Source of the DNA: an uncultured Acidobacteriota bacterium
GTDB taxonomy: Bacteria; Acidobacteriota; Thermoanaerobaculia; Multivoradales; UBA5704
Direction: 5' to 3'
Assembly: GCA_963770895.1 (NCBI GenBank)
Contig: CAVYRF010000001.1
Location: 704,481-768,480 of the forward strand
DNA: 64,000 nucleotides
Shown here piece by piece: positions 1 through 64,000 of this stretch (the stretch's first letter is position 1; every line of letters begins with the position of its first letter). The notes below the pieces were generated by a model that did no database searches, was not told the DNA's origin, and saw only the letters and a program-made list of their open reading frames with translations. The translations under genes and the position numbers were made by a program.

Positions 1-1026
1 TTCCAGCCGGTCGGGCGAAACCGCGATCTCGTGGAAGCTGGGCAGCGCCTTGTCGCTGTCGGGGAAGCGGCCGGCGTGCGGACCGGTGATGATCGCCGTC
101 AGGTCGCTGTGCACGATCTCGTGGCCGTCGAGCATGGCCAGGATCGGCAGCCCGCTGTGTGCATGACCCTGGGGATACCGCTTGGTGTAGTCGATCTCGG
201 GGAGCTTCGCGGGATCGGGACGCGTGCAGACGCCGTTGTCCCACGTGCTGTCCTTGCTCGCCAGGCACAGGTCTTCGTGGTTCACCTGGCTGCGGTACCA
301 CTCGGCGCCGGCAGGCTCAACGATCAGCGCGCCGAACAGCCCCTGCTGCAGCTGACCGCCGTCGCCGTTGCCGCCGTCGGCCAGGCTGAACGTGTCGCCG
401 GTGCTGTACAGCAGGAATTCCCCTTCTTCCGGGGCATACAGCTGATACGTGATCGGCGGCAGGCCAGGCAGAACCAGGCTGCCGGTGCCCCCGGGCGGGG
501 TGCCCTGGCCGTTCAGGCCGACCCACGATCCGTCGTCGGCCGGCCGGTTGAACCAGTTGAGCCCCTGCACGTGCACGCCGGTGGCGCGGGTGGAGGGCTG
601 GCCGGCTTCGGGCGTCGGCGACACCAGGTTGCGGAACTCCACCTGCAGGCACTGCCCGCGGTTGACCCGCAGCACCATCGGCCGGGCGCGCTTGTACTTT
701 TTCAGCTGCACCTGGCCCGCCTGCCAGGTCGTCCAGTCCGCCGTGTTGGCGTTGGTCGACGTCTTGCTGGACGGTTCGACGTCGCCGGCCAGGGCATAGA
801 TCATTGCGTTGGGGAGGGATGCCCCCAGGCGGTTGGCGGTGATGGTCGCGTCGAGCGCCACCACCCGCGCCGTGACCGTCTCCGTGCACGGCGCGCCGCT
901 CTGCGCCATGGCGCCTGCCGGCACCATCCATGCGGCCAGCATCAAAAGGGCCGCGGGCGCCCACCGCGAAACACTGCAAGCAAAGGTGGGCCAAAGTGTA
1001 CGACGGAGCACTGCCGAGCTCTCCAT
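1..1026 (-). CDS. secreted cupredoxin / multicopper-oxidase-fold protein, partial (3' end runs off the window)
   Basis: Absent from the ORF track because there is no stop inside the window. Hand translation of the minus strand gives ATG at 1026-1024, preceded by GGGAGGAG (complement of 1029-1036). The N-terminus MESSAVLRRTLWPTFACSVSRWAPAALLMLAAWMVPAGAMA-QSG looks like a signal peptide, and the frame stays open to nt 1. VLRVNRGQCLQVEFRNL, ATGVHVQGL and GLFGALIVEP parallel MCO domain-1 motifs. Confidence 0.7.
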   Translation of the reverse strand, partial: MESSAVLRRTLWPTFACSVSRWAPAALLMLAAWMVPAGAMAQSGAPCTETVTARVVALDATITANRLGASLPNAMIYALAGDVEPSSKTSTNANTADWTTWQAGQVQLKKYKRARPMVLRVNRGQCLQVEFRNLVSPTPEAGQPSTRATGVHVQGLNWFNRPADDGSWVGLNGQGTPPGGTGSLVLPGLPPITYQLYAPEEGEFLLYSTGDTFSLADGGNGDGGQLQQGLFGALIVEPAGAEWYRSQVNHEDLCLASKDSTWDNGVCTRPDPAKLPEIDYTKRYPQGHAHSGLPILAMLDGHEIVHSDLTAIITGPHAGRFPDSDKALPSFHEIAVSPDRLE

Positions 1027-1267
1027 ATCTCCTCCCGTTGGCAAGTACTACCAGCCGCTGACCCCTACGCGATCGGCCCATCTTGGAGGTCAGGTCCCCC
1101 CAAAGGCCATGGATCAGAATCGCGGCATAATCACTGTGTTGGCGAGTACTTTAGCACGTGACGAGGCGCACCCGCAACGCCTCGATCACCCCCTCGCGCC
1201 CCCGCCCCGCGCGCCCCCGCGAGCGACGCGCGGGCGCCACAGTGCGCCGCCGCGCCGGAGAAGGCGG

Positions 1268-3724
1268 CTAGGTCAGCAGGCCGAGGCGCTTGATGGCGGC
1301 TTGCAGGGTGTCGATGGTGACGGGCTTGGTGAGGTGGATGGCGAAGCCGGCGGCGCGGCTGCGGCGGAGGTCTTCGTCGCGGCCGTAGCCGGAAAGGGCG
1401 ATGCCGCGCAGGGCGTAGCGGCCGGAGAGGCGGCGCATGAGGTCGTGGCCGTCGCCGTCGGGGAGACCCGGGTCGCTGATCACCAGGTCGATGCCGCCGC
1501 GGTCGGCCGCGCGCACGGCGTCCGCGATGGTGCCCGCGACGCTGACTTGCAGGCCCAGCAGCCGGAGGAGCTGATCGATGGCCTCGGCGGTGTCGGCGTG
1601 ATCTTCGACCAGCAGGATGTGGCCCTGCGGCGCGGCCGGCACGCTGACGGCGGGCGCCGCGCCGGACGTCGCCGTCGCCGGCATCGCCGTCGCCGGCGGC
1701 GCCGTGGCGGCCGCGACCGATGCGACCGATGCGTACGATGCCGACTGTGCGTCCGCGGCAGGCGCGCCGGCGTCCGCGTGCCCGGCGCCCGCCGCGGCGA
1801 AACCGGACGCGGCGTCGAGCAGCGGCAGCAGCACGGTGAAAGTGGCGCCGCCGTCCTGGCCGGGGCTGGCCGCGGTCAGGCTGCCGCCGTGGGCGGCGAC
1901 GATGGCGCGGCTGATGGCGAGCCCCAGGCCCAGGCCGCCGAAGCGCCGGGCGGTGCCGGACCGGCCCTGGTCGAAGGCGTCGAAGATGTGCGGCAGCGCC
2001 TGGGCCTCGATGCCGATGCCGGTGTCGGCGATCTCGATCGCCAGGTTGCGCGGCGGTGGCTGCTGCTGGTGCCGGTGCTCCGGCCGCTCGCGATCGGATG
2101 GGGCGGCGGCGCGGGGGGCGATATCGGAGCCGGGGGCGCCGGGAGCGCCGGCACCGGCGACGGCGGCGTCGGGGGCGGGCGCCGTGGCGACGAAGGTGCG
2201 GATGCGGATGGTGCCGCCGGCGGGAGTGAATTTGACCGCATTGCTCAACAGGTTCCAGAAGACCTGCGCCAGGCGTGCCGGGTCGCCCCAGACCAGGTGC
2301 TCTGCGGCGCCCAGGTCGCTGGTCAGGTTGCGCGCCGCAAGCTCCCGTTCGCCGCAGGTTTCGCAGGCCTGGCGGAGGACCGACCGCAGGTCGGTCGGCT
2401 GGCTGTGCAGCTCCAGCTTGCCGCGCGTGCTGCGGGTCAGGTCCAGCAGGTCGTCGATCAGCCGCGCCTCCAGGTCGATGTTGCGGCGGATGACGGCAAG
2501 GTCGGCCTGCAGCGGCGGCGGCAGCGCGGCGTCGGCCTCCAGCTTGGAGGCGATGGCCAGGACCGGAGTCAGCGGCGTGCGCAGCTCGTGGCTGAGGGTT
2601 GCCAGGAAGTGGTCCTTGGCGTGGTTGGCGGCTTCCAGGTCGCGGTACAGGCGCGCGTTGTCCAGGGCCACGGCGGTGCGCCGGGCCAGCTCGATGGCGA
2701 CCGTCAGGTCCTCGTGCTGGTGGCTGCGGAGGGAGTCGCCATAGACCAGGTGCCAGACCCCCAGGGTGCGGTCGCGTGCCACCAGCGGCAGGCTGACCAG
2801 CGAGCAGGGGGAGAGGGCGGCGACGATCGCCGTGCCGGGACCGGCCGCCAGCGCGGCGGGGATCGCCGCCGCCGATCCGTTGGCGAGCAGCACCGGCTCG
2901 CCCGTGCGCATGACGGCTGCCGCGACCGACCCGTCGTGCCACGCGGGCGGCGTGGACTGCAGCTCGGTGAGCTGGCGCTGGCGCTCGCTGTCGGGCGACT
3001 TGCTGACGACGCGCTGGCCGTTGGAGCCGCGGTCCTTCAACAGGTCGATGACGCACCAATCGGCGAGCCTGGGCACCGCCAGCCGGGCGCCGGTTTCCAG
3101 CGCTTCGCCGGGCCCCAGCCAGGCGGACAGCAGCTCGCCGGCGTCGGCGAGCAGGCGCAGGCCGTCTTCGGCGCGCTTGCGCTCGGTGACGTCTTCGACG
3201 AAAGCGACAAACCCCAGGACTTCGCTGCCATGGACGTGCGGCACGAAGCTGGCGCGCAGGCAGCGCTCACCCAGGTCATTGCCCAGGGGGGCCCAGCGCT
3301 CGCACGAAATCTGGCGCCCGGCGAGCGTCGCGTCGATCGCCTCCTTGAGCACGCCGAAGGCGCCCTCGCCCAGCACCTCCGCCATGGTCCGTCCCGAGAT
3401 CTGGTGCACCGGCATGCCGAACCAGGCCTCGTAACGGCGGCTGTTGAAGCGGTAGCACAGGTCGCGGTCGACGTAGGCGACCAGCGCGGGCAGCGAATCG
3501 GTCACCAGGTGGAGCTGGCGGATGAGGTCGGCGGTATCGAGCGTGTACACCTGCTCGCCGCCGGGCGCAAGCATCACGAACGCATCCACCTCGCCGCGGC
3601 GGATGGCGCTCACCGTCTCTTCGGGCTCGGCCAGGCGCGCCCGCAGCTCGGCAATTTCTACCAGCAGCTCCTGGCGGGATTTGGCGGCGTCGATGGCGTC
3701 GGTGGCGGCGTTGGCGTCGGTCAT
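1268..3724 (-). CDS. hybrid sensor histidine kinase (PAS-GAF-HisKA-HATPase-receiver)
   Basis: 818-aa ORF. It has an H-box (SHELRTPLTPV), a G2 box (GGLGLGLAISRAIVAAHGGSL) and a C-terminal receiver (ILLVEDHADT...DLVISDPGLPDGDG...LTKP). It starts 42 nt downstream of kaiB on the same strand. Confidence 0.9.
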   Translation of the reverse strand: MTDANAATDAIDAAKSRQELLVEIAELRARLAEPEETVSAIRRGEVDAFVMLAPGGEQVYTLDTADLIRQLHLVTDSLPALVAYVDRDLCYRFNSRRYEAWFGMPVHQISGRTMAEVLGEGAFGVLKEAIDATLAGRQISCERWAPLGNDLGERCLRASFVPHVHGSEVLGFVAFVEDVTERKRAEDGLRLLADAGELLSAWLGPGEALETGARLAVPRLADWCVIDLLKDRGSNGQRVVSKSPDSERQRQLTELQSTPPAWHDGSVAAAVMRTGEPVLLANGSAAAIPAALAAGPGTAIVAALSPCSLVSLPLVARDRTLGVWHLVYGDSLRSHQHEDLTVAIELARRTAVALDNARLYRDLEAANHAKDHFLATLSHELRTPLTPVLAIASKLEADAALPPPLQADLAVIRRNIDLEARLIDDLLDLTRSTRGKLELHSQPTDLRSVLRQACETCGERELAARNLTSDLGAAEHLVWGDPARLAQVFWNLLSNAVKFTPAGGTIRIRTFVATAPAPDAAVAGAGAPGAPGSDIAPRAAAPSDRERPEHRHQQQPPPRNLAIEIADTGIGIEAQALPHIFDAFDQGRSGTARRFGGLGLGLAISRAIVAAHGGSLTAASPGQDGGATFTVLLPLLDAASGFAAAGAGHADAGAPAADAQSASYASVASVAAATAPPATAMPATATSGAAPAVSVPAAPQGHILLVEDHADTAEAIDQLLRLLGLQVSVAGTIADAVRAADRGGIDLVISDPGLPDGDGHDLMRRLSGRYALRGIALSGYGRDEDLRRSRAAGFAIHLTKPVTIDTLQAAIKRLGLLT

Positions 3725-3766
3725 AGGTCCAGCGTTGGTATCTCGGGCGGGTCGCTGGACCGCGCA

Positions 3767-4108
3767 TCATCTCCGCGGCAGCACATCCAATCCCACCAGC
3801 ACCCGTTCCGTCTGTGACAGGTCGCCGATGATCTTGCGCATCGGCGCCGGCAGCTTCCTTACCAGGGTCGGGATCGCCAGGATCTGGTCCGCCCGCGCCA
3901 GGTGCGGGTTGGCCATGAGGTCGATCACCTCGACCCGATATCTCCCTGCAAGATGCTCGCCGCAGATCTTTTTGAGGTTGCTGAGCGCCGCCATTGAGCG
4001 CGGGGTCTGGCCGGCGACGTAGAGCCGCAGGTCCCAGGTTCCCTCCTCCTGCTCGGGCGGGAGCGATGGAGGCGATGGAGACGAGGTGGTCTGGTCGTGG
4101 TTGCTCAT
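3767..4108 (-). CDS. kaiB: circadian clock protein KaiB (thioredoxin-like fold)
   Basis: 113 aa starting at internal ATG 4108 of ORF 3767..4930. The sequence [72 protein letters not shown] is classic KaiB. Its ATG overlaps the kaiC stop (ATGA at 4105-4108). Confidence 0.9.
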
Positions 4109-5892
4109 AGCCGTTCCTTCCGAGCCGGCGAGCGGCCGCCGGCCCCCTCTGTCTGGCGCTTTTGCGCCATGTCCTGCCGCAGGCGGGCGTCGTCTTCGCG
4201 GCGGCGTTGCTCGCCGGCGAGCAGCGCCTCCAGGCGCTCCTCCTCGACTTTGAATTCGTGGCGCAGCAGGGCGATGCGGTTTTCCACGTCCTCGCGCTTG
4301 AGCTCCACTTCGCGCCGCCGCCGCTGCACCTCCAGCTGCCAGTCCGCCATCTCTTTGTCCTGTCGCGCCTGCTCCGCGGTGCGCGCCGAGCCGACCAGGA
4401 TGCCGGCAGGACCTACAAAAACCTCCGACAGCCGGATGCCGTGGTCGGTCAGCAGCAGCTCGCGCGTCTGCCGCGAGTGACCCATGCCGCGCGACTTGAA
4501 CAGCGACAGGGTGCGGTTGCGCTCGCCGCCCGCTTCGACGTCGCTCAACACCAGCCAGCTGTCGATCAGCGACGAGACGCCGACCACGGATTCCTGTTCG
4601 TTGCGGTGTGGCGTCGTCAGGCTGGTGTACAGGGCGGTGACGCGGCGCTCCTTCAGGAAGTCCAGCAGCCGCACCAGCAGCGACCGCACGTCGTTGGCGG
4701 AGCTGGTGGACAGGAAGGTGCCGATCGAATCGATCACGACCATCTGGGCGTCGGTGTCGCGCACCGCGCGGTGGATCACCGCCAGATGGCTTTCCAGGCC
4801 GTGCAGCGTCGGCCGCGCCGCGTGGAAGCGCAGCAGCCCCTCGCGCAGTGGGGTTTCCATGTCGAGGCCGATCGATGCCATGTTGCGCACCACCTGGTCG
4901 TGCGACTCCTCGAAGGAGAAATAGAGGCACTTTTCGCCGCGCTTGCAGGCTGCGGCGACGAAGGACGACGCCAGGCTGCTCTTACCGCTGCCGGCAACGC
5001 CGGAGATCAGGACGCTGCTGCCGCGGTAGAAGCCGCCGCCCAGCATGGCGTCCAGGTCCGGCACGCCGCTCGAGATCCGCTCGCGCGACACCTTGTAGTC
5101 GAGGCCGGCGGCGGTGATCGGCAGCACCTCCAGGCCTTCGCTGTCGATCAGGAAGGGGTATTCGTTGGTGCCGTGGGCCGAGCCGCGGTACTTGACGATG
5201 CGCAGGCGGCGCGTCGCGATCTGGTCCACCACCCGATTGTCCAGCAGGATGACGCAGTCCGACACGTACTCTTCGATGCCGAAGCGGGTGAGCGCGCCGT
5301 CGCCGCGTTCGGCGGTGATGATCGCCGTCACGCCGCGGTCCTTGAGCCAGCGGAAGAGTCGCCGCAGCTCGGCGCGCAGGATGGCCTGGTTGGTGAGACC
5401 GCCGAAGAGCGCTTCCAAGGTGTCCAGGACAACCCGTCTGGCGCCGATCGCGTCGATGGCGAAACCCAACCGGATGAACAGCCCCTCCAGGTCGTAGTCG
5501 CCGCTCTCCTGGATCTCGCCGGGTTCGATGTGCACGGTGTCGACGGTCAGCAGGTGCTGCTTCGCCAGGGCGTCCAGGTCGAAGCCCAGCGAGCGGACGT
5601 TGGCGCTCAGCTCGTCGGCGTTCTCCTCGAAGGCCAGGAAGACGCCGGGTTCGCCGCACCGCGTCGCGCCGTGCACCAGGAAGTGCATCGCCAGGAGCGT
5701 CTTGCCGCACCCGGCGCTGCCGCACACCAGGCTGGGCCGGCCGGCCGGCAGGCCGCCGCCGGTGATCTCGTCGAGACCGGCGATGCCGGTGGCGGCCTTG
5801 GGCAGCGCGCCGGCGGCGGTCTGCACGCGGCTGTGGCTGACGGTGGTCGGCGGCGGTGCGGGCCGCTGGTCGCTGTCCGTCGTCTTGCTCAT
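4105..5892 (-). CDS. kaiC: KaiC-family double-RecA ATPase/autokinase with C-terminal coiled-coil extension
   Basis: 595 aa from ATG 5892, which is in frame with ORF 4105..6531. There are two Walker A motifs (GSAGCGKT and GVAGSGKS) and the line [16 protein letters not shown]. The last ~90 aa (about 4108-4380) are Glu/Arg-rich and heptad-like. Confidence 0.92.
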
Positions 5893-5909
5893 GGCGTTGG
5901 TCTGGCGCC

Positions 5910-7796
5910 TTACCCTGACGATAGCGACCCTCGCTGTATCCGGCCGCCGCCTGCCCGTGCCTGCCGCGGGTGGGAAGCGGTCGGAGTATACACCTCCGGC
6001 ATGGTGGCGCCGGGTGACGACAGCATCCCCCTGGCCGCCGCCAGGGCTGCCGCCAGGGGGATGCGGGCGGGGCGGTTGCGGGCGGCGTCGAAGAGGGCCT
6101 GGCTGAGCGGTCCCGCGGGCTGGGAGTGGACCAGCTTTTCGTGGTGGGCAAAGTAGAGGGTGGGCGTGGCGGCGGCTTCGGCCAGGTGGATCGGGGCGCT
6201 GTCGTTGGAGACCAGCAGGCGCGCGCCGGCGACCAGGGCCGCCAGGGCGCCGAAGGAATCCCGGCGGATGACGATGCGGCCGCGGTCGGCGGCGCCGGCC
6301 TGCCCGCGGCGCAGGTGTTGCTCCACCGCGGCGAGCACCGCGGCGTCGCCGGCGCCGCCTTCGATCAGCACGTGCAGGCCGTCGGCCGCCAGGCCCAGCG
6401 CCAGGGCGGCGAACTTGCGCGCCGGCCAGCGGGTCGACGAGCGCGCGCCGGGGGTGAGCACCGCGAAGGGGGCGTCGCCGATCCCGGCGGCGGCGAGCGC
6501 CGCGGCGGCTTCGTCGCGCCAGGCGGCGCACAGCGGCAGCTCGATGCGGCGGTCGACCGAGCCCGCCGGCGCGGCACCGGGCAGCGGATCGAGCGCGTGC
6601 AGCAGCAGGCGCGGGCTGGGCAGGGTGTTCCAGAAAAACCAGGCCTCGTGGGTGAACAGCGGCGACGCCTCGCGGCCGTCGTCCGCCGCGTCGAAGTATT
6701 CCAGGTTGACCCGCCAGGGAATGCCAAGCTGGGCCGCGGTTTCAGCCAGCCACCGTGCCGCCGGGCGCCGCACAAACGCGAACAGTGCGGCGTCGAAGCG
6801 GCGCGCCGCCAGCTGCTGCACCAAAAGCTGCCGGGGGGAGAGCCCGGCCGCGCCGTGCGGATTGACCAGAGGGTCCAGCGGGTCGAGCGGATCCAGCTGT
6901 GCCAGCGGGCTCGCCGCCTCCGGAGGATGCAACGGGTTCACCCGGTCCGGCGGGTTCGCTGGGGTCGGGCTCACGGGCTTCAGCGCGTTCGGAGTGTTCG
7001 GTGTCTTTGGCGATTCCCGTGGGTCCGGCGGCAGGATCAGCAGCTCACCCAGCCGCGGATTGGTTGCCAGCGCCGGCACCGCGCCCGGGGCGGCCAGCAC
7101 GGTGATCCGGACACCGGGCAGCCGGCTGTGCAGCGCGCGCAGCAGCGGCGTCAGCCACAGCGCGTCCCCCAGATGGGAGCGCGCCTGGAAGACCAGCACG
7201 CTGCGGACCGGGGCGGCGGGGCCGGGCGCCGCGGTCAGCCAGTGCGGCGAGTCCGCCGCCAGCGCGGCGGCGAACGCGTCGCCCGCCGCCCGCGCCGCCG
7301 CCCCGTCGGGCAGCCGCCATTGGAAGGCGCGCGGCACCGGCGCCAGCCACCAGCCGGGCCGCCCGGCAATGCGCTCTGCGATGGCGGCGTCGTCGCCCAG
7401 CAGCACGCCGGCGGCGCCCGGCCGGGCGAGGCCGCCGGGGCTCCAGGGCGGTGCCCCTCCGTCGGGCGCCGCGGCGCCGCCGGGGATCCGCGCGACCGCC
7501 GCCGCCGGGAGCAGCGCAAAGGGGGCGTCGGTGGCCAGGGCCGAGCGCAGCCAGACCCGCGTGCGCACCGCGGGCCGCGCCGCCCCCAGCCCCTCGAGCA
7601 GGCCGTACAGGCCGGCGAATTCCAGCCGGTGATGCACCGGCTGCCCGCACACCAGCTCCAGGTCGAAGCCCGCGGCGACCCCCTCCTGTGCCGCGACGGC
7701 GTCCAGGGCGCGCAGCAGGCCGGCGACGGTCGCGGGCAGCACCGGCAGGGGCAAGGTTCCCGCCGGGCGGCGAAGCTGTGGCTGGGGATCGGTCAT
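5910..7796 (-). CDS. glycosyltransferase family 9 (heptosyltransferase-like) with N-terminal unknown domain
   Basis: 628 aa from ATG 7796 inside the long ORF 5910..9320. The C-terminal VSNDSAPIHLAEAAATPTLYF and FQARSHLGDALWLTPLL are GT9 signatures. A Pro-rich insertion lies at about 6880-7020. Confidence 0.75.
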   Translation of the reverse strand: MTDPQPQLRRPAGTLPLPVLPATVAGLLRALDAVAAQEGVAAGFDLELVCGQPVHHRLEFAGLYGLLEGLGAARPAVRTRVWLRSALATDAPFALLPAAAVARIPGGAAAPDGGAPPWSPGGLARPGAAGVLLGDDAAIAERIAGRPGWWLAPVPRAFQWRLPDGAAARAAGDAFAAALAADSPHWLTAAPGPAAPVRSVLVFQARSHLGDALWLTPLLRALHSRLPGVRITVLAAPGAVPALATNPRLGELLILPPDPRESPKTPNTPNALKPVSPTPANPPDRVNPLHPPEAASPLAQLDPLDPLDPLVNPHGAAGLSPRQLLVQQLAARRFDAALFAFVRRPAARWLAETAAQLGIPWRVNLEYFDAADDGREASPLFTHEAWFFWNTLPSPRLLLHALDPLPGAAPAGSVDRRIELPLCAAWRDEAAAALAAAGIGDAPFAVLTPGARSSTRWPARKFAALALGLAADGLHVLIEGGAGDAAVLAAVEQHLRRGQAGAADRGRIVIRRDSFGALAALVAGARLLVSNDSAPIHLAEAAATPTLYFAHHEKLVHSQPAGPLSQALFDAARNRPARIPLAAALAAARGMLSSPGATMPEVYTPTASHPRQARAGGGRIQRGSLSSG

Positions 7797-7897
7797 CAAC
7801 CGGGTTGGAGCAGTCGATCGCGCGCGCCGGCGCCGGCGCGGCTGCCGGCACCCCGGTGCAGTATTATAGTGCCACCTTACAGCCGCCAAACGAATCG

Positions 7898-8572
7898 ATG
7901 GGTCACGGGGCAAACGACGAAACCTGGCTGCGCGAGCGGCTGCGCCAGGTCTACTGGCTGGGGGGCTCGGCCTGCTCGGGCAAGACCGCCGTGGCGCGCC
8001 GCCTTGCCGCGGCGCACGGGCTGGCGGTGTACCACACCGACGACTCCTTCGAGCGCCATCGCCGGCAGGCCGATCCGCGCCGCTACCCGGCGTTCTGCCG
8101 CGTCGGCGACCTGGCCGTCGAAGCGCTGCTGGCGGCGCCGGCTGATGAGCAGGCCAGCGAAATGCTGGCCTTCCACCGCGAGCACCTGGAGCTGGTGATC
8201 GCCGACCTGGCGGCGGCGCCGCCGGACCAGCCTCTGCTGGTCGAAGGAACGTGCCTGCTGCCGGCGCGCGTCGCGCAGCTGGCGGCGGGGCCCGCGCGGA
8301 CCCTGTGGCTGCTGGCGACGCCGCGGTTCCGGCGCCGCAGCTACCGCCGGCGCGGCCCCTGGGTGGAACGCATGCTCGCCGCGTGCGATCAGCCGGCGGC
8401 GGCCTTCGAGCGCTGGATGGCGCGCGACGACGCGCTGGCCGACTGGCGCCGGCAGCAGCTTGCCGCCCTCGGTCTGGCATGGCGCGACGTCGACGGCAGG
8501 CGCCCGCCGGCAGAAGAGGCCGCCGCCGTGGCAGCCCATTTCCAGCTCGCCGTGCCGGCGGGCGTGGGCTGA
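7898..8572 (+). CDS. P-loop NTPase / small-molecule kinase-like protein
   Basis: ATG 7898 is in frame with ORF 7451..8572. There is a Walker A motif, WLGGSACSGKTAVARRLA. Beyond the P-loop, the family is not recognisable by eye. Confidence 0.6.
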   Translation: MGHGANDETWLRERLRQVYWLGGSACSGKTAVARRLAAAHGLAVYHTDDSFERHRRQADPRRYPAFCRVGDLAVEALLAAPADEQASEMLAFHREHLELVIADLAAAPPDQPLLVEGTCLLPARVAQLAAGPARTLWLLATPRFRRRSYRRRGPWVERMLAACDQPAAAFERWMARDDALADWRRQQLAALGLAWRDVDGRRPPAEEAAAVAAHFQLAVPAGVG

Positions 8573-8669
8573 TGAGCGCGCGGCGCGCAGTGGGCGATAC
8601 GCCAGGCCGGCGCGGGCAGTGGGCGATGACGGGCCGGATGCCGCGCCAACCGGGAAGGAGGCAGTGCCG

Positions 8670-9482
8670 ATGGAAGACACCGTAGCGGCGGCGGGCGCCA
8701 CCGACGCCGAGCGCTATTTCTTCGAGGCCAACGGCTACCTGGTGATCCACGACGCCCTGGGGCCGCGCGACCTGGCGCGGGTGTGCGCCGCGGGCGAAGC
8801 CGCCGCCGCGCGCTGGCGGGCCGATCCGGCGCTGCCGGGGCCGCGCCGCGCCGACCTGGAAAGCATCCTGGCGATCGTCGAATACGACCCGGTGTTCCTG
8901 GAGGTGCTGGAAAACCCGCGCGTCCTGCCGGTGGTGCGCGACCTGCTGGGCCCGGATCTCATGCTGGTCGACAACGACTACTTTCTCACCCCGCCCGGCG
9001 CCACGATCCGCCGCGGCTGGCACTACGACGAATCCTTCCCCGGCGTGTATCACCCGCGCTCGCGGCTGCTGGTCAAGGTGTTCTACGTGCTGCAGGACAT
9101 CCCGCCCGGCGGCGGCGCCACGCTGGTGCTGCCCGGCTCGCACTGCTTTGCCGCCGACCTGCGCCTGCCCAACTCCGAGGTGCCCGAAGACCTGCCGGGA
9201 AGCGTGCCGCTCCACCTGCCGGCGGGGGCCGCCTATCTGATGTCCGGGCGCACCTATCACTCGGCCGGCACCAACCGCTCGGCGCTCTACCGCAAGCTGC
9301 TGATCTATACCTATGGGCACAAATGGATGCGCGTCTGGGACAGCTACGAACCCTCGGCGGCGCTGGCGGCGCGCGCCGAGCGGCCGATCACCCGCCAGCT
9401 GCTGGGGCTGACCGATCCCTATGGCGCCAACGCGCCCCTGGCGGCAAGCGACGGCCAGGCGGCCGCCCAGGTGGAAGCGTGA
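8670..9482 (+). CDS. phytanoyl-CoA dioxygenase (PhyH) family Fe(II)/2-oxoglutarate oxygenase, copy 1
   Basis: ATG 8670 lies after GGAAGGAGG (8653-8661). Signature lines are ERYFFEANGYLVIHDAL, WHYDE (HxD) and GATLVLPGSH. Confidence 0.8.
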   Translation: MEDTVAAAGATDAERYFFEANGYLVIHDALGPRDLARVCAAGEAAAARWRADPALPGPRRADLESILAIVEYDPVFLEVLENPRVLPVVRDLLGPDLMLVDNDYFLTPPGATIRRGWHYDESFPGVYHPRSRLLVKVFYVLQDIPPGGGATLVLPGSHCFAADLRLPNSEVPEDLPGSVPLHLPAGAAYLMSGRTYHSAGTNRSALYRKLLIYTYGHKWMRVWDSYEPSAALAARAERPITRQLLGLTDPYGANAPLAASDGQAAAQVEA

Positions 9483-10261
9483 GCGCGGCCACCCTGTGCG
9501 ACGACGAGCGCCTCTTCTTCGAGGCCAACGGCTACCTCATGCTGGAAGGCGCCCTGACCGCCGCCGAAGTCGCCCGCCTGCGCCAGGTCACCGACGAAGC
9601 CGAGCAGCGTTTTCACCGCAACCCCGATCTGCCGGGCTCGCGCCTGCCGGAATTCCTTGAGCTCGAAGCCATCATGGAGTATCACCAGCAGCTCTTCGAT
9701 CTCGTCGAGCACCCCCACGTCTTCCCGCGCGTGCGCCAGGTGCTGGGCCCCGACATCGCCGTGATCGATCACGCCTACTACGTCACCCCGCCGGGCGGCG
9801 TCGTCACCGGCAGCGCCTGGCACACCGACCTGGGCAAGCGCATTCACGGCGTCTACAACCCGCGCTCGATCCTGATGGTGCGGGTGATGTACACCCTGGA
9901 CGACGTCGGTCCGAACGACGGCGCCACCCTGGTGCTGCCGGGCTCGCACCGCTTCACCCCCGACGTCGCGGTGCCGCGCGTCGAAGTGCCCGAGCAGATG
10001 CCCGGCAGCGTGCGCCTGACATGCCCGGCCGGCAGCGCCTACCTGTTCAACGGCAACATCCTGCACTGCCCCGGCAACAACCGCGGCACCCGCAACCGCC
10101 GCATGCTGCTCTACAACTACGGCCACCGCTGGATGCGCATGTGGAAAGGCCACGACCCGTCGCCATGGCTGGCCCAGCGCGCCACCACCCCCATGCGCCG
10201 CCAGCTCCTCGGCCTCGGCCGCCACTACTACGGCGCCGACGCCCCCTGCGAACCCGCCTGA
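9479..10261 (+). CDS. PhyH family Fe(II)/2-oxoglutarate oxygenase, copy 2 (tandem paralogue)
   Basis: GTG 9479 overlaps the stop of copy 1 (GTGA). ERLFFEANGYLMLEGAL, WHTDL and GATLVLPGSH are clearly paralogous to the upstream gene. Confidence 0.8.
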   Translation: MSAATLCDDERLFFEANGYLMLEGALTAAEVARLRQVTDEAEQRFHRNPDLPGSRLPEFLELEAIMEYHQQLFDLVEHPHVFPRVRQVLGPDIAVIDHAYYVTPPGGVVTGSAWHTDLGKRIHGVYNPRSILMVRVMYTLDDVGPNDGATLVLPGSHRFTPDVAVPRVEVPEQMPGSVRLTCPAGSAYLFNGNILHCPGNNRGTRNRRMLLYNYGHRWMRMWKGHDPSPWLAQRATTPMRRQLLGLGRHYYGADAPCEPA

Positions 10262-11409
10262 GCGCCGGTCTCCTCGATCGTTGCCGGACGCTTGCCCGCC
10301 CGGTGGTGCAGCAAGCCGGGAAGATCTCCCAGGGGGGAGGGCGGCGTCAGGCGATGGTAGGAGAGGGCCTGGACGCTGTTGCCCAGCCAGCGCGGCCAGG
10401 CGCGGGCCAGGGCGAAGCCGACTTCGGCGGGCCAGGTGGCGAAGCGCCGGCGGTAGAGCACCTGGTCGCGGTCGACGTCCACCACGCGCAGCTCGTTGCG
10501 GTCGGCCAGCGCGAAGGCGTAGATGCCGCCGGCGATCTGCTGCACGTCGTGCAGCCAGCGGGAGCCGACGGCGAAGCGGTGGGCGATGCGGCCGCCGTCG
10601 TCCAGGACGATCAGGGCGCCGGCGGTGCTGTCGGCAAAGTAGAGGCGGCCGGCGTCGTCGAAGCGGGCACCGTGGCAGCCGACGAAGCCGCGGGTGACCT
10701 CCTCGTAGCGCTCGCGCTGCAGGTCGTAGACCCCGATCGCCCCCTGGATCAGGGTCGATACCGCGATCCAGCGCCCGCTCGCGTCGGGAAAGGCGGCGTT
10801 CACGTGCGCCGCCTGCAGCCGGTCCGGGACGTAGTGGCGGCGCAGGTCCAGCTCCGGGGTCAGCGGATAGGCGCGCGGGTAGACCGTCGCCGGCAGCGGC
10901 AGCCGGCGGACGACCGCGGCGGCGGCGTCGTCGACGACCAGCAGGGCGTCCGCCGCCGAGCACGACAGCACGGCGCCGCCGCCGGGCAGCGGCGCCACGG
11001 TGTGCAGGCCCGCCAGGTGCGGGTCTTCGCAGCGGCCGGCGAGCTCCGGGCGGGCCGCCGCCAGGCGCGTCACCAGGGCGGCGGACCGCCGCAGGCGCCA
11101 GCTCTCCAGGTGGTGCTCGCAGCCCACCAGCAGGTGGTGCGCGTCGACGAAAGCGGCGTGCTGGATGCGGACGCGGCTGCGCAGGGCGCCCAGCGGCAGC
11201 ACCCGGACGCGGCCGCCGTCCTCGACCACGCGATACAGGCTGAGGCCGCCGCTGTACAGGTGCGTCGCCGGCGGCAGGCTGGCCGCGGGCGGCGGGCGGC
11301 GCAGGCGGTCCGCATCGCCGAAGCGGCGCTCCAGGAACTGCGGCGAGCAGCGCTCCAGGTTGGTGCGCCGGCTCGAATGGGTCAGGCAGAGCAGCCCCAG
11401 GATGCGCAT
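10228..11409 (-). CDS. hypothetical protein (possibly beta-propeller-like)
   Basis: 393-aa ORF with normal-looking composition, unlike the Arg/Pro artefact ORFs around it. It sits directly downstream of the FkbM::GT1 gene on the same strand. I recognise no diagnostic motif. Confidence 0.55.
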   Translation of the reverse strand: MRILGLLCLTHSSRRTNLERCSPQFLERRFGDADRLRRPPPAASLPPATHLYSGGLSLYRVVEDGGRVRVLPLGALRSRVRIQHAAFVDAHHLLVGCEHHLESWRLRRSAALVTRLAAARPELAGRCEDPHLAGLHTVAPLPGGGAVLSCSAADALLVVDDAAAAVVRRLPLPATVYPRAYPLTPELDLRRHYVPDRLQAAHVNAAFPDASGRWIAVSTLIQGAIGVYDLQRERYEEVTRGFVGCHGARFDDAGRLYFADSTAGALIVLDDGGRIAHRFAVGSRWLHDVQQIAGGIYAFALADRNELRVVDVDRDQVLYRRRFATWPAEVGFALARAWPRWLGNSVQALSYHRLTPPSPLGDLPGLLHHRAGKRPATIEETGAQAGSQGASAP

Positions 11410-11442
11410 GTGCCGCCGCCGCCGGTGTCTCGCCGCCGCCGT

Positions 11443-13359
11443 TCAGAGCCCGCGGCCGAGCAGGGCGTGGATGCGGTCCAGGTACAGGCCGGCGACCGCC
11501 TCCTGCGAGCACAGCCGCGCCACCTTGCGGCGCAGCGGCGCGCCGACGCCGGGGCCCAGGCGGGCCAGCGCCTGGCGCAGCGATGCGACGTCCGGTTCGC
11601 CGTCGCGGCTGTCGACGAACAGGATCTCGTCGGCGAACACCTGCGGCAGGGCGCCGACGCGGGTGGCGATCACCGGCACCCCCAGCATGCCGGCCTCCAC
11701 GACCACCATCGGAAACCCTTCGCTGGCCGACAGCACGACGACCGCGTCGACGCTGCGCAGCAGCGTGCCGATCGCCATGCCCGGCGGCAGCAGGTGCAAG
11801 CGCTGGGTGGTGCCGTGCGCGGCGGCCAGGGCCGCCAGGCCGGCGCGGGTCTGCTCGGCGGTGTCGATGCCCTGCACGACCAGGTTGCAGTCGAGCTCCG
11901 CCAGGCGCTCGACCAGCCAGGCGGCGCGCTTGAACAGCAGCAGCCTGCCCAGGAAGCCCAGGATCGGGGGATGCCGCGATCGTGCCGTCCGCGCCGCGCC
12001 GCCGGCGAACAGGCGCTGGCCGCTGCCGCGCAGGCGATCGCGTGAGCACGGGTTGGGGATGACCACGGCGTCGTCGATGCGGTCGCGCATCACCGGCGAC
12101 ACGCAGGCGCAGTCGTCGATCACGTGCCGCCAGCGCCGGTGGACGTCGACCTCCTGCTCCTTTTCCGTGTGCACCACGCGCAGCGAGCGCGGCCTGCGGG
12201 TCATCGACGCCAGCGCCCGCGGCACGGCGGGATTGAGCCCGTACCACAGCGCCACGTCCTGGTCCTCCAGGGCCGCCACCAGGTCCTGGCCGGTGGCGGC
12301 CACCGTCGCCGTGCCGAAGCGCGCCACCAGCTCCGGCGCCAGGTCGAAGAGCGGCTGCGGCCGCGCGTCGGCGTTGGGATCGTTGGGATCGCGGCGGGCC
12401 GGCAGCGGCGCGCCGCCCGGCACCTGGTCCAGGACGCAGACGGACACGGCGGCCCGGCGGCGCAAGGCCTCGGCCACCGCGATCATCGCGGTTTCGCCGC
12501 CGCCCAGCTCGCGGTGGGGGAAGACCACGCAGACGCGCGGCCGCGCGTGCCGCCCCCGCCGTCCCTGCCGCAGCGGTGCGAGCGGCGGCCGCTTGGCGCC
12601 GATCCCCGCCTTGCGATGGGCGATGAAGCTCCCCCAGGGGTGGGGACCGCCGGGGTCGAGGTGCACGACGTGGGTGGCGGCCAGGGCGTCGGCGATGCGC
12701 GGCGGATTGAACGGGAAGTGCCATTCGCCGCGAATCCAGCCGACGCGGTGCAGGCGGCCGGCCGCCGCCAGGCGCGCCAGGATCTCGCCCTCCGCGCCCT
12801 CGCAGTCCAGTTTCAACAGGTCGATCTCGGGGTTGCCGTGGCGGTCGAGCAGCTCGATCACGTCCAGCGCATCCACCACCACGGTGGCGGCGGCGCCTTC
12901 GCCGTGCGCCAGCGCCGCGCCCACCTCCTCGACGCGGCTGGCCGCGGCGTTGCCGTCCGCGTTGGCGCCGCCCTGGCGCAGCCGGGTGGTGCGCGCCCCC
13001 GGCCGGCCGAGCACCGCGCCGGCAAACACGCTCACCCCGTCCAGGCCGCCGACGTTGTGCGCCAGCAGGGCGGCGCTTTCGGGGTCCGGCTCGGCGGCGA
13101 TCACCCGCGCCTCGGGCCACAGGCGTTTGACCTTCAGGGTGAAGGCGCCGACGTGGGCGCCGACGTCGAGCACCGTGCGCGGGCGGTCGCCCGCCGCGCA
13201 AAGCGGCGCCAGCTGGTATTCGTCGCCTTCCAGGATGGAGCGCACCACTTCCTCGTCGCAGCGCCGCCCCGGCGGCTGGGCGCGCACCCAGAGCGTGAAG
13301 CCGGCCACTTCGATCGGCGCGGCATCCAGCAACAGGCGGGTGGCGACGACGAGCTGCAA
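11443..13359 (-). CDS. FkbM-family methyltransferase fused to GT1/GT4 glycosyltransferase
   Basis: 638 aa. The N-terminal half (VLDVGAHVGAFTLKV...IAAEPDP...LKLDCEGAEGEIL) is FkbM-like. The C-terminal half (LSASEGFPMVVVEAGMLGVPVIATRVGALPQV) is a GT1 E-x7-E type domain. Confidence 0.8.
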   Translation of the reverse strand: MQLVVATRLLLDAAPIEVAGFTLWVRAQPPGRRCDEEVVRSILEGDEYQLAPLCAAGDRPRTVLDVGAHVGAFTLKVKRLWPEARVIAAEPDPESAALLAHNVGGLDGVSVFAGAVLGRPGARTTRLRQGGANADGNAAASRVEEVGAALAHGEGAAATVVVDALDVIELLDRHGNPEIDLLKLDCEGAEGEILARLAAAGRLHRVGWIRGEWHFPFNPPRIADALAATHVVHLDPGGPHPWGSFIAHRKAGIGAKRPPLAPLRQGRRGRHARPRVCVVFPHRELGGGETAMIAVAEALRRRAAVSVCVLDQVPGGAPLPARRDPNDPNADARPQPLFDLAPELVARFGTATVAATGQDLVAALEDQDVALWYGLNPAVPRALASMTRRPRSLRVVHTEKEQEVDVHRRWRHVIDDCACVSPVMRDRIDDAVVIPNPCSRDRLRGSGQRLFAGGAARTARSRHPPILGFLGRLLLFKRAAWLVERLAELDCNLVVQGIDTAEQTRAGLAALAAAHGTTQRLHLLPPGMAIGTLLRSVDAVVVLSASEGFPMVVVEAGMLGVPVIATRVGALPQVFADEILFVDSRDGEPDVASLRQALARLGPGVGAPLRRKVARLCSQEAVAGLYLDRIHALLGRGL

Positions 13360-13431
13360 GCGGCTCCTCCTTGGTCAGGCCCCGGATCGCGTGGGAGGCT
13401 CGGCCGGCATGGTATATTCTCCGCGCTCTTT

Positions 13432-14088
13432 ATGGAAAGCCTCATCAGGGTGCTCCCATCGGCTCCCCTCGCCATCCACCGCCGGAACGCTCGTGCCGGA
13501 GCTCTGGCGATGCTCCTGCTGGCCGCCTCCTGGGCCGGGGCTCCCGCTGGCGCCGCTGGGGCCGCGGCGGTTCCGGTCGTCGCCTCGGGCGACCTGCGCA
13601 TCCCGGACGTGACGCTGCTCGACCAGGACGGCCGGCCGGTGCGGTTCTGGAGCGACCTGGCGCGGGACAAGGTGGTCGCGGTCAGCTTCGTGTTCACCAC
13701 CTGCACCACCATCTGCCTGCCCATCGGCGCCAACTTCGGGCGCCTGCGCAGCCAGTTGGGCCGCCGCGCCGGCGCCGACGTCCAGCTCATCTCGATCAGC
13801 ATCGATCCCGAAGAGGACACGCCCGCCCGCCTCAAGTCCTGGGCCGCCAGGTTCGGCGGCGGACCGGGCTGGACGCTGCTCACCGGCCCGTCGCGGGACG
13901 TCGATCGTCTGCTGCGCGCGCTGCAAGCGTATACTCCCGATTTCCGCAACCACTCGTCGCTGATCTTGGTTGGAAACGCGGCGACGGGAACCTGGCGGCG
14001 GATCTCTGGCCTGGCGCCGGCGGACCAGATCGCCGCGCAGCTCACCAGCCTGGCGGCGCCGCAACGGCCGGTGCCGCCGGCCCCCTGA
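13432..14088 (+). CDS. SCO1/SenC family copper chaperone / thiol-disulfide protein
   Basis: ATG 13432 is in frame with ORF 12124..14088. There is an N-terminal hydrophobic anchor, a CxxxC motif (FTTCTTIC) and the lines ISIDPEEDTP and WTLLTG. Confidence 0.85.
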   Translation: MESLIRVLPSAPLAIHRRNARAGALAMLLLAASWAGAPAGAAGAAAVPVVASGDLRIPDVTLLDQDGRPVRFWSDLARDKVVAVSFVFTTCTTICLPIGANFGRLRSQLGRRAGADVQLISISIDPEEDTPARLKSWAARFGGGPGWTLLTGPSRDVDRLLRALQAYTPDFRNHSSLILVGNAATGTWRRISGLAPADQIAAQLTSLAAPQRPVPPAP

Positions 14089-14162
14089 CGTTTTCGGTCT
14101 GGCGCCGGTCTTAGGCTGCCAGCCATCGATTTGAGTGTTCGGAGGTTGAGAAGGAGCTGCAG

Positions 14163-14855
14163 ATGAAGTGTCTCATCCGACCCACGCTGGCGGCGCTCTC
14201 CCGGCGCGCCGGCATCGCCTCGGTGCTGGCCGCGATCGCCGCGACCGCGATGGCCGTGATCGTGCTGACCGTCACCGCCGCACCGCTCGGCGCCGCGGTG
14301 GCCTGGACCGACCACCTGACGACGGCCCCTCCCGAACCGCCGCTCGCCCCGCCCGCCGGCCCCGTCTCGCCGGCCCGCAAGTACTTCTCGGACGTGGAGC
14401 TGGTGGACCAGAACGGCCACACCCAGCACCTGTACAGCGACCTGCTGCAAGGTAAAACGGTCGTCGTCGAAGCCTTCTTCACCACCTGCACCGGCGCCTG
14501 TCCGGTGATGGGGCAGAAGCTGGCCGCCCTGCAGGAATGGCTGGGAGACCGCCTCGGCAAGGACGTCTACCTGCTCTCCTTCTCCGTCGATCCGCAGACC
14601 GACACCCCGGCGCGCCTCAAGCAATACGCCCAGCAGCTGGGCGCCCGGCCAGGCTGGTACTTCCTCACCGGCAAGAAGGAAAACGTCGACTGGGCGCTCT
14701 ACAAGCTCGGCGACTACGTCGAGCAGAAGCAGGATCACTCCAACCTGCTGATCTTCGGCAACGAGCCGACCGGTCTGTGGAAAAAAGTCTTCGGTCTGGC
14801 CCAGTCCGAAGACCTGATCCACTCCCTGGATGCGGTGCTGCACGACCGCGGTTAG
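14163..14855 (+). CDS. SCO1/SenC family protein, second copy
   Basis: 230-aa ORF after GAAGGAG (about 14150). It has a membrane anchor, a CxxxC motif (FTTCTGAC) and the lines FSVDPQTDTP, WYFLTG and H at DHSNLL. Confidence 0.88.
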   Translation: MKCLIRPTLAALSRRAGIASVLAAIAATAMAVIVLTVTAAPLGAAVAWTDHLTTAPPEPPLAPPAGPVSPARKYFSDVELVDQNGHTQHLYSDLLQGKTVVVEAFFTTCTGACPVMGQKLAALQEWLGDRLGKDVYLLSFSVDPQTDTPARLKQYAQQLGARPGWYFLTGKKENVDWALYKLGDYVEQKQDHSNLLIFGNEPTGLWKKVFGLAQSEDLIHSLDAVLHDRG

Positions 14856-16980
14856 CCGCCGCCACCGCCGCTGCTCACTGCCAGGCGGACTGCAAGCAGT
14901 TGCCTGGCTGTGGCTCCTGGCCGCGGCGCCCTGTCTGGCCCAGGGCGCCGGCGCCCCGCCTGCCGCCCAGGCGGCGATGGTCGCCGCCGGCAAGCAGATC
15001 TACCGCACCGGCCATGACGCCGCCGGCCCCGAGATCATGGCCGTGCTCGGCGGCCAGCAGGGCGCCGAGGTGACCGCCGCGGCGCTCCCCTGCGCCGGCT
15101 GTCACGGCCGCGACGGCAAGGGGCGCCCGGAAGGCGGCGTCACCCCGTCCGATCTGACCTGGGACGCGCTCAGCCGCCCCTACCAGCTCGCCGAGCCCGG
15201 CAGCCGCCGCCACCCGCCTTACGACGAGCGCACCCTCAAGCGGGCCATCACCCTGGGCATCGACGCCGGCGGCCAGGCGCTCCAGGCCGCCATGCCGCGC
15301 TACCGCCTCACCCAGGAGCAGGCCGACCACCTGATCGCCTACATCAAGACCCTGGGGCGCGAGGCCGACCCCGGCGTTACCCCCGACCGCCTGCGCCTCG
15401 GCATCCTGCTGCCGCCCGAGCCCGAAGCCGCCGCCGTGCGCCGCGCCCTGGACGCCGCCGCCGCCCGTCTCAACGCCACCGGCGGCCTCTATGCCCGCCG
15501 TCTCGACCTGCGGTACCTGCCGCCATTGCCGCAGTCTGCCGCCATGCCGGGGCCGGAATCGACCGCTTTGGCGGCGTCGGGGATGGTTGCTTTGTCCAGG
15601 CCGGAGCTGGTTGTAGTGCGGGTGTCGGCGCCGGACGCCTTGTATCGGCCGGAGGGGGCTGCAATGCGGACACCAGCGCCGGCGGCGTTGGATGCGGCTG
15701 ACGCGGAGTCACCGCAGCGGGCTTCCTCGCCAGGGCCGGAGGCTGCAATGCGGGCACTGGGGCCGGCTACTTTGGCGGCGCCGGAGCCGGCTGACGCGGA
15801 GCCTCCGGAGAGGGTTTCCTCGCAAGGTTCCGGGGCGGCCGACCCTCTCGCCTCCGGCTCGGTTGTGCCGCCGGCTTCGCCGGCGCAGTCGGCCGCCTGG
15901 CGCGCCGCGGTCGAGCGGTTCCTGGACGCCGAGCAGCCCTTTGCCCTGGTGGCGTCGGCCGCCGCCGGCGAGGAGGCGGCGCTGGCATCCCTGGCCGCCG
16001 ACCGCGAGCTGCCCGTGGTGGGCGCCCTGACCGGGGCGCCGCCGCCGGCTTCGTCGCTCGATCGCTATGTTTTCTATCTCCAGCCGGGACTTGCCGAGCA
16101 GGCGCGAGCCCTGGTCGAGGCGGTATCCGCCGGCCTGGGCGGCGTGCCGCGCCACGCCGGCCTGCTGATCGCCGCGGCGCAGCCCGAAGCCGTGGCCGCC
16201 GCCGCCCGCGACCAGTTCGACCGCACGCGCGTTCAACCCTGGGCGGCGACCTGTGCGCCGGGAGACCGCCAACTGGCCGCGCGCATCGTCGAAGCGAATC
16301 AGGCCGGCGTCGACGCCCTGGTCTTTATCGGCGGCGCCCAGGACGCGCACGACCTGCTCGCCGGCGCCGACGCCCTGGGCTGGCATCCGCGCGTCTTCCT
16401 GCTGGCGGCCCTCGCCGCCGGCGCCGTCCTGGACGCGCCCGCTGCCTTCGCCGGCCGCCTCTACCTGGCCGCCCCCGGCCTGCCGTCGGATCTCACCGCA
16501 AAAGGCGCCGCGGCGCTGCTCGCCGCCGGCCTCGCACCCCCTTCGGGAGCGCCCGCGGCAGCCGCACCGCCCGACAACCAGGCCCCCGGCACCGCAGCCA
16601 ACAGCGGCCCGGCGGCCCAGAGCCCTACGGCTACCGCTCCGGCGCCCACCGCCCCGGCAACCCGCGGCCCGGCGTCCGGAGCCTCGGCCGGCGCCCCGGC
16701 GACACAGGCCAAGGAGCTGCCGCGCGCTACGCTCTACGAGCGTCAGGCGCTGGCGGCCTTTGCGACCTTCACCGAGGCGCTGACCCACTGCGGCCGCGAC
16801 CTCAGCCGCGACCGCCTGATCGACGCGCTGGAGGGGATGCACGACTTTGACACCGGCCTGACGCCGCTGCTCACCTTCGGCCCCGAGCGGCACCTGGGGG
16901 CGTTGGGCGCCTACGTCGTCGTCTTCGATCCCGCCCGCGGCGGCCTGGCTCCGGCCGGCGGTTGGGTGGCGCCACGTTGA
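14830..16980 (+). CDS. cytochrome c domain fused to periplasmic solute-binding (Leu/Ile/Val-binding-like) domain
   Basis: 716-aa ORF with a signal-like N-terminus (AVAWLWLLAAAPCLAQG). It has a heme motif (CAGCH, about 15100) with a downstream Met (AAMPRY). The C-terminal ~400 aa resemble type I periplasmic binding proteins. The start is uncertain: ATG 14830 overlaps the upstream gene by 26 nt. Confidence 0.75.
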   Translation: MRCCTTAVSRRHRRCSLPGGLQAVAWLWLLAAAPCLAQGAGAPPAAQAAMVAAGKQIYRTGHDAAGPEIMAVLGGQQGAEVTAAALPCAGCHGRDGKGRPEGGVTPSDLTWDALSRPYQLAEPGSRRHPPYDERTLKRAITLGIDAGGQALQAAMPRYRLTQEQADHLIAYIKTLGREADPGVTPDRLRLGILLPPEPEAAAVRRALDAAAARLNATGGLYARRLDLRYLPPLPQSAAMPGPESTALAASGMVALSRPELVVVRVSAPDALYRPEGAAMRTPAPAALDAADAESPQRASSPGPEAAMRALGPATLAAPEPADAEPPERVSSQGSGAADPLASGSVVPPASPAQSAAWRAAVERFLDAEQPFALVASAAAGEEAALASLAADRELPVVGALTGAPPPASSLDRYVFYLQPGLAEQARALVEAVSAGLGGVPRHAGLLIAAAQPEAVAAAARDQFDRTRVQPWAATCAPGDRQLAARIVEANQAGVDALVFIGGAQDAHDLLAGADALGWHPRVFLLAALAAGAVLDAPAAFAGRLYLAAPGLPSDLTAKGAAALLAAGLAPPSGAPAAAAPPDNQAPGTAANSGPAAQSPTATAPAPTAPATRGPASGASAGAPATQAKELPRATLYERQALAAFATFTEALTHCGRDLSRDRLIDALEGMHDFDTGLTPLLTFGPERHLGALGAYVVVFDPARGGLAPAGGWVAPR
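15657..15830 (+). repeat. degenerate 84-bp (28-aa) tandem duplication in the linker of the cytochrome c fusion gene
   Basis: GGCTGCAATGCGG... starts at 15657 and again at 15741. The two peptide copies are AAMRTPAPAALDAADAESPQRASSPGPE and AAMRALGPATLAAPEPADAEPPERVSSQGS. Confidence 0.5.
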
Positions 16981-17810
16981 TGGGCGCCGCCCCCGCCAGC
17001 GCCGGCGGGCAGGTCGGCGCTGCCTACGACTCGATCGCCGCGGCATACGATGGCTTGGTCAGCGAAGACGCCTGGATGCGCGAGCGGCTCTGGGCGCACC
17101 ACCTGCGGGTGTTTCCCGCCGGCGCGCGAGTGCTGGACGTGGCCTGTGGCACCGGCCTCGACACCCTGCACCTTGCCGCGCGGGGTCGCCGCCTGACCGG
17201 TGTGGACGCCTCGCCGGGGATGCTGGAAGCGCTGCGCGACAAGGCCGCGGCGCTCGGGCTTGCCGGTCAGGTCGCGGTGCGGGCGGGCGACGCCGGTCAG
17301 CTGGACGATTGGGAACCCGCCAGCTTCGACGGCATCCTGTCGTCTTTCGCGGGCCTCAACACCACCGACCTGTCCGCCTTCGCCGCCGCCGCCGGCCGCC
17401 TGGTACGTCCGCGCGGCCGGGTGGTGATCCACCTGCTCGCGCCGGCCGGCATCTGGGAGCGCCTGCGCCTCGCCGCCGCCGGGAGCCCCGGCGCCGCGCT
17501 GCGCCTCGGCCGCCGCCGCCAGCTCACGGTCACCATCGCCGGAAGCGCCGTGACGCACCACCTGCTGCCCGCCGGAGACCTCTATCGCCGCCACTTCCAC
17601 GCCGCCTTCCACCTGCGCCGCTGGTACGGCCTGGGCTGGCTCTGGCCGCGCCAGTTCGGCGCCCGGCTAGGCCCCCGCACCGCCCGGGTGCTGGGCGGGC
17701 TGGACGCCGCCCTGGGCCGCTATGAACCCTGGCGCCGCTGCGCCCGCTTCCTCGTTCTCGACCTGGAGCGCCGCGACGACCAGGCCGGCCCCATCGAACG
17801 GCACGGTTGA
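16980..17810 (+). CDS. class I SAM-dependent methyltransferase
   Basis: ATG 16980 overlaps the upstream stop (TGATG). Motif I is VLDVACGTGLD. The gene ends in LDLERR, like its paralogue at 49396..50385. Confidence 0.8.
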   Translation: MGAAPASAGGQVGAAYDSIAAAYDGLVSEDAWMRERLWAHHLRVFPAGARVLDVACGTGLDTLHLAARGRRLTGVDASPGMLEALRDKAAALGLAGQVAVRAGDAGQLDDWEPASFDGILSSFAGLNTTDLSAFAAAAGRLVRPRGRVVIHLLAPAGIWERLRLAAAGSPGAALRLGRRRQLTVTIAGSAVTHHLLPAGDLYRRHFHAAFHLRRWYGLGWLWPRQFGARLGPRTARVLGGLDAALGRYEPWRRCARFLVLDLERRDDQAGPIERHG

Positions 17811-17916
17811 GCCGGCCGGGCAGCCGCACCCCAATTCCCGCGGCGCCCCCGAAACCTCCCTGGTGGCGGCCCCGTAGGGTTCGGCACGGGCGGAGATGTA
17901 CTCGCGGAGAGGGCGC

Positions 17917-18837
17917 ATGCGCAAGCTGTTGGCGGTGCTGTTGGAGCTGGCGATCGGACTGATCGTCGTGGCGGTGTTGTTCGTCGACGTGCGGGTCCTG
18001 CTGCAAAGCCCAACGTTGATCTATCTGTTCCTGCCGGTCGTCTGCGTGATCACTCTTGGCGTGGGCGCCTGGCGCGGCCGCACCAGCCCGCTCGCTGGTT
18101 GGCAGGTGGTGGCGCTGATCAACCTGCCGACGCTGGTGATCGTTGCTGCGACCGCGGGACGCGCCTGGCTGCAACTGCTCGCGTTGCCGGTTCTAGGGGC
18201 GGCGTGTACCGGTCTGGGATTGGCCGTGGCGCGCGGCCCGGCGGCCCGGCGACCGTGGCGGGCCGTGGTGCCGCTTTTGGCCATCGTGCTGGTTGCCTTG
18301 GGAGCCCTGGGCCCGCGGTTCGCCCGATCGCTGGTGTTCAGCGACGAGCAGCGCCAGCCCGCCGTCGCGTTCCGCTTCACCGACCTGGGCACCGGCGCGG
18401 TCGTCGGTGCGGAGCAGCTGCGCGGCCGCGTCGTGGTGATCGACTTCTGGGCCACCTGGTGCGTGCCCTGCCAGCACGAGCTGCCCGAGCTGGACCGTAT
18501 TGCGCAGCGCTTTGCGGGCGACCGCCGGGTGGCGTTCTACGCCGTGGACGTCCCGATGACCGACACGCCGAACGACCAGGGCGACACTCCCGAGCGGGCG
18601 CGGGCACTGTTCGGCCGCCGCGGGTTTCGCCTGCCGCTCGGTTTCGACGCCGGCGGCAGCGCGGCCGTCGCGCTGCACGCCCACGGCCTGCCGACGCTCA
18701 TCATCCTGGATCGTACAGGCCAGATGCGGCTGCGCCGCGTGGGCTACACCGGTGCCGAGGACCTCGGCGCAATCCTGGACGCCACCCTCGGGAAGCTCCT
18801 GGCCGAAGGCGCCGCGACCCCGCCGAGCCCCTCCTGA
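17917..18837 (+). CDS. membrane-anchored TlpA-family thiol:disulfide oxidoreductase (thioredoxin fold)
   Basis: ATG 17917 lies 5 nt after GGAGAGGG; an alternative in-frame ATG is at 17896. There are about 5 N-terminal hydrophobic segments, then FWATWCVPCQHELPEL (WCxxC). Confidence 0.85.
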   Translation: MRKLLAVLLELAIGLIVVAVLFVDVRVLLQSPTLIYLFLPVVCVITLGVGAWRGRTSPLAGWQVVALINLPTLVIVAATAGRAWLQLLALPVLGAACTGLGLAVARGPAARRPWRAVVPLLAIVLVALGALGPRFARSLVFSDEQRQPAVAFRFTDLGTGAVVGAEQLRGRVVVIDFWATWCVPCQHELPELDRIAQRFAGDRRVAFYAVDVPMTDTPNDQGDTPERARALFGRRGFRLPLGFDAGGSAAVALHAHGLPTLIILDRTGQMRLRRVGYTGAEDLGAILDATLGKLLAEGAATPPSPS

Positions 18838-18886
18838 AGAGCGGCCCCACCGCCTTGCCGCGCCGGAGCCAGGGAGGCGCGCCAAG

Positions 18887-18914
18887 TTGAACGATGTTGG
18901 CTTTTTGATATGTT
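18887..18914 (+). promoter_or_regulatory. putative sigma70-type promoter of the 42-aa peptide gene
   Basis: TTGAAC (18887-18892), a 16-nt spacer, then TATGTT (18909-18914), inside a local AT-rich dip. Pattern match only. Confidence 0.25.
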
Positions 18915-18955
18915 GTAATTGCGGTCAATGTACCAACGGCCCAAGGAGGGCTCCG

Positions 18956-19084
18956 ATGAAGAAAACGCTGATCAAGATTCGTCGTGAGACGCTGATCCCA
19001 CTCGAGGATCAATCCACTTGGCGCATCGCGGTGGTGGGCGCGACGGGCAAGTGCCCTTCCATCAACATCGGGTGCAATCAGTAA
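18956..19084 (+). CDS. 42-aa RiPP-precursor-like peptide (KETL-type leader, Gly-rich junction, 2-Cys C-terminus)
   Basis: ATG 18956 lies 5 nt after AAGGAGGG (18943-18950). The peptide is MKKTLIKIRRETLIPLEDQSTWRIAVVGATGKCPSINIGCNQ. A strong hairpin follows the stop, and the local GC and codon third positions are atypically AT-rich. Confidence 0.55.
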   Translation: MKKTLIKIRRETLIPLEDQSTWRIAVVGATGKCPSINIGCNQ

Positions 19085-19101
19085 AGCCCGAATCGGTATC
19101 G

Positions 19102-19131
19102 TCTGCGGGCGGGTTACAACCTGCCCGCAGA
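19102..19131 (+). terminator. stem-loop directly downstream of the 42-aa peptide gene
   Basis: TCTGCGGGCGGGTT-AC-AACCTGCCCGCAGA gives a stem of about 12 bp (one G-U pair) with a small loop, 18 nt after the TAA. Only a weak T-run follows. Confidence 0.5.
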
Positions 19132-19221
19132 TCCGGCCATTTCACCAATTCGCCCAGGAGCGCCGCCTTCGCGGCTGGTGCCGTTGTTCATCGCTGGGCT
19201 CGCCGAGCACTTGCAAATGAC

Positions 19222-20052
19222 TCATGACGCGAAGATCGCGCTGATCTCGCGCGGGCTGGCGGCCTCCTCGGCATAGGTGAAGGTGCCGTGCTCGCGCATC
19301 TCGCGCGCGGCGCGCAGGAAGGCGCCCAGCGCGGCGCGCGCCAGCGAGCTGCCGATGCTGATCCGCCGCACCCCCATCTCCGCCAGGGCGGCCTGGCTCA
19401 GCTGCACGCCGCGCAGCCCCATCACCACGTTGACCGGCCGGTCCACCGAGCTGATCACCGCCGCGATGTCTTCCCTGGTCGCCAGGCCCGGCGCATACAG
19501 CACGTCGGCGCCCGCCTCCTGGTAGGCCTGCAAGCGGGCAATCGTGTCCTTGATGTCCGGACGGCCGTGCAGGTAATTTTCGGCACGGCCGGTCAGCATG
19601 AAGGGGACGGGGAGCGCCCGCGCCGCCTCCGCCGCGGCGCGCACCCGATCCGCCGCCAGCTCGCGCTCATAGATCGGACTGTCGGCGCGCCCCGTCGCGT
19701 CCTCGATCGAACCGCCGACCACGCCCGCGGCCGCCGCCAGCCGGATCGTCTCGGCAGCCGCCTGGGGGCTGTCGCCGAAGCCGTTTTCCAGGTCGGCGCT
19801 CACCGGCAGATCGGTCGCGTACGCGATCTGCGCCAGGTGTTCCATGATCATTTCGCGGTCGACCGCGTTATCCAGCTTGCCGACCGAAAACGCGAAGCCC
19901 ATGCTGGTCGTAGCCAGCGCTTCGAAGCCAAGGTGGGCCAGCAGCCGCGCGCTGCCGATGTCCCAAGGATTGGGAATGATGAACGCCCCGGCGCGCTCAT
20001 GCAGCGCCCGAAACGCCTGTCCTTTTTCAACTTGCGAAGTCATCGTCGTCAC
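19222..20052 (-). CDS. isocitrate lyase / PEP mutase superfamily enzyme (2-methylisocitrate lyase-like)
   Basis: Signature lines are FIIPNPWDIGSARLL, PVSADLENGFG, GGSIEDA and YAPG. The start is either GTG 20052 or ATG 20043. Confidence 0.85.
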   Translation of the reverse strand: MTTMTSQVEKGQAFRALHERAGAFIIPNPWDIGSARLLAHLGFEALATTSMGFAFSVGKLDNAVDREMIMEHLAQIAYATDLPVSADLENGFGDSPQAAAETIRLAAAAGVVGGSIEDATGRADSPIYERELAADRVRAAAEAARALPVPFMLTGRAENYLHGRPDIKDTIARLQAYQEAGADVLYAPGLATREDIAAVISSVDRPVNVVMGLRGVQLSQAALAEMGVRRISIGSSLARAALGAFLRAAREMREHGTFTYAEEAASPREISAIFAS

Positions 20053-20239
20053 CCGATCTCAAGCGCCTTGCCAGTGAACCGCCAGCAGCGGAGCTCCCGC
20101 CAGCGCCAGCGCCAGCCCAGGCCGCCGCCGTGAGCCCTCAGTATATTGCGCCGGCACCCTCGGCAGTGTGCCGCCGGGTCGGCCGGAAGGTAGCGCGCAA
20201 TGGCGGTGGGCCGGTGCCTGGGCGGCGATGCGCCGGCGA

Positions 20240-20620
20240 GGTGGACCGGCGGGTCGGTCGGTTGGTCGATCGGGCGGCCGAGTGGACCGGTGGACTGTGT
20301 GGTGATCGGTCGGCGGGGCGGACCGGTGGGGCCGGTGGGTCAGTTGGCGATCGGTCGGCGGCTTGGATCGGGGGTCGATGGGTCAGGCGTGCAATCAGGG
20401 CGAAAAAGGTAGCGGGTCGAGGGGGAGGTCGGGTGGTGGACCGGTGCACCGGCGACGATGGTTCGGCGGAGGGGACCGGGCGGGTAAGTCGGTTGGCGAA
20501 GCGATGGAATGATGGGGCTGCGGCGGACCGTTGGGTCGGCCGGCGAAGGGTCGGCGGGGCAATGGAGCGTTGGGCAGGTGGGGTGGTGGGCAGGGGGTGT
20601 GGGATGTGAGTCTGGCCGAT
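20240..20620 (+). other. G-skewed degenerate-repeat intergenic tract with a G-quadruplex-type motif
   Basis: The plus strand is strongly G over C, with recurring GGTCGG, GGACCGGTGG and GATCGG words. GGGTGGTGGGCAGGGGGTGTGGG lies at 20581-20603. ORFs on both strands here have nonsense-like composition. Confidence 0.6.
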
Positions 20621-20637
20621 GGGATAAAATTGCCGCC

Positions 20638-21915
20638 ATGCAGCTTGCATTTCTCACGCTCTTTTTGGGCCTGGTCACAGGCTCGCTGCCGCTGTCGCTC
20701 ACCGCCGGCCCCGACGTCGCCAAGGTCGAGATCGTGCTGGACGGCGCTCCGGTTCAACGCCTGGCCGCGCCGCCCTGGAGCGGCAGGATCGACTTTGGCG
20801 CCGCGTTGCTGCCGCACCACCTGGAGGCGCGCGGCCTGGATGCCCAGGGGCGCGAGGTGGCGCACGCCGAGCAGTGGATCAACGTCCCGCGCGACCCCGC
20901 GGAAGCGCAGATCGTGGTCGAAAAAGCCCAGCCGGGCCAGCCTCGCACCATCCGTCTGGCCTGGCAGAGCATCACCAGCGACGCGCCCACCAAGGTGGCG
21001 CTCACCTTTGACGGCGCGCCGCTCGCCTTCGACAGCCAGTACCGCGCCGTCCTCCCCGCCCTCCACGGCACCGACACGCACGTCGTCGCGGCCGAGCTGC
21101 AATTTGCCGGCGGCGCCACGGCGCGCCACGCCGTCGCTCTCGGCGGCGAATATGACGACGCCGTCGCCAGCGACCTGACCGCGGTCCCCGTCTGGATCGC
21201 GCCGCGCGCCGAGCTGCCGCCGCTCGCCAGCCTGCAGGGGTGGTTTGCCGAAGAGGGCCGCCCGCTCCAGGTGCAGGCTGCCGACGCTGCCGCGCCCTGG
21301 CTCCTCACCGTGCGCGACGCCGCGGCCATGAAACTGCTCCGCCTCAGTTGGATGGCCCGCGACCGCTTCCGCTTCAAGCTGCCGCCGGGCAGCCGCATGC
21401 GCTTCATCTGGCCCCAGGCCAAGCGCCATGAAGCCTCGGGCCTGCCTTCCGAGATCTTCGACAGCAGCACCTACGCCATGGACGTGGCGCGCGACAGCAT
21501 CCCCTGGCTGCTCACCCGCGTCCAGCAGCCCGGCGCGGACCATCCCCGCCTGGCCGACGCCGCCGCCGCCTCAGGCCTGGCGCTGGCCGCCGCCGCCGGC
21601 CCCCGCGCCCTGATCGTCGTCCTGGATCCCGACACCAAGGACTACAGCCACCTCGACAGCGCCACCGTCCGCCGCTACCTGGAAGCCATCCACATCCCCC
21701 TGTTCGTGTGGGCAGTCGGCCCCCCCTCCGCCGACCTGACCGCCACCTGGGGCCACGTCACCAACATCTCCGTCGAATCCGGCATGGAATCCGCCTTCGC
21801 CGCCCTGCGCCAGGTCCTGGACCGCCAGCGCATCGTCTGGCTCGCCGGCCACCACCTTCCCCAACGCATCGCCCTGACCCCAGCCGCCGCCGGCCTCCAG
21901 CTCACCCCGCCCTGA
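20638..21915 (+). CDS. hypothetical secreted/membrane-anchored protein
   Basis: ATG 20638 is in frame with ORF 20509..21915. The N-terminus MQLAFLTLFLGLVTGSLPLSLTAG is signal-like and the composition is ordinary. I recognise no family motif. Confidence 0.65.
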   Translation: MQLAFLTLFLGLVTGSLPLSLTAGPDVAKVEIVLDGAPVQRLAAPPWSGRIDFGAALLPHHLEARGLDAQGREVAHAEQWINVPRDPAEAQIVVEKAQPGQPRTIRLAWQSITSDAPTKVALTFDGAPLAFDSQYRAVLPALHGTDTHVVAAELQFAGGATARHAVALGGEYDDAVASDLTAVPVWIAPRAELPPLASLQGWFAEEGRPLQVQAADAAAPWLLTVRDAAAMKLLRLSWMARDRFRFKLPPGSRMRFIWPQAKRHEASGLPSEIFDSSTYAMDVARDSIPWLLTRVQQPGADHPRLADAAAASGLALAAAAGPRALIVVLDPDTKDYSHLDSATVRRYLEAIHIPLFVWAVGPPSADLTATWGHVTNISVESGMESAFAALRQVLDRQRIVWLAGHHLPQRIALTPAAAGLQLTPP

Positions 21916-22103
21916 CGGCCCCCCGCCGGCGGCGTTCACCGGATCAGCAAGGTTTTTGCGCCCGGCGACCGCCCGCAGCGGGCGCATCGCGCGGCATGCG
22001 CCGGCGATTTAGCTTCTTCGCCGCGATTCATCGATCTGCATACTGCGATTCGATAGCGCCCCGCGGCCGCCCCGGTGGTCCGCCGGTCGGCACCTACTAG
22101 GGT

Positions 22104-25100
22104 GTGTCTGACAGCGAGCACCCTTTCGCCGCGCGCGGAGCTGGCGCGGCTCCGCAGGACCTCGCGCCGGCCGGCGATCTGGACGGCGGGGACGGCCGTG
22201 ACGCGATGCTGCGGGCGGCCGGGCCGGAAGAGCGGGCCGCCCTGGCGCTGGCCTGGCTGCGGCGCCAGGCGGCGGCCACCCTCGACCGGGACGCCGCGCA
22301 GCTCCCCGCGGACCGTTCGCTGGTGGCCCTGGGATTGGACTCGCTGGCGGCGGCCGAGCTCTCGGGCGCCGTCGAAAACATCCTGAAAGTGCCGCTCGGT
22401 GTAGCCGACCTCCTGGCCGGCGCCAGCCTCGCGGAGCTGGCCGGCGACATCGCCCGCAATCTCGATGAGGCTGCGGCGGCGTCGCACGCCGGCCAAGCCG
22501 GCGGTACGGTCCACGCCGGGGACGACGGCCGCCAGGTGGTCGTGCCGGAGCCCCACCGCGCCGGCGCGCCGCCCCCCGCCGCGCCGTCGCCCCGCACCGC
22601 CCTGTCGTGGGGCCAGCGCGCCCTGTGGCTGGTGGACCGCATGGCGCCGGGCAACCCGGCCTACATCCTGGCCGGCGCCGCGCACGTCGGGGTTGGCGCC
22701 GCGCGCGGCGGCGACCTCGACGTGGCGCGGTTGTGTCAGGCCATTACCGCCCTGGTCGCTCGCCATGCGGCCTTGCGCATGCGGTGCGAGCAGGGGAGCG
22801 ATGGAGAGGTGGTGCAGGTGGTGGGCGACCAGCCGCTGTTCGGCTGGCTTGAGGTGGATGCCGGCGTCCTGAGCGAGCAAGGGTTGCACGAGCTGGTGGC
22901 AGAGGAGGCTTGGCGGCCGTTCGACCTCGCCCGCGGGCCGCTGCTGCGAGTGGCTCTGTTCCGCGGTGGCGGCCGGGCGCCGCTGCTGGTGCTCGCGGTG
23001 CATCACATCGTCGCCGACTTCTGGTCGCTCGGCGTGATGATCGACCAGCTGGGTGCGCTCTACCAGGGGCGCCTCCTGGCGCCGCTCGCGGCGACGCATG
23101 GCGAGCACGCGCGGCGCCAGGCGGAGCGGTTGGCGGGACCCGAGGGGGAGGCCCTGGCGGCCTGGTGGCGCGCCGCGCTGCCGCCGGGGGCGCCGGCGCT
23201 CGAGCTGCCGACCGACCGGCCGCGGCCGCCGGTGCAGGGATTCCGCGGTGGCGCGCGGACGCGCTGGTGGGAGCGGGAGCTGGTAGGGGAGCTCGACCGG
23301 CTGGGCCGGCGGGCCGGGGCCACGCCGTTCATGACCCTGCTGGCCGCCTACATGACGCTGCTGCACCGCTACACCGGCCAGCCGGAGCTGCGGGTGGGGA
23401 CGCCAGCGTCCGGCCGTGGCGCGCCGGACCTCTCGGGCCTGGTGGGCTACTTCGTCAATCCGCTGGTGGTGCGCGGCGAGCTGGCCGGCAACCCCGGCTT
23501 CGAGCAGCTGCTGAGCCGGGTGCGGCAGGCCGTGCTCGCGGTGTTTGCCCACCAGGACTTCCCGTTTGCGCTGCTCGCCGAGCTGCTGGGCGGCGCCCGC
23601 GATCCCAGCCGGCCGCCGGTGTTCCAGGCGATGTTCGTGTTCTACAGCGAGCGGCGCGCCGGCGAGCGCGGGATGAGCGGTTTCGCGCTGGGCGAGGCGG
23701 GCGCGCGGCTCGATCTTGGCGGCCTCACGCTCGAATCGGTGCGGCTGCCGCGGCGCGGCGCGCAGGTCGATCTGACGTTGCTGGCGGCCGATCGCGACGA
23801 TCGCGACCAGCGCGCCGAGCGCGAGGGTGCGCGGGCGGTCTCGTTGCAGTTCGACAGCGTGCTCTTCGACGGCGCCACGGCGGAGCGGATGCTGGGTCAC
23901 CTGTGCGCGCTGGCCGCCGCCGCGGTCGCCGATCCGGGGTGCGGCATCCGCGACCTGCCGCTGCTCACCGCCGGCGAGCGCCAGCAGGTGGCGGAGTGGA
24001 ACGCCACCGCCGTCGCCTGGCCTGGCGACCTGCGCCTGCACCAGCTTTTCGAAGAGCAGGCGCGCCGCACCCCGGACGCGGTGGCCGTGGTGGTCGACGC
24101 CGCTACCGACGCCGACGCCGACGCCGACGCTGATACCGGCGCCGACACCGCCGGCGCCGGGTCCCGTCGCGGCCCCGCACCGCCGGCGGCCGGCCGCGCG
24201 GTGGCTTCCGCCGCGTGCTGGACCTACCGCGGCCTCGACCGGCGCGCCGACCGGCTGGCGCGAAGGCTGCGGCAGGCCGGCGTCGGGCCGGAATCCGTGG
24301 TGGCGATCCTGGCCGAGCGCTCGGCCGCCATGGTCGCCGGCCTGCTCGCCATCCTCAAGGCGGGCGGCGCCTACCTGCCGCTCGATCCCGACCACCCCGC
24401 CGAGCGCCTGCGCCAGATGCTGCACGACTCAGGCGCCGGCGTGCTCCTGGCACAGCGCCGGCTGCTGCCGCGGCTGGGCGAGCCGGACGCGCCGCCTGTC
24501 GTCGCGGCCGCGGTGCTGGTGCTCGACGATCCCGACCGGGACGATTCCGCCCAGGACGAGCAGGACGATCCCGCCACCGGCGGTGCCGCGTTCGGCGCTG
24601 CCGCTCTTGCGCTGGCGCCCGACGGCCGGCCGGAGCGTGCGCCGCCGCCGCTGGAGCGCGCCGTCCACCCGGATAGCCTGGCGTACGTGATCTATACCTC
24701 GGGCTCGACCGGCCGGCCCAAAGGCACCATGAACACGCACCGGGGCATCGTCAACCGGCTGCTCTGGATGCAGCAGCAGTACCGATTGGCGGCCGACGAC
24801 CGGGTGTTGCAGAAGACGCCGCTGTCCTTCGACGTGTCGGTCTGGGAGCTGTTCTGGCCGCTCGCGACGGGGGCGTGCCTGGTGATGGCCCGTCCGGGCG
24901 GGCACCGCGACAGCGGCTACCTGCTGGCGGCGCTGGCGGCGCACCAGATCACCACCGTGCATTTCGTGCCGGCGATGCTGAGCGATCTTCTCGCGGCCCT
25001 GCCGCCGCGGGGCGATGCAAGCTCGGGCGCCGGCCCGTGGGACGCCGCGCCGGCAGGGCTGCGCCGGGTCGTGGCAAGCGGCGAGGCGCTGCCCTACGGT

Positions 25101-28100
25101 CTCCAGCAGCGCTATTACGCGGCGCTCGCGGCGCCGCTGCACAACCTCTACGGCCCTACCGAAGCCGCGGTCGACGTCACCCATTGGGCGACCGACCCGG
25201 ACGCCGATCGGCGGCTGGTGCCGATCGGGCGGCCGGTGGCCAACACCTGGATCCGGCTGGTCGACCGCCAGGGCGGGCTGGTGCCGATCGGTGTACCGGG
25301 CGAGCTGTGCATCGGCGGCGTGCAGCTGGCGCGCGGCTACCTGGGCCGCCCGGCGCTGACCGCCGAAAGGTTCGTGCCCGATCCGCTGGGCGACGCGGCA
25401 GGAGCGCGCCTCTACCGCACCGGCGACCTGGCGCGCTACCTGCCGGACGGTGCCATCGACTACCTGGGCCGCCTGGACCACCAGGTGAAGATCCGCGGCG
25501 TGCGCATCGAGCTCGGCGAGATCGAAGCTGCCCTGCTGCGCCATCCGGCCGTGCGCGAAGCGGTCGTCACCGTGGCCGCCGTGGCGGACCACGCCTCGCC
25601 GGCCGGCGCCGACCCGCGGCTGGCGGCCTACCTGGTGACGCGCGGGGCGGCCGCGCCGCCGCGGGCGGGAGAGCCGGCGGCTGGGGAGCCGGCCGCGCCG
25701 CCTGCTGCGCCGGCCGCCGCGCCGCCGTCCGACCTGGCCGACGACCTCCGCCGCCTGCTGCGTCAGAGCCTGCCGGAGGCGATGATCCCGGCGGCCTTCG
25801 TGGTGCTGCCCGCGCTGCCGCTGTCGGCCAACGGCAAGGTGGACCGCCGGGCGCTGCCGGCGCCGCGGTGGGGCGCCGCCGCGGTCGCGGGCACGCCGCC
25901 GCGCACTGCCGACCAGGAGATCCTGGCCGGCCTGTTCGCGGAGCTGCTGGGGCTCACGGTCGCTGGCGACCGCAGCGGCGACAGCAGCGGCAACGGCGGC
26001 AGCAGAGCTAGCGGCGACAGCAGCGACGACGGCGAAAGCAGCGGCAACGGCGGAAGCAGCGGCAACGGCGGAAGCAGAGGCAGCGTCGACAGCGGAGGCA
26101 GCGGCGCCGCGGCCGGCGGGTGGGTGGCTGGAACACAGGGGGGCGAAGCCGCGGACGCGCGCGGCGTCGCGGCGGCGAGCGGTGGGGAGCAAGGCGGCGG
26201 CCTTGGCATCGACCAGAGTTTTTTCGATCTCGGCGGCCATTCGCTGCTGGCGACCCGCCTGCTGGCGCGGGTGCGCCAGGTGTTCGCGGTGGAGCTGCCG
26301 CTGCGGCAGGTGTTCGAGGCGCCGACGGTGGCCAGGCTCGCCGCGGCGATCGCGGCGGCGCGGCGGGGCGACCTGGCGGCGGCGCCGCCGCTCGTGCCGC
26401 TGCCGCCCGCGGCTCGCCAGGGGCCGCTGGCGCTCAGCTTCGCGCAGGAGCGCATGTGGTTTCTCGACCAGCTGGAGGGCGGCGGTGCCACCTACAACAT
26501 GCCCGGCGTGCTGCGCCTCGCGGGCCCGCTGCAGGTGGCGGCGCTGCGCGCCGGGCTGGCGGAGGTGTGCCGCCGCCACGAGGTGCTGCGCACGACGTTC
26601 ACCGTGCGCGATGGCGCCGCGGGGCCGGTCGCCCGCGTCGCCCGGCCGGCCGCCGCTCCGGGGCCGCCGCTGCCGCTGGTGGATCTGTCCGGGCTGGCGG
26701 CCGGCTGCCGACAGGCGGTCGCCTCGCGGCTCGCCGCCCTGGAGGCGCGGCGCCCGTTCGACCTCGTCGCGGGCCCCGTGCTGCGCGCCGTGCTGCTGCG
26801 CCTGAGCGGCGGGCCGCCCGCGGCGGCGCAGGCGCTCCACCTGCTGCTGCTCACGCTGCACCACATCGCCGCCGATGCCGAGTCGGTCGAGGTGCTGGCG
26901 CGCGAGCTGGCCGCCCTCTATACCGCGGGTGCGACCGGCAGGCCGCCAGACGCGGCGGCGCTGCCGCCGCTCCCCGTCCAGTATGCCGACTTCGCCGCCT
27001 GGCAGCGGGCGGCGCTCAGCGGCGACCGGCGCGCGGCCGAGGTGGCTTTCTGGCGCGAGCAGCTTGCCGGCGCGCGCGGCGCACCGCCGGTGCTCGAGCT
27101 GCCCTGCGATCGGCCGCGCGGCACGGTGAGCGGCCGGCGCGGGGCGCGGCGCCCCGTGGTGCTGCCCGCCGCGCTGGCCGGCAGGCTCGCGGCGGTGGCG
27201 CGGGACCACCGCGCCACCCTGTTCATCGCCTTGCTGGCGGCCTTCGACACCCTGCTGGGCCGTTACGGCGGCCAGGACGACGTCGCGGTGGGCGTGCCGG
27301 TCGCCAATCGCGACCGCGCCCAGATCCAGCCGCTGATCGGGCTGTTCGTCAACACGCTGGTGCTGCGCCTCGACCTGTCGGGCGACCCCACCTTTGGCGA
27401 GCTCCTGGGGCGCGCGCGGCAGACGGCGCTGGCCGCCTACGGCCACCAGGAGATGCCGTTCGAGCAGCTGGTCGCCCACCTGCAGCCGCGGCGCGCAGCG
27501 GGCGAAAGCCCGTTCTTCCAGGTGGTCCTGGCGCTCCAGCCCGGCCTGGCGGCGCCGGCGATGGCGGGCCTGGCGGTCGAGCTCGCCCCCGGCGACACCG
27601 GCACCGCCAAGTTCGACCTGTCTTTGGCGCTCGACGTCGCGCCCGACGGCAGCCTTGCCGGCACCTGGACCTGGCGCGCCGGCCTGTTCGACCCGGCGAC
27701 GATCGAGCGGCTTTCGGTGCAGCTGCGGCAGCTGCTCGCGGCGGTCGCCGCGGGCGAACCGGGACCGGCGGGCCGCCTCTCCGAGCTGCCGCTGCTCGGC
27801 CCGGCCGAGCGCCACCAGCTGCAGCGGGAATGGAACGACGTCTGGCAGCCGGGCGGCGGCGACCTGCTGCATGCGGCGTTCGAGCGGCGGGCGGCGCAGG
27901 TGCCCGACGCGGTGGCGGCGGTGGAGGCCGGCCACGACGGCCTGATGGGGCGCAGCCTCACCTACGGCGAGCTGGCGGCGCGCGCCGGCCGGCTGGCGTG
28001 CCGGCTGGCGGCGCTGGGAGTCGCGCCGGAGCGGATCGTCGGCGTCTCGCTCCCGCCGTCGCTCGACCTGCTGGTGGCGCTGCTCGGCATCCTCAAGGCG

Positions 28101-31100
28101 GGCGGCGCCTACCTGGCGCTCGATCCGGCGCAGCCGCGGGAGCGCCGGGCGCAGATCCTGGCCGAGTCGTCGGCACTCCTGGTCGTCGCCGCGAGTCCTG
28201 CGGCGCCCACCGCTCCGGTTACCGCCGCCACCGCCGCCGCCTCCTCCTCCGTCATCGCGGCCACCACCGCCGCCGCCGCCGCGCGCCCGTCCGCGGTCGA
28301 GGGCCTGATGCTGCTCGGCCCGGACGGGCGCGCGGCGGCGCTGGGCGCCGCGGCCGGCGCCACCCCCCGGCGCACCCCGTTCCCCCCGGCCCCGGATCCG
28401 GACCCCGACAACGCCGCCTACGTCCTCTACACCTCCGGCTCCGGCGGCGCGCCCAAGGGCGTCGTGGTCAGCCATCGCGCCGTCGTCAACCGTCTGCGCT
28501 ACCAGGTTGCCGCCGACCTCGCGCCCGACTCGCGGGTGCTGCAACGGGCGCGCCTCGCCTTCGACGTCTCGGTGCTGGAGCTGTTCGCGCCGCTCTGGGC
28601 GGGCGCCGCGGTGGTGCTGATCGATGCCGCCCGCCAGCAGGACGCCGGCTACCTGGCCCGCGTCGTGGCCGCGCAGCAGGTCACCAACTTCAACGCGCCG
28701 CCGGCGTTGCTCCCGGCCCTGCTGGCCGAAGACGAGCTCCGCCGCTGCCGCGCGCTGCGCCGCGTGGTGCTGGGCGGCGAGCGGGTGCCGGTCGACCTCG
28801 CTCACCGATTCGCGACGATGATGGCGGCTGGGCCTGGGGCGGCGCCGTTGCTGCTGTCGCGCTACGGTCCGACCGAGGCCACCATCTCGGTGACCGAATG
28901 GCACTGCCGCCCCGCGCCGGCCGCGCCTGCCGGTTCGGCCGGACCGCTCGGCTGGCCGATCGCCGGCGCTCGCCTCCACCTGCTGGACCGCCATGGCCGC
29001 GAGGTGCCGCCCTCGGCTCCGGGCGAGCTCTGCATCGGCGGCATCTGCCTGGCGCGCGCCTATCTCGCCCGGCCCGACCTGACCGCCGCGGCGTTCATCC
29101 CGGACCCCTTCGCGGCGCCGGGCGAAGAGGCGGGCAGCCGCCTCTACCGCACCGGCGACCTGGCGCGCCGGCGCGCCGGCGGCGAGCTGGAATTCCTCGG
29201 CCGCATCGACCGCCAGGTCAAGATCCGCGGCTTCCGCGTCGAGCTGGGCGACGTCGAGGCGGCGCTCGCCCGCCACCCCGGTGTGCGCGAAACGGCGGTG
29301 GTGGACCGCGACGAGCCGGCGACCGGCGGCAGGCGCCTGGTGGCCTACGTGGTGCCCCGCCAGGCGGATGCCGGCGGGCTCGAGCCGCAGGCGCTACGGT
29401 CTTTCGTCGCGGAGCACCTGCCGCCCTACATGCTGCCCGCCGCCTGGGTCCTGCTGGACTGCCTGCCGCTCACCGCCAACGGCAAGCTGGACCGGCGGGC
29501 GCTGCCCGAGCCGGCCGACCTGTCGCCGGCGGCGGACGCGGCGGAGCCGGCTGCGCTGGACGGGGCGAGCGGCCGCCGCGGCGCCGCCCCCCGCACCCCG
29601 GCCGAAGAGCTGCTGGCGGGGATCTGGTGCCAGCTCCTGGGCGTCCGGCAGGTATCCATCGGGGACGACTTTTTTCACCTGGGCGGCCATTCGCTGCTCG
29701 CCACCCAGCTGGTGTCCCGGCTGAGCGCGACGCTGGCGGTCGACCTTCCCCTGGCCAAGGTTTTCGAGCACCCCACCCTGGCGGCGATGGCGTCGGCGAT
29801 CGAGCAGGCGCGCGGCCTGGGCGGCGCGGAGCCCACCGTCGCCGGGCTCGCCGGCCGTCTGACGCCGGCGCACGAAGCCGGCGGCGGCGCCGGCCGGGGC
29901 GACGGCGCGCGGCCGGTGCCGCTACCGCTCCTGCCGCGGCAGGCGGGCGGCGCCGCGGCGCAGCTGCCGCTGTCGTTTGCCCAGCAGCGGCTCTGGTTCC
30001 TGGACCGCCTGGCGCCCGGCTCGCCGGCCTACAACATGCCGCTGGCGGTGCGGCTCTCCGGCGACCTGGACATCCCCGCCCTGGCTGCCGGCGTCGCCGC
30101 CCTGGTGGCGCGGCACGAGACCCTGCGCACCACCTTCCACGAGACCGCGGGCGAGCCCTGGCAGCGGATCGCGCCGCCGCTCGCCGCCGGTGCCAGCTCC
30201 GGCGCCGGCGCCGGCGCGGCCGCCACAAGCGCGCTGCCGGTCGTCGACCTGCGGGCGCTGGTGGACGCCGGTGAACCGGACGGCGAGCCGGGCGGTGGGC
30301 CGGGGCTGGATGCCGGCTGGCCAGGTCAGCCGGATGGTTTCGCGCCGCTGCCGCTGCCGCGGCGCGCGCTCGCCGCGGCGCTCGACCTGGCCGCGGCCGC
30401 GGCGCGGCGGCCCTTCGACCTGGCGCGCGGCCCGCTCTTCCGGCCCCTCCTGCTGCGGTTGACCGGGCGCGAGCACCTCTGGCTGGGGACCATGCACCAC
30501 ATCGTCTCCGACGGCTGGTCGCTGGGCGTCCTGGTGCGCGAGCTGACCGCCGTCTACGCCGCGCTGGCGGCCGGCCGGGAGCCCCGTCTGCCGGCCCTGC
30601 CGGTGCAGTACGCCGACTACGCCGCCTGGCAGCGCCAGCGCCTGTCCGGCGACCTCTTGGCGGCGCAGATCGCCCACTGGCGCGAGCGCCTGGCGGGCCT
30701 GCCGGCGCGGCTCGACCTGCCGGTGGACCGGCCGCGCCCGGCCGTCGAAACCGTCGCCGGCGCCCAGCGGCGCTGGCGCCTGGCCGGCGACGTGGCCGGC
30801 CGGCTGCGCCAGCTGGCGGCAGCGTCGGGGGCGACCCCGTTCATGGTCCTGGTCGCCGCCTTCCAGGCGCTCCTGGGGCGCTGGTCCGGTCAACAGGACC
30901 TGGCGGTTGGCACGCCGATCGCCGGCCGCAACCGCATCGAGATCGAAGGCCTGATCGGCTTCTTCGTCAACACCCTGGTGCTGCGCGCCGATCTCTCCAG
31001 CGGGCCGCGGCGCCTGGCGTTCGACCAGCTGCTGGCCCGCACCCGCGAGGCGACCCTGGCCGCGTACGCCCATCAGGAGCTGCCGTTCGAACGGCTGGTC

Positions 31101-34100
31101 GAAGAGCTGGCCCTGCCCCGCGACCTCGCCTCGACGCCGCTGTTTCAAGTCATGTTCGCGCTGCAGAACGCGCCCGCGGGGGGCCTCGAGCTGCCGGGCC
31201 TCCGCCTGGCGCCCGTCGCGGTCGGCTCGCGCACCGCCAAGTTCGACCTCACCCTGTCGCTGTCCGAATCCGCCGCGTTCGCTGCTGCGCTCGCACCGGC
31301 GCCGGACCAGGCGGCAACCTTTGCCGGCTGGCTCGAATACAAGACCGACCTGTTCGACGGCGCCACCGCCGAGCGCCTGCTGGACCACTTCGCCGCCCTG
31401 CTCGAGCGCGTCACCGCCGACCCCTCGGCGCCGCTCGCGGACCTCGACCTGCTGGGCGCCGCCCAGCGCCACCAGCTGCTCGTGGAATGGGGGCACGGCC
31501 CGGCGCTCGATACCGCCGGCGCGGCCGTCACCCTCGACCAGTATTTCGAAGCCTCCGTCGACCGCGCCCCCGACGCGGTGGCGCTGGTCTGCGAGCACGC
31601 CAGCCTCACCTACGGTCAGCTCGACCGGCGGGCCAACCGCCTCGCCCATCACCTGCGCCGCCTGGGAGTCGGGCCGGAGACCCCCGTCGCCCTCTGCCTC
31701 GAACGCTCGCTCGACATGGTGGTCGCCATCCTCGCCATCGTCAAGGCAGGAGGCGCCTACGTGCCGCTAGACCCCAGCTATCCGCAAGAGCGCCTGCGTT
31801 TCATCGCCGCCGACGCCCTGGCCGCCGCCAGGCGTCCGGTCCTGGTCACCCGCAGCGGCCTCGCCGGCCGCTTCGTCCGTCTACTGGGTGGGGGCGGTGG
31901 GGAAGGGGAGGGGGTCGGGACCGCCAGCACGCCCTTCCAGCTGGTCCTGGTCGACGCCCACCAGCGGCGCATCGCCCGCGCCCGCGCCAGCGCCCGCCGC
32001 CCGCGCGCCGGCGTGCCGTCCGCCGGTCTGGCCTATGTCATCTATACCTCCGGCTCGACCGGCCGCCCCAAGGGGACGATGAACACCCACCGCGGCATCC
32101 TCAACCGCGTGCTATGGATGCAGGGCGCCCACCCCCTGACCCCCGGCGACCGGGTGATGCAGAAGACCCCCATGTCCTTCGACGTCTCGGTGGGCGAGCT
32201 CTTCTGGCCCCTGCTGGCCGGAGGCTGCCTGGTCCTGGCCCGCCCCGAGGGGCACAAGGACGCCGCCTACCTGGTGCGCCTGGTCTGCGAGCAGGCCATC
32301 TCCATCCTGCACTTCGTGCCGGCCCTGCTCGACCTCTTCCTCGACCAGCCGCAGGTGGCGCAATGCCGCAGCATGCGCCAGCTGGTGGTGGGCGGCGAAG
32401 TGCTCTCGGCCGAGCTGCGAGACCGCTTTCGGGCTCGCCTCCCGCACTGCGAGCTGCACAACCACTACGGCCCCACGGAAGCCGCCATCGACGTTTCGGC
32501 GTGGACCTGCCGGCACGCCGGCGAGCAGGCGCCGGTGCCCATCGGCCGGCCGGTCGCCAACACCTGGCTCTACGTCCTCGACCGCGACCTGCGCCCGCTG
32601 CCGGCGGGGGTGCCCGGCGAGCTGCTCATCGGCGGCGTCCAGCTCGCCCGCGGCTACCTCGGGCGCCCCGACCTGACCGCCGAGCGCTTTGTCCCCGACG
32701 CCTGGAGCGCCGGCGGGCGCCTCTACCGCACCGGCGACCTTGCCCGCCACCGGTCGGACGGCGCCCTGGAATACCTCGGCCGCCTGGACCACCAGGTGAA
32801 GCTGCGCGGCTTCCGCATCGAGCTCGGCGAGATCGAGACGGTGCTCGCCGGACACCCGGCCGTGCGCCAGGCAGCGGTGCTCCTGGTGGATGCGCCGCCG
32901 GCAGGCGCTCAGCTGGTGGCCTGCGTGGTGGCACAACCGGGCGCCGGCACCGGCGCCGAGGCTGCCGCGATCTGGCCGGAGCTGCGCGCCTTCCTCGCCG
33001 CGCGGCTGCCCGACCACATGGTGCCGGCGGCGGTGGTCTGGAGCGCGGCGCTGCCCACCACGCCCAACGGCAAGATCGACCGCCGCGTCCTCACACAGCA
33101 GGCCGCCGACGCCGCGGCGGCGGTACGCGGCACCGCCCTGCCTGCCGCCGCCCCGCCCCGCGATGCCGTCGAAGCCGCCCTGACCGCGATCTGGTCCGAG
33201 ATCCTGGGCCGCGGCACGCTCGACCGCGACGACAACTTCTTCGACCTGGGCGGCCACTCGCTGCTCGCCGTCCGCCTGATGGCCAGGATTCGCCAGCGCT
33301 TCGGCCGCGAGCTGCCCCTGCAGACCCTGTTCCGCGCTGCCACCGTGGGGCAACAGGCGGCGTTGCTGCGAGCCGGCGCGGCGACCGCCGGCCGCTCCAT
33401 CCTGGTCGAGCTGACCCCCATGGCCAGCACCGCCGCCAACGCCGGCACCTCCACCAGCGCCGGCACGCCCACCAACGCCGGCACCTCCGCCGACGCCGGC
33501 ACCTCCGTCAAGGCTGGCAGCCCCGCCGCATCGGAGCCCGCAGCCCGCCCGTTCTTCTGCGTCCACCCCGCCGGCGGCAACGTCCTCTGCTACGCCGAGC
33601 TGGCGCGGTCGCTGGGAGCGGACCAACCCTTCTACGGCCTGCAACTGCCCGACCTGCGAGACCTGCCGCCCGACGCCACGGTCGAGGCGCTCGCCTCCCG
33701 CTACGTGACCGCCCTTCAAGCCGTGGCCCCCAACGGTCCCTATGCCCTGGGCGGCTGGTCGCTCGGCGGAGCCATCGCCTACGAGATGGCCCATCAGCTG
33801 CGCCTGGCCGGCGAACAGGTCGACCTGCTGGCCCTGATCGACCCCTCGCCGCTTTCCGTCACCCACCCGCAGTCGCCGGAACCGGAAGATCCTGAAACCT
33901 CGGCCGCAAGTCCGGCGACGACTGCCAGTGCCGGGATGCCGGCTGCGGAACCGGAAGATGGGAACCACGGCGCCGACGCGCAGCTCGCCGCCGCCTTTGC
34001 CTACGACCTGGCCGCCCTGAGCGGCCACGACGCTGCGCAGCTGGCCGCGGCGCACGCGTCGCTGCACCTCGATCCAACCCGCCCGCTGCCCGACCTGCTG

Positions 34101-34448
34101 GCGGCCGGCCGCGCCGCCGGCCTGCTGCCAGCCGACCTGGCAACCGACGACGTGGAGCGGCTCTTTGACCTCTTCCGTACGACCTGGCAAGCCTTCCGCC
34201 GCTATCGCCCCGAGCCCTACCCAGGCCGCCTAACCCTCCTGCGTGCCGCCCACCGCCGATCGTCCGCCAACGGCCATCCGCCGACAGAGCCCGCCGCCGC
34301 CTGGGCCGCGCTAGCCCGCCAAGGCGCCGACATCGAAACCCTGGCCGGCGACCACTACTCGATCGTCCGCCCACCCGCCGTCGATCGCCTGGCCCAAGCC
34401 CTCCGCCGCCGTCTGACCGCAACCAGCCGCGGCTCCGGCCCCAAGTGA
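22104..34448 (+). CDS. non-ribosomal peptide synthetase, T-C-A-T-C-A-T-C-A-T-TE
   Basis: 4114 aa with a GTG start at 22104. Carrier serines are at 22341 (LGLDSL), 26241, 29691 and 33258 (all GGHSL). C-domain HHxxxD motifs are at 23001, 26859 and 30495. A-domain cores YTSGSTGRPKG are near 24690 and 32045, with YTSGSGGAPKG near 28430. A10 motifs are NGKVDRRAL, NGKLDRRAL and NGKIDRRVL. The TE GWSLGG serine is at 33759. I recognised no E, MT or reductase domain. Confidence 0.97.
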   Translation: MSDSEHPFAARGAGAAPQDLAPAGDLDGGDGRDAMLRAAGPEERAALALAWLRRQAAATLDRDAAQLPADRSLVALGLDSLAAAELSGAVENILKVPLGVADLLAGASLAELAGDIARNLDEAAAASHAGQAGGTVHAGDDGRQVVVPEPHRAGAPPPAAPSPRTALSWGQRALWLVDRMAPGNPAYILAGAAHVGVGAARGGDLDVARLCQAITALVARHAALRMRCEQGSDGEVVQVVGDQPLFGWLEVDAGVLSEQGLHELVAEEAWRPFDLARGPLLRVALFRGGGRAPLLVLAVHHIVADFWSLGVMIDQLGALYQGRLLAPLAATHGEHARRQAERLAGPEGEALAAWWRAALPPGAPALELPTDRPRPPVQGFRGGARTRWWERELVGELDRLGRRAGATPFMTLLAAYMTLLHRYTGQPELRVGTPASGRGAPDLSGLVGYFVNPLVVRGELAGNPGFEQLLSRVRQAVLAVFAHQDFPFALLAELLGGARDPSRPPVFQAMFVFYSERRAGERGMSGFALGEAGARLDLGGLTLESVRLPRRGAQVDLTLLAADRDDRDQRAEREGARAVSLQFDSVLFDGATAERMLGHLCALAAAAVADPGCGIRDLPLLTAGERQQVAEWNATAVAWPGDLRLHQLFEEQARRTPDAVAVVVDAATDADADADADTGADTAGAGSRRGPAPPAAGRAVASAACWTYRGLDRRADRLARRLRQAGVGPESVVAILAERSAAMVAGLLAILKAGGAYLPLDPDHPAERLRQMLHDSGAGVLLAQRRLLPRLGEPDAPPVVAAAVLVLDDPDRDDSAQDEQDDPATGGAAFGAAALALAPDGRPERAPPPLERAVHPDSLAYVIYTSGSTGRPKGTMNTHRGIVNRLLWMQQQYRLAADDRVLQKTPLSFDVSVWELFWPLATGACLVMARPGGHRDSGYLLAALAAHQITTVHFVPAMLSDLLAALPPRGDASSGAGPWDAAPAGLRRVVASGEALPYGLQQRYYAALAAPLHNLYGPTEAAVDVTHWATDPDADRRLVPIGRPVANTWIRLVDRQGGLVPIGVPGELCIGGVQLARGYLGRPALTAERFVPDPLGDAAGARLYRTGDLARYLPDGAIDYLGRLDHQVKIRGVRIELGEIEAALLRHPAVREAVVTVAAVADHASPAGADPRLAAYLVTRGAAAPPRAGEPAAGEPAAPPAAPAAAPPSDLADDLRRLLRQSLPEAMIPAAFVVLPALPLSANGKVDRRALPAPRWGAAAVAGTPPRTADQEILAGLFAELLGLTVAGDRSGDSSGNGGSRASGDSSDDGESSGNGGSSGNGGSRGSVDSGGSGAAAGGWVAGTQGGEAADARGVAAASGGEQGGGLGIDQSFFDLGGHSLLATRLLARVRQVFAVELPLRQVFEAPTVARLAAAIAAARRGDLAAAPPLVPLPPAARQGPLALSFAQERMWFLDQLEGGGATYNMPGVLRLAGPLQVAALRAGLAEVCRRHEVLRTTFTVRDGAAGPVARVARPAAAPGPPLPLVDLSGLAAGCRQAVASRLAALEARRPFDLVAGPVLRAVLLRLSGGPPAAAQALHLLLLTLHHIAADAESVEVLARELAALYTAGATGRPPDAAALPPLPVQYADFAAWQRAALSGDRRAAEVAFWREQLAGARGAPPVLELPCDRPRGTVSGRRGARRPVVLPAALAGRLAAVARDHRATLFIALLAAFDTLLGRYGGQDDVAVGVPVANRDRAQIQPLIGLFVNTLVLRLDLSGDPTFGELLGRARQTALAAYGHQEMPFEQLVAHLQPRRAAGESPFFQVVLALQPGLAAPAMAGLAVELAPGDTGTAKFDLSLALDVAPDGSLAGTWTWRAGLFDPATIERLSVQLRQLLAAVAAGEPGPAGRLSELPLLGPAERHQLQREWNDVWQPGGGDLLHAAFERRAAQVPDAVAAVEAGHDGLMGRSLTYGELAARAGRLACRLAALGVAPERIVGVSLPPSLDLLVALLGILKAGGAYLALDPAQPRERRAQILAESSALLVVAASPAAPTAPVTAATAAASSSVIAATTAAAAARPSAVEGLMLLGPDGRAAALGAAAGATPRRTPFPPAPDPDPDNAAYVLYTSGSGGAPKGVVVSHRAVVNRLRYQVAADLAPDSRVLQRARLAFDVSVLELFAPLWAGAAVVLIDAARQQDAGYLARVVAAQQVTNFNAPPALLPALLAEDELRRCRALRRVVLGGERVPVDLAHRFATMMAAGPGAAPLLLSRYGPTEATISVTEWHCRPAPAAPAGSAGPLGWPIAGARLHLLDRHGREVPPSAPGELCIGGICLARAYLARPDLTAAAFIPDPFAAPGEEAGSRLYRTGDLARRRAGGELEFLGRIDRQVKIRGFRVELGDVEAALARHPGVRETAVVDRDEPATGGRRLVAYVVPRQADAGGLEPQALRSFVAEHLPPYMLPAAWVLLDCLPLTANGKLDRRALPEPADLSPAADAAEPAALDGASGRRGAAPRTPAEELLAGIWCQLLGVRQVSIGDDFFHLGGHSLLATQLVSRLSATLAVDLPLAKVFEHPTLAAMASAIEQARGLGGAEPTVAGLAGRLTPAHEAGGGAGRGDGARPVPLPLLPRQAGGAAAQLPLSFAQQRLWFLDRLAPGSPAYNMPLAVRLSGDLDIPALAAGVAALVARHETLRTTFHETAGEPWQRIAPPLAAGASSGAGAGAAATSALPVVDLRALVDAGEPDGEPGGGPGLDAGWPGQPDGFAPLPLPRRALAAALDLAAAAARRPFDLARGPLFRPLLLRLTGREHLWLGTMHHIVSDGWSLGVLVRELTAVYAALAAGREPRLPALPVQYADYAAWQRQRLSGDLLAAQIAHWRERLAGLPARLDLPVDRPRPAVETVAGAQRRWRLAGDVAGRLRQLAAASGATPFMVLVAAFQALLGRWSGQQDLAVGTPIAGRNRIEIEGLIGFFVNTLVLRADLSSGPRRLAFDQLLARTREATLAAYAHQELPFERLVEELALPRDLASTPLFQVMFALQNAPAGGLELPGLRLAPVAVGSRTAKFDLTLSLSESAAFAAALAPAPDQAATFAGWLEYKTDLFDGATAERLLDHFAALLERVTADPSAPLADLDLLGAAQRHQLLVEWGHGPALDTAGAAVTLDQYFEASVDRAPDAVALVCEHASLTYGQLDRRANRLAHHLRRLGVGPETPVALCLERSLDMVVAILAIVKAGGAYVPLDPSYPQERLRFIAADALAAARRPVLVTRSGLAGRFVRLLGGGGGEGEGVGTASTPFQLVLVDAHQRRIARARASARRPRAGVPSAGLAYVIYTSGSTGRPKGTMNTHRGILNRVLWMQGAHPLTPGDRVMQKTPMSFDVSVGELFWPLLAGGCLVLARPEGHKDAAYLVRLVCEQAISILHFVPALLDLFLDQPQVAQCRSMRQLVVGGEVLSAELRDRFRARLPHCELHNHYGPTEAAIDVSAWTCRHAGEQAPVPIGRPVANTWLYVLDRDLRPLPAGVPGELLIGGVQLARGYLGRPDLTAERFVPDAWSAGGRLYRTGDLARHRSDGALEYLGRLDHQVKLRGFRIELGEIETVLAGHPAVRQAAVLLVDAPPAGAQLVACVVAQPGAGTGAEAAAIWPELRAFLAARLPDHMVPAAVVWSAALPTTPNGKIDRRVLTQQAADAAAAVRGTALPAAAPPRDAVEAALTAIWSEILGRGTLDRDDNFFDLGGHSLLAVRLMARIRQRFGRELPLQTLFRAATVGQQAALLRAGAATAGRSILVELTPMASTAANAGTSTSAGTPTNAGTSADAGTSVKAGSPAASEPAARPFFCVHPAGGNVLCYAELARSLGADQPFYGLQLPDLRDLPPDATVEALASRYVTALQAVAPNGPYALGGWSLGGAIAYEMAHQLRLAGEQVDLLALIDPSPLSVTHPQSPEPEDPETSAASPATTASAGMPAAEPEDGNHGADAQLAAAFAYDLAALSGHDAAQLAAAHASLHLDPTRPLPDLLAAGRAAGLLPADLATDDVERLFDLFRTTWQAFRRYRPEPYPGRLTLLRAAHRRSSANGHPPTEPAAAWAALARQGADIETLAGDHYSIVRPPAVDRLAQALRRRLTATSRGSGPK
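25965..26200 (+). repeat. in-frame Ser/Gly/Asp low-complexity insertion with short tandem repeats inside NRPS carrier domain 1
   Basis: AGCAGCGGCAACGGCGG recurs at about 25983, 26037 and 26055. The peptide is GDRSGDSSGNGGSRASGDSSDDGESSGNGGSSGNGGSRGSVDSGGSG...GGEQGGG. It lies between EILAGLFAELLGL and GIDQSFFDLGGHSL. Confidence 0.7.
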
Positions 34449-34474
34449 GCGCCAAGCCCAGCGGGCGCGCATAT

Positions 34475-34717
34475 TCAATCGCTCAGCGACCTCTTCTCAC
34501 CCAGCAGATCCTCGATCTCCGCGAGCAGGTCATCAGCCTTTCCAGCGTATGCCCGCGCGAGACCCGCGTCAGTCTCCCGGCGACGCTTTGCTGAAAAATA
34601 GGTTTTGACAGCTGAGCTGATAAAGGCCGAACGACCCTTTTGTTGGGTTTCTGGATCGTCGTCGATCCGTCGCAGCAGCTCTTGATCCAGCCAGATCCTT
34701 ATGGGGCGAGTTGTCAT
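34475..34717 (-). CDS. ribbon-helix-helix (CopG/antitoxin-like) DNA-binding protein, orphan
   Basis: 80 aa from ATG 34717. The N-terminus (MTTRPIRIWLDQELLRRIDDD...RSAFISSAVKTY) fits an RHH beta-strand plus helices. The segment is noticeably lower in GC, and no toxin-like partner is adjacent. Confidence 0.6.
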   Translation of the reverse strand: MTTRPIRIWLDQELLRRIDDDPETQQKGRSAFISSAVKTYFSAKRRRETDAGLARAYAGKADDLLAEIEDLLGEKRSLSD

Positions 34718-34779
34718 GTTGTGATTATGCAATACAAGTTTGTGTTGTCGGGTCATCAAGTCGCGCGCGGCGCGCGGCG

Positions 34780-35196
34780 TCAGCCGGCGCGGAGCAGCAG
34801 GACGGGGACGTTGACGCTGTGCTGGACGCGGTTGGCGGTGACGCCCAGGAAGAGGTCGGCCAGGAAGCGGTGGCCGTGGGTGCTCATGGCGACCAGGTCG
34901 CAGCCGCGTTCGCGGACCCAGCGGACGATTTCGGTGGCGGGGTCGCCGTAGGCCAGCTCGGCCTGGGCGGGGATGCCCAGGGCCTCGAATTCGACGCGGA
35001 CGGCTTCCAGGTAGGCGGTGTCGTCGCGGATCTCGGGGCTCACGGCGTCGGGGCCGAAGGTGCGGGCGGCCCAGCCGGTGGCGACGTGCAACAGGACGAT
35101 GCGGGCCTGGGTGAGCTGGGCCAGGGGCTTGACGTGCTCGATGATGGCGCGATCGCTCCTGGTGGTGTCGAGGGTGACGAGAATGCACTGATACAT
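34780..35196 (-). CDS. universal stress protein (UspA family)
   Basis: 138 aa from ATG 35196 after GGAGG (complement of 35201-35205). Signature lines are MYQCILVTLD, DLVAMSTHGHRFLADLFLGVTANRVQHSVNVPVLLL. Confidence 0.85.
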   Translation of the reverse strand: MYQCILVTLDTTRSDRAIIEHVKPLAQLTQARIVLLHVATGWAARTFGPDAVSPEIRDDTAYLEAVRVEFEALGIPAQAELAYGDPATEIVRWVRERGCDLVAMSTHGHRFLADLFLGVTANRVQHSVNVPVLLLRAG

Positions 35197-35216
35197 CGCC
35201 CCTCCTGCGCAGCCGT

Positions 35217-35382
35217 TAGTGGCCTGTCCTGGAGAATTCGAAAGCGGATGGCGCCGGCAATCGGCGGCGGGGGCCAGGCGCGCCGACGCAGGCATAGTCG
35301 GAACTATGTCGAGGAGGCGCAACGCCGCACCCGCCGTCGAGGGCAAGCCAGGCGCTTTCGAATTCTCCAGGACAGGCCACTA
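35217..35382. repeat. perfect 30-bp inverted repeat flanking a 106-nt core (MITE-like element or long-stem RNA)
   Basis: 35217-35246 (TAGTGGCCTGTCCTGGAGAATTCGAAAGCG) is the exact reverse complement of 35353-35382. The element lies in the 206-nt gap between the mntH stop and the usp start. The outermost TA could be a TA target duplication. Confidence 0.8.
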
Positions 35383-35402
35383 GTGTGCCGCCGCCATGGG
35401 AA

Positions 35403-36812
35403 TCAACCGGTGGGGCCGCCGGCGACGACCTGCCAGGCGGTCCTGAGGGCGTCGGGCAGGCCGTACAGGTCCATGGCGGTGATCAGCAGGGCGCTGGCCC
35501 AGCCGGCGCCGGTCAGCAGCCAACCGGTGCGCCAGGCGCCCATGCGCTGGCGCGAGGCGGTGAACCAGAGCAGCGGGAACATGGCGAAGGGCAGCTGCAG
35601 GGCCAGCACGACCTGGCTCAGGGTGAGCAGGTCGGTGACGCTGCGGTCGCCGTGCCAGGCGATGACTGCGACGGCGGGGACGATCGCGGCGCAGCGGGTG
35701 ATCAGGCGCCGCAGCCAGGGCGACAGGCGCCAGTGCATGAAGCCTTCCATCACCACCTGGCCCGCCAGGGTGCCGGTGATGGTGCTGCTCTGGCCGCTGG
35801 CAAGCAGGGCGATGGCAAAGAGCGCGCTGGCGGCGAAGGTGCCCAAGAGCGGCGCCAGGGTGAGGAAGGCGATGCGGATCCAATCGCTGTCGGGGCGGAA
35901 GGCGACGACCTGGCCGCCGGCCAGGGTGACGCTGGCCTTGCCGAAAAAGACGGTGGCCGCCAGGACCAGGATGGCGGCGTTGACCAGGAACGCGACGCCC
36001 AGCGCCGCGGTCGAATCCAGGGTGTTGAAGCGAATCGCCTGCCGCATGGAGGCCTTGTCGCGCTGCAGCCGCCGGCTCTGCACCAGCGCCGAATGCAGGT
36101 AGAGATTGTGCGGCATGACGGTGGCGCCGATGATGCCGATGGCGACGTAGAGCATACCGCGCTGGCGCAGGCCGGGCGCCGCCAGGGCGCGTCCCATCTC
36201 CAGGAACTGGGGCCGCGTCGCGGGGAGCACGAAGATCTCGGTGAAATAGCAGATGCCGATGGTCGCCACCAGGACCAGGACCACCGCTTCGATGGTGCGC
36301 ATGCCGAAGCGTTGCAGGCCGAGCAGCAGCAGGACGTCCAGGCCGGTGATCACCACGGCCCACAGCAGCGGCAGGTGAAACAGCAGGTTGATCGCCACGG
36401 CGCTGCCCAGCACCTCGGCCAGGTCGCAGGCGGCGATCGCCACTTCGCAGAACAGCCAGTTGGGCCAGCGGGTCCAGGGGGGGAGCCAGTCGCGGCTGCA
36501 CTGCGCCAGGTCCTTGCCGGTGACGACGCCCAGGCGGGCGGCGATGACCTGCAGGAAGATCGCCATGACGCTGGCCAGGGCGACGACCCACAGCAGGCCG
36601 TACTTGAACTGCGCGCCGCCCTGCAGGTCGGTGCCCCAATTGCCGGGATCCATGTAGCCGACGCTGACCAGCAGCGCCGGTCCCGCGAACGCCCGCCAGT
36701 GCCGCCAGAAGCCCTGGTCGGCGCGCGGCACCGCGACGCTCGAATGGACCTCCTGCAACGATTGCGTGGCGGAGGGCGCCGAGGCGGGGCTCATGTCGGA
36801 TGTTTTGAGCAC
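35403..36812 (-). CDS. mntH: Nramp-family divalent metal (Mn2+/Fe2+):proton symporter
   Basis: Signature lines are GPALLVSVGYMDPGNWGTDLQGGAQFKYGLLWVV and ATVMPHNLYLHSALV, with about 11 hydrophobic segments. The start is either GTG 36812 or ATG 36794. Confidence 0.92.
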   Translation of the reverse strand: MLKTSDMSPASAPSATQSLQEVHSSVAVPRADQGFWRHWRAFAGPALLVSVGYMDPGNWGTDLQGGAQFKYGLLWVVALASVMAIFLQVIAARLGVVTGKDLAQCSRDWLPPWTRWPNWLFCEVAIAACDLAEVLGSAVAINLLFHLPLLWAVVITGLDVLLLLGLQRFGMRTIEAVVLVLVATIGICYFTEIFVLPATRPQFLEMGRALAAPGLRQRGMLYVAIGIIGATVMPHNLYLHSALVQSRRLQRDKASMRQAIRFNTLDSTAALGVAFLVNAAILVLAATVFFGKASVTLAGGQVVAFRPDSDWIRIAFLTLAPLLGTFAASALFAIALLASGQSSTITGTLAGQVVMEGFMHWRLSPWLRRLITRCAAIVPAVAVIAWHGDRSVTDLLTLSQVVLALQLPFAMFPLLWFTASRQRMGAWRTGWLLTGAGWASALLITAMDLYGLPDALRTAWQVVAGGPTG

Positions 36813-36819
36813 TCAAAGT

Positions 36820-36849
36820 ATTGAATCACAGGTACCCGAATTGTGTCAA
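36820..36849 (-). promoter_or_regulatory. putative mntH promoter with an embedded imperfect dyad (possible metalloregulator operator)
   Basis: On the minus strand: TTGACA (complement of 36844-36849), an 18-nt spacer, then TTCAAT (complement of 36820-36825). The spacer contains CACAATTCGGGTACCTGTG, with CACA/TGTG arms around GGTACC. Pattern match only. Confidence 0.3.
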
Positions 36850-37036
36850 AGCCCAGGTAGCAGGATGGTGACAGCTGCGCTTTCGGCGCTCGCCGCGCTC
36901 GCGCCGCGCCCGCCATCGTCTAGGATACGGGGCCTGGGCTTGTCGGGCAGCAAGGCCCGCCATCATGCGCTCCGCCCGGCGCGGCTTGCGCGCCGTCGCG
37001 GCAGCCTCAGATCGACCCGATCAAGGAGAGAAAATC

Positions 37037-37417
37037 ATGGGAAACCCGTTCTGCCACGTTGAGCTGACCACGACCGACATGGACAAGGCCAAGAGCTTCT
37101 ACACCGGCCTGTTCGATTGGAATCTCCAGGACGTGCCGATGGGTCCTGGCGGCAGCTACACCTTGATCGGCGTGGGCAAGGACAAGGCCGGCTGCGGTGG
37201 CGGCATGATGTCGATGCCGGGCGCCCCGACGGCGTGGATGGCCTACGTGCTGGTGGACGACGTCAAGGCGTCCACCGAAAAGGCCCGCTCGCTCGGTGCC
37301 ACCATCGTCAAGGATGTGATGGAGGTGCCGGGCGCCGGCTGGATGAGCATCATCACCGATCCGGGTGGTGCCACGCTCGGTCTCTGGGAAGCGAACCCGA
37401 ACGCCCAGCAGTCCTGA
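37037..37417 (+). CDS. VOC (glyoxalase/bleomycin-resistance/dioxygenase) family protein
   Basis: ATG 37037 lies after AAGGAGAG (37023-37030). The 126-aa protein has FCHVELTTTDMDKAKSFYTGLFDW near the start and ends ...DPGGATLGLWE. Confidence 0.85.
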   Translation: MGNPFCHVELTTTDMDKAKSFYTGLFDWNLQDVPMGPGGSYTLIGVGKDKAGCGGGMMSMPGAPTAWMAYVLVDDVKASTEKARSLGATIVKDVMEVPGAGWMSIITDPGGATLGLWEANPNAQQS

Positions 37418-37605
37418 TCGCCCAACCTGCCGCCGGCGTGGCTAGTGAGCCGCCTGTACCCGGCGGCCGCGGACAAGCCAGAGCTGGTCGAGGGCAGGCC
37501 CGGCGCCAGCGGTTTTGCTGGTACAGGTCCCTGGTGCCCCGGTCGTCGGGGCACCGGGCGCCCGGTGGGCGGGGTCGGCCGCGGGGCGGGGCCGGCGGCG
37601 CGGTT

Positions 37606-38271
37606 TCAACCGGCGCTGCTGGCGTGGATGCGGCGGGCGGCGGCGGTGCCGACGACGACGGCCGGGTGGCCGGCGGCGCGCAGGGTCACGGCGTCGGCCA
37701 CCGGGTCCAGGCGCTCGACCACCACCTTGCGGCCCGGCACCAGGCCGTGCTCTTCGGCAAAGCGCAGAAACTGGCCGTCTTCGGATTCGACGCGCGCCAC
37801 CTGCACTTCGCACCCCGGCTCGTAGTCGGCCAGGGTGCGGACGCGCAGCTGGACGACTTCCCCCGCGGCGTCGGGGATCGGGTCGCCGTGCGGGTCGGCG
37901 GTGGGGAAGTCCAGCACTTCGTCGATCCGCCGCAGGACCTTTTCGGAAACCGCGTGCTCGAGCACTTCGGCTTCTTCGTGCACTTCGCTCCAGTCGAGGC
38001 CCAGCACCCGCACCAGGAACAGCTCCAGCAGGCGGTGGCGGCGCAGCACGTGCAGGGCGAGCTTTTCGCCGCTGCGCGTCAGCCGCACGCCGGTGCGCGG
38101 TTCGTAATAGACCAGGCGCGCTTCGTCGAGCGCCTTGACCATGCTGGTCACGGTGCCCGGCACGACTCCCATGAGGGTCGCCAGGCGGCCCAGCGGCACC
38201 AGGCGCTCGGGACAGCGCTGCTGTTCCATGTACAGGCGCTTGACGTAGTCCTCGACCGTGCTGGTGGGCAT
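37606..38271 (-). CDS. DtxR/IdeR/MntR-family metal-dependent transcriptional regulator with C-terminal FeoA/SH3-like domain
   Basis: 221 aa. Signature lines are EDYVKRLY, the HTH LATLMGVVPGTVTSMVKALDEARLV, the metal-site region HRLLELFL...EVHEEAEVLEH, and a C-terminal SH3-like part. Confidence 0.88.
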   Translation of the reverse strand: MPTSTVEDYVKRLYMEQQRCPERLVPLGRLATLMGVVPGTVTSMVKALDEARLVYYEPRTGVRLTRSGEKLALHVLRRHRLLELFLVRVLGLDWSEVHEEAEVLEHAVSEKVLRRIDEVLDFPTADPHGDPIPDAAGEVVQLRVRTLADYEPGCEVQVARVESEDGQFLRFAEEHGLVPGRKVVVERLDPVADAVTLRAAGHPAVVVGTAAARRIHASSAG

Positions 38272-38468
38272 TGCGGGGGGAGTCTACCAGGTAGGGTGGG
38301 AGTCGATTGCGTGCTTTCGAACGGTGCGGCAGGCGGGGACATGGTATCATTTGCGCACATTCGACGGCCAGGTATTTGTCGCCGCCGAGCCGCTGTAGTA
38401 CCTTAGTACCCAATGGCGAAAATGCTGGTGCCTCGGTGGGTCGTGCGACGGGTCAAGGTCACCGCGCA

Positions 38469-39227
38469 ATGAAGACCGTGTCCCGCCTGCTGTCCGTCGC
38501 CGCCTACGGCCTGGTGCGACCGTGGATGCGGCGCCGGGTGGGCCGGACGGTGCTCGAATCGATCGATGGCGTGCCGCTGGTGGTGTTGCCCCAGGTGCTC
38601 AACCCGCGCGTCTTCCGCACCGGCGCCTGGCTGGCGCAGGCGGTGCCGCCGGCTGCCGCGCCGGCGGCCACCCGCCGCGCTCTCGACATGGGCACCGGCT
38701 CGGGCATCGGCGCCATCTTCGCCGCCCGCCGCGGCTATCGCGTGACGGCGCTCGACATCAATCCCCACGCCGTCCGGTGCGCTCGCGTGAACGCCCTGCT
38801 CAACGGCCTGGACCAGCAGATCGACGTGCGGCAGAGCGACCTGTTCGACGCCGTCGCCGGCGAACGCTTCGACCTGGTGCTGTTCAATCCGCCATTTTTC
38901 CCCGGCACGCCGCGCGATCCGCTGGACGCGGCCTGGCGCAGCCACGACGTCATCGAGCGCTTCACCGCCGGCCTGCCCGCGGCGCTGGCGCCGGGAGGGT
39001 CGGCCCTGCTGCTGCTGTCCAGCGCCGGCGGCTCCGACAGCAAGCTCCTGGCCCACGTCCCCGCCCAGCTGCGCGTCGCGCCGGTCTTCCGCCGCGGCTT
39101 TGCCGGCGAAACGATCACGCTCTTTGCCGCCACCTGGGTCCCCGCCGCCAGCGCCAGCGCGGCCCAGGCCGGCGCCGCCCGGCCGCTGGCGGCGCCCGCG
39201 CTGTCCTCCGTGGAGGTGATGCGATGA
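38469..39227 (+). CDS. HemK/PrmC-like (NPPF motif) SAM-dependent methyltransferase
   Basis: ATG 38469. Motif I is LDMGTGSGIGAIFAA and motif IV is LVLFNPPFFPG. Its stop overlaps the next start (ATGA at 39224). Confidence 0.75.
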   Translation: MKTVSRLLSVAAYGLVRPWMRRRVGRTVLESIDGVPLVVLPQVLNPRVFRTGAWLAQAVPPAAAPAATRRALDMGTGSGIGAIFAARRGYRVTALDINPHAVRCARVNALLNGLDQQIDVRQSDLFDAVAGERFDLVLFNPPFFPGTPRDPLDAAWRSHDVIERFTAGLPAALAPGGSALLLLSSAGGSDSKLLAHVPAQLRVAPVFRRGFAGETITLFAATWVPAASASAAQAGAARPLAAPALSSVEVMR

Positions 39228-40816
39228 GCGCCAGCGTTGCCTCGGCAGGCGTGTCGGGCGCGGCGGCGGGCCGCCAGCGGGTGCTGCTGGTCAATCCGCG
39301 CATGTGCTCGCGCCGCTCGATGCGCCTGCCGCTGTCGCTGCTGTCGCTGGGTTCGGTCCTGGAAGGGCGCTACGACTACCAGCTGATCGACGGCAATGTC
39401 GATCCCGACGCCATCGGCACCGCGCTCGCCGCGCTGGCGCAAGGCGACCATGCAATGGTGGGGGTGAGCGTCATGCCGGGGCCGCAGGTGGGGCCGGCGA
39501 TCGCGCTGTCCACCGCGGTGCGCGCGCACTTCCCGCAGGTGCCGATCGCCTGGGGCGGGTACTTCCCGACCCTCTACCCGGATTCGGCGATCAACGCTTC
39601 GTACGTCGACTACGTGGTGCGCGGCCAGGGCGAAGAAACCCTGCTGGAGCTGCTGGCGCGGCTGCCCGACGCCGGGCCGCCGGCGCCGCCATCCGACTCG
39701 GCTGCCGACGCCGGCGCCCTGGCCGGCCTGGCGGGCCTGACCTTCAAGCACGACGCCGAAGTGCGGCACAACGCCGACCGCCACTTCAAGCCGCCGGACG
39801 ACCTGCCGCCGCTGCCCTACCAGCGCCTGGCCGACGTCACGCCCTACCTGCGCCCGACGTTCATGGGGGCGCGCACCGGCGTGCACCAGGCGGCCCTGGG
39901 CTGCCGCTATCGCTGCAGCTTCTGCGGCGTCGTCACGATGTTCAACGGCGTCACCCGCCTGCAGGGAGCGTCGCGCCTGGCGCAGGCGGTGACGACGCTG
40001 CGCGACAAGTACGGCGCCGACTCGATGCAGTACTACGACAACAATTTCTTCGACCGCGAAGAGAGCAGCGTGCCGCTGCTCGAAGAGCTCGCCCGCCTGC
40101 AATCGCCCTGGTGGTGCTATGCGCGCGCCGACACCATGGCGGGCTTTTCGACCCGCACCTGGGAGCTCATCCGCCAGAGCCGCATGCGCATGGCCTACAT
40201 CGGCGCCGAAGCGGGGAGCGACGCGGCGCTGCGCCAGATGAAAAAGGGGTCGCGCGTCGAAGACACGTTGGAGGTCGCGCGCCTGTGCCGCGCCTACGGC
40301 GTGGTGCCCGAGCTGTCGTTCGTGCTCGGCGGCCCCGACGATCCCGAAGGCGAGGTCGAGCACACCCTGAGCTTCATCAAGCGCATCAAGCAGATCCACC
40401 CCACCTGCGAAGTCGTGCTGTACTTCTACAGCCCGACGCCGCGGCGGGAAGCCGCGTCAGAGGCGACGCGGGCCAGCGGCCTGCGCCTGCCGGTGATGGA
40501 CAACTACGGCCCGGACGGCCCGCCGCTGCCGACGACGCCGCTCGAATGGACCGAGCGCAAGTGGATCGACTACGTGTGCCACCAGGACGCGCCCTGGCTG
40601 TCGCCGCGCCTGCGCCGCCGCGTGCGCGACTTCGCGACCGTGCTCGGCTGCCGTTTCCCGACCGTGCAGGACGCCAAGACCCCGGACTGGGGCAAGGCGA
40701 TCCTGCGCAACCTGTCCCGCTGGCGCTACAGCAGCGGCCTCTACGGCAGCCCCTGGGAGCTGGAGCTGGCCCGGCGCCTGGTGCCCTTGCGCCAGCCGCA
40801 GCGCGAAAGCCTGTGA
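39224..40816 (+). CDS. class B (cobalamin-binding-domain type) radical SAM enzyme, copy 1
   Basis: 530 aa. An N-terminal alpha/beta domain (VLLVNP...PLSLLSLGS...) is followed by GCRYRCSFC (CxxxCxxC). It is a paralogue of the 46896..48320 gene, sharing N-terminal and C-terminal motifs. Confidence 0.88.
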   Translation: MSASVASAGVSGAAAGRQRVLLVNPRMCSRRSMRLPLSLLSLGSVLEGRYDYQLIDGNVDPDAIGTALAALAQGDHAMVGVSVMPGPQVGPAIALSTAVRAHFPQVPIAWGGYFPTLYPDSAINASYVDYVVRGQGEETLLELLARLPDAGPPAPPSDSAADAGALAGLAGLTFKHDAEVRHNADRHFKPPDDLPPLPYQRLADVTPYLRPTFMGARTGVHQAALGCRYRCSFCGVVTMFNGVTRLQGASRLAQAVTTLRDKYGADSMQYYDNNFFDREESSVPLLEELARLQSPWWCYARADTMAGFSTRTWELIRQSRMRMAYIGAEAGSDAALRQMKKGSRVEDTLEVARLCRAYGVVPELSFVLGGPDDPEGEVEHTLSFIKRIKQIHPTCEVVLYFYSPTPRREAASEATRASGLRLPVMDNYGPDGPPLPTTPLEWTERKWIDYVCHQDAPWLSPRLRRRVRDFATVLGCRFPTVQDAKTPDWGKAILRNLSRWRYSSGLYGSPWELELARRLVPLRQPQRESL

Positions 40817-42537
40817 CGGACACCCAGCCCGACAGGCTGCCGGCAGCGAAGCTGCCGCTGCGGCACGGCGCCTATGCGTGGCAGACGCGCTGGCGCCCCG
40901 GCGAGCTCGCCACCGCCCGCTTCATGCCCATGGGCCTCCACCTGGAGCTGGTCACCAACAGCCCGCCCCTCCTGGCTGCCGCCCGCCAGTGCTTCGGCGG
41001 CTACGGCGAGCCGGCGCCAGACCGCCCCGTCGATCTCACCCTGAGGCTCTACCAGCACTCCGTCGACGCGCCGGCGCCAGGCGCTGGCGTCGCTACGACC
41101 GCCGCTACGTCCGGCCACCTCGCCACGGCAACGGCCGCCGCCGCCAACCCGGCCGGCACCGCCGGCCTCCCCGACCTGGCCAACACCGCCAACCCCGCCG
41201 ACCAGGGGTTCAACGGGGGCAGCGTCGCGGCGATCCACCCAGTGAGGGCGGCTGCCCTCCCGGAGGCCGGGCCGCCCGGCGCCGCCACGTCCGGCAGCTG
41301 TGTCGCCGCAACCGCCGCCGGCGCCACCCCCGGCTCCGTCGCTGCAACCGCCATCCACGCCTCGACGACCGGCAACGCCGCTGCTGCAACCGCCATCGGC
41401 GCCGCCATGTCTGGCAGCTCTAGCGCAGCAACCGCTGCCGACGCTACGACCGGCAACTCCGCTGCTGCAGCCGCCATCGGCGCCGCCATGTCTGGCAGCT
41501 CTAGCGCAGCAACCGCTGCCGACGCTACGACCGGCAACTCCGCTGCTGCAGCCGCCATCGGCGCCGCCATGTCTGGCAGCTCCGTCGCCGCAACCGCTGC
41601 CGACGCTACGACCGGCAGCTCCAGTGCCGCAACCGCTGCCGACGCTACGACCGGCAGCTCTAGTGCAGCAACCGCTGGCGACGCCACGACCGGCAGCTCC
41701 GTCGCCGCCACCTCACCTGTCGCCGCGATGGCTGGTGCCGCCGCCGGCGGCCGGGACGTGCATTTCTTTGACGGCGGCGCCGCCGGCGCGCCGCTGTCCG
41801 CGCCGATCCTGCGCTGCGAGGGTCCGTATCTCTACCAGGCCAGCGGGTCTGACACGGTGATGGTGGCCGACCGCGGCGCCGGGGTCACCTTCGGCTACCT
41901 GGCCGCAGCGACCGTGGCCGATGCAGCGCACCTCACCTGGCACTACCTGTGGCCGGCGGTTTCCTATCACCTGGAATGCCGCGGTTTTGCCGGAGTGCAC
42001 GCCGCCGCCATCGCGCGGCGAGGCCGCGGGCTGCTGCTGCGCGGCCGCAGCGGCCAGGGCAAGACGACGCTCACCTATGCGGCCACCCGTCGCGGCTGGC
42101 AGGCCGTCAGCGAAGACATCGTATGGGTGGACGCCCGCGGCGCCACCTGGTGGGGCTCGCCCTGGACCTTCCACCTGCTGCCGGACGCCCGCCAGCTCTT
42201 TTCCGAGTTGAGCGGGCGCGGCGTCGCCCTGCAGCCCAACGGCGAAGTCAAAGTGGTGGTCGACATGGAATCCCTCTGGCCCGGCAGCACCCTGCCCAAG
42301 GCCGCGGCCGGCCCGGTGGTCATCCTGGAGCGCCGCCATGGCGGCACCAGCAGCCTGGTCACCCTCGACCCGGCCACAGCGCACCACGAATGGCTGGACG
42401 GCTGCGCCCGCCACGAGCGCCAGGCCCCCGGCTACGACCAGACGGTGGCGGACCTGCTCAGCAGAGGTTGCCACCGCCTCCACCTGGGAGACGACCTGGA
42501 CGGCGCCCTGGACCTGTTGGAGCCGCTCCTGCCATGA
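40813..42537 (+). CDS. HPr-kinase-related P-loop kinase with long internal low-complexity repeat region
   Basis: GTG 40813 overlaps the upstream stop (GTGA). The C-terminal domain is GFAGVHAAAIARRGRGLLLRGRSGQGKTTLTYAATRRGWQAVSEDIVWV, which matches the HprK C-terminal-like P-loop pattern. An Ala/Thr/Ser-rich stretch of about 190 aa separates the N- and C-terminal domains. Confidence 0.7.
   Translation: MTDTQPDRLPAAKLPLRHGAYAWQTRWRPGELATARFMPMGLHLELVTNSPPLLAAARQCFGGYGEPAPDRPVDLTLRLYQHSVDAPAPGAGVATTAATSGHLATATAAAANPAGTAGLPDLANTANPADQGFNGGSVAAIHPVRAAALPEAGPPGAATSGSCVAATAAGATPGSVAATAIHASTTGNAAAATAIGAAMSGSSSAATAADATTGNSAAAAAIGAAMSGSSSAATAADATTGNSAAAAAIGAAMSGSSVAATAADATTGSSSAATAADATTGSSSAATAGDATTGSSVAATSPVAAMAGAAAGGRDVHFFDGGAAGAPLSAPILRCEGPYLYQASGSDTVMVADRGAGVTFGYLAAATVADAAHLTWHYLWPAVSYHLECRGFAGVHAAAIARRGRGLLLRGRSGQGKTTLTYAATRRGWQAVSEDIVWVDARGATWWGSPWTFHLLPDARQLFSELSGRGVALQPNGEVKVVVDMESLWPGSTLPKAAAGPVVILERRHGGTSSLVTLDPATAHHEWLDGCARHERQAPGYDQTVADLLSRGCHRLHLGDDLDGALDLLEPLLP
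41380..41703 (+). repeat. in-frame tandem repeats (81 bp x about 2.6, then 36 bp x about 3) inside the kinase gene
   Basis: Units start at 41380, 41461 and 41542 (GCTGCTGCARCCGCCATCGGCGCCGCCATGTCTGGCAGCTC...). They encode AAATAIGAAMSGSSSAATAADATTGNS, followed by AATAADATTGSS repeats. Confidence 0.85.
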
Positions 42538-43721
42538 CGCTCGAAGCAATCGCGGACCAGGAGGCTACACCGCCTGCCGCCGCCGCCGCTGCCGGCGGGT
42601 CGCCTTCCGCCGCCGTCGCCGGTGGCGAGCCGCCACCCGGCGCTGCAGGAGACGCCGGGCGTCTGGCGTGGATGTGCGAGCGGCTGGCCGTTTGGGTGGT
42701 CGCCCCGCCGCCGCAGCCGCCGCCGGCGTGGCCGGCCGCGGCGTGGGAGGACTTTCGTGCCGCCACGCAGGTCCACGGCGTCGGCCCGCTGCTGGGGCGG
42801 CGCCTGGGCGACCGCCAGCCATGGTCGCAGGCGGCAGCCTGGCTTGGCGCCGAGCATGCCGCCAACCGCTTGCGCGTCGAGCGTCTGCACCAGGACTTGC
42901 GCGCGATCCTGGCGCGCTTTGCCGCCGCGGACGTGCCGCTCATGCCGCTCAAGGGCGCGGTGCTGGGGCCGCTCTATTATTCCGACCCCGCGGAGCGGCC
43001 AATGGCCGACCTGGACCTGCTGGTGCGCGCCGAAACGCTGGCGCAGAGCGCCCAGCTGCTGGTCGACATCGGCTATGAGGTGGTCTTTGAAGGCCGCAAA
43101 CACGTCAAGCTGGCGCCGCGCGGCGGCCGTCGCCGCCCGGTCAGCGACGCCGGCGGCGCCAGCGACGGCGACGTTGGCGCCGACGCCGGTGGTAGCCCCG
43201 GCCCCGGCCCCGGCGACCACGAGGCGGCCGGCGAGCACCCCGACAACCCGCGCTGGGTCGAGCTGCATCCGGCCTGCGGCGAATGGCTGGGGGACGAGCG
43301 CATCGATCTGACCGGCCCGATCTGGGCCGGCGCCCGCCGGCAGCCGCTGCTGGGCGAGCCGGCCTGGCTGCCCGACCCGGCGACCCATTGGCTCTACCTG
43401 TTGGTGCATGCCACCCACCACATCCTGATCAATCGCTTCCGTCTCATCCAGCTGCTCGACCTGCTGCTGCTTTGCCCGACGGACCTGTTGGGCGCCGCCC
43501 TCCAGGTCGAGCCGCCCGCCGCCGCGGCCGCCATGGCGCGCGCCCTGTACCCGCCTCTCGCGCTCCTCCAACGGTACTTCCCGGCGGGCGCCACCGCCGC
43601 CGCGACGGCCCTGCGCCAGGACTTGCGCGCGCGGCTGGCGCCCGGCTACGCGGCCTGGGCCGACGGCCTGGACCTGTTCCAGGCTTGCTATCTCGACGCC
43701 GCGCCGTGGAGGGCGCCATGA
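42534..43721 (+). CDS. uncharacterised nucleotidyltransferase family protein (PF14907-like)
   Basis: ATG 42534 overlaps the upstream stop (ATGA). VPLMPLKGAVLGPLYYSDPAERPMADLDLLVR and LYLLVHATHH resemble the NTP_transf_5 family signature as I remember it. Confidence 0.7.
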   Translation: MTLEAIADQEATPPAAAAAAGGSPSAAVAGGEPPPGAAGDAGRLAWMCERLAVWVVAPPPQPPPAWPAAAWEDFRAATQVHGVGPLLGRRLGDRQPWSQAAAWLGAEHAANRLRVERLHQDLRAILARFAAADVPLMPLKGAVLGPLYYSDPAERPMADLDLLVRAETLAQSAQLLVDIGYEVVFEGRKHVKLAPRGGRRRPVSDAGGASDGDVGADAGGSPGPGPGDHEAAGEHPDNPRWVELHPACGEWLGDERIDLTGPIWAGARRQPLLGEPAWLPDPATHWLYLLVHATHHILINRFRLIQLLDLLLLCPTDLLGAALQVEPPAAAAAMARALYPPLALLQRYFPAGATAAATALRQDLRARLAPGYAAWADGLDLFQACYLDAAPWRAP

Positions 43722-45148
43722 GCGAGCCTGGCGCCGTCAGCGAGCCGGGCACCGTCGGCGAGCAGGGTGCCGTCAGCGAGCCGGGCGCCGCCAGCGAGCC
43801 GGGCACCGTCAGCGAGCAGGGCGCCGTCAGCGGGCCGGGCGCGGTCAGAGCGCGGGGCGCCGTCAGTGGGCCGCGCGGCATGAGCGGTCAAGGCGCCATG
43901 AGCGAGCGCCCGGTGGTGGTGGTGGTGGGCGACGCCGTGGCGCCCACCGGCTTCGCGCGCGTGCTGCACAGCATTCTGGGGCGGCTCGCCGACCGTTACG
44001 AGTTCCATCACCTGGGGGTCAACTACGGCGGCCAGCCGCACGAGCACGCCTGGCAGATCTATCCCGCGGACGGCGGCGGCGACCTGCACGGCGTGCGGCG
44101 CGTGCGCGACCTGGTGGAAAAGGTGCGGCCCCGCCTCGTCTTCCTGCTCAACGACCCCTGGCTGATGGGCGGCTACCTCGACGCCTTGGGCGATTGCCGC
44201 GCCGGCATCAAGGTGATCGCCTACGCGCCGGTCGACGCCGGCCCGCTGGAGGCGGAGCTGGTGGCGCCGCTCACCGGCCTGGATCACCTGGTGCTCTATA
44301 CCCGCTACGGCCTGCAGGAAATGGAGGCGTCGGCGGCGCAGCTGCGCCGCCTGCGCCCCGACGCGGCCGCCTTCCCGGCGCTGTCGGTCGTGCCGCACGG
44401 CGTCGATTCGGACCTCTTCCGCCCGCTCGCCGGCCCGCCCACGGCGGCGGCGCCCGGCGACTTTGCCGCCTCCCGCGCCGCGGCGCGCCGCCAGCTGTTC
44501 GTCGACCCGGCGCTGCACGACGCCTGGATCGTCTTGAACGCCAACCGCAACCAGCCGCGCAAGCGCATCGACGCGACGATCAAGGGCTTCGCGCTCTTTG
44601 CGCGCGACAAGCCGCCCAACGTCCGCCTCTACCTGCACATGGGGATGGTCGATTGCGGCTGGAACGTGGTCGCCCTGGCGCGCCGTCACGGCATCGAAGA
44701 CCGGCTCATCCTGACCGCCGAGGAGCACTTCCTGCCGGCGGTCGCCGACGATCTGCTCAACCAGATCTACAACGCCTGCGACGTGGGCATCAACACCTCC
44801 CTGGGCGAGGGCTGGGGCCTGGTCAACCTGGAGCACGCCGCCACCGGCGCCGCCCAGGTGGTGCCCCGCCACAGCGCCTGCGCCGAGATCTGGGACGGCG
44901 CCGCCGAGCTCGTCGAGCCCGTCGCCAGCCTCACCATGGAAGGCCTGCTGACCGAAGGCCGCCTGGTCGGCCCCGAAGGGGTCGCCCGCGCCCTCGATCG
45001 CCTGTACACCGATCCCTCCCACCTGCGCCGGCTGTCCGCCGCCGCCTACCAGGTCGCCACCCGCCCCGAATACCGCTGGGACGACGTCGCCCGCCGCTGG
45101 GACGATCTCTTCCAGCAGATGCTGGCGGCCACCCCCACTGCCGTCTGA
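43718..45148 (+). CDS. GT1/GT4-family glycosyltransferase with repeat-encoded N-terminal extension
   Basis: ATG 43718 overlaps the upstream stop (ATGA); alternative in-frame ATGs are at 43880 and 43898. The catalytic part starts at ERPVVVVVGDAV, and the GT1 core includes NTSLGEGWGLVNLEHAATGAAQVV. Confidence 0.85.
   Translation: MSEPGAVSEPGTVGEQGAVSEPGAASEPGTVSEQGAVSGPGAVRARGAVSGPRGMSGQGAMSERPVVVVVGDAVAPTGFARVLHSILGRLADRYEFHHLGVNYGGQPHEHAWQIYPADGGGDLHGVRRVRDLVEKVRPRLVFLLNDPWLMGGYLDALGDCRAGIKVIAYAPVDAGPLEAELVAPLTGLDHLVLYTRYGLQEMEASAAQLRRLRPDAAAFPALSVVPHGVDSDLFRPLAGPPTAAAPGDFAASRAAARRQLFVDPALHDAWIVLNANRNQPRKRIDATIKGFALFARDKPPNVRLYLHMGMVDCGWNVVALARRHGIEDRLILTAEEHFLPAVADDLLNQIYNACDVGINTSLGEGWGLVNLEHAATGAAQVVPRHSACAEIWDGAAELVEPVASLTMEGLLTEGRLVGPEGVARALDRLYTDPSHLRRLSAAAYQVATRPEYRWDDVARRWDDLFQQMLAATPTAV
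43721..43900 (+). repeat. 18-bp in-frame tandem repeat x about 10 at the 5' end of the GT1 gene
   Basis: Units AGCGAGCCGGGCGCCGTC (SEPGAV and variants) run from 43721. The context GCGCCATGAGCGAGC occurs at both ends, at 43714-43728 and 43894-43908. Confidence 0.85.
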
Positions 45149-45283
45149 GAAAATCGCCGTTGATCTGACCCGCTACCACCGCCCCAGACCACTAGACGTG
45201 CGATCGGGGGGCGTGGTATCTTCTAAAACAAGCAGACCAATGTCGTCCTTCGATCCTGTTTGGATGGGGGAGAGGAGGTAAGC

Positions 45284-45589
45284 GTGGCGATTACGGTTGT
45301 CAATCAGTCGGTCGGTGCTCTGTCCTATACCGTGTTCGGCGGCTCGACTTCGGGTTCGGGCACGGGCGGGTCGGGCAGCAAGGGTTCGGGAACCACGGGC
45401 TCCGGTACCCACGGCTCGGGCGGCGGCTCGGGTGTCGTGGCTTCGGGCGTCGTCGGTCCGGGTGGCACCGCGTCCGGGATCCAGGTGGGTGCAGGCTCCT
45501 ATACCGTGGTCTTCGGGTGGAAAACCTTCCCCAGCTACACGGTTTCGGCCTCGGGTGTGGTCAAGGTGACGACGACCGTCCAGCCGTAG
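45284..45589 (+). CDS. 101-aa Gly/Ser/Thr-rich small protein (candidate modification substrate or scaffold)
   Basis: GTG 45284 lies 5 nt after GGAGG (45274-45278); an alternative TTG is at 45260. The sequence is VAITVVNQSVGALSYTVFGGSTSGSGTGGSGSKGSGTTGSGTHGSGGGSGVVASGVVGPGGTASGIQVGAGSYTVVFGWKTFPSYTVSASGVVKVTTTVQP. Codon third positions are less GC-biased than in the neighbours, and an AT-richer gap precedes it. Confidence 0.6.
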   Translation: MAITVVNQSVGALSYTVFGGSTSGSGTGGSGSKGSGTTGSGTHGSGGGSGVVASGVVGPGGTASGIQVGAGSYTVVFGWKTFPSYTVSASGVVKVTTTVQP

Positions 45590-45621
45590 CGCGTTCCGAA
45601 CGGTTGCCAGCGCGGCGCGGC

Positions 45622-46656
45622 GTGTCCAGACCTTCGCTGTTCGTCGTCTCGCTGCCGCGCTCTCTTTCGACGCTGCTCTACCACGCGATCCGCCAATCGC
45701 TGGCGTTGCGTGAGCCGCAGTGGACGACGGACGGGGAGATCCTCAACGTCCGTCGCTTTGCCTTTCTGGCGGAGGAGGGCGCGGTCGAGGGGGTGCGCTA
45801 CGTCCAGCGCGATCACGACGGGCCGCGCTTCGCGAAGCTCCTGGCCTTCCTCGACCAGGTGACCCAGGCTCAAGGCTTTGCCTACAAAGACGTCATCCAG
45901 CCCTTCGTCGTCGGCGAATGGCTGGCGCGCCAGAGCGCTCCGCCGGTGGGCGTGAACCGGCCCGCTGCAGCGGCCTCCTCCTCAGCCGCTGCCGAAGGCG
46001 CCACCGCCGCTGCGGCCGCCGCCGAGCGGCGCCGCTCGGCGTCATCGCCGAACAGCCCCGCACGCCCCACACCAGCGGCGCCAGCCCCCGCGGCCGTCTC
46101 TGCCTCCAGCGCTGCGGCACCCGCCCCGCGCGTCCTGGTCATCGACCGGCCGGTGCCTGACGTGGCCGCCTCGTTGCTCGATCGCGGCTGGCTGTATCCA
46201 GCGCTGGCCGCCGACGGCGCGGCGGCGCTTCCAGAGGCCGCGCGCGCGGTGGTCGCCGGTGCCCACACCGCCGACCTGTCGGCATTCCTCCCGCCCGACC
46301 AGGTGGAACGGGCGCTGGTGTCCGGCTTGCTGCGCGCCCGCCGGACCCTGGCCCGCCTGGCGGACCCGCCCCCGGCATGCGCCAGCCGGTGGGTGGTCTA
46401 CGACCAGCTGATCCACGACGAAGCGCCCTTGCATCAGGCCTTGCAGGCGCTCTACGGCGAAGACGTCCCGCCGCCCGCCTATCTGGACGACGAGTTCTGT
46501 CGCCAGCGCGATCAGGTGCTGCGCCGCCGCGCCAGCCCGCTCTACCAGCGCCTGCAGGCGCTCAGCGACGAGCTGGCGACCACGATGCTGGCCGCGCCGC
46601 CGGCCGCCGCCATCGGCGCCGGCGTCGCCGCGGCGCCACGGCGCCGCACGCAGTAG
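45622..46656 (+). CDS. sulfotransferase-like protein (tentative)
   Basis: GTG 45622 (or TTG 45604). The N-terminal FVVSLPRSLSTLLYH resembles the PAPS 5'-phosphosulfate-binding loop (LPRSGSTLL) of bacterial sulfotransferases, but with Gly replaced by Leu. An Ala/Ser/Pro low-complexity insertion lies at about 45960-46130. Confidence 0.45.
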   Translation: MSRPSLFVVSLPRSLSTLLYHAIRQSLALREPQWTTDGEILNVRRFAFLAEEGAVEGVRYVQRDHDGPRFAKLLAFLDQVTQAQGFAYKDVIQPFVVGEWLARQSAPPVGVNRPAAAASSSAAAEGATAAAAAAERRRSASSPNSPARPTPAAPAPAAVSASSAAAPAPRVLVIDRPVPDVAASLLDRGWLYPALAADGAAALPEAARAVVAGAHTADLSAFLPPDQVERALVSGLLRARRTLARLADPPPACASRWVVYDQLIHDEAPLHQALQALYGEDVPPPAYLDDEFCRQRDQVLRRRASPLYQRLQALSDELATTMLAAPPAAAIGAGVAAAPRRRTQ

Positions 46657-46680
46657 CCACCTGCAACACGCTCCGCTCAC

Positions 46681-46861
46681 CGCTCGCCTTCACGGCTCGC
46701 GGTTCGCCACCTGCCTCTTGCGGTTCGCCGCTCGCCCTTCACGGCCCGCGGTTCGCCACCCGCCTCTTGCGGTTCGCCGCTCGCCTTCACGGCTCGCGGT
46801 TCGCCACCCGCCGGTTGCGGTTCGCCGTTGCCGCGGCTCGCGGTTCGCCACCCGCCGGCGG
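46681..46861. repeat. 48/49-bp tandem repeat x about 3.7 in the convergent intergenic spacer
   Basis: Units run 46681-46728, 46729-46777 and 46778-46825, with a partial fourth unit to 46861. The word GCGGTTCGCC occurs 7 times. It lies between the stops at 46656 (+) and 46896 (-). Confidence 0.85.
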
Positions 46862-46895
46862 CCTTCGACTGGCGGCCTGAGAGGGCGCCGGCGGA

Positions 46896-48320
46896 TCAGG
46901 ACAGGCGTTGTGCCGGGCGCAGGAAGTTGGCGACCTGCTTTTCGATCGGGGCGGCGTAAAAGTCGCGGTCGCAGCGCCAGCGGGCCAGCGCGCGCAGCGG
47001 CCGGCTCCAGGGTCGGCCGGAATCCCAGGCCAGCTGCTGGAAGAATTTGAAGCGCTCGATCAGCCGGTACTTTTCGGGCGACACCCACGGACCGATCGAG
47101 CCCACGAAGTCAAATTCGCTCCATTCGTCCAGCGTGCAGGGGAGGGTGAAGCCGGCGGCCACCGCGTTCTGGGTGATCGAGGTGCCGGGATAGGGTTTGA
47201 AATAGAAAATCGGCGTCTGGAAGTCGGGGCTCATGGCGCGCAGCCGCTTGACCACCTGCAGGGTGGCGCGCACGTTGTCCTCGGTCTCTTCCGGGAAGCC
47301 GACGATGAAGGGGAAGTTGACCGCCACGCCGAACTTGCGACAGCGCTCGGCGACAAAAAAGACCTGCTCCAGCTTGATGTCTTTTTTGATGCGATCCATC
47401 ATTTCCTGCGAGCCCGATTCGACGCCGACCAGCAGGCGGCGCAGCCCCGAGCGCTTGCACTTGGCGAAGACCTCTTCGCTCATGCGCTGGCCCTGGTCGG
47501 CGCGCATGGTGGCGGCCCAGGTGATGGGGAGCTTGCGGCGGATGAGCTCTTCGGCGACCGCTTCGACGCGCTGGGCGTAGGTGAAAAAGGTTTCGTCCTG
47601 GAAGTTCACGTCGTCGTAGCGCGAGCGGTGCCACAGCGCTTCGAGCTCTTCGCCCATGCGCTCGGGCGACAGGCCGGTCCACTTGCGCTGGTAGACGAAC
47701 GGATCGGCGCAAAAGGCGCAGCGGAAAGCGCACCCCTGCGACGAGATGTAATCCAGCTGGCGCTTGCCCTTGAGGCGATAGTACGGTTCGATGTCGATCA
47801 GGCCGTAGTTGTGGACCGCCAGGGTGTTGACGTCGGCCAGCGGGCGGGCCGTGTTCACCTGCGCGGCGCCGTCCTCGCGGTAGGTGCAACCCTGGCAGCC
47901 GGTCAGTGGCCGCCCTTCAGCCAGGCGCTCGACGATCTCGGCAAAGGTGATTTCCCCCTGGCCTTGCACGGTCACGTCGACGCTCGGTTCCGCCAGGCAT
48001 TCGCGGCCGAACATCGACGGGTGCCAGCCGCCCCAGACGACCGGCAGGTCGGCGCGGCTGGCCTTGGCGGCGCGGCTGGCCGCAACCGCGTCGGCGATCG
48101 GCGCCCCGGTGAGCACCGTGACGCCCAGGCAGAGCGCGCCTTCCAGCTCCGCCACCAGGGCGCGGTGTGCCGCTTCGGGGTTTTTGGCCAACCGGGCGTC
48201 CACGACCACCACCTGGTAGCGCTCGGGATCGAGGTGCGATCCGATGGTGAGCAGCGCCAGCGGCATGGTGTAAAAGACCGCGGTCGGGTTGTACAGCACG
48301 ATTTTGTGGCGGCGACTCAT
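46896..48320 (-). CDS. class B radical SAM enzyme, copy 2 (paralogue of 39224..40816)
   Basis: 474 aa from ATG 48320, overlapping the upstream stop (ATGA). Signature lines are IVLYNP...PLALLTIGS and GCAFRCAFC. Confidence 0.9.
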   Translation of the reverse strand: MSRRHKIVLYNPTAVFYTMPLALLTIGSHLDPERYQVVVVDARLAKNPEAAHRALVAELEGALCLGVTVLTGAPIADAVAASRAAKASRADLPVVWGGWHPSMFGRECLAEPSVDVTVQGQGEITFAEIVERLAEGRPLTGCQGCTYREDGAAQVNTARPLADVNTLAVHNYGLIDIEPYYRLKGKRQLDYISSQGCAFRCAFCADPFVYQRKWTGLSPERMGEELEALWHRSRYDDVNFQDETFFTYAQRVEAVAEELIRRKLPITWAATMRADQGQRMSEEVFAKCKRSGLRRLLVGVESGSQEMMDRIKKDIKLEQVFFVAERCRKFGVAVNFPFIVGFPEETEDNVRATLQVVKRLRAMSPDFQTPIFYFKPYPGTSITQNAVAAGFTLPCTLDEWSEFDFVGSIGPWVSPEKYRLIERFKFFQQLAWDSGRPWSRPLRALARWRCDRDFYAAPIEKQVANFLRPAQRLS

Positions 48321-49399
48321 AAGGGCTCCGGGGTCAATGCCAGCGTGCAGACGCATTTGCGACAGATCGCATCGCGGTCGGTGTCCAGGCCGCGGCGCCA
48401 GGCGAGCGCCTGCGGCGAATTGACGATCGCGTCCAGGCTTGCCGCCTGCCGCAGGTTGCCGAGCGGCGGCTGGAAGAAGCACGGCCGCACCGTGCCGTCG
48501 GCTTCGATCACCGTCGACACCCACGGCGCGTTGCAGCGATGCGGCGGAAAATCGCCGTGGCCGCACAGTGCGGCGTAGTAGTCGTAGAGCCGCGCCCGCA
48601 GCTTCGCCGCGCCCTCGACGATGAAGCCGGATGCGAAGTCGGCCGCGTGCTCGCGTTCCAGGGCGTCCAGCTCGCCGGCCAGCCGCGGCAGCTCCTCTTC
48701 GAGCAGCGCCACCTGGCCGGCGCGCGCCGCTTCCCAGGGCTGCGGCCGGTTGAAGGCGTCGCTGCTGACGTCGGCGGCCAGCAGGCTCAACCAGTTCAGG
48801 CCGATCGCGCGGGCCGCCGTGACGGTGCCGCGCAGGTGGGCGAAGTTGGCCCGCTGGACGGTGCAGCGCCCGCCGATCGTCAGCTGAGGCGCGGCTTGGC
48901 GCACCGCCGCCACCCCGTCGGCCAGCTTGGCGAAAGCGCGCGGCAGGTTGCGGATGTGATCGTGCACGGGCTGCGGCCCGTCCAGGCTGACGATCACTTC
49001 GGAGCAGTAGGCGGCGACCTGGGTCGCGTCGCGCCGCAGCAGCAGACCGGTGGACAGCAGGGTGATCGCGATGCCGGCGCGCCGCAGGTGCTCGCACATC
49101 TCCCACAGGTTGCGGTGCAGCAGCGCTTCGCCGCCCGACAGCGCGACCTGGCGCACCCCCATGCGCTGCCATTCGGCAACCCACTGTGCCACCTCGGCCG
49201 CGCCCAGCTCCTGCTTGCCCGGATCGCGCCAGATGTCGCACATCAGGCAGCGGCAGTTGCAGCGGCTGTGCGGGAACAGGATGACGATCGGCAGCCGCTC
49301 GACCGGTTGGGGCCGCGGCAACCCGTCGGCCGCCCCGCCGCTCCACGCGTTGGCCGGCAGCTCGGCGGCCGGCAGCACCGGAAGCACGGTCGAGCTCAC
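48317..49399 (-). CDS. radical SAM enzyme with Cys-rich SPASM/twitch-like C-terminal domain
   Basis: 360 aa from GTG 49399, overlapping the upstream stop (GTGA). It has RCNCRCLMCDIW (CxxxCxxC). The C-terminus has CNAPW...CFF...ICRKCVC. Confidence 0.85.
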   Translation of the reverse strand: MSSTVLPVLPAAELPANAWSGGAADGLPRPQPVERLPIVILFPHSRCNCRCLMCDIWRDPGKQELGAAEVAQWVAEWQRMGVRQVALSGGEALLHRNLWEMCEHLRRAGIAITLLSTGLLLRRDATQVAAYCSEVIVSLDGPQPVHDHIRNLPRAFAKLADGVAAVRQAAPQLTIGGRCTVQRANFAHLRGTVTAARAIGLNWLSLLAADVSSDAFNRPQPWEAARAGQVALLEEELPRLAGELDALEREHAADFASGFIVEGAAKLRARLYDYYAALCGHGDFPPHRCNAPWVSTVIEADGTVRPCFFQPPLGNLRQAASLDAIVNSPQALAWRRGLDTDRDAICRKCVCTLALTPEPL

Positions 49400-50385
49400 C
49401 GCCGCTCCAACTCCAGCAGGTAATGGTCGGCCAGCCAGGGCAGCGGCGGCCAGGTTTCGGCACGCCGCTCCCAGCGCCCGAGCAGACGCAGCAGGCGCGG
49501 GTGGCGCGCCGCCCAGCCTTCGGCGTAGGTGGGCGGCAGCAGCGCGCCGACCGCCGCGCGCCGGCGCAGGCGGAAGGCGGGACCGAACAGGCGCCGCAGC
49601 GCGCCGACCGACGGATAGCGGATGGTCAGGCCGCGCCAGCGCGTGCCGCCCGGCCGCAGCCGGCGAAAGGCGCGCCCCGGCTGCGCGTGGCCCAGGTACC
49701 AGGCCCACTCCCACGGCACCAGCGGGCCCATCACGCAAACGACCGCCATGGCGCCCGGCCGCAGGTTTGCCGCCAGCCAGCCCGCCAGCTGCCGCAGGTC
49801 GGCTGGCGCCACGCAGTTGAGGCCGCCGAAGTTGGACAGCACCCCGTCGAACGGCCGCGGCGCCGCCGGTGTGGCGCCGGCAGCAGGTGCGGCAGCGGGT
49901 ACAGGCGCGGTGGCGAGTACAGACGCGACCGCGGGCATAGGCGCAGCGGCGGGTACAGACGCGGGCGCGGGTGCCGGGTCCGCCGGCGGTGATTGCTGGG
50001 GGTGCCAGGGTTGCCGGGGCTGCCGGGTCAGCTGTTCGATGGTCTGGTGGCGCAGATCGACCCGATCGCCCAGGCCGGCGCTCGCGATCTTGTCGCCGGC
50101 GCGTTCCAGCATGCCGGCGGCGGCGTCGATGGCGGTGACGCGCACGCCGCGGCGAGCCAGGTACAGGGCGTCTTCGCCGGTGCCGCAGTTGAGCTCCAGC
50201 ACGTGGCTGCCGGGGGCGAAGCAGGCGTCCAGCCGCCGCCAGACCGCCTGGCGCATCTGCGTGCCGATGGCGCTGCCGGTGAAGCTGGCGTCGTAGGACG
50301 CGGCCATGCGGTCGAACGCGGTGGCACCCGTGGCGTCGCCATCGCGGCGCGCCGGCAGCACGGGGAGGACGGCCGGTTCGGTCAT
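49396..50385 (-). CDS. class I SAM-dependent methyltransferase (paralogue of 16980..17810)
   Basis: 329 aa from ATG 50385. Motif I is VLELNCGTGEDALYLA. There is a Pro/Ala-rich insertion at about 49850-50000, and the gene ends LELERR. Confidence 0.8.
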   Translation of the reverse strand: MTEPAVLPVLPARRDGDATGATAFDRMAASYDASFTGSAIGTQMRQAVWRRLDACFAPGSHVLELNCGTGEDALYLARRGVRVTAIDAAAGMLERAGDKIASAGLGDRVDLRHQTIEQLTRQPRQPWHPQQSPPADPAPAPASVPAAAPMPAVASVLATAPVPAAAPAAGATPAAPRPFDGVLSNFGGLNCVAPADLRQLAGWLAANLRPGAMAVVCVMGPLVPWEWAWYLGHAQPGRAFRRLRPGGTRWRGLTIRYPSVGALRRLFGPAFRLRRRAAVGALLPPTYAEGWAARHPRLLRLLGRWERRAETWPPLPWLADHYLLELERR

Positions 50386-50387
50386 CG

Positions 50388-51785
50388 TCACGGCGCCGCC
50401 GGCGACTCCTCGGGCCAGGAGAGCAGCGCCTGGTGCGCCGCTTCCGCCATCTGCAGCTTTTCGGCGGCGTCCGCCGGGTTGTCGGACTGCAGGCGGGCGG
50501 CGGCGACGCTGTTGCGCAGCCACCGGTCGGCCTGTTCGTAGTAGGCGCGCGAGCGCTGGCCGCGCAGCCGGTAGTCGCGGTCGGTGGCGGTATCCCAGCT
50601 CTTGTCGAGCTGCACGCGGTCGGCCACCTGGCGGAAGTAGGCGGTGTTCTTGATCGGGTAGGCGACGGTGGTGAAGAAGATGTTGGGGTTGGCCTTTTTG
50701 ACGTGCTCGACGGTGGCTTCGATGTCGGCCAGCGTTTCGCCCTGGTAGCCCCACATCAGGAACATGCCGACTTCGATGCCGTGGCGCTGGGCGGCGTGGG
50801 TCGCCCACTGCACCTGCTCGGCGGTGACGCCCCGATCCATGGCGTCCAGGATGCGCTGGCTGCCGCTTTCAGAGCCGATCCAGATGCGGTAGCAGCCCAT
50901 TTCGGCGAGCGTCGCGATCACTTCGTCCTTGAGCAGCCGATCGGCGCGCGAAATGGTTTCGAAAGGGCGCACCAAGCCGCGCTTCTTGAGCAGGCCGGCG
51001 AACTCGAAGAGCCAGCGGTGGTGGATGGTGAACACGTCGTCGGCGTACCACAGCTGTTCGGGCTGGTAGGCTTCGACGATGTGCGCCACTTCGTCGGCGC
51101 AGTCGAGCGCGCTGCGCCGGCGATGGGTGTAGCCGAACACGGCGTGCGAGCACCATTTGCAGCGATACGGGCAGCCGCGCGCGGTGATCAGGTTGACGCT
51201 GCCCATGCCGTGGTGGGTGTGCCAAACGTCGACGTAGCGGGCGATGTCGATCTGCTCGCGATCGGGCCAGGGGAGGCTGTCCAGGTCGGCGATCTGTTCG
51301 CGGTCCGGATTGGTGACGACCTCCCCTTCTTCGTCGCGGAAGACCGTGCCGTGCAGGCCGTGCAGACGGTGCGGACCGCGCAGGGCGAGCGCCGGCAGCA
51401 GTTCCGCGAGCGTCGCTTCGCCTTCGCCCACCACCACGACGTCGGCGCCGTGGGCCAGGTATTCGGCCGGGTAGTTGGCCGATTCGGGGCCGCCGAGCAC
51501 CACCGTCCAGCCGTGCTGCCGCGCGGCGGCGATGATGGCGAGGATCGACGCGCGGGTCATCAGGTTGGTGTAGATCCCCACCACGCCGCCGGGAGTGGCG
51601 GCAAGGCGCTGGCGCAGCGCGGCGCGCTCGGCGAACGTGGAATCGAAGATCTCGACGCTGAAACCGGCGCGACGCAGATACGAAGAGATGTAGAGCAGCC
51701 CCAGCGTCGGGTAGGGCTTCATGATCTGCAGCTCTTTGGGATCTTCGTGCAGGAAGTAGCCGTGGGTCAGCAGGATGTCGGCCAT
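50388..51785 (-). CDS. class B radical SAM enzyme, copy 3
   Basis: 465-aa ORF. Signature lines are MADILLTHGYFLHEDPKELQIMKPYPTLGLLYISSYL and GCPYRCKWC. It is a paralogue of the upstream gene. Confidence 0.9.
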   Translation of the reverse strand: MADILLTHGYFLHEDPKELQIMKPYPTLGLLYISSYLRRAGFSVEIFDSTFAERAALRQRLAATPGGVVGIYTNLMTRASILAIIAAARQHGWTVVLGGPESANYPAEYLAHGADVVVVGEGEATLAELLPALALRGPHRLHGLHGTVFRDEEGEVVTNPDREQIADLDSLPWPDREQIDIARYVDVWHTHHGMGSVNLITARGCPYRCKWCSHAVFGYTHRRRSALDCADEVAHIVEAYQPEQLWYADDVFTIHHRWLFEFAGLLKKRGLVRPFETISRADRLLKDEVIATLAEMGCYRIWIGSESGSQRILDAMDRGVTAEQVQWATHAAQRHGIEVGMFLMWGYQGETLADIEATVEHVKKANPNIFFTTVAYPIKNTAYFRQVADRVQLDKSWDTATDRDYRLRGQRSRAYYEQADRWLRNSVAAARLQSDNPADAAEKLQMAEAAHQALLSWPEESPAAP

Positions 51786-51786
51786 A

Positions 51787-53367
51787 TCAGTTCCAGCTCT
51801 TGCTCAGGTCGGGCATCGCCGGCGTCGTGTAATCTTTTCGAATCGCCGTCGGCCGTTCGCTGCGGCTGCACGCTTCAAGCCGCCCCAGCTCCAGCCAGGC
51901 GCTGCACAGCTGATCCAGCTCCTGCCGGATCTCCGCATCGGACGCGCCGTCTACAGCCGCAGGCGCGCCGGCGGCGGCGTTTGCAGGCAGGGCGGGCGGG
52001 GCAGGGGCAGCGCCCCGGGACCTGTCGCGCAGGCGCTGGCGGACCAGCAGATCGCGGTGCAGCAGGCGATGCAGGTGGCGATAGAAAGGCGTCTGATAGG
52101 TGCCCTGAAACATCATCGCCAGGTCGTTGCTGTCCTGCCAATGATCCTGCCCGTTGAGCTGGGCCTTGACCATCTCATGGAAGCGCGTGCCGGGCAGCGG
52201 GTAGCTGACGCTGATGCCGATCTCGTCGGGCAGCGTGTCGCGCACCAGCTGCACCGTCTGCTCGATGTCTTCAAAGGTTTCACCGGCGTAGCCGAACTGC
52301 AGGAAATAGCAGGCGCGGATGCCGGCGTCGCGCAGACGCTCGCGCACCACCGGGATCTGGCGCGCGTCGGTGCCCTTGTCCATGGCGTCCAGGATCTTCT
52401 GGCTGCCGCTTTCGACCCCCAGCCAGACCTCGTGGCAGCCGGCCTTGGCCAGGCCGGCCACGGCTTTTTCCGTCATGAGGTCGATGCGCGACTGGATCTT
52501 GAACGGGATCGAGCCGTCGAGCGCCGTCACCCGGTCGGCAAATTCGGCGACCCAGCGCGGCTGCAGGCCGAAGATGTCGTCGGCAAACCAGATCAGGTCG
52601 GGCTTCAGGCTGCGCTTCAGCAGCGCCATCTCTTCGGCCACGCTGGCCGGCGAGCGCATGGCGTAGCGCTGCCCCCAGATCGGTTTTGCGCACCAGTTGC
52701 AGTGGAAGGGGCAGCCGCGGGTGCTCACCATGTTGAGGCTGAAGTAGCCGTGGGCGCCGCGCCAGGCATTGCGGTAGCGTTCCACGTCGAGCAGGTCCCA
52801 GGCCGGCAGCGGAAAGACGTCGGGGTGGCGCTCGACGGCGCGCGAGCAGGTGCGCTGCACCCCGTCCGGCGCCGCCGGATCGGGGATCGCGAGGCCGGCC
52901 ACTTCGTTCACGCACCGGCCGTTGGCGCGGCCGGCAAGGATGTCGACCAGCTCGCCCAGGGTGTGATCGGCTTCGCCGGCCAGCACGTATTGCACGCCCT
53001 CGCGGAAGTACACCTCGGGATGATCGGACGCGTCGGAGCCGGCGGCGATCACCGTGGCGCCGGCGGCGCGCGCGTGCCGGCTCATGTTGCAGCCGGCGCG
53101 GCGGCTGTGCGCCAGACACATCTTATTGAGAAAGTTGAATTGATCTTCGTAAAGGGCGACGATAGCCGGTTGCGTTTCGGCCAGGAGCCGTTCGAACTCC
53201 TCTTCGCCATCGGCCAGCATGGCGTCGAACAGCGCCACCGAATAGCCGCGCCGCCGCAGTTCGCTGGCCGCGTACAGCGTGCCGAGCGGCGCGTAGGGCG
53301 ACATCTTTTCGATCTGCTTCGGATCATTCTTCAGAAAGAACGAATGGGCGAGGAGGATGTCGGTCAT
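51787..53367 (-). CDS. class B radical SAM enzyme, copy 4
   Basis: 526-aa ORF. Signature lines are MTDILLAHSFFLKNDPKQIEKMSPYAPLGTLYAASEL and GCPFHCNWC. This is the first gene of the minus-strand operon, with a 1-nt gap to the next gene. Confidence 0.9.
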   Translation of the reverse strand: MTDILLAHSFFLKNDPKQIEKMSPYAPLGTLYAASELRRRGYSVALFDAMLADGEEEFERLLAETQPAIVALYEDQFNFLNKMCLAHSRRAGCNMSRHARAAGATVIAAGSDASDHPEVYFREGVQYVLAGEADHTLGELVDILAGRANGRCVNEVAGLAIPDPAAPDGVQRTCSRAVERHPDVFPLPAWDLLDVERYRNAWRGAHGYFSLNMVSTRGCPFHCNWCAKPIWGQRYAMRSPASVAEEMALLKRSLKPDLIWFADDIFGLQPRWVAEFADRVTALDGSIPFKIQSRIDLMTEKAVAGLAKAGCHEVWLGVESGSQKILDAMDKGTDARQIPVVRERLRDAGIRACYFLQFGYAGETFEDIEQTVQLVRDTLPDEIGISVSYPLPGTRFHEMVKAQLNGQDHWQDSNDLAMMFQGTYQTPFYRHLHRLLHRDLLVRQRLRDRSRGAAPAPPALPANAAAGAPAAVDGASDAEIRQELDQLCSAWLELGRLEACSRSERPTAIRKDYTTPAMPDLSKSWN

Positions 53368-53474
53368 TCGATCCCCTACTCAAGGCCGCTGGCGATGGCG
53401 AGCGGCGGCAATGCTCAACTTTCGATCGTTGGCGGCGCGCCCGAGCCGACGAACTGATCTCCTAAGACCTCGTG

Positions 53475-53503
53475 AGAATACTTCTATCCTGCACGGTCGT
53501 CAA
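53475..53503 (-). promoter_or_regulatory. putative sigma70-type promoter of the radical SAM operon
   Basis: On the minus strand: TTGACG (complement of 53498-53503), a 17-nt spacer, then TATTCT (complement of 53475-53480). It sits in the AT-richest part of the 286-nt upstream region, about 108 nt before ATG 53367. Pattern match only. Confidence 0.3.
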
Positions 53504-53535
53504 CGCCAAAGTCAATGTCGGCACCGCGCGCGCCA

Positions 53536-53601
53536 GATCGGGGCCGCGCGCCGCCAGACGGCCAGCCCGATCCGGGCCGCGCGCCGCCAGGCGGCCAGCC
53601 C
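53536..53601. repeat. 33-bp direct repeat x 2 upstream of the radical SAM operon promoter
   Basis: GATCGGGGCCGCGCGCCGCCAGACGGCCAGCCC (53536-53568) and GATCCGGGCCGCGCGCCGCCAGGCGGCCAGCCC (53569-53601) differ at 2 positions. Confidence 0.8.
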
Positions 53602-53653
53602 GCATGCCGCCTGGCGAGAGGTGCCGGAGAGACAGCGGGGAACCGGCCTTCCT

Positions 53654-54916
53654 TCAGGGTGAAGGCGGCGTGCCGGCGGCGGCGCTCAGCGGCAGAAAGC
53701 GCGGCTCCGACACGACGCCCTTGTCGACGTTGCGCAGCACCAGCCCGGAGCCGCCGGCGGTGGCGGCACAGCCGGACAGCAAGACCCAGCTGTCCGCGGC
53801 CGGCACCAGCACCTGCGTCACCGGCAGGCGCTCGCCGTTTTTCGACACCACGTCGGCAGGCGCCTGGGCGACCTGCGCCCACGCGCCGTGCGGGTTCAGG
53901 CGTGTCAACACCACCTGTTCGGCGGCCGGCGAGCGGCGGTCGTACCACACCATCTGCAGGGCCCCGCGGCGATCGGCAAGCGGCAGGTCGATGCCGTACT
54001 CGGTGCCCTGCCGCCACATGCCGGTGGTGTCGCCGCCGCCCCACGGCGTCCAGGCGGAGCGCCGCCAGCTCTTGCCCAGGTCGGACGACAGGTAAGCCAC
54101 GCCGTCGGCCGAGATGTACGCGGCGTCGTTGCCGCCCAGGGCCAGGATCTGGCCGCGCCGGTCTGCTGTCACGCCCGGCAGCCCCTTGACCCAGGTTTCG
54201 GGCGGCGCGCCGGCGCTGAACAGGCCGGTGCCCGAGACCACGCCGTCCGCCTGCTGCGGCGCCGGCGTCACCTGCGGCTGGCCGACCGCCGTCACCTCCA
54301 GGCCGCCGTGCGATTTCCACTCGCGCCCTTCCAGGCGGTAGGCCCACGCCTGGTAGAGGCCCGGCTTGGTGCCCGCGGCATGCGCCATCAGCCACGGGGC
54401 GCCGCCCTCGTCATAGGTGCCGGCCAGGGTGGCCCCCGCCGGCAGGGTCACCGCTTCGCCGAGCGGCTGCCAGCCGCCGTGGTCCCAGCGCACCGGCTGC
54501 ACGCATTGCGCGCCGCAGGGCTCGACCGCGACCACCGGCCCCGGCCCGATCGAGCCGCCGTAGCGGCCGGAGGGGCGCTCGGGAAACGCTCGCGCTTCGT
54601 GCCCGCTGCCGTCCAGCTGCACCGTCCAGCCGCCGCTGCCGCCGCTGTCGCCGTTGTCGTCGGTCAGCGAGAACAGCATCAGGCCCGAGCGGGTGTCCAT
54701 GCCGATCAGCGTCAACGCCGACGCGGCGTCGCACGCCGGTCCGCCGCCCGCGGCATTGCCGGCGCGCCCTTGCACACGCTCGGGGGGCGGCGCCGCTGCC
54801 AGGCGGGGCGCGCCGGCCAGCAGCGCGGTCATCGCGACGATCAGCAGCGCCGCCGGGGCAGTGGTGAAGAGCGCCGCGGTAGCGGCGGGGCGTGAGATCG
54901 CGGCGCTTCGTTTCAT
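53654..54916 (-). CDS. secreted BNR/Asp-box (sialidase-like beta-propeller) protein
   Basis: 420 aa from ATG 54916, overlapping the upstream stop (ATGA). The signal-like N-terminus is MKRSAAISRPAATAALFTTAPAALLIVAMTALLAGA. It has an Asp-box-like SSDLGKSW. Confidence 0.6.
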   Translation of the reverse strand: MKRSAAISRPAATAALFTTAPAALLIVAMTALLAGAPRLAAAPPPERVQGRAGNAAGGGPACDAASALTLIGMDTRSGLMLFSLTDDNGDSGGSGGWTVQLDGSGHEARAFPERPSGRYGGSIGPGPVVAVEPCGAQCVQPVRWDHGGWQPLGEAVTLPAGATLAGTYDEGGAPWLMAHAAGTKPGLYQAWAYRLEGREWKSHGGLEVTAVGQPQVTPAPQQADGVVSGTGLFSAGAPPETWVKGLPGVTADRRGQILALGGNDAAYISADGVAYLSSDLGKSWRRSAWTPWGGGDTTGMWRQGTEYGIDLPLADRRGALQMVWYDRRSPAAEQVVLTRLNPHGAWAQVAQAPADVVSKNGERLPVTQVLVPAADSWVLLSGCAATAGGSGLVLRNVDKGVVSEPRFLPLSAAAGTPPSP

Positions 54917-55953
54917 CTTGAGGTCTCCCGGCCGCCTGGGCCGCCTGAATGATTGGGCTGCTGAGCCATCCCCACCCGCACCGGCCGCGCCGGCACGCCC
55001 GCCACCGTGACGCCGGCGGCCACGTCGTCCACCACCACGGCGCCGGCGGCGACCGTCGCATCGTCGCCGACGTGGACGCCGCCCAACACCAGCGCGCCGG
55101 CGCCGATGGTGACCCGGTCGCCGACCCGCGGGTAGTCCAGCTCGTCGAAACGGGCTTCCCCCAGCGTGACGCCGTGCAGCAGCGTGCAATCCTGTCCGAT
55201 CACCGTGTAGCCGCCGATCACCAGGCCGACGCCATGGGCGATGATGCAGCCGCCGCCGATCTGGGCGCGCGGCAGGATGTCGACGCCGCAGGCGCCGATC
55301 GCCCAGCGGCGGCAGGCCGCGGGCAGCGCCGGCACCCGCCACCGCAGCAGTGTATGCGCCATCCGGTAGGCCAGCAGCGCCTGAAACCCGGAATCGAACA
55401 CCAGGGCATCCAGCAAGGCCACCAGGAAGCTACGCCCCTTGACTTGGCGCAGCCGATGAAAATCTCGTGCCAGCGGCTGCCAGAACCGGGCCGCCGCCAG
55501 CCGGGGCGGTGGTGTCGTCGTGCCTCGCCGCACTCCCGTTGGGCGGTTGTCGGCCGCGGCTGGATCGCTCCCCGTCGGTGCGGGCTCGACCGCCGCGGGT
55601 GCGGGTTCGACCGCCGTGGGTGTGGGCTCGACCGCCGTGGGTGCGGGTTCGACCGCCGCGGGTGCGGGCTCGACCGCCGCGGGTGTGGGCTCGACCGCCG
55701 GGGGTGCGGGTTCGACCGCCGTGGGTGCGGGTTCGACCGCCGCGGGTGTGGGCTCGACCGCCGGGGGTGGGGAAGGCCGCGGTGCGGCGCCGGACGGCGT
55801 CGTGTCGAGCGCCTCCGGCCGGCGCGCCGGTTCGGCGCCGGCAGGCGCCGCCCCTGGACCGGATCGCCCGGCTTCCGTGGGTGCCTCAGGTGGGTTGTCC
55901 CGCGCTGACGGCTGACCGGCCGGCCCGGTGGCGTTTGGGTCGGCGGCGCTCAT
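54913..55953 (-). CDS. serine-O-acetyltransferase-like hexapeptide-repeat acyltransferase with repeat-rich N-terminus
   Basis: 346 aa from ATG 55953. The C-terminal part GGCIIAHGVGLVIGGYTVIGQDCTLLHGVTLG...RVGDRVTIGAGALVLGGVHVGDDATVAAGAVV is a left-handed beta-helix. Confidence 0.8.
   Translation of the reverse strand: MSAADPNATGPAGQPSARDNPPEAPTEAGRSGPGAAPAGAEPARRPEALDTTPSGAAPRPSPPPAVEPTPAAVEPAPTAVEPAPPAVEPTPAAVEPAPAAVEPAPTAVEPTPTAVEPAPAAVEPAPTGSDPAAADNRPTGVRRGTTTPPPRLAAARFWQPLARDFHRLRQVKGRSFLVALLDALVFDSGFQALLAYRMAHTLLRWRVPALPAACRRWAIGACGVDILPRAQIGGGCIIAHGVGLVIGGYTVIGQDCTLLHGVTLGEARFDELDYPRVGDRVTIGAGALVLGGVHVGDDATVAAGAVVVDDVAAGVTVAGVPARPVRVGMAQQPNHSGGPGGRETSR
55578..55766 (-). repeat. 21-bp in-frame tandem repeat x 9 (AVEPxPx) in the acetyltransferase gene
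   Basis: Plus-strand units GTGYGGGYTCGACCGCCGNGG run from 55578 with a period of exactly 21 nt. They encode AVEPTPA, AVEPAPT and similar heptads. Confidence 0.85.
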
Positions 55954-56831
55954 CGGGGATCTCCGGCGGCTGGCCGATGGCGGCCGGGGGCGGGCCGCGC
56001 GCGGCGGCGCAGGGCGCGCAGCAGGCCCAGGCGGGGCAGGCGGCTCCACCAGGGGTAGGCGCCGCTCGCCTTGAGCAGCAGCTCGAAGCGGCTGTCGCCG
56101 GGGTTGACGGCGAAGCGGGGTACTGCAAATGGATCGCCGGCGCGGCTGGATGCGCCGGCGTGGGCAGTGGCGGCGGTGGCGGCGGTGGCGACAATACCGT
56201 GGATGGCGGCGGCGGCCAGGTAGCCGGCGGCGGCCACGGCGGCGCGGGTGCGGGAGTTGTAGGCGCCGTAGGGGTAGCAGAAGGTGGCGACCGGTTGGCC
56301 GACCGCCGCCGCCAGGTCCTCGCGCGAACCGGCGATCTCGGCGGCCAGGCCGGCTTCGTCGCAGGTGGTCAGGTCGCGATGGTGCCGGCTGTGCGAGCCG
56401 ATCTCGATGCCGGCCGCGGCCAGCCGGCGCAGCGCCGCCGCGTCCAGCAGCTCTTCGCGGCGCTCGGCCGGTCCCCGCGGCGGCCGGTCCCAGGCGTTGG
56501 TGCCGCCCAGCTCGCCGCTGACCGCGAACAACGTTGCAGTCATGCCGCGTGCGGCCAGCGCCGGCGCCGCGTGGTCGCGGAAGCAGCGGCAGCCGTCGTC
56601 GAAGGTGAGCACCACCGGCCGCCGCGGCAGCGGCCGCCCGTCGCGCTGCCGCGCCATGGCGTCCGCCAGCGTCAGCGTCGTGCAGCCGCGCGCGGCCAGG
56701 GCGTCCAGCGCCGCGTCGAACTGCCCCTGCGCCAGGTAGCTGTCGGGGTGCATCGGCGGCGGTTCCAGCTCGCCCGCCGGCACCGCCTCGACATGGTGAA
56801 ACATCAGCACCGGCAGCACCCGACGGATCAT
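55950..56831 (-). CDS. polysaccharide deacetylase (NodB homology domain)
   Basis: 293 aa from ATG 56831. Signature lines are VVLTFDDGCR and IGSHSRHH. There are ATGA overlaps at both ends. Confidence 0.85.
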   Translation of the reverse strand: MIRRVLPVLMFHHVEAVPAGELEPPPMHPDSYLAQGQFDAALDALAARGCTTLTLADAMARQRDGRPLPRRPVVLTFDDGCRCFRDHAAPALAARGMTATLFAVSGELGGTNAWDRPPRGPAERREELLDAAALRRLAAAGIEIGSHSRHHRDLTTCDEAGLAAEIAGSREDLAAAVGQPVATFCYPYGAYNSRTRAAVAAAGYLAAAAIHGIVATAATAATAHAGASSRAGDPFAVPRFAVNPGDSRFELLLKASGAYPWWSRLPRLGLLRALRRRARPAPGRHRPAAGDPR

Positions 56832-58363
56832 GACGTGGGCCGCCGCGCCGGAGACGCCGCCGGCTGCGCCGGCTCCGGCATCGCTGGCGCGACAGCGGCC
56901 GTGGCGGCCTTGGTGGTCGTGGCGCGATCCAGGAGGGTCCCGCCCGGCTCGTCGCCGGCGCGGTCCGGCGGTGTTCCGGCGGCGCCTGCGCCGGCGGCCG
57001 GCGACGGCGGCGTCACGGCAGGCAGCGGCGACGGCGGCGTCACGGTCGGCGGCGGCTGCGGCGTCACGGTCGGCGGCGGCTGCGGCGTCACGGTCGGCGG
57101 CGGCGGCGGCGTGGCAAGCCCCGGCGCCTGGGGCCGCGAAGCCAGGGAGGTCAGCAACTGGGCGTAGGCTTGCACCATGGCTTCGATCGGAAAGGATGCG
57201 GCCCGCTGCCTGGGTAGCTCGCCCCAGTCGCGCGCCAGCGCGCTGCCCAGGGCCTGCGCATAGGCGTCGGGATCGGCGACGTCGCAGAACACCCCGGCGG
57301 CGCCGATCACTTCGTGCCGCACCGCGTCGTCCGGCGCGACCACCGGCAGGCCGCAGGCCAGCGCTTCCAGGTAGACCAGGCCGAACGACTCCGTGCGCGA
57401 CGGTAGCGTAAAGCAATCGGCAGCCCCATACCAGGCGGGCATCTCGCCGCGCGGCACCACCCGCCGCAGGTAGCGGCCGGCGCCCAGGCGCTCACCCGCC
57501 AGCCGATCGAGCGCCGCGGCCTCGGGTCCGTCGCCCAGCACCACCAAGCTGCCACCGCCGGCACTACCGCCGCCGGCCTTACCGCCCCCGCCGCTCCCGC
57601 CGCCGCTACTACCGCCGCCGGCCAATCGCGCCACCGCCTCGACCGCCAGGTGCATCCGCTTGTGTGCATCGACCGCCCCCACCGCCAGCACGCGCGGATG
57701 CGGCAGCGCATCCAGCTCCGCTGGGGGAGCCCCGGCCGGCGCCGGCGGCGCCGCCGCGGCGTCGTGCGCCGGGCCATCCATCGGCGGCCGGTGGGCCGGA
57801 GGGCGGAAGAGCGCCAGGTCCACGCCGTGCGGGATCACCACGACGTGGGCGCCGGGGGCGCGCTGGCGCAGCATCGCGGCGGCGGCGGCGGTGAAGGTGA
57901 CGACGCGATCGGGGCGCTGGCGCGCAAAGGCGCCTTCCCACTTGGGGTCCAGGCCGTGCGCGATGTCCACGAACGGCACGCCGCGCACGCGCCGCAGCAG
58001 GCGGCACAGCCAGGCGCCCACCAGGCCGCCCTCCATCACCACGACGTCGAAGCCGCCGCGCCACAGGTGGGGCAGGGCCGCCAGGGCGGCGCTGTACCAT
58101 TCCAGGCTCAGCGGATCCAGAAACAGGGTGTCCAGCGCCTTCTTCCCCAGGCGCGTGGCGCGGTAGGCGGCCACCACCCAGCGCTGGTCGCGCGGCAGGG
58201 CGCGGATGCGGCTGTGCGGCACCGTCGCCGGCGCCGGGCCGCGGCTGAACAGCCGCACCTCCCAGCCGGGCAGCGCCGCCAGCCGCTCGCACAGCTCGAC
58301 CACGAACGCCTCGGCGCCGCGCCGCTCGATCCCGACGCCGGGCATGACAAAGCCAACCCGCAT
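56828..58363 (-). CDS. GT4-family glycosyltransferase with Gly/Ser insertion and Pro-rich C-terminal repeats
   Basis: 511-aa ORF. The core has PSRTESFGLVYLEALACGLPVVA (EX7E). The insertion is GGGSSGGGSGGGGKAGGGSAGGGS. The C-terminus has TVTPQPPP x 3. Confidence 0.85.
   Translation of the reverse strand: MRVGFVMPGVGIERRGAEAFVVELCERLAALPGWEVRLFSRGPAPATVPHSRIRALPRDQRWVVAAYRATRLGKKALDTLFLDPLSLEWYSAALAALPHLWRGGFDVVVMEGGLVGAWLCRLLRRVRGVPFVDIAHGLDPKWEGAFARQRPDRVVTFTAAAAAMLRQRAPGAHVVVIPHGVDLALFRPPAHRPPMDGPAHDAAAAPPAPAGAPPAELDALPHPRVLAVGAVDAHKRMHLAVEAVARLAGGGSSGGGSGGGGKAGGGSAGGGSLVVLGDGPEAAALDRLAGERLGAGRYLRRVVPRGEMPAWYGAADCFTLPSRTESFGLVYLEALACGLPVVAPDDAVRHEVIGAAGVFCDVADPDAYAQALGSALARDWGELPRQRAASFPIEAMVQAYAQLLTSLASRPQAPGLATPPPPPTVTPQPPPTVTPQPPPTVTPPSPLPAVTPPSPAAGAGAAGTPPDRAGDEPGGTLLDRATTTKAATAAVAPAMPEPAQPAASPARRPTS
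57005..57110 (-). repeat. 24-bp in-frame tandem repeat x about 3-4 (TVTPQPPP) at the 3' end of the GT4 gene
   Basis: GGCGTCACGG recurs at about 57008, 57036, 57059 and 57083 on the plus strand. Confidence 0.6.
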
Positions 58364-58536
58364 CAGGTCTCCGGCCCCTCTCCCGCCCCCGCTCCAGCTC
58401 CCGGCCCCGCCCCCGGCGGCGCCCAGCGGCCCTGGGACCGGCGGTTCGCAAAGCTGCGGCGGCGGTGCGGCCAGCGCCGCCGCGCCAGGGAGCGCACCAA
58501 GCCGGGGGAAGGACGGGATGTCTCCATCACGTCACC

Positions 58537-60066
58537 TCAACGGTCCGTCAGCGGCAGCGCCGCGTCGCCGGGCAGCGCCGCCTGCTCGCCCGCCAGGGCG
58601 GCCGCCCACGCCGCCGGCGGCGGCTCGGGAGCGGCGGCGAAGAAGCCGCGGAAGGGCCTGCCGAAACGCAGCAGGTAGAGGCCGCAGGCCGCGACTGCGG
58701 CGGGCACCGAGGCCGCCAGGCGCCCCCAGCTGGCGGCGGGCTGCCACCAGGCGACCAGGGCGAACAGCGGCAGCGGCGCCAGGTAGACGTAGGCCAGGTC
58801 GAGCGCCAGGCGGCCGAACTCGGCGCCGCCGCAGATGCGGTAGATGCGCCAGCCCATCAGCAGGCCGCCCAGCAGCAGGTAGTTCGCCCAGGCCATGCCG
58901 ATGGTGCCGAGGTGGGTGGTGAGCAGGACCCCGAAGGCGGCCAGCGACACCATGTTCAGCGCCACGACGGCGAACCAGTCGCGATCGTGGCCCTCGGTTT
59001 TGAGCAGCTCGCCGCCGAGCGGCGAAAAGGGATCGGCGAGCGGCGCAAAGCAGAGCACCTGCACCAGCGGCACCGCCTTGACCCACTGCGGGCCGATCAG
59101 GATGCGCACCAGGACGATCTGGGCGTTGAACGACAGGAAGTAGGCGCCCAGGGTCTGCAGGCCCAGGAGAGTCACCGTCCCCATCCGGTAGGCGCCCAGG
59201 TAGCGCGCGCGGTCGCCGCGCCGGCGGTAGTCGATGAGCGCCGGATAGAGCACCCGCGCCACCGCCGGCAGCACCAGTTCCTGCAGGCGGAAGCCCCATT
59301 CGCGCGCCTTGCTGTATTGCGCCGCCCAAAAGGCGCCGGCTGCCACTCCCAGGCCGGAGCCGACGATGAGGTTGCTGACCTGCGGCACCGGCAGCGCCGC
59401 CAGGGCGATCAGAAACAGAAACGAGCTGCCGGCGATCATGCGCGGCAGCAGGCGCAGGTCGGCCGCCGTCAGGGCGAGCGGTACCCGCCCCCAGGCGCGG
59501 CGCCACAGCAACACGGCGAACAGCGCGGCGCCGGCGAGCTGACCGGCGACCAGGCTCCAGACGCCTGCCCCGGCCGCGGCCATGGCGATCGAAACCGCCG
59601 CCACCGCCGCGCCGCGCGCGATCTCGGGCGCCACCAGCCGGCCGACTGCCAGCTCGCATTCGAAGTAGACGCGCGGCACGACCGCCAGCCCGTCGAGCAG
59701 CACCCACCAGGCATAGACGCCGAGCACCGCCGGCAGCTCCCGGCTGAGCCCGGCGCTCCACGGCGCCGCCAGCGCCAGACCGGCGGAGAGCACGACGCCC
59801 GCCCCCACCTCCCAGGCCAGGACCGCGCCGTACGGCCGGCGCGGGTGCCGCACCAGCTCGTAGGGGAGCCCCAGGTCGCGCACGATGCCGACGATCACCG
59901 TGAACGCCAGCGCCAGCGCGTAGACGCCGAAGGCGTCGGGCAGGATGATGCGGGCCAGGGCCAGGTCGCTGGCGGCACGGATCAGCACCCGCGCCAGCTG
60001 GCTGCCGTAGGCCGCCAGGGTGGACTGCAGGAATCGCCGCTCGCTGTCCCGCATGTGGCGGCTCAT
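58537..60066 (-). CDS. MOP/Wzx-type polysaccharide (oligosaccharide) flippase
   Basis: 509 aa from ATG 60066, in frame with ORF 58537..60144. There are about 12-14 hydrophobic segments, and the N-terminal YGSQLARVLIRAASDLALARIILPDAFGVYALA is typical of polysaccharide biosynthesis protein family members. Confidence 0.8.
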   Translation of the reverse strand: MSRHMRDSERRFLQSTLAAYGSQLARVLIRAASDLALARIILPDAFGVYALALAFTVIVGIVRDLGLPYELVRHPRRPYGAVLAWEVGAGVVLSAGLALAAPWSAGLSRELPAVLGVYAWWVLLDGLAVVPRVYFECELAVGRLVAPEIARGAAVAAVSIAMAAAGAGVWSLVAGQLAGAALFAVLLWRRAWGRVPLALTAADLRLLPRMIAGSSFLFLIALAALPVPQVSNLIVGSGLGVAAGAFWAAQYSKAREWGFRLQELVLPAVARVLYPALIDYRRRGDRARYLGAYRMGTVTLLGLQTLGAYFLSFNAQIVLVRILIGPQWVKAVPLVQVLCFAPLADPFSPLGGELLKTEGHDRDWFAVVALNMVSLAAFGVLLTTHLGTIGMAWANYLLLGGLLMGWRIYRICGGAEFGRLALDLAYVYLAPLPLFALVAWWQPAASWGRLAASVPAAVAACGLYLLRFGRPFRGFFAAAPEPPPAAWAAALAGEQAALPGDAALPLTDR

Positions 60067-60172
60067 TGTGTCACCACCGGCCGCGCGCTTGGCACCCAGC
60101 GCCGCCGCCCGGCGCCGCCAGCGGTGGCGATCCGCCGTCGCCACCCTCGCCGCCGGCGCGCGGCGCGCTGGT

Positions 60173-61063
60173 TCACGGCTCCGGCCAGCTGGCCAGGATG
60201 GCGCGGTACCAGGCCAGCCGGAAGGCGGCGACCGCCGGCAGCGACCGCCAGCAGGGGAGCAGCATCGGGTGGCGAAGAAAGATCGACGCGGCGCCGATCC
60301 ACGCCTTGAGCGGCGCCGCCAGGCGCAGGCGGCGGCGGGTCGCCCAGGTGGCGCCGGTGGCGAAGGCGCCGGGGTGGCGGGCCAGGAACTCCCGGAAGTG
60401 CCGGCCGTACCAGGCGGCGTGCCCTTCGAGATCGCGGCGGCTGGCGCGCACGGCGGCGTGCTCGACGACGGCGCCGGGCACGAAGGCGGTGGCCAGGCCG
60501 GCGGCGCGGGCGCGCAGCACCCAATCGTGGTCTTCGCTGGTCGGCAGCGCTTCGTCGAACGGCCCGACGCGCTCCCAGGCGTCGCGGCGGACCGCCAGGT
60601 TGAGGCTGCCCAGCGGGCGCCGCGTGTCGGCCTCCGCCGGGCGGTCGGGCAGCAGCGGGTGAAACGAGGCGATGTTGTCGGCCAGCGCCCAGCGCGCGGC
60701 GCCGCGGCGGGCGTCGCGTCCGCGGGCGAAGGTGACGGCGCCGCCGGCGATCGGCGCGCCGGCCAGCGCCGCCGCCAGCTCGCTCACCCAGCCGGCGGCG
60801 GGGCGGCAGTCCGCGTCGGTGAACAGCAGCAGGTCGCCGCGCGCCGCCACGACGCCGCGGTTGCGCGCCGCCGCCGGGTTGAGCCGCTCCGGCGTTTCGA
60901 CGAAGCGCACCGCCCCGTCGCGCGGCACCGCCCCCGGCGCGTCGCGCCCCACCACCACCACCTCCACCCCCTGGCCCGGCGCCCCCTGCGCGGCGAGCGC
61001 CGCGAGGGTCGCGCCGACCAGCGGCGAATCCAGGTTGGGCACCACGACGCTGATCAGGGGCAT
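60173..61063 (-). CDS. GT2-family glycosyltransferase
   Basis: 296-aa ORF. Signature lines are ISVVVPNLDS, NRGVVAARGDLLLFTDADC (DxD) and SEDHDWVLR. Confidence 0.85.
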   Translation of the reverse strand: MPLISVVVPNLDSPLVGATLAALAAQGAPGQGVEVVVVGRDAPGAVPRDGAVRFVETPERLNPAAARNRGVVAARGDLLLFTDADCRPAAGWVSELAAALAGAPIAGGAVTFARGRDARRGAARWALADNIASFHPLLPDRPAEADTRRPLGSLNLAVRRDAWERVGPFDEALPTSEDHDWVLRARAAGLATAFVPGAVVEHAAVRASRRDLEGHAAWYGRHFREFLARHPGAFATGATWATRRRLRLAAPLKAWIGAASIFLRHPMLLPCWRSLPAVAAFRLAWYRAILASWPEP

Positions 61064-61190
61064 GTCCGGTTCGAGTCGATAGCGCCTGGCGGGTGGGGCG
61101 CGATCCGCGAGCGATGGGTCCAGGGCCGGCCGCCTGCGCTGACCGGTGCCGGACCAGGCGGCCGCCGCGGTGGACCGCGGCGGCGGCGCG

Positions 61191-62294
<1,104 letters not shown>

Positions 62295-62545
62295 CGGCTC
62301 CCTTTCTGAAGCACGCTCGCCGGCGCGCCCCGGCTGCTGCTGGCCGCGCCGCGGCTGAATGGTAAAGGACCTGGACCTGGACGCGGAGCCCGCACCGACG
62401 AGAACCCGGCAGCCCGCCGGGCTGGGTCGGGAGGGATCGATGCCGGGCACTGCAGACCGCCACCTGATGCCCCTCCCTGGAAGGGCGAACTGCGGCGAAG
62501 TGTAGCCCAGCCGGTCAGGCGCGGCAACGCCGGGGGACTATGCGC

Positions 62546-63646
62546 TCAGGACGTGGGAGCGGCCACGGCCGGGGGAGCGGCGCCGGCGCCGCCGCCCAGC
62601 TCGGCCAGCAGCATCGCGGCCAGGATGAGGGCGCCGCCGAAGGTCAGCGCGGGCGTCCACGACTCGCGGCCGACGGCGACCGAAAAGACGGCGGCGACGA
62701 CCGGCTCGGCGGCCAGCAGCAGCACCGTGTCGGTCGCGGGCAGGTGGCGCTGGGCGTACAGCTGGCACAGGTAGGCCAGCACCGTGCCGGCGAGCGCCGT
62801 CAAGCCGATGGCGAACAGGGCGAAGGGCGTCGCCTCGCCGGCGCGCGGCGGCGCCAGCAGCAGCGACGGCGCGGCGAGCAGCGCGACCACCGCGAACTGC
62901 GCCACCGCCAGGGCGGTCAGCGACATGGCGCCGCGGCGCAGCACGCGCTCGATGCCGACGATGTGCAGCGAAAACGCCAGGGTGCCGGCCAGGGTCAGGG
63001 CGTCGCCGCGCCCGAAGGTCCAGTCGCCGTGCAGCCCCGCCGGCCGGTACAGCAGGTAGAGGCCGGCGGCGGCGCACAGCACCCCGGCGGCCGGTCCGGC
63101 CCGCCGGCGCGGCGCGGCGCCGACAGCGGCCGCCAGGCCGGCGCCGCGTCCCATCCGCAGGGAGAGCCAGGCGAGCGGCGGCACCAGGACGACGGCAAGG
63201 CCGGTCAAAAAAGCCGAACGCGACGGAGTGGTCCACAGCAGGCCGCTCGTCTGCAGCGCGAAGCCGGCGAACAGCAGCAAACCCAGGATGGCGCCCTGGG
63301 TCAGCAGCTCCTTGGCCGGACCAGCGCCGCCCGCCCTGGGGCCGGGTTCCAGGGCGCCGCCGGCACGGCGGGCGAGCGCCACCGGCAGCAGCAGCAGGGT
63401 CGCCAGGCTGAAGCGGTACGCCAGGAAGTGAAAGATCTGCACGTCGGCCAGGGCGCGCTGCACGACGGTGAACGAGGTGCCCCAGATCACCGTCGCGCCG
63501 AACAGGGCCAACCGCGCCAGCAGCCGCGCGTGCGCCGCCGGCGCCGCCGTGCGCGCCCCGCCCGTGGCGCCGGCCGCGGGCGCCGCGCCGCCCAGGTCCC
63601 CCGCCCCCGCTCCTGCCTCCGCCCCCTCCCCCTCCCCCTCTGACAT
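62546..63646 (-). CDS. DMT superfamily (EamA-like) transporter
   Basis: About 10 hydrophobic segments, with FGATVIWGTSFTVVQ near the start. A low-complexity N-terminal extension makes the exact start uncertain. Confidence 0.8.
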   Translation of the reverse strand: MSEGEGEGAEAGAGAGDLGGAAPAAGATGGARTAAPAAHARLLARLALFGATVIWGTSFTVVQRALADVQIFHFLAYRFSLATLLLLPVALARRAGGALEPGPRAGGAGPAKELLTQGAILGLLLFAGFALQTSGLLWTTPSRSAFLTGLAVVLVPPLAWLSLRMGRGAGLAAAVGAAPRRRAGPAAGVLCAAAGLYLLYRPAGLHGDWTFGRGDALTLAGTLAFSLHIVGIERVLRRGAMSLTALAVAQFAVVALLAAPSLLLAPPRAGEATPFALFAIGLTALAGTVLAYLCQLYAQRHLPATDTVLLLAAEPVVAAVFSVAVGRESWTPALTFGGALILAAMLLAELGGGAGAAPPAVAAPTS

Positions 63647-63655
63647 CGCGACGGC

Positions 63656-64000
63656 TCAGAGCTTGCCCAGGGCGGCCAGGACCTCGGCGTCGTGGCCGTC
63701 CACGTTGACGCGCTTCCAGACCTTGCTCACCCGGCCCTGGCGATCGATGAGGAAGGTCGAGCGCTGGATGCCCATCGACTTCTTGCCGTACATGTTCTTT
63801 TCGCGCCAGGCGCCGTAGGCGTCCGCGACGTGATGGTCGGGGTCCGCCAGCAGCGGGAAGTTGAGGCTGAACTTGTCGCGGAACTTGCCGTGGCTCGCGG
63901 TGTCGTCCGGCGAGACGCCCAACACGACGGCGCCGTGCGCCGCCAGGTCCGATTTGCGGTCGCGGAAGGCGCACGCCTCGCGGGTGCACCCCGGCGTGTC
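63656..64000 (-). CDS. bcp: thioredoxin-dependent peroxiredoxin Bcp, partial (5' end beyond the window)
   Basis: Hand translation from nt 64000 downward gives DTPGCTREACAFRDRKSDLAAHGAVVLGVSPDDTASHGKFRDKFSLNFPLLADPDHHVADAYGAW...STFLIDRQGRV. TPGCT is the peroxidatic Cys motif. The ORF track shows only the part from an internal Met. Confidence 0.85.
   Translation of the reverse strand, partial: DTPGCTREACAFRDRKSDLAAHGAVVLGVSPDDTASHGKFRDKFSLNFPLLADPDHHVADAYGAWREKNMYGKKSMGIQRSTFLIDRQGRVSKVWKRVNVDGHDAEVLAALGKL

Follow-up and report, generated by a model that had tools for sequence, protein, structure and literature searches.

What substrate might be tailored by the tightly packed radical SAM genes at 46896-53367 of the window, the 64-kb stretch of DNA analysed here? 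ORF calling gave five reading frames on the minus strand, all with high GC3 (G1-G5, Table 1). A 1-nt gap (TGAtATG) separates G1 from G2 and a 2-nt gap (TGAcgATG) separates G2 from G3, while G3/G4 and G4/G5 overlap at GTGA and ATGA, exactly as the preliminary description had it. The genes form a single translationally coupled operon, which exceeds what chance would produce because the identical gene order is seen again in several phyla. Five radical SAM genes had been proposed; the operon stands, but its content is three class B (B12-domain) radical SAM proteins, one SPASM/twitch-type radical SAM protein and one class I methyltransferase (G3). Profile searches brought none of the proteins to an NCBIfam cut-off, and PDB comparison gave no close solved structure for them. 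The tight junctions represent ordinary translational coupling, and the convergent partner operon likewise has four 4-nt overlaps.

Table 1. Features of the two convergent operons (positions in the window).
Feature	Position	Strand	Description
MTS	38469..39227	+	NPPF-motif N-methyltransferase, HemK/GenN-like; partner operon gene 1
U	39224..40816	+	fourth class B radical SAM protein; "copy 1" of the preliminary description
kinase-like	40813..42537	+	P-loop protein, PEPCK/HprK fold, Pfam ScmC family
PF14907 (NTP_transf_5)	42534..43721	+	nucleotidyltransferase-like; Pfam 108.5 bits
GT1/GT4-type glycosyltransferase	43718..45148	+	Glyco_trans_1_4 32 bits, Glycos_transf_1 31 bits
small protein	45284..45589	+	Ser/Gly/Thr-rich, 101 aa; strong Shine-Dalgarno, GTG start
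X45	45622..46656	+	conserved, family without a name; last partner operon gene
G5	46896..48320	-	class B radical SAM protein, 474 aa; U paralogue
G4	48317..49399	-	radical SAM with shortened SPASM/twitch-type C-terminal Cys domain, 360 aa
G3	49396..50385	-	class I SAM-dependent methyltransferase, 329 aa
G2	50388..51785	-	class B radical SAM protein, 465 aa; best-conserved cassette member
G1	51787..53367	-	class B radical SAM with B12-binding domain, 526 aa; operon gene 1; G2 paralogue
promoter-like site	53475..53503	-	~108 nt upstream of G1 start codon; TTGACG-17-TATTCT, consensus match only

The class B enzymes fall into two subfamilies of two. G1 and G2 share 34% identity (E 1e-81) and G5 and U share 27% (E 1e-51), while cross pairs between the subfamilies share 17-27% (E 1e-5 to 1e-26). 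Two duplicated subfamilies with an added SPASM-type enzyme had been recognized already, and the N-termini quoted as evidence of paralogy are those of G2 and G1; what we would add is that the duplications are ancient, because separate G1, G2, G5-type and U-type orthogroups span phyla. Pfam scores for Radical_SAM and B12-binding were 59.3 and 35.1 bits in G1 (B12-binding cut-off 32.1), 67.2 and 56.8 in G2, 75 and 41.9 in G5, and 45.6 and 50.2 in U. Each radical SAM protein has exactly one CxxxCxxC, as originally reported (in G1, CPFHCNWC from residue 219), and Cys conservation across orthologues gave no sign of an auxiliary cluster in any of the B12 enzymes. G1 orthologues occur in 68 loci at 47-76% identity, G2 orthologues share 58-82% across 80 genome loci, and U-type orthologues occur in 51 loci. 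In NCBIfam profiles, none of the four class B proteins was orthologous to a known pathway enzyme or matched a known equivalogue; HpnJ was the top match of both G5 and G1 (98 bits in G1, cut-off 578). The AF2 model of G2 (pLDDT 87) has a Rossmann-like N-domain and a barrel, with MgmA, AprD4, TsrM, CysS and OxsB as top Foldseek matches, and in this model the B12-domain fold is kept. Methylation is a plausible predicted chemistry for these sequences, although class B members also carry out cyclisation and ring contraction. AprD4, for its part, shares this fold but lacks cobalamin, a point that also weighs against the cobalamin use and methyl transfer predicted below for a glycan product.

G3 was rejected as a radical SAM enzyme, since it matches Methyltransf_25 (50.1 bits, cut-off 27) and a motif scan found no CxxxCxxC. 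It contains a Pro/Ala-rich insertion of ~70 aa, its top NCBIfam match is CpaM (61 bits, cut-off 180), and in 69 of 83 loci it comes after G2, with isolated G2-G3 pairs in L033 and L039. G4, present in 44 loci, scores 52.3 bits for Radical_SAM and 41.6 for SPASM (cut-off 21.5). Its extra Cys clusters CNAPW, CFF and CRKCVC were correctly noted and are invariant in 48 orthologues, where Cys 47, 51, 54, 289, 307, 346, 349 and 351 are invariant and C179 is kept in 90%, leaving 5-7 conserved extra Cys. The top PDB match of G4 is BlsE, over the radical SAM core only.

The partner operon (38469-46656) lies on the plus strand, convergent with G1-G5 and coupled just as tightly; U overlaps the MTS gene by ATGA, and the PF14907 gene has an ATGA overlap at each end. 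The MTS product scores 58.6 bits for Pfam MTS and 86.3 bits against the HemK2/MTQ2 family (cut-off 87), its top PDB match is the gentamicin N-methyltransferase GenN (54.7 bits), and NPPF is kept in the consensus of 16 aligned orthologues. The kinase-like gene has an 81-bp tandem repeat as its linker. Its product reaches 18.5 bits for Hpr_kinase_C, below the cut-off, and ~20-31 bits for HprK_rel_A/B and ScmC (cut-offs 125-200); homologues carry PF27840, and the C-domain occurs in 18 loci. The AF2 model of one homologue (P0139, pLDDT 85) has ATP-PEPCK as its top Foldseek match (TMq 0.53), and the modelled structure looks like a two-domain PEPCK and not like an RRE that binds peptides. The PF14907 gene occurs in 28 of 35 Terriglobia loci vs. 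7 of 37 others. In five loci (L082-L086) the glycosyltransferase gene keeps its position, the small-protein gene always lies between it and X45, and the X45 homologues that follow are 222-248 aa long. X45 has no Pfam or NCBIfam match. The small-protein family falls into 51 clusters, in which the ends are conserved around a (GSGx)n middle that varies, and the 101-aa protein itself has no Pfam or PDB match; in the window, GGAGAGGAGG lies 5 nt upstream of its GTG start.

The cassette could modify a ribosomal product, which in this lineage would be the small protein, a candidate substrate or scaffold. The HprK-like protein would then phosphorylate Ser/Thr, the PF14907 protein and glycosyltransferase would add a nucleotidyl or glycosyl group, the NPPF methyltransferase would N-methylate side chains, and the class B enzymes would C-methylate as in polytheonamides or MCR. 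The strong Shine-Dalgarno, the fixed slot between GT and X45, and the retention of the small gene with the partner module even without G1-G5 all favor this idea. So do the near-cut-off score and conserved NPPF of the N-methyltransferase in a family of protein Gln methyltransferases, the protein methylase MgmA as top PDB match of G2, and the 121 bits of G5 on the RiPP enzyme ApyD; lasso-peptide kinases and PF14907 enzymes offer a precedent. Yet the small-protein family occurs in none of the 80 genome loci that belong to other lineages, no small ORF conserved across phyla was found, and the flanks contain no RRE/PqqD, protease or peptide exporter. Moreover, the enzymes are conserved far above usual RiPP maturases, and Wzx flippases would be hard to account for. 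We regard a peptide or protein substrate as unlikely, if still a serious contender, and the heavily C-methylated peptide originally suggested has this context against it.

Beyond the window, G1-G5 belongs to a modular cassette as its "radical" half; the modules are [G1-G2-G3], [G4-G5] and [N-methyltransferase, U, kinase-like, PF14907, glycosyltransferase]. These occur together, interleaved (L081, L005, L014) or apart in hundreds of species, mainly Acidobacteriota, and we found no published description of the cassette: it is uncharacterised and common to hundreds of soil bacteria. G2 orthologues gave 341 tblastn-confirmed genome matches, and 80 genome loci were examined. Most carriers are Acidobacteriota, including Terriglobia, Thermoanaerobaculia, Holophagales and Bryobacteraceae; others are Chloroflexota, Armatimonadota, Pseudomonadota (including Sphingomonadales), Actinomycetota and Entotheonella, one genome of which carries G1-G2-G3. 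G4 and G5 are adjacent in L003, L012, L019, L027, L031, L081 and L082, and the partner module with its small gene also travels without G1-G5. Loci with only G1-G2(-G3) or G2-G3 lie near uvrA, rpoA/secY, MetRS or giant surface proteins, uninformative contexts that fit a substrate that is not cluster-specific.

Alternatively, the product could be a small diffusible metabolite that derives from precursors present everywhere (SAM itself, a nucleotide, a cofactor or a metalloid), as in two-gene ArsL/ArsM or PhpK-type systems, with the glycan genes mere neighbors in some lineages. A lone G2-G3 pair in Sphingomonas sp. JC676 and an actinomycete MAG, the very strong conservation of G2, and a TonB-dependent receptor after the partner module in L085 and L086 are in line with this, as are weak matches to the PhpK, Sden_1168 and ArsL families and to ArsM-/TehB-like methyltransferases. 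Still, all of these matches fall far below cut-off and are no better than those to other class B families, and this reading would not explain why GT, Wzx and PF14907 genes are repeatedly interleaved with the cassette across distant phyla, making this the least probable of the readings we considered.

Units of G1-G2-G3 in contexts that encode no substrate are also the expectation for a common lipid. The cassette might methylate, cyclise or bridge acidobacterial membrane-spanning lipids (brGDGT, iso-diabolic acid), in parallel to the archaeal Gms (SPASM), GrsA/B and Gmm (class B) genes. Its concentration in the four acidobacterial groups above agrees with this, its paralogous class B pairs and SPASM enzyme mirror the archaeal GDGT-modifying cluster (PMC11214058; PMC13459092), and glycolipids are also served by GT4 enzymes and flippases. 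However, Gms is homologous to AhbD (36% identity), is 400 aa or longer and is extended at its N-terminus, and in bacteria the gms genes are found clustered with tes/mss (PMC11214058); G4, at 360 aa and 50.7 bits on the AhbD model, falls outside that definition, and tes/mss-type radical SAM, ether-lipid and fatty-acid genes do not recur in the flanks. Sphingomonadales, Actinomycetes and Chloroflexota also carry the cassette. A membrane lipid, which the preliminary description had offered in branched or bridged form, seems quite improbable. Gene context supports neither this lipid reading nor the peptide reading: the recurrent neighbors are glycan genes, and no lipid-coupling, tes/mss or ether-lipid genes, RRE, protease or RiPP exporter turned up there, nor any precursor peptide conserved across phyla.

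Our best explanation, held tentatively, is that the cassette tailors a sugar-containing envelope product (a lipid-linked glycan or glycoconjugate) by radical chemistry, probably C-methylation. The kinase-like protein, nucleotidyltransferase and glycosyltransferases would build or attach the sugar part, and the class I methyltransferases would methylate N or O. The class B enzymes would next act at unactivated carbons, where the 5'-deoxyadenosyl radical takes hydrogen and methyl-cobalamin gives methyl, on the model of GenK/GenD1 (aminoglycoside sugars) or CysS (methoxy group). G4 might contribute another radical reaction (for example oxidation, decarboxylation or cross-linking), and export of the product would fall to a Wzx-type flippase. 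The neighbors that recur, in several independent settings, are glycosyltransferases, Wzx flippases, PF14907 proteins and additional methyltransferases: GT4, Wzx flippase, GT2 and acetyltransferase genes in the window; Wzx, PF14907 and methyltransferase, or two GT4, in Terriglobia; two GT4 in Armatimonadota; GT2-MT-GT2 fusions in Bryobacteraceae; and a GT2 within the cassette in L081. A sample of 119 flanking ORFs included 17 glycosyltransferases and 13 methyltransferases, BLAST located GT or Wzx genes no more than 10 kb away at 36 of 72 loci, and a DedA/VTT protein adjoins the stand-alone partner module. The sugar reading also draws on the closest solved relatives, GenN (N-methyltransferase), BlsE (G4) and AprD4 (G5, 54 bits), which act on sugars, and on the PEPCK-like model of the kinase-like protein. 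Several observations count against it. Every resemblance to a sugar-acting enzyme is distant (40-127 bits, well short of family cut-offs) and sits mostly in shared cores, and at about half of the 72 loci BLAST detected neither GT nor Wzx genes within 10 kb. Genes for an initiating phosphoglycosyl transferase, Wzy or OPX were not identified, and to our knowledge the only characterised pairs of HprK-like and PF14907 proteins tailor lasso peptides. The match of G2 to MgmA, the small conserved gene within the partner operon of this lineage, and the uninformative surroundings of the loci with only G1-G2(-G3) or G2-G3 point away from it as well.

Among known systems, the gentamicin/aminoglycoside set (GenN, the class B C-methylases GenD1 and GenK, AprD4, BtrN/BlsE-type, GT4) shares with the cassette an N-methyltransferase directly upstream of a class B gene. 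In both, one locus also combines GT4 genes with a twitch/SPASM enzyme and more than one class B enzyme, and when the N-methyltransferase, G5 and G4 are compared with PDB sequences their top matches come from this set, at only 40-55 bits. By contrast, 2-deoxy-scyllo-inosose synthase and sugar aminotransferase were not seen in the cassette flanks, Wzx flippase, PF14907 and HprK-like genes are present, and the cassette spans phyla instead of keeping to actinomycete antibiotic clusters. The archaeal Gms, GrsA/GrsB and Gmm genes (PMC11214058) are likewise a conserved set in which a SPASM-type gene clusters with several class B paralogues, but G4 is not AhbD-like and has no N-terminal extension, and the cassette has class I methyltransferase, GT and PF14907 partners in place of tes/mss neighbors. 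The proteusin (polytheonamide) enzymes PoyB/PoyC and PoyE similarly combine multiple class B enzymes with an N-methyltransferase, yet the cassette has no NHLP-type precursor, epimerase or protease, and the RiPP C-methylase family reaches 55-72 bits (cut-off 282). The partner operon, like the uncharacterised ScmC/SynChlorMet ("HprK-related kinase") cassettes and lasso peptide tailoring genes, places a P-loop HprK-related gene before PF14907, but differs in having no PqqD/RRE, lasso cyclase or leader peptidase, in its 21-31 bits on those families and in its PEPCK-like model. Finally, CysF/CysS, which pair an O-methyltransferase with a class B enzyme to build O-alkyl groups in cystobactamids, resemble G2-G3, where a class I methyltransferase invariably sits beside a class B enzyme, even in isolation; CysS is among the top sequence and fold matches of G2 (~20% identity), although G2-G3 occurs outside any conserved carrier-protein or NRPS context.

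The five genes that fill 46896-53367 (G1 to G5, all on the minus strand; see table) were called from third-position GC bias because G+C in the window is 69-78%. Their junctions (TGAtATG, TGAcgATG, GTGA, and ATGA) match the preliminary description exactly. That description spoke of a five-gene radical SAM operon, and four of the five genes do encode radical SAM enzymes, but G3 is a class I methyltransferase that lacks CxxxCxxC. The proposed paralogy, with one class B pair inside the operon and a second pair spanning two operons, was borne out by BLASTP: G1 and G2 are 34% identical (E = 1e-81), and G5 is 27% identical (E = 1e-51) to U, the fourth class B enzyme, which is encoded in a plus-strand partner operon. 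Cross pairs among the class B proteins are 17-27% identical. A promoter-like site lies ~108 nt upstream of G1, and no intrinsic terminator was found on the operon (minus) strand. There was no Rfam match to a riboswitch or other RNA in the window or in four loci, and no cobalamin genes were found in the window.

Coordinates of cassette genes, neighboring glycan genes, and small-protein genes at other genome loci
Feature	Coordinates	Strand	Description
G1	51787-53367	minus	B12-binding + Radical_SAM (Pfam)
G2	50388-51785	minus	B12-binding + Radical_SAM (Pfam)
G3	49396-50385	minus	class I SAM methyltransferase; Methyltransf_25, 50.1 bits
G4	48317-49399	minus	Radical_SAM + SPASM (Pfam)
G5	46896-48320	minus	B12-binding + Radical_SAM (Pfam)
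N-methyltransferase	38469-39227	plus	partner operon; NPPF in consensus of 16 aligned orthologues
U	39224-40816	plus	partner operon; fourth class B enzyme
Kinase-like P-loop protein		plus	third gene of partner operon; Pfam ScmC/HprK-related
PF14907 protein		plus	fourth gene of partner operon; nucleotidyltransferase-like
GT1/GT4 glycosyltransferase	43718-45148	plus	fifth gene of partner operon
Small Ser/Gly/Thr-rich protein	45284-45589	plus	101 aa; strong Shine-Dalgarno sequence
X45	45622-46656	plus	uncharacterized protein; last of two genes after glycosyltransferase
GT4	56828-58363		glycan gene
Wzx	58537-60144		glycan gene
GT2	60173-61063		glycan gene
Small-protein gene, L082	16458-16712		genome locus outside the window
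Small-protein gene, L083	13585-13845		genome locus outside the window
Small-protein gene, L084	13769-14083		genome locus outside the window
Small-protein gene, L085	10001-10273		genome locus outside the window
Small-protein gene, L086	10001-10300		genome locus outside the window

Several local sequence peculiarities accompany this operon. G3 contains a Pro/Ala-rich insertion of ~70 aa (window ~49800-50030, with 18-bp and 36-bp repeats at 49884-49972) that splits its Pfam methyltransferase match and has no counterpart in orthologues such as that of locus L081 (259 aa). An identical seven-residue stretch, VLPVLPA, occurs near the N-termini of both G3 and G4 (window 49379-49399 and 50350-50370); we dropped it as a meaningful link and regard it as a local coincidence because G3 orthologues do not conserve it. 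Between the convergent X45 and G5 lies a 48-bp tandem repeat (46680-46856; 3.8 copies, 90% matches), which occurs only locally, its 18-mer core being found nowhere else in the window.

Relatives of G2 number in the thousands in the databases. The 120 best matches show 69-98% identity; those that carry names belong to Thermoanaerobaculia and Roseiflexaceae, the closest being proteins from Thermoanaerobaculia MAGs at 77-80% identity. When a single genome was scanned for each species, 341 tblastn-confirmed stretches with a G2 relative emerged. In that scan the best 80 showed 58-76% identity, and over the orthologous loci, which span at least five phyla, G2 identity was 58-82%. Hosts among these 80 included Acidobacteriota (Terriglobia, including Ca. 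Angelobacter, as well as Thermoanaerobaculia, Holophagales, and Bryobacteraceae), Chloroflexota, Armatimonadota, Alpha- and Gammaproteobacteria, Actinomycetota, and Ca. Entotheonella. In a plasmid collection, no homologue exceeded 28% identity. By synteny, orthogroups comprised 80 loci for G2, 68 for G1 (47-76% identity), 51 for U-type, and 44 each for G4 and G5-type proteins, and the G3 methyltransferase was present in 69 of 83 loci. Because G1, G2, G5-type, and U-type proteins form separate orthogroups across phyla, the G1/G2 and G5/U duplications are ancient. The genes recur as three units, namely G1-G2-G3, G4-G5, and N-methyltransferase-U-kinase-like protein, and the interleaving of these units in loci L081, L005, and L014 argues for their belonging to one pathway.

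Smaller sets also occur. G2-G3 stands alone in the cultured Sphingomonas sp. JC676 and in an actinomycete MAG, G1-G2, with or without G3, stands alone among uninformative neighbors in several Acidobacteriota and Chloroflexota, and Altererythrobacter segetis carries a G1-G2-U set. Such solitary G2-G3 pairs would suit enzymes that build a small metabolite from ubiquitous precursors, which we nevertheless consider improbable for the cassette. Giant genes border the G1-G2 pair in certain Acidobacteriota (L015 3788-7927 and 12393-19385; L021 11405-19891), one encoding a 1380-aa protein with ten CarboxypepD_reg repeats and the others proteins of 2330-2830 aa with no clear Pfam domain. Terriglobia show DNA-level conservation of the divergent intergenic region that separates U-type from G5-type genes (L048, L065, L070, and others; ~6640-6950); the same DNA surfaced as clusters of pseudo-ORFs, and that of L073 had no Rfam match.

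The recurrent neighbors of the cassette are glycan genes, and this holds in independent lineages. In addition to the window's own glycosyltransferase and Wzx genes, a hexapeptide acyltransferase is encoded nearby (ORF 54913-56049), and this ORF contains an in-frame 21 bp x 9 tandem repeat (55577-55769). Terriglobia loci carry Wzx, PF14907, and methyltransferase genes or two GT4 genes, Armatimonadota two GT4 genes, and Bryobacteraceae GT2-methyltransferase-GT2 fusions, while L081 has a GT2 gene within the cassette itself. In 36 of 72 loci, BLAST detected a glycosyltransferase or Wzx gene no more than 10 kb away. Wzx was present in 14 of 35 Terriglobia loci and PF14907 in 28 of 35, while 16 of 37 other loci encoded the kinase-like protein (the latter two by BLAST). 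Among 119 sampled flanking ORFs, 17 had glycosyltransferase domains and 13 were further methyltransferases, and no peptide-processing or lipid-coupling family was recurrent. No initiating phosphoglycosyl transferase, Wzy, chain-length regulator, or OPX protein was recognized among the proteins scanned, which was not a dedicated search. Likewise, the aminoglycoside genes for 2-deoxy-scyllo-inosose synthase and sugar aminotransferases were absent from the window proteins and from the 25 commonest families of these flanking ORFs.

The window has other genes as well. A 4114-aa NRPS (22104-34448, plus strand) has three adenylation, four condensation, and four carrier domains and a terminal thioesterase; we rejected a link to the cassette because Usp, Nramp, glyoxalase, and DtxR genes intervene and because it is not conserved beside the cassette in related loci. 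The stretches at 1268-13359 and 19222-20043 encode a hybrid histidine kinase, a KaiC-like ATPase, a GT9 heptosyltransferase-like protein, two PhyH dioxygenases, an FkbM-methyltransferase/GT4 fusion, and a PEP-mutase-family protein.

From this context we infer, tentatively, that the cassette carries out radical tailoring of a sugar-containing envelope product, a reading that we place ahead of its rivals while holding it to be well short of probable. In such a pathway, the class I methyltransferases would place methyl groups on N or O, and the class B enzymes would place them on unactivated carbons by using methyl-cobalamin together with a 5'-deoxyadenosyl radical, on the model of GenK/GenD1 or of CysS, which extends a methoxy group. 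G4 would contribute one further radical step, and a Wzx flippase would export the product. The data show the domains, the fold, the translational coupling, the conservation, and the gene context; the class of substrate and the chemistry are inferred from them.

The class B enzymes themselves are remote from any characterized family. G1, G2, G5, and U each have one CxxxCxxC, invariant across 52-81 orthologues, and no conserved extra Cys cluster was seen in these proteins. All four exceed the PF02310 B12-binding cut-off of 32.1 bits (G1 35.1, G2 56.8, G5 41.9, and U 50.2). The cobalamin-binding fold, whose loss the preliminary description had named as evidence against its proposal, is kept in the AlphaFold model of G2 (pLDDT 87, pTM 0.86), because this model has a Rossmann-like N-terminal domain followed by a radical SAM barrel and can be aligned along its entire length with MgmA, AprD4, TsrM, CysS, and OxsB. 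As a caveat, AprD4 (TMq 0.72 against the G2 model) has this class B fold yet reportedly does not use cobalamin. In NCBIfam, no protein reached the curated cut-off of any model, including BchE, HpnJ, HpnR, PhpK, MgmA, BzaD, ApyD, RiPP C-methylases, ladderane-lipid radical SAM enzymes, and TIGR04295. The best class B scores were 81-127 bits vs. cut-offs of 251-775 (HpnJ, BchE, PhpK, ApyD, and the ladderane-lipid enzyme), so we treat the JGI label "BchE cyclase" on homologues as generic. PDB sequence matches were all remote (MgmA [9ccb], CysS, AprD4, OxsB, TokK, and TsrM); thus, neither NCBIfam nor the PDB offered a close orthologue.

G4 is similarly distant from named enzymes. Its SPASM match (PF13186) reaches 41.6 bits (cut-off 21.5), and C289, C307, C346, C349, and C351 are present in all 48 orthologues, with C179 in 90%. 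The full seven-Cys SPASM motif, CX9-15GX4C ... CX2CX5CX3C ... C, holds two auxiliary clusters, and the G4 C-terminus reads CX12GX4C and then CX2CXC, with the protein ending nine residues on. This pattern makes one auxiliary [4Fe-4S] cluster likely, and perhaps part of a second. The best NCBIfam match was PTO1314 at 69 bits (cut-off 306), and PDB matches to BlsE and SkfB were remote and covered the radical SAM core only.

We also set G4 against the published criteria for the GMGT synthase Gms, which bridges archaeal and bacterial lipids and is an AhbD-like enzyme (36% identity to AhbD) of at least 400 aa with an N-terminal extension of ~100 aa that clusters with tes/mss (PMC11214058). G4 was rejected as a Gms: it has 360 aa, reaches 50.7 bits with the AhbD model (cut-off 500), a match confined to the core, and has no tes/mss-like gene in its flanks. 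A membrane-lipid substrate would agree with the acidobacterial distribution of the cassette and with the analogy to archaeal Gms/Grs/Gmm (PMC11214058, PMC13459092), but the departure of G4 from Gms and the missing tes/mss neighbors weaken it, and we judge it unlikely. Its more specific form, in which these would be enzymes long sought for methylating, cyclizing, or bridging the branched tetraether lipids (brGDGTs) of Acidobacteria, with G1/G2 as position-specific chain methylases, G5/U as Grs-like ring synthases, and G4 as the bridging enzyme, seems to us very unlikely.

The partner operon bears on both a sugar-containing product and a protein or peptide substrate. All junctions among its five genes are 4-nt overlaps, and the gene order, including the two genes that follow, recurs in L082, L083, and L084; in L085 and L086, this operon stands without G1-G5 within 10 kb and is followed by genes for a TonB-dependent receptor and a DedA/VTT protein. 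The N-methyltransferase scores 86.3 bits on the HemK2/MTQ2 family (cut-off 87), and among PDB entries it is matched best by GenN, a gentamicin N-methyltransferase. A compact homologue of the kinase-like protein was modeled (pLDDT 85) and is closer to two-domain ATP-PEPCK (TMq 0.53) than to HprK/P; its N-domain fold matches PEPCK, and the model contains no RRE-like domain. In the window, the linker of this protein contains 27-aa Ala/Thr/Ser/Gly-rich repeats encoded by an 81-bp tandem repeat (41365-41701; 4.2 copies, 89% matches); at this site, some orthologues (331-aa forms) have no insert, and others have different low-complexity ones, such as QESIQESIQE in L081. An in-frame tandem repeat (18 bp x 9; 43711-43877) is also present where the glycosyltransferase gene begins, at its 5' end. 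Upstream of the partner operon, in divergent orientation, the window, L083, and L084 have a gene for a DtxR/MntR-type metal repressor, with Nramp and Usp genes beyond it in the window and L083 (regions 34780-38271 of the window, 4580-7293 of L083, and 6795-7460 of L084), which hints at metal-dependent regulation.

The small Ser/Gly/Thr-rich protein belongs to a family of 51 sequence clusters and 82-120 aa, with conserved ends (MAITIVNQSVG..Y... and ...SYTVVFGW..FPSY.VSASG) and a middle of variable-length (GSGx)n. In the window and in L082-L086, its gene always lies between the glycosyltransferase gene and a gene for an uncharacterized protein of 222-344 aa. The family has no Pfam or PDB relative and is absent from 80 genome loci of other lineages, being conserved only in the window's lineage; a composition scan for Ser/Thr/Gly-rich small ORFs likewise returned only the window's own. 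This protein is a candidate substrate or scaffold for the partner operon. Its presence there, the HemK-like N-methyltransferase, the G2 match to MgmA, and the pairing of HprK-like and PF14907 proteins, for which lasso peptide clusters reportedly offer precedent, would all fit a protein or peptide substrate. Scanning the window and flanks with Pfam revealed no RRE/PqqD-like domain, leader protease, or dedicated exporter, and no small ORF was conserved across phyla; the idea of a precursor peptide shared across phyla was dropped, as clustering of small ORFs gave only shadow ORFs or, in Terriglobia, stretches of non-coding DNA that are conserved. Overall, we find a protein or peptide substrate doubtful and continue to prefer a sugar-containing envelope product.

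Some of biology's hardest alkylations are the work of class B radical SAM enzymes, most of which, to our knowledge, have no known substrate. The cassette combines four or five of them with a SPASM enzyme and occurs mainly in Acidobacteria, a group of abundant and poorly understood soil bacteria. A glycan substrate, if true, would mean a new kind of polysaccharide chemistry, a lipid substrate would bear on the origin of brGDGT palaeoclimate proxies, and modification of the small Ser/Gly/Thr-rich protein would make it a modified protein of a new kind. Because the cassette is modular, it offers simple experimental entry points in the G2-G3 pair of Sphingomonas sp. JC676 and the G1-G2-U set of A. 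segetis.

We found no description of this cassette in the literature on brGDGTs, B12 radical SAM enzymes, Acidobacteria, glycans, or PF14907. These may be the first class B radical SAM enzymes to act on a Wzx-exported glycan, an uncertain proposal that we still rank as likelier than the brGDGT reading. Although the enzyme superfamilies involved are familiar, four things appear to be new: the set, its wide distribution over several phyla, the repeated company of glycan genes, and the small-protein family.
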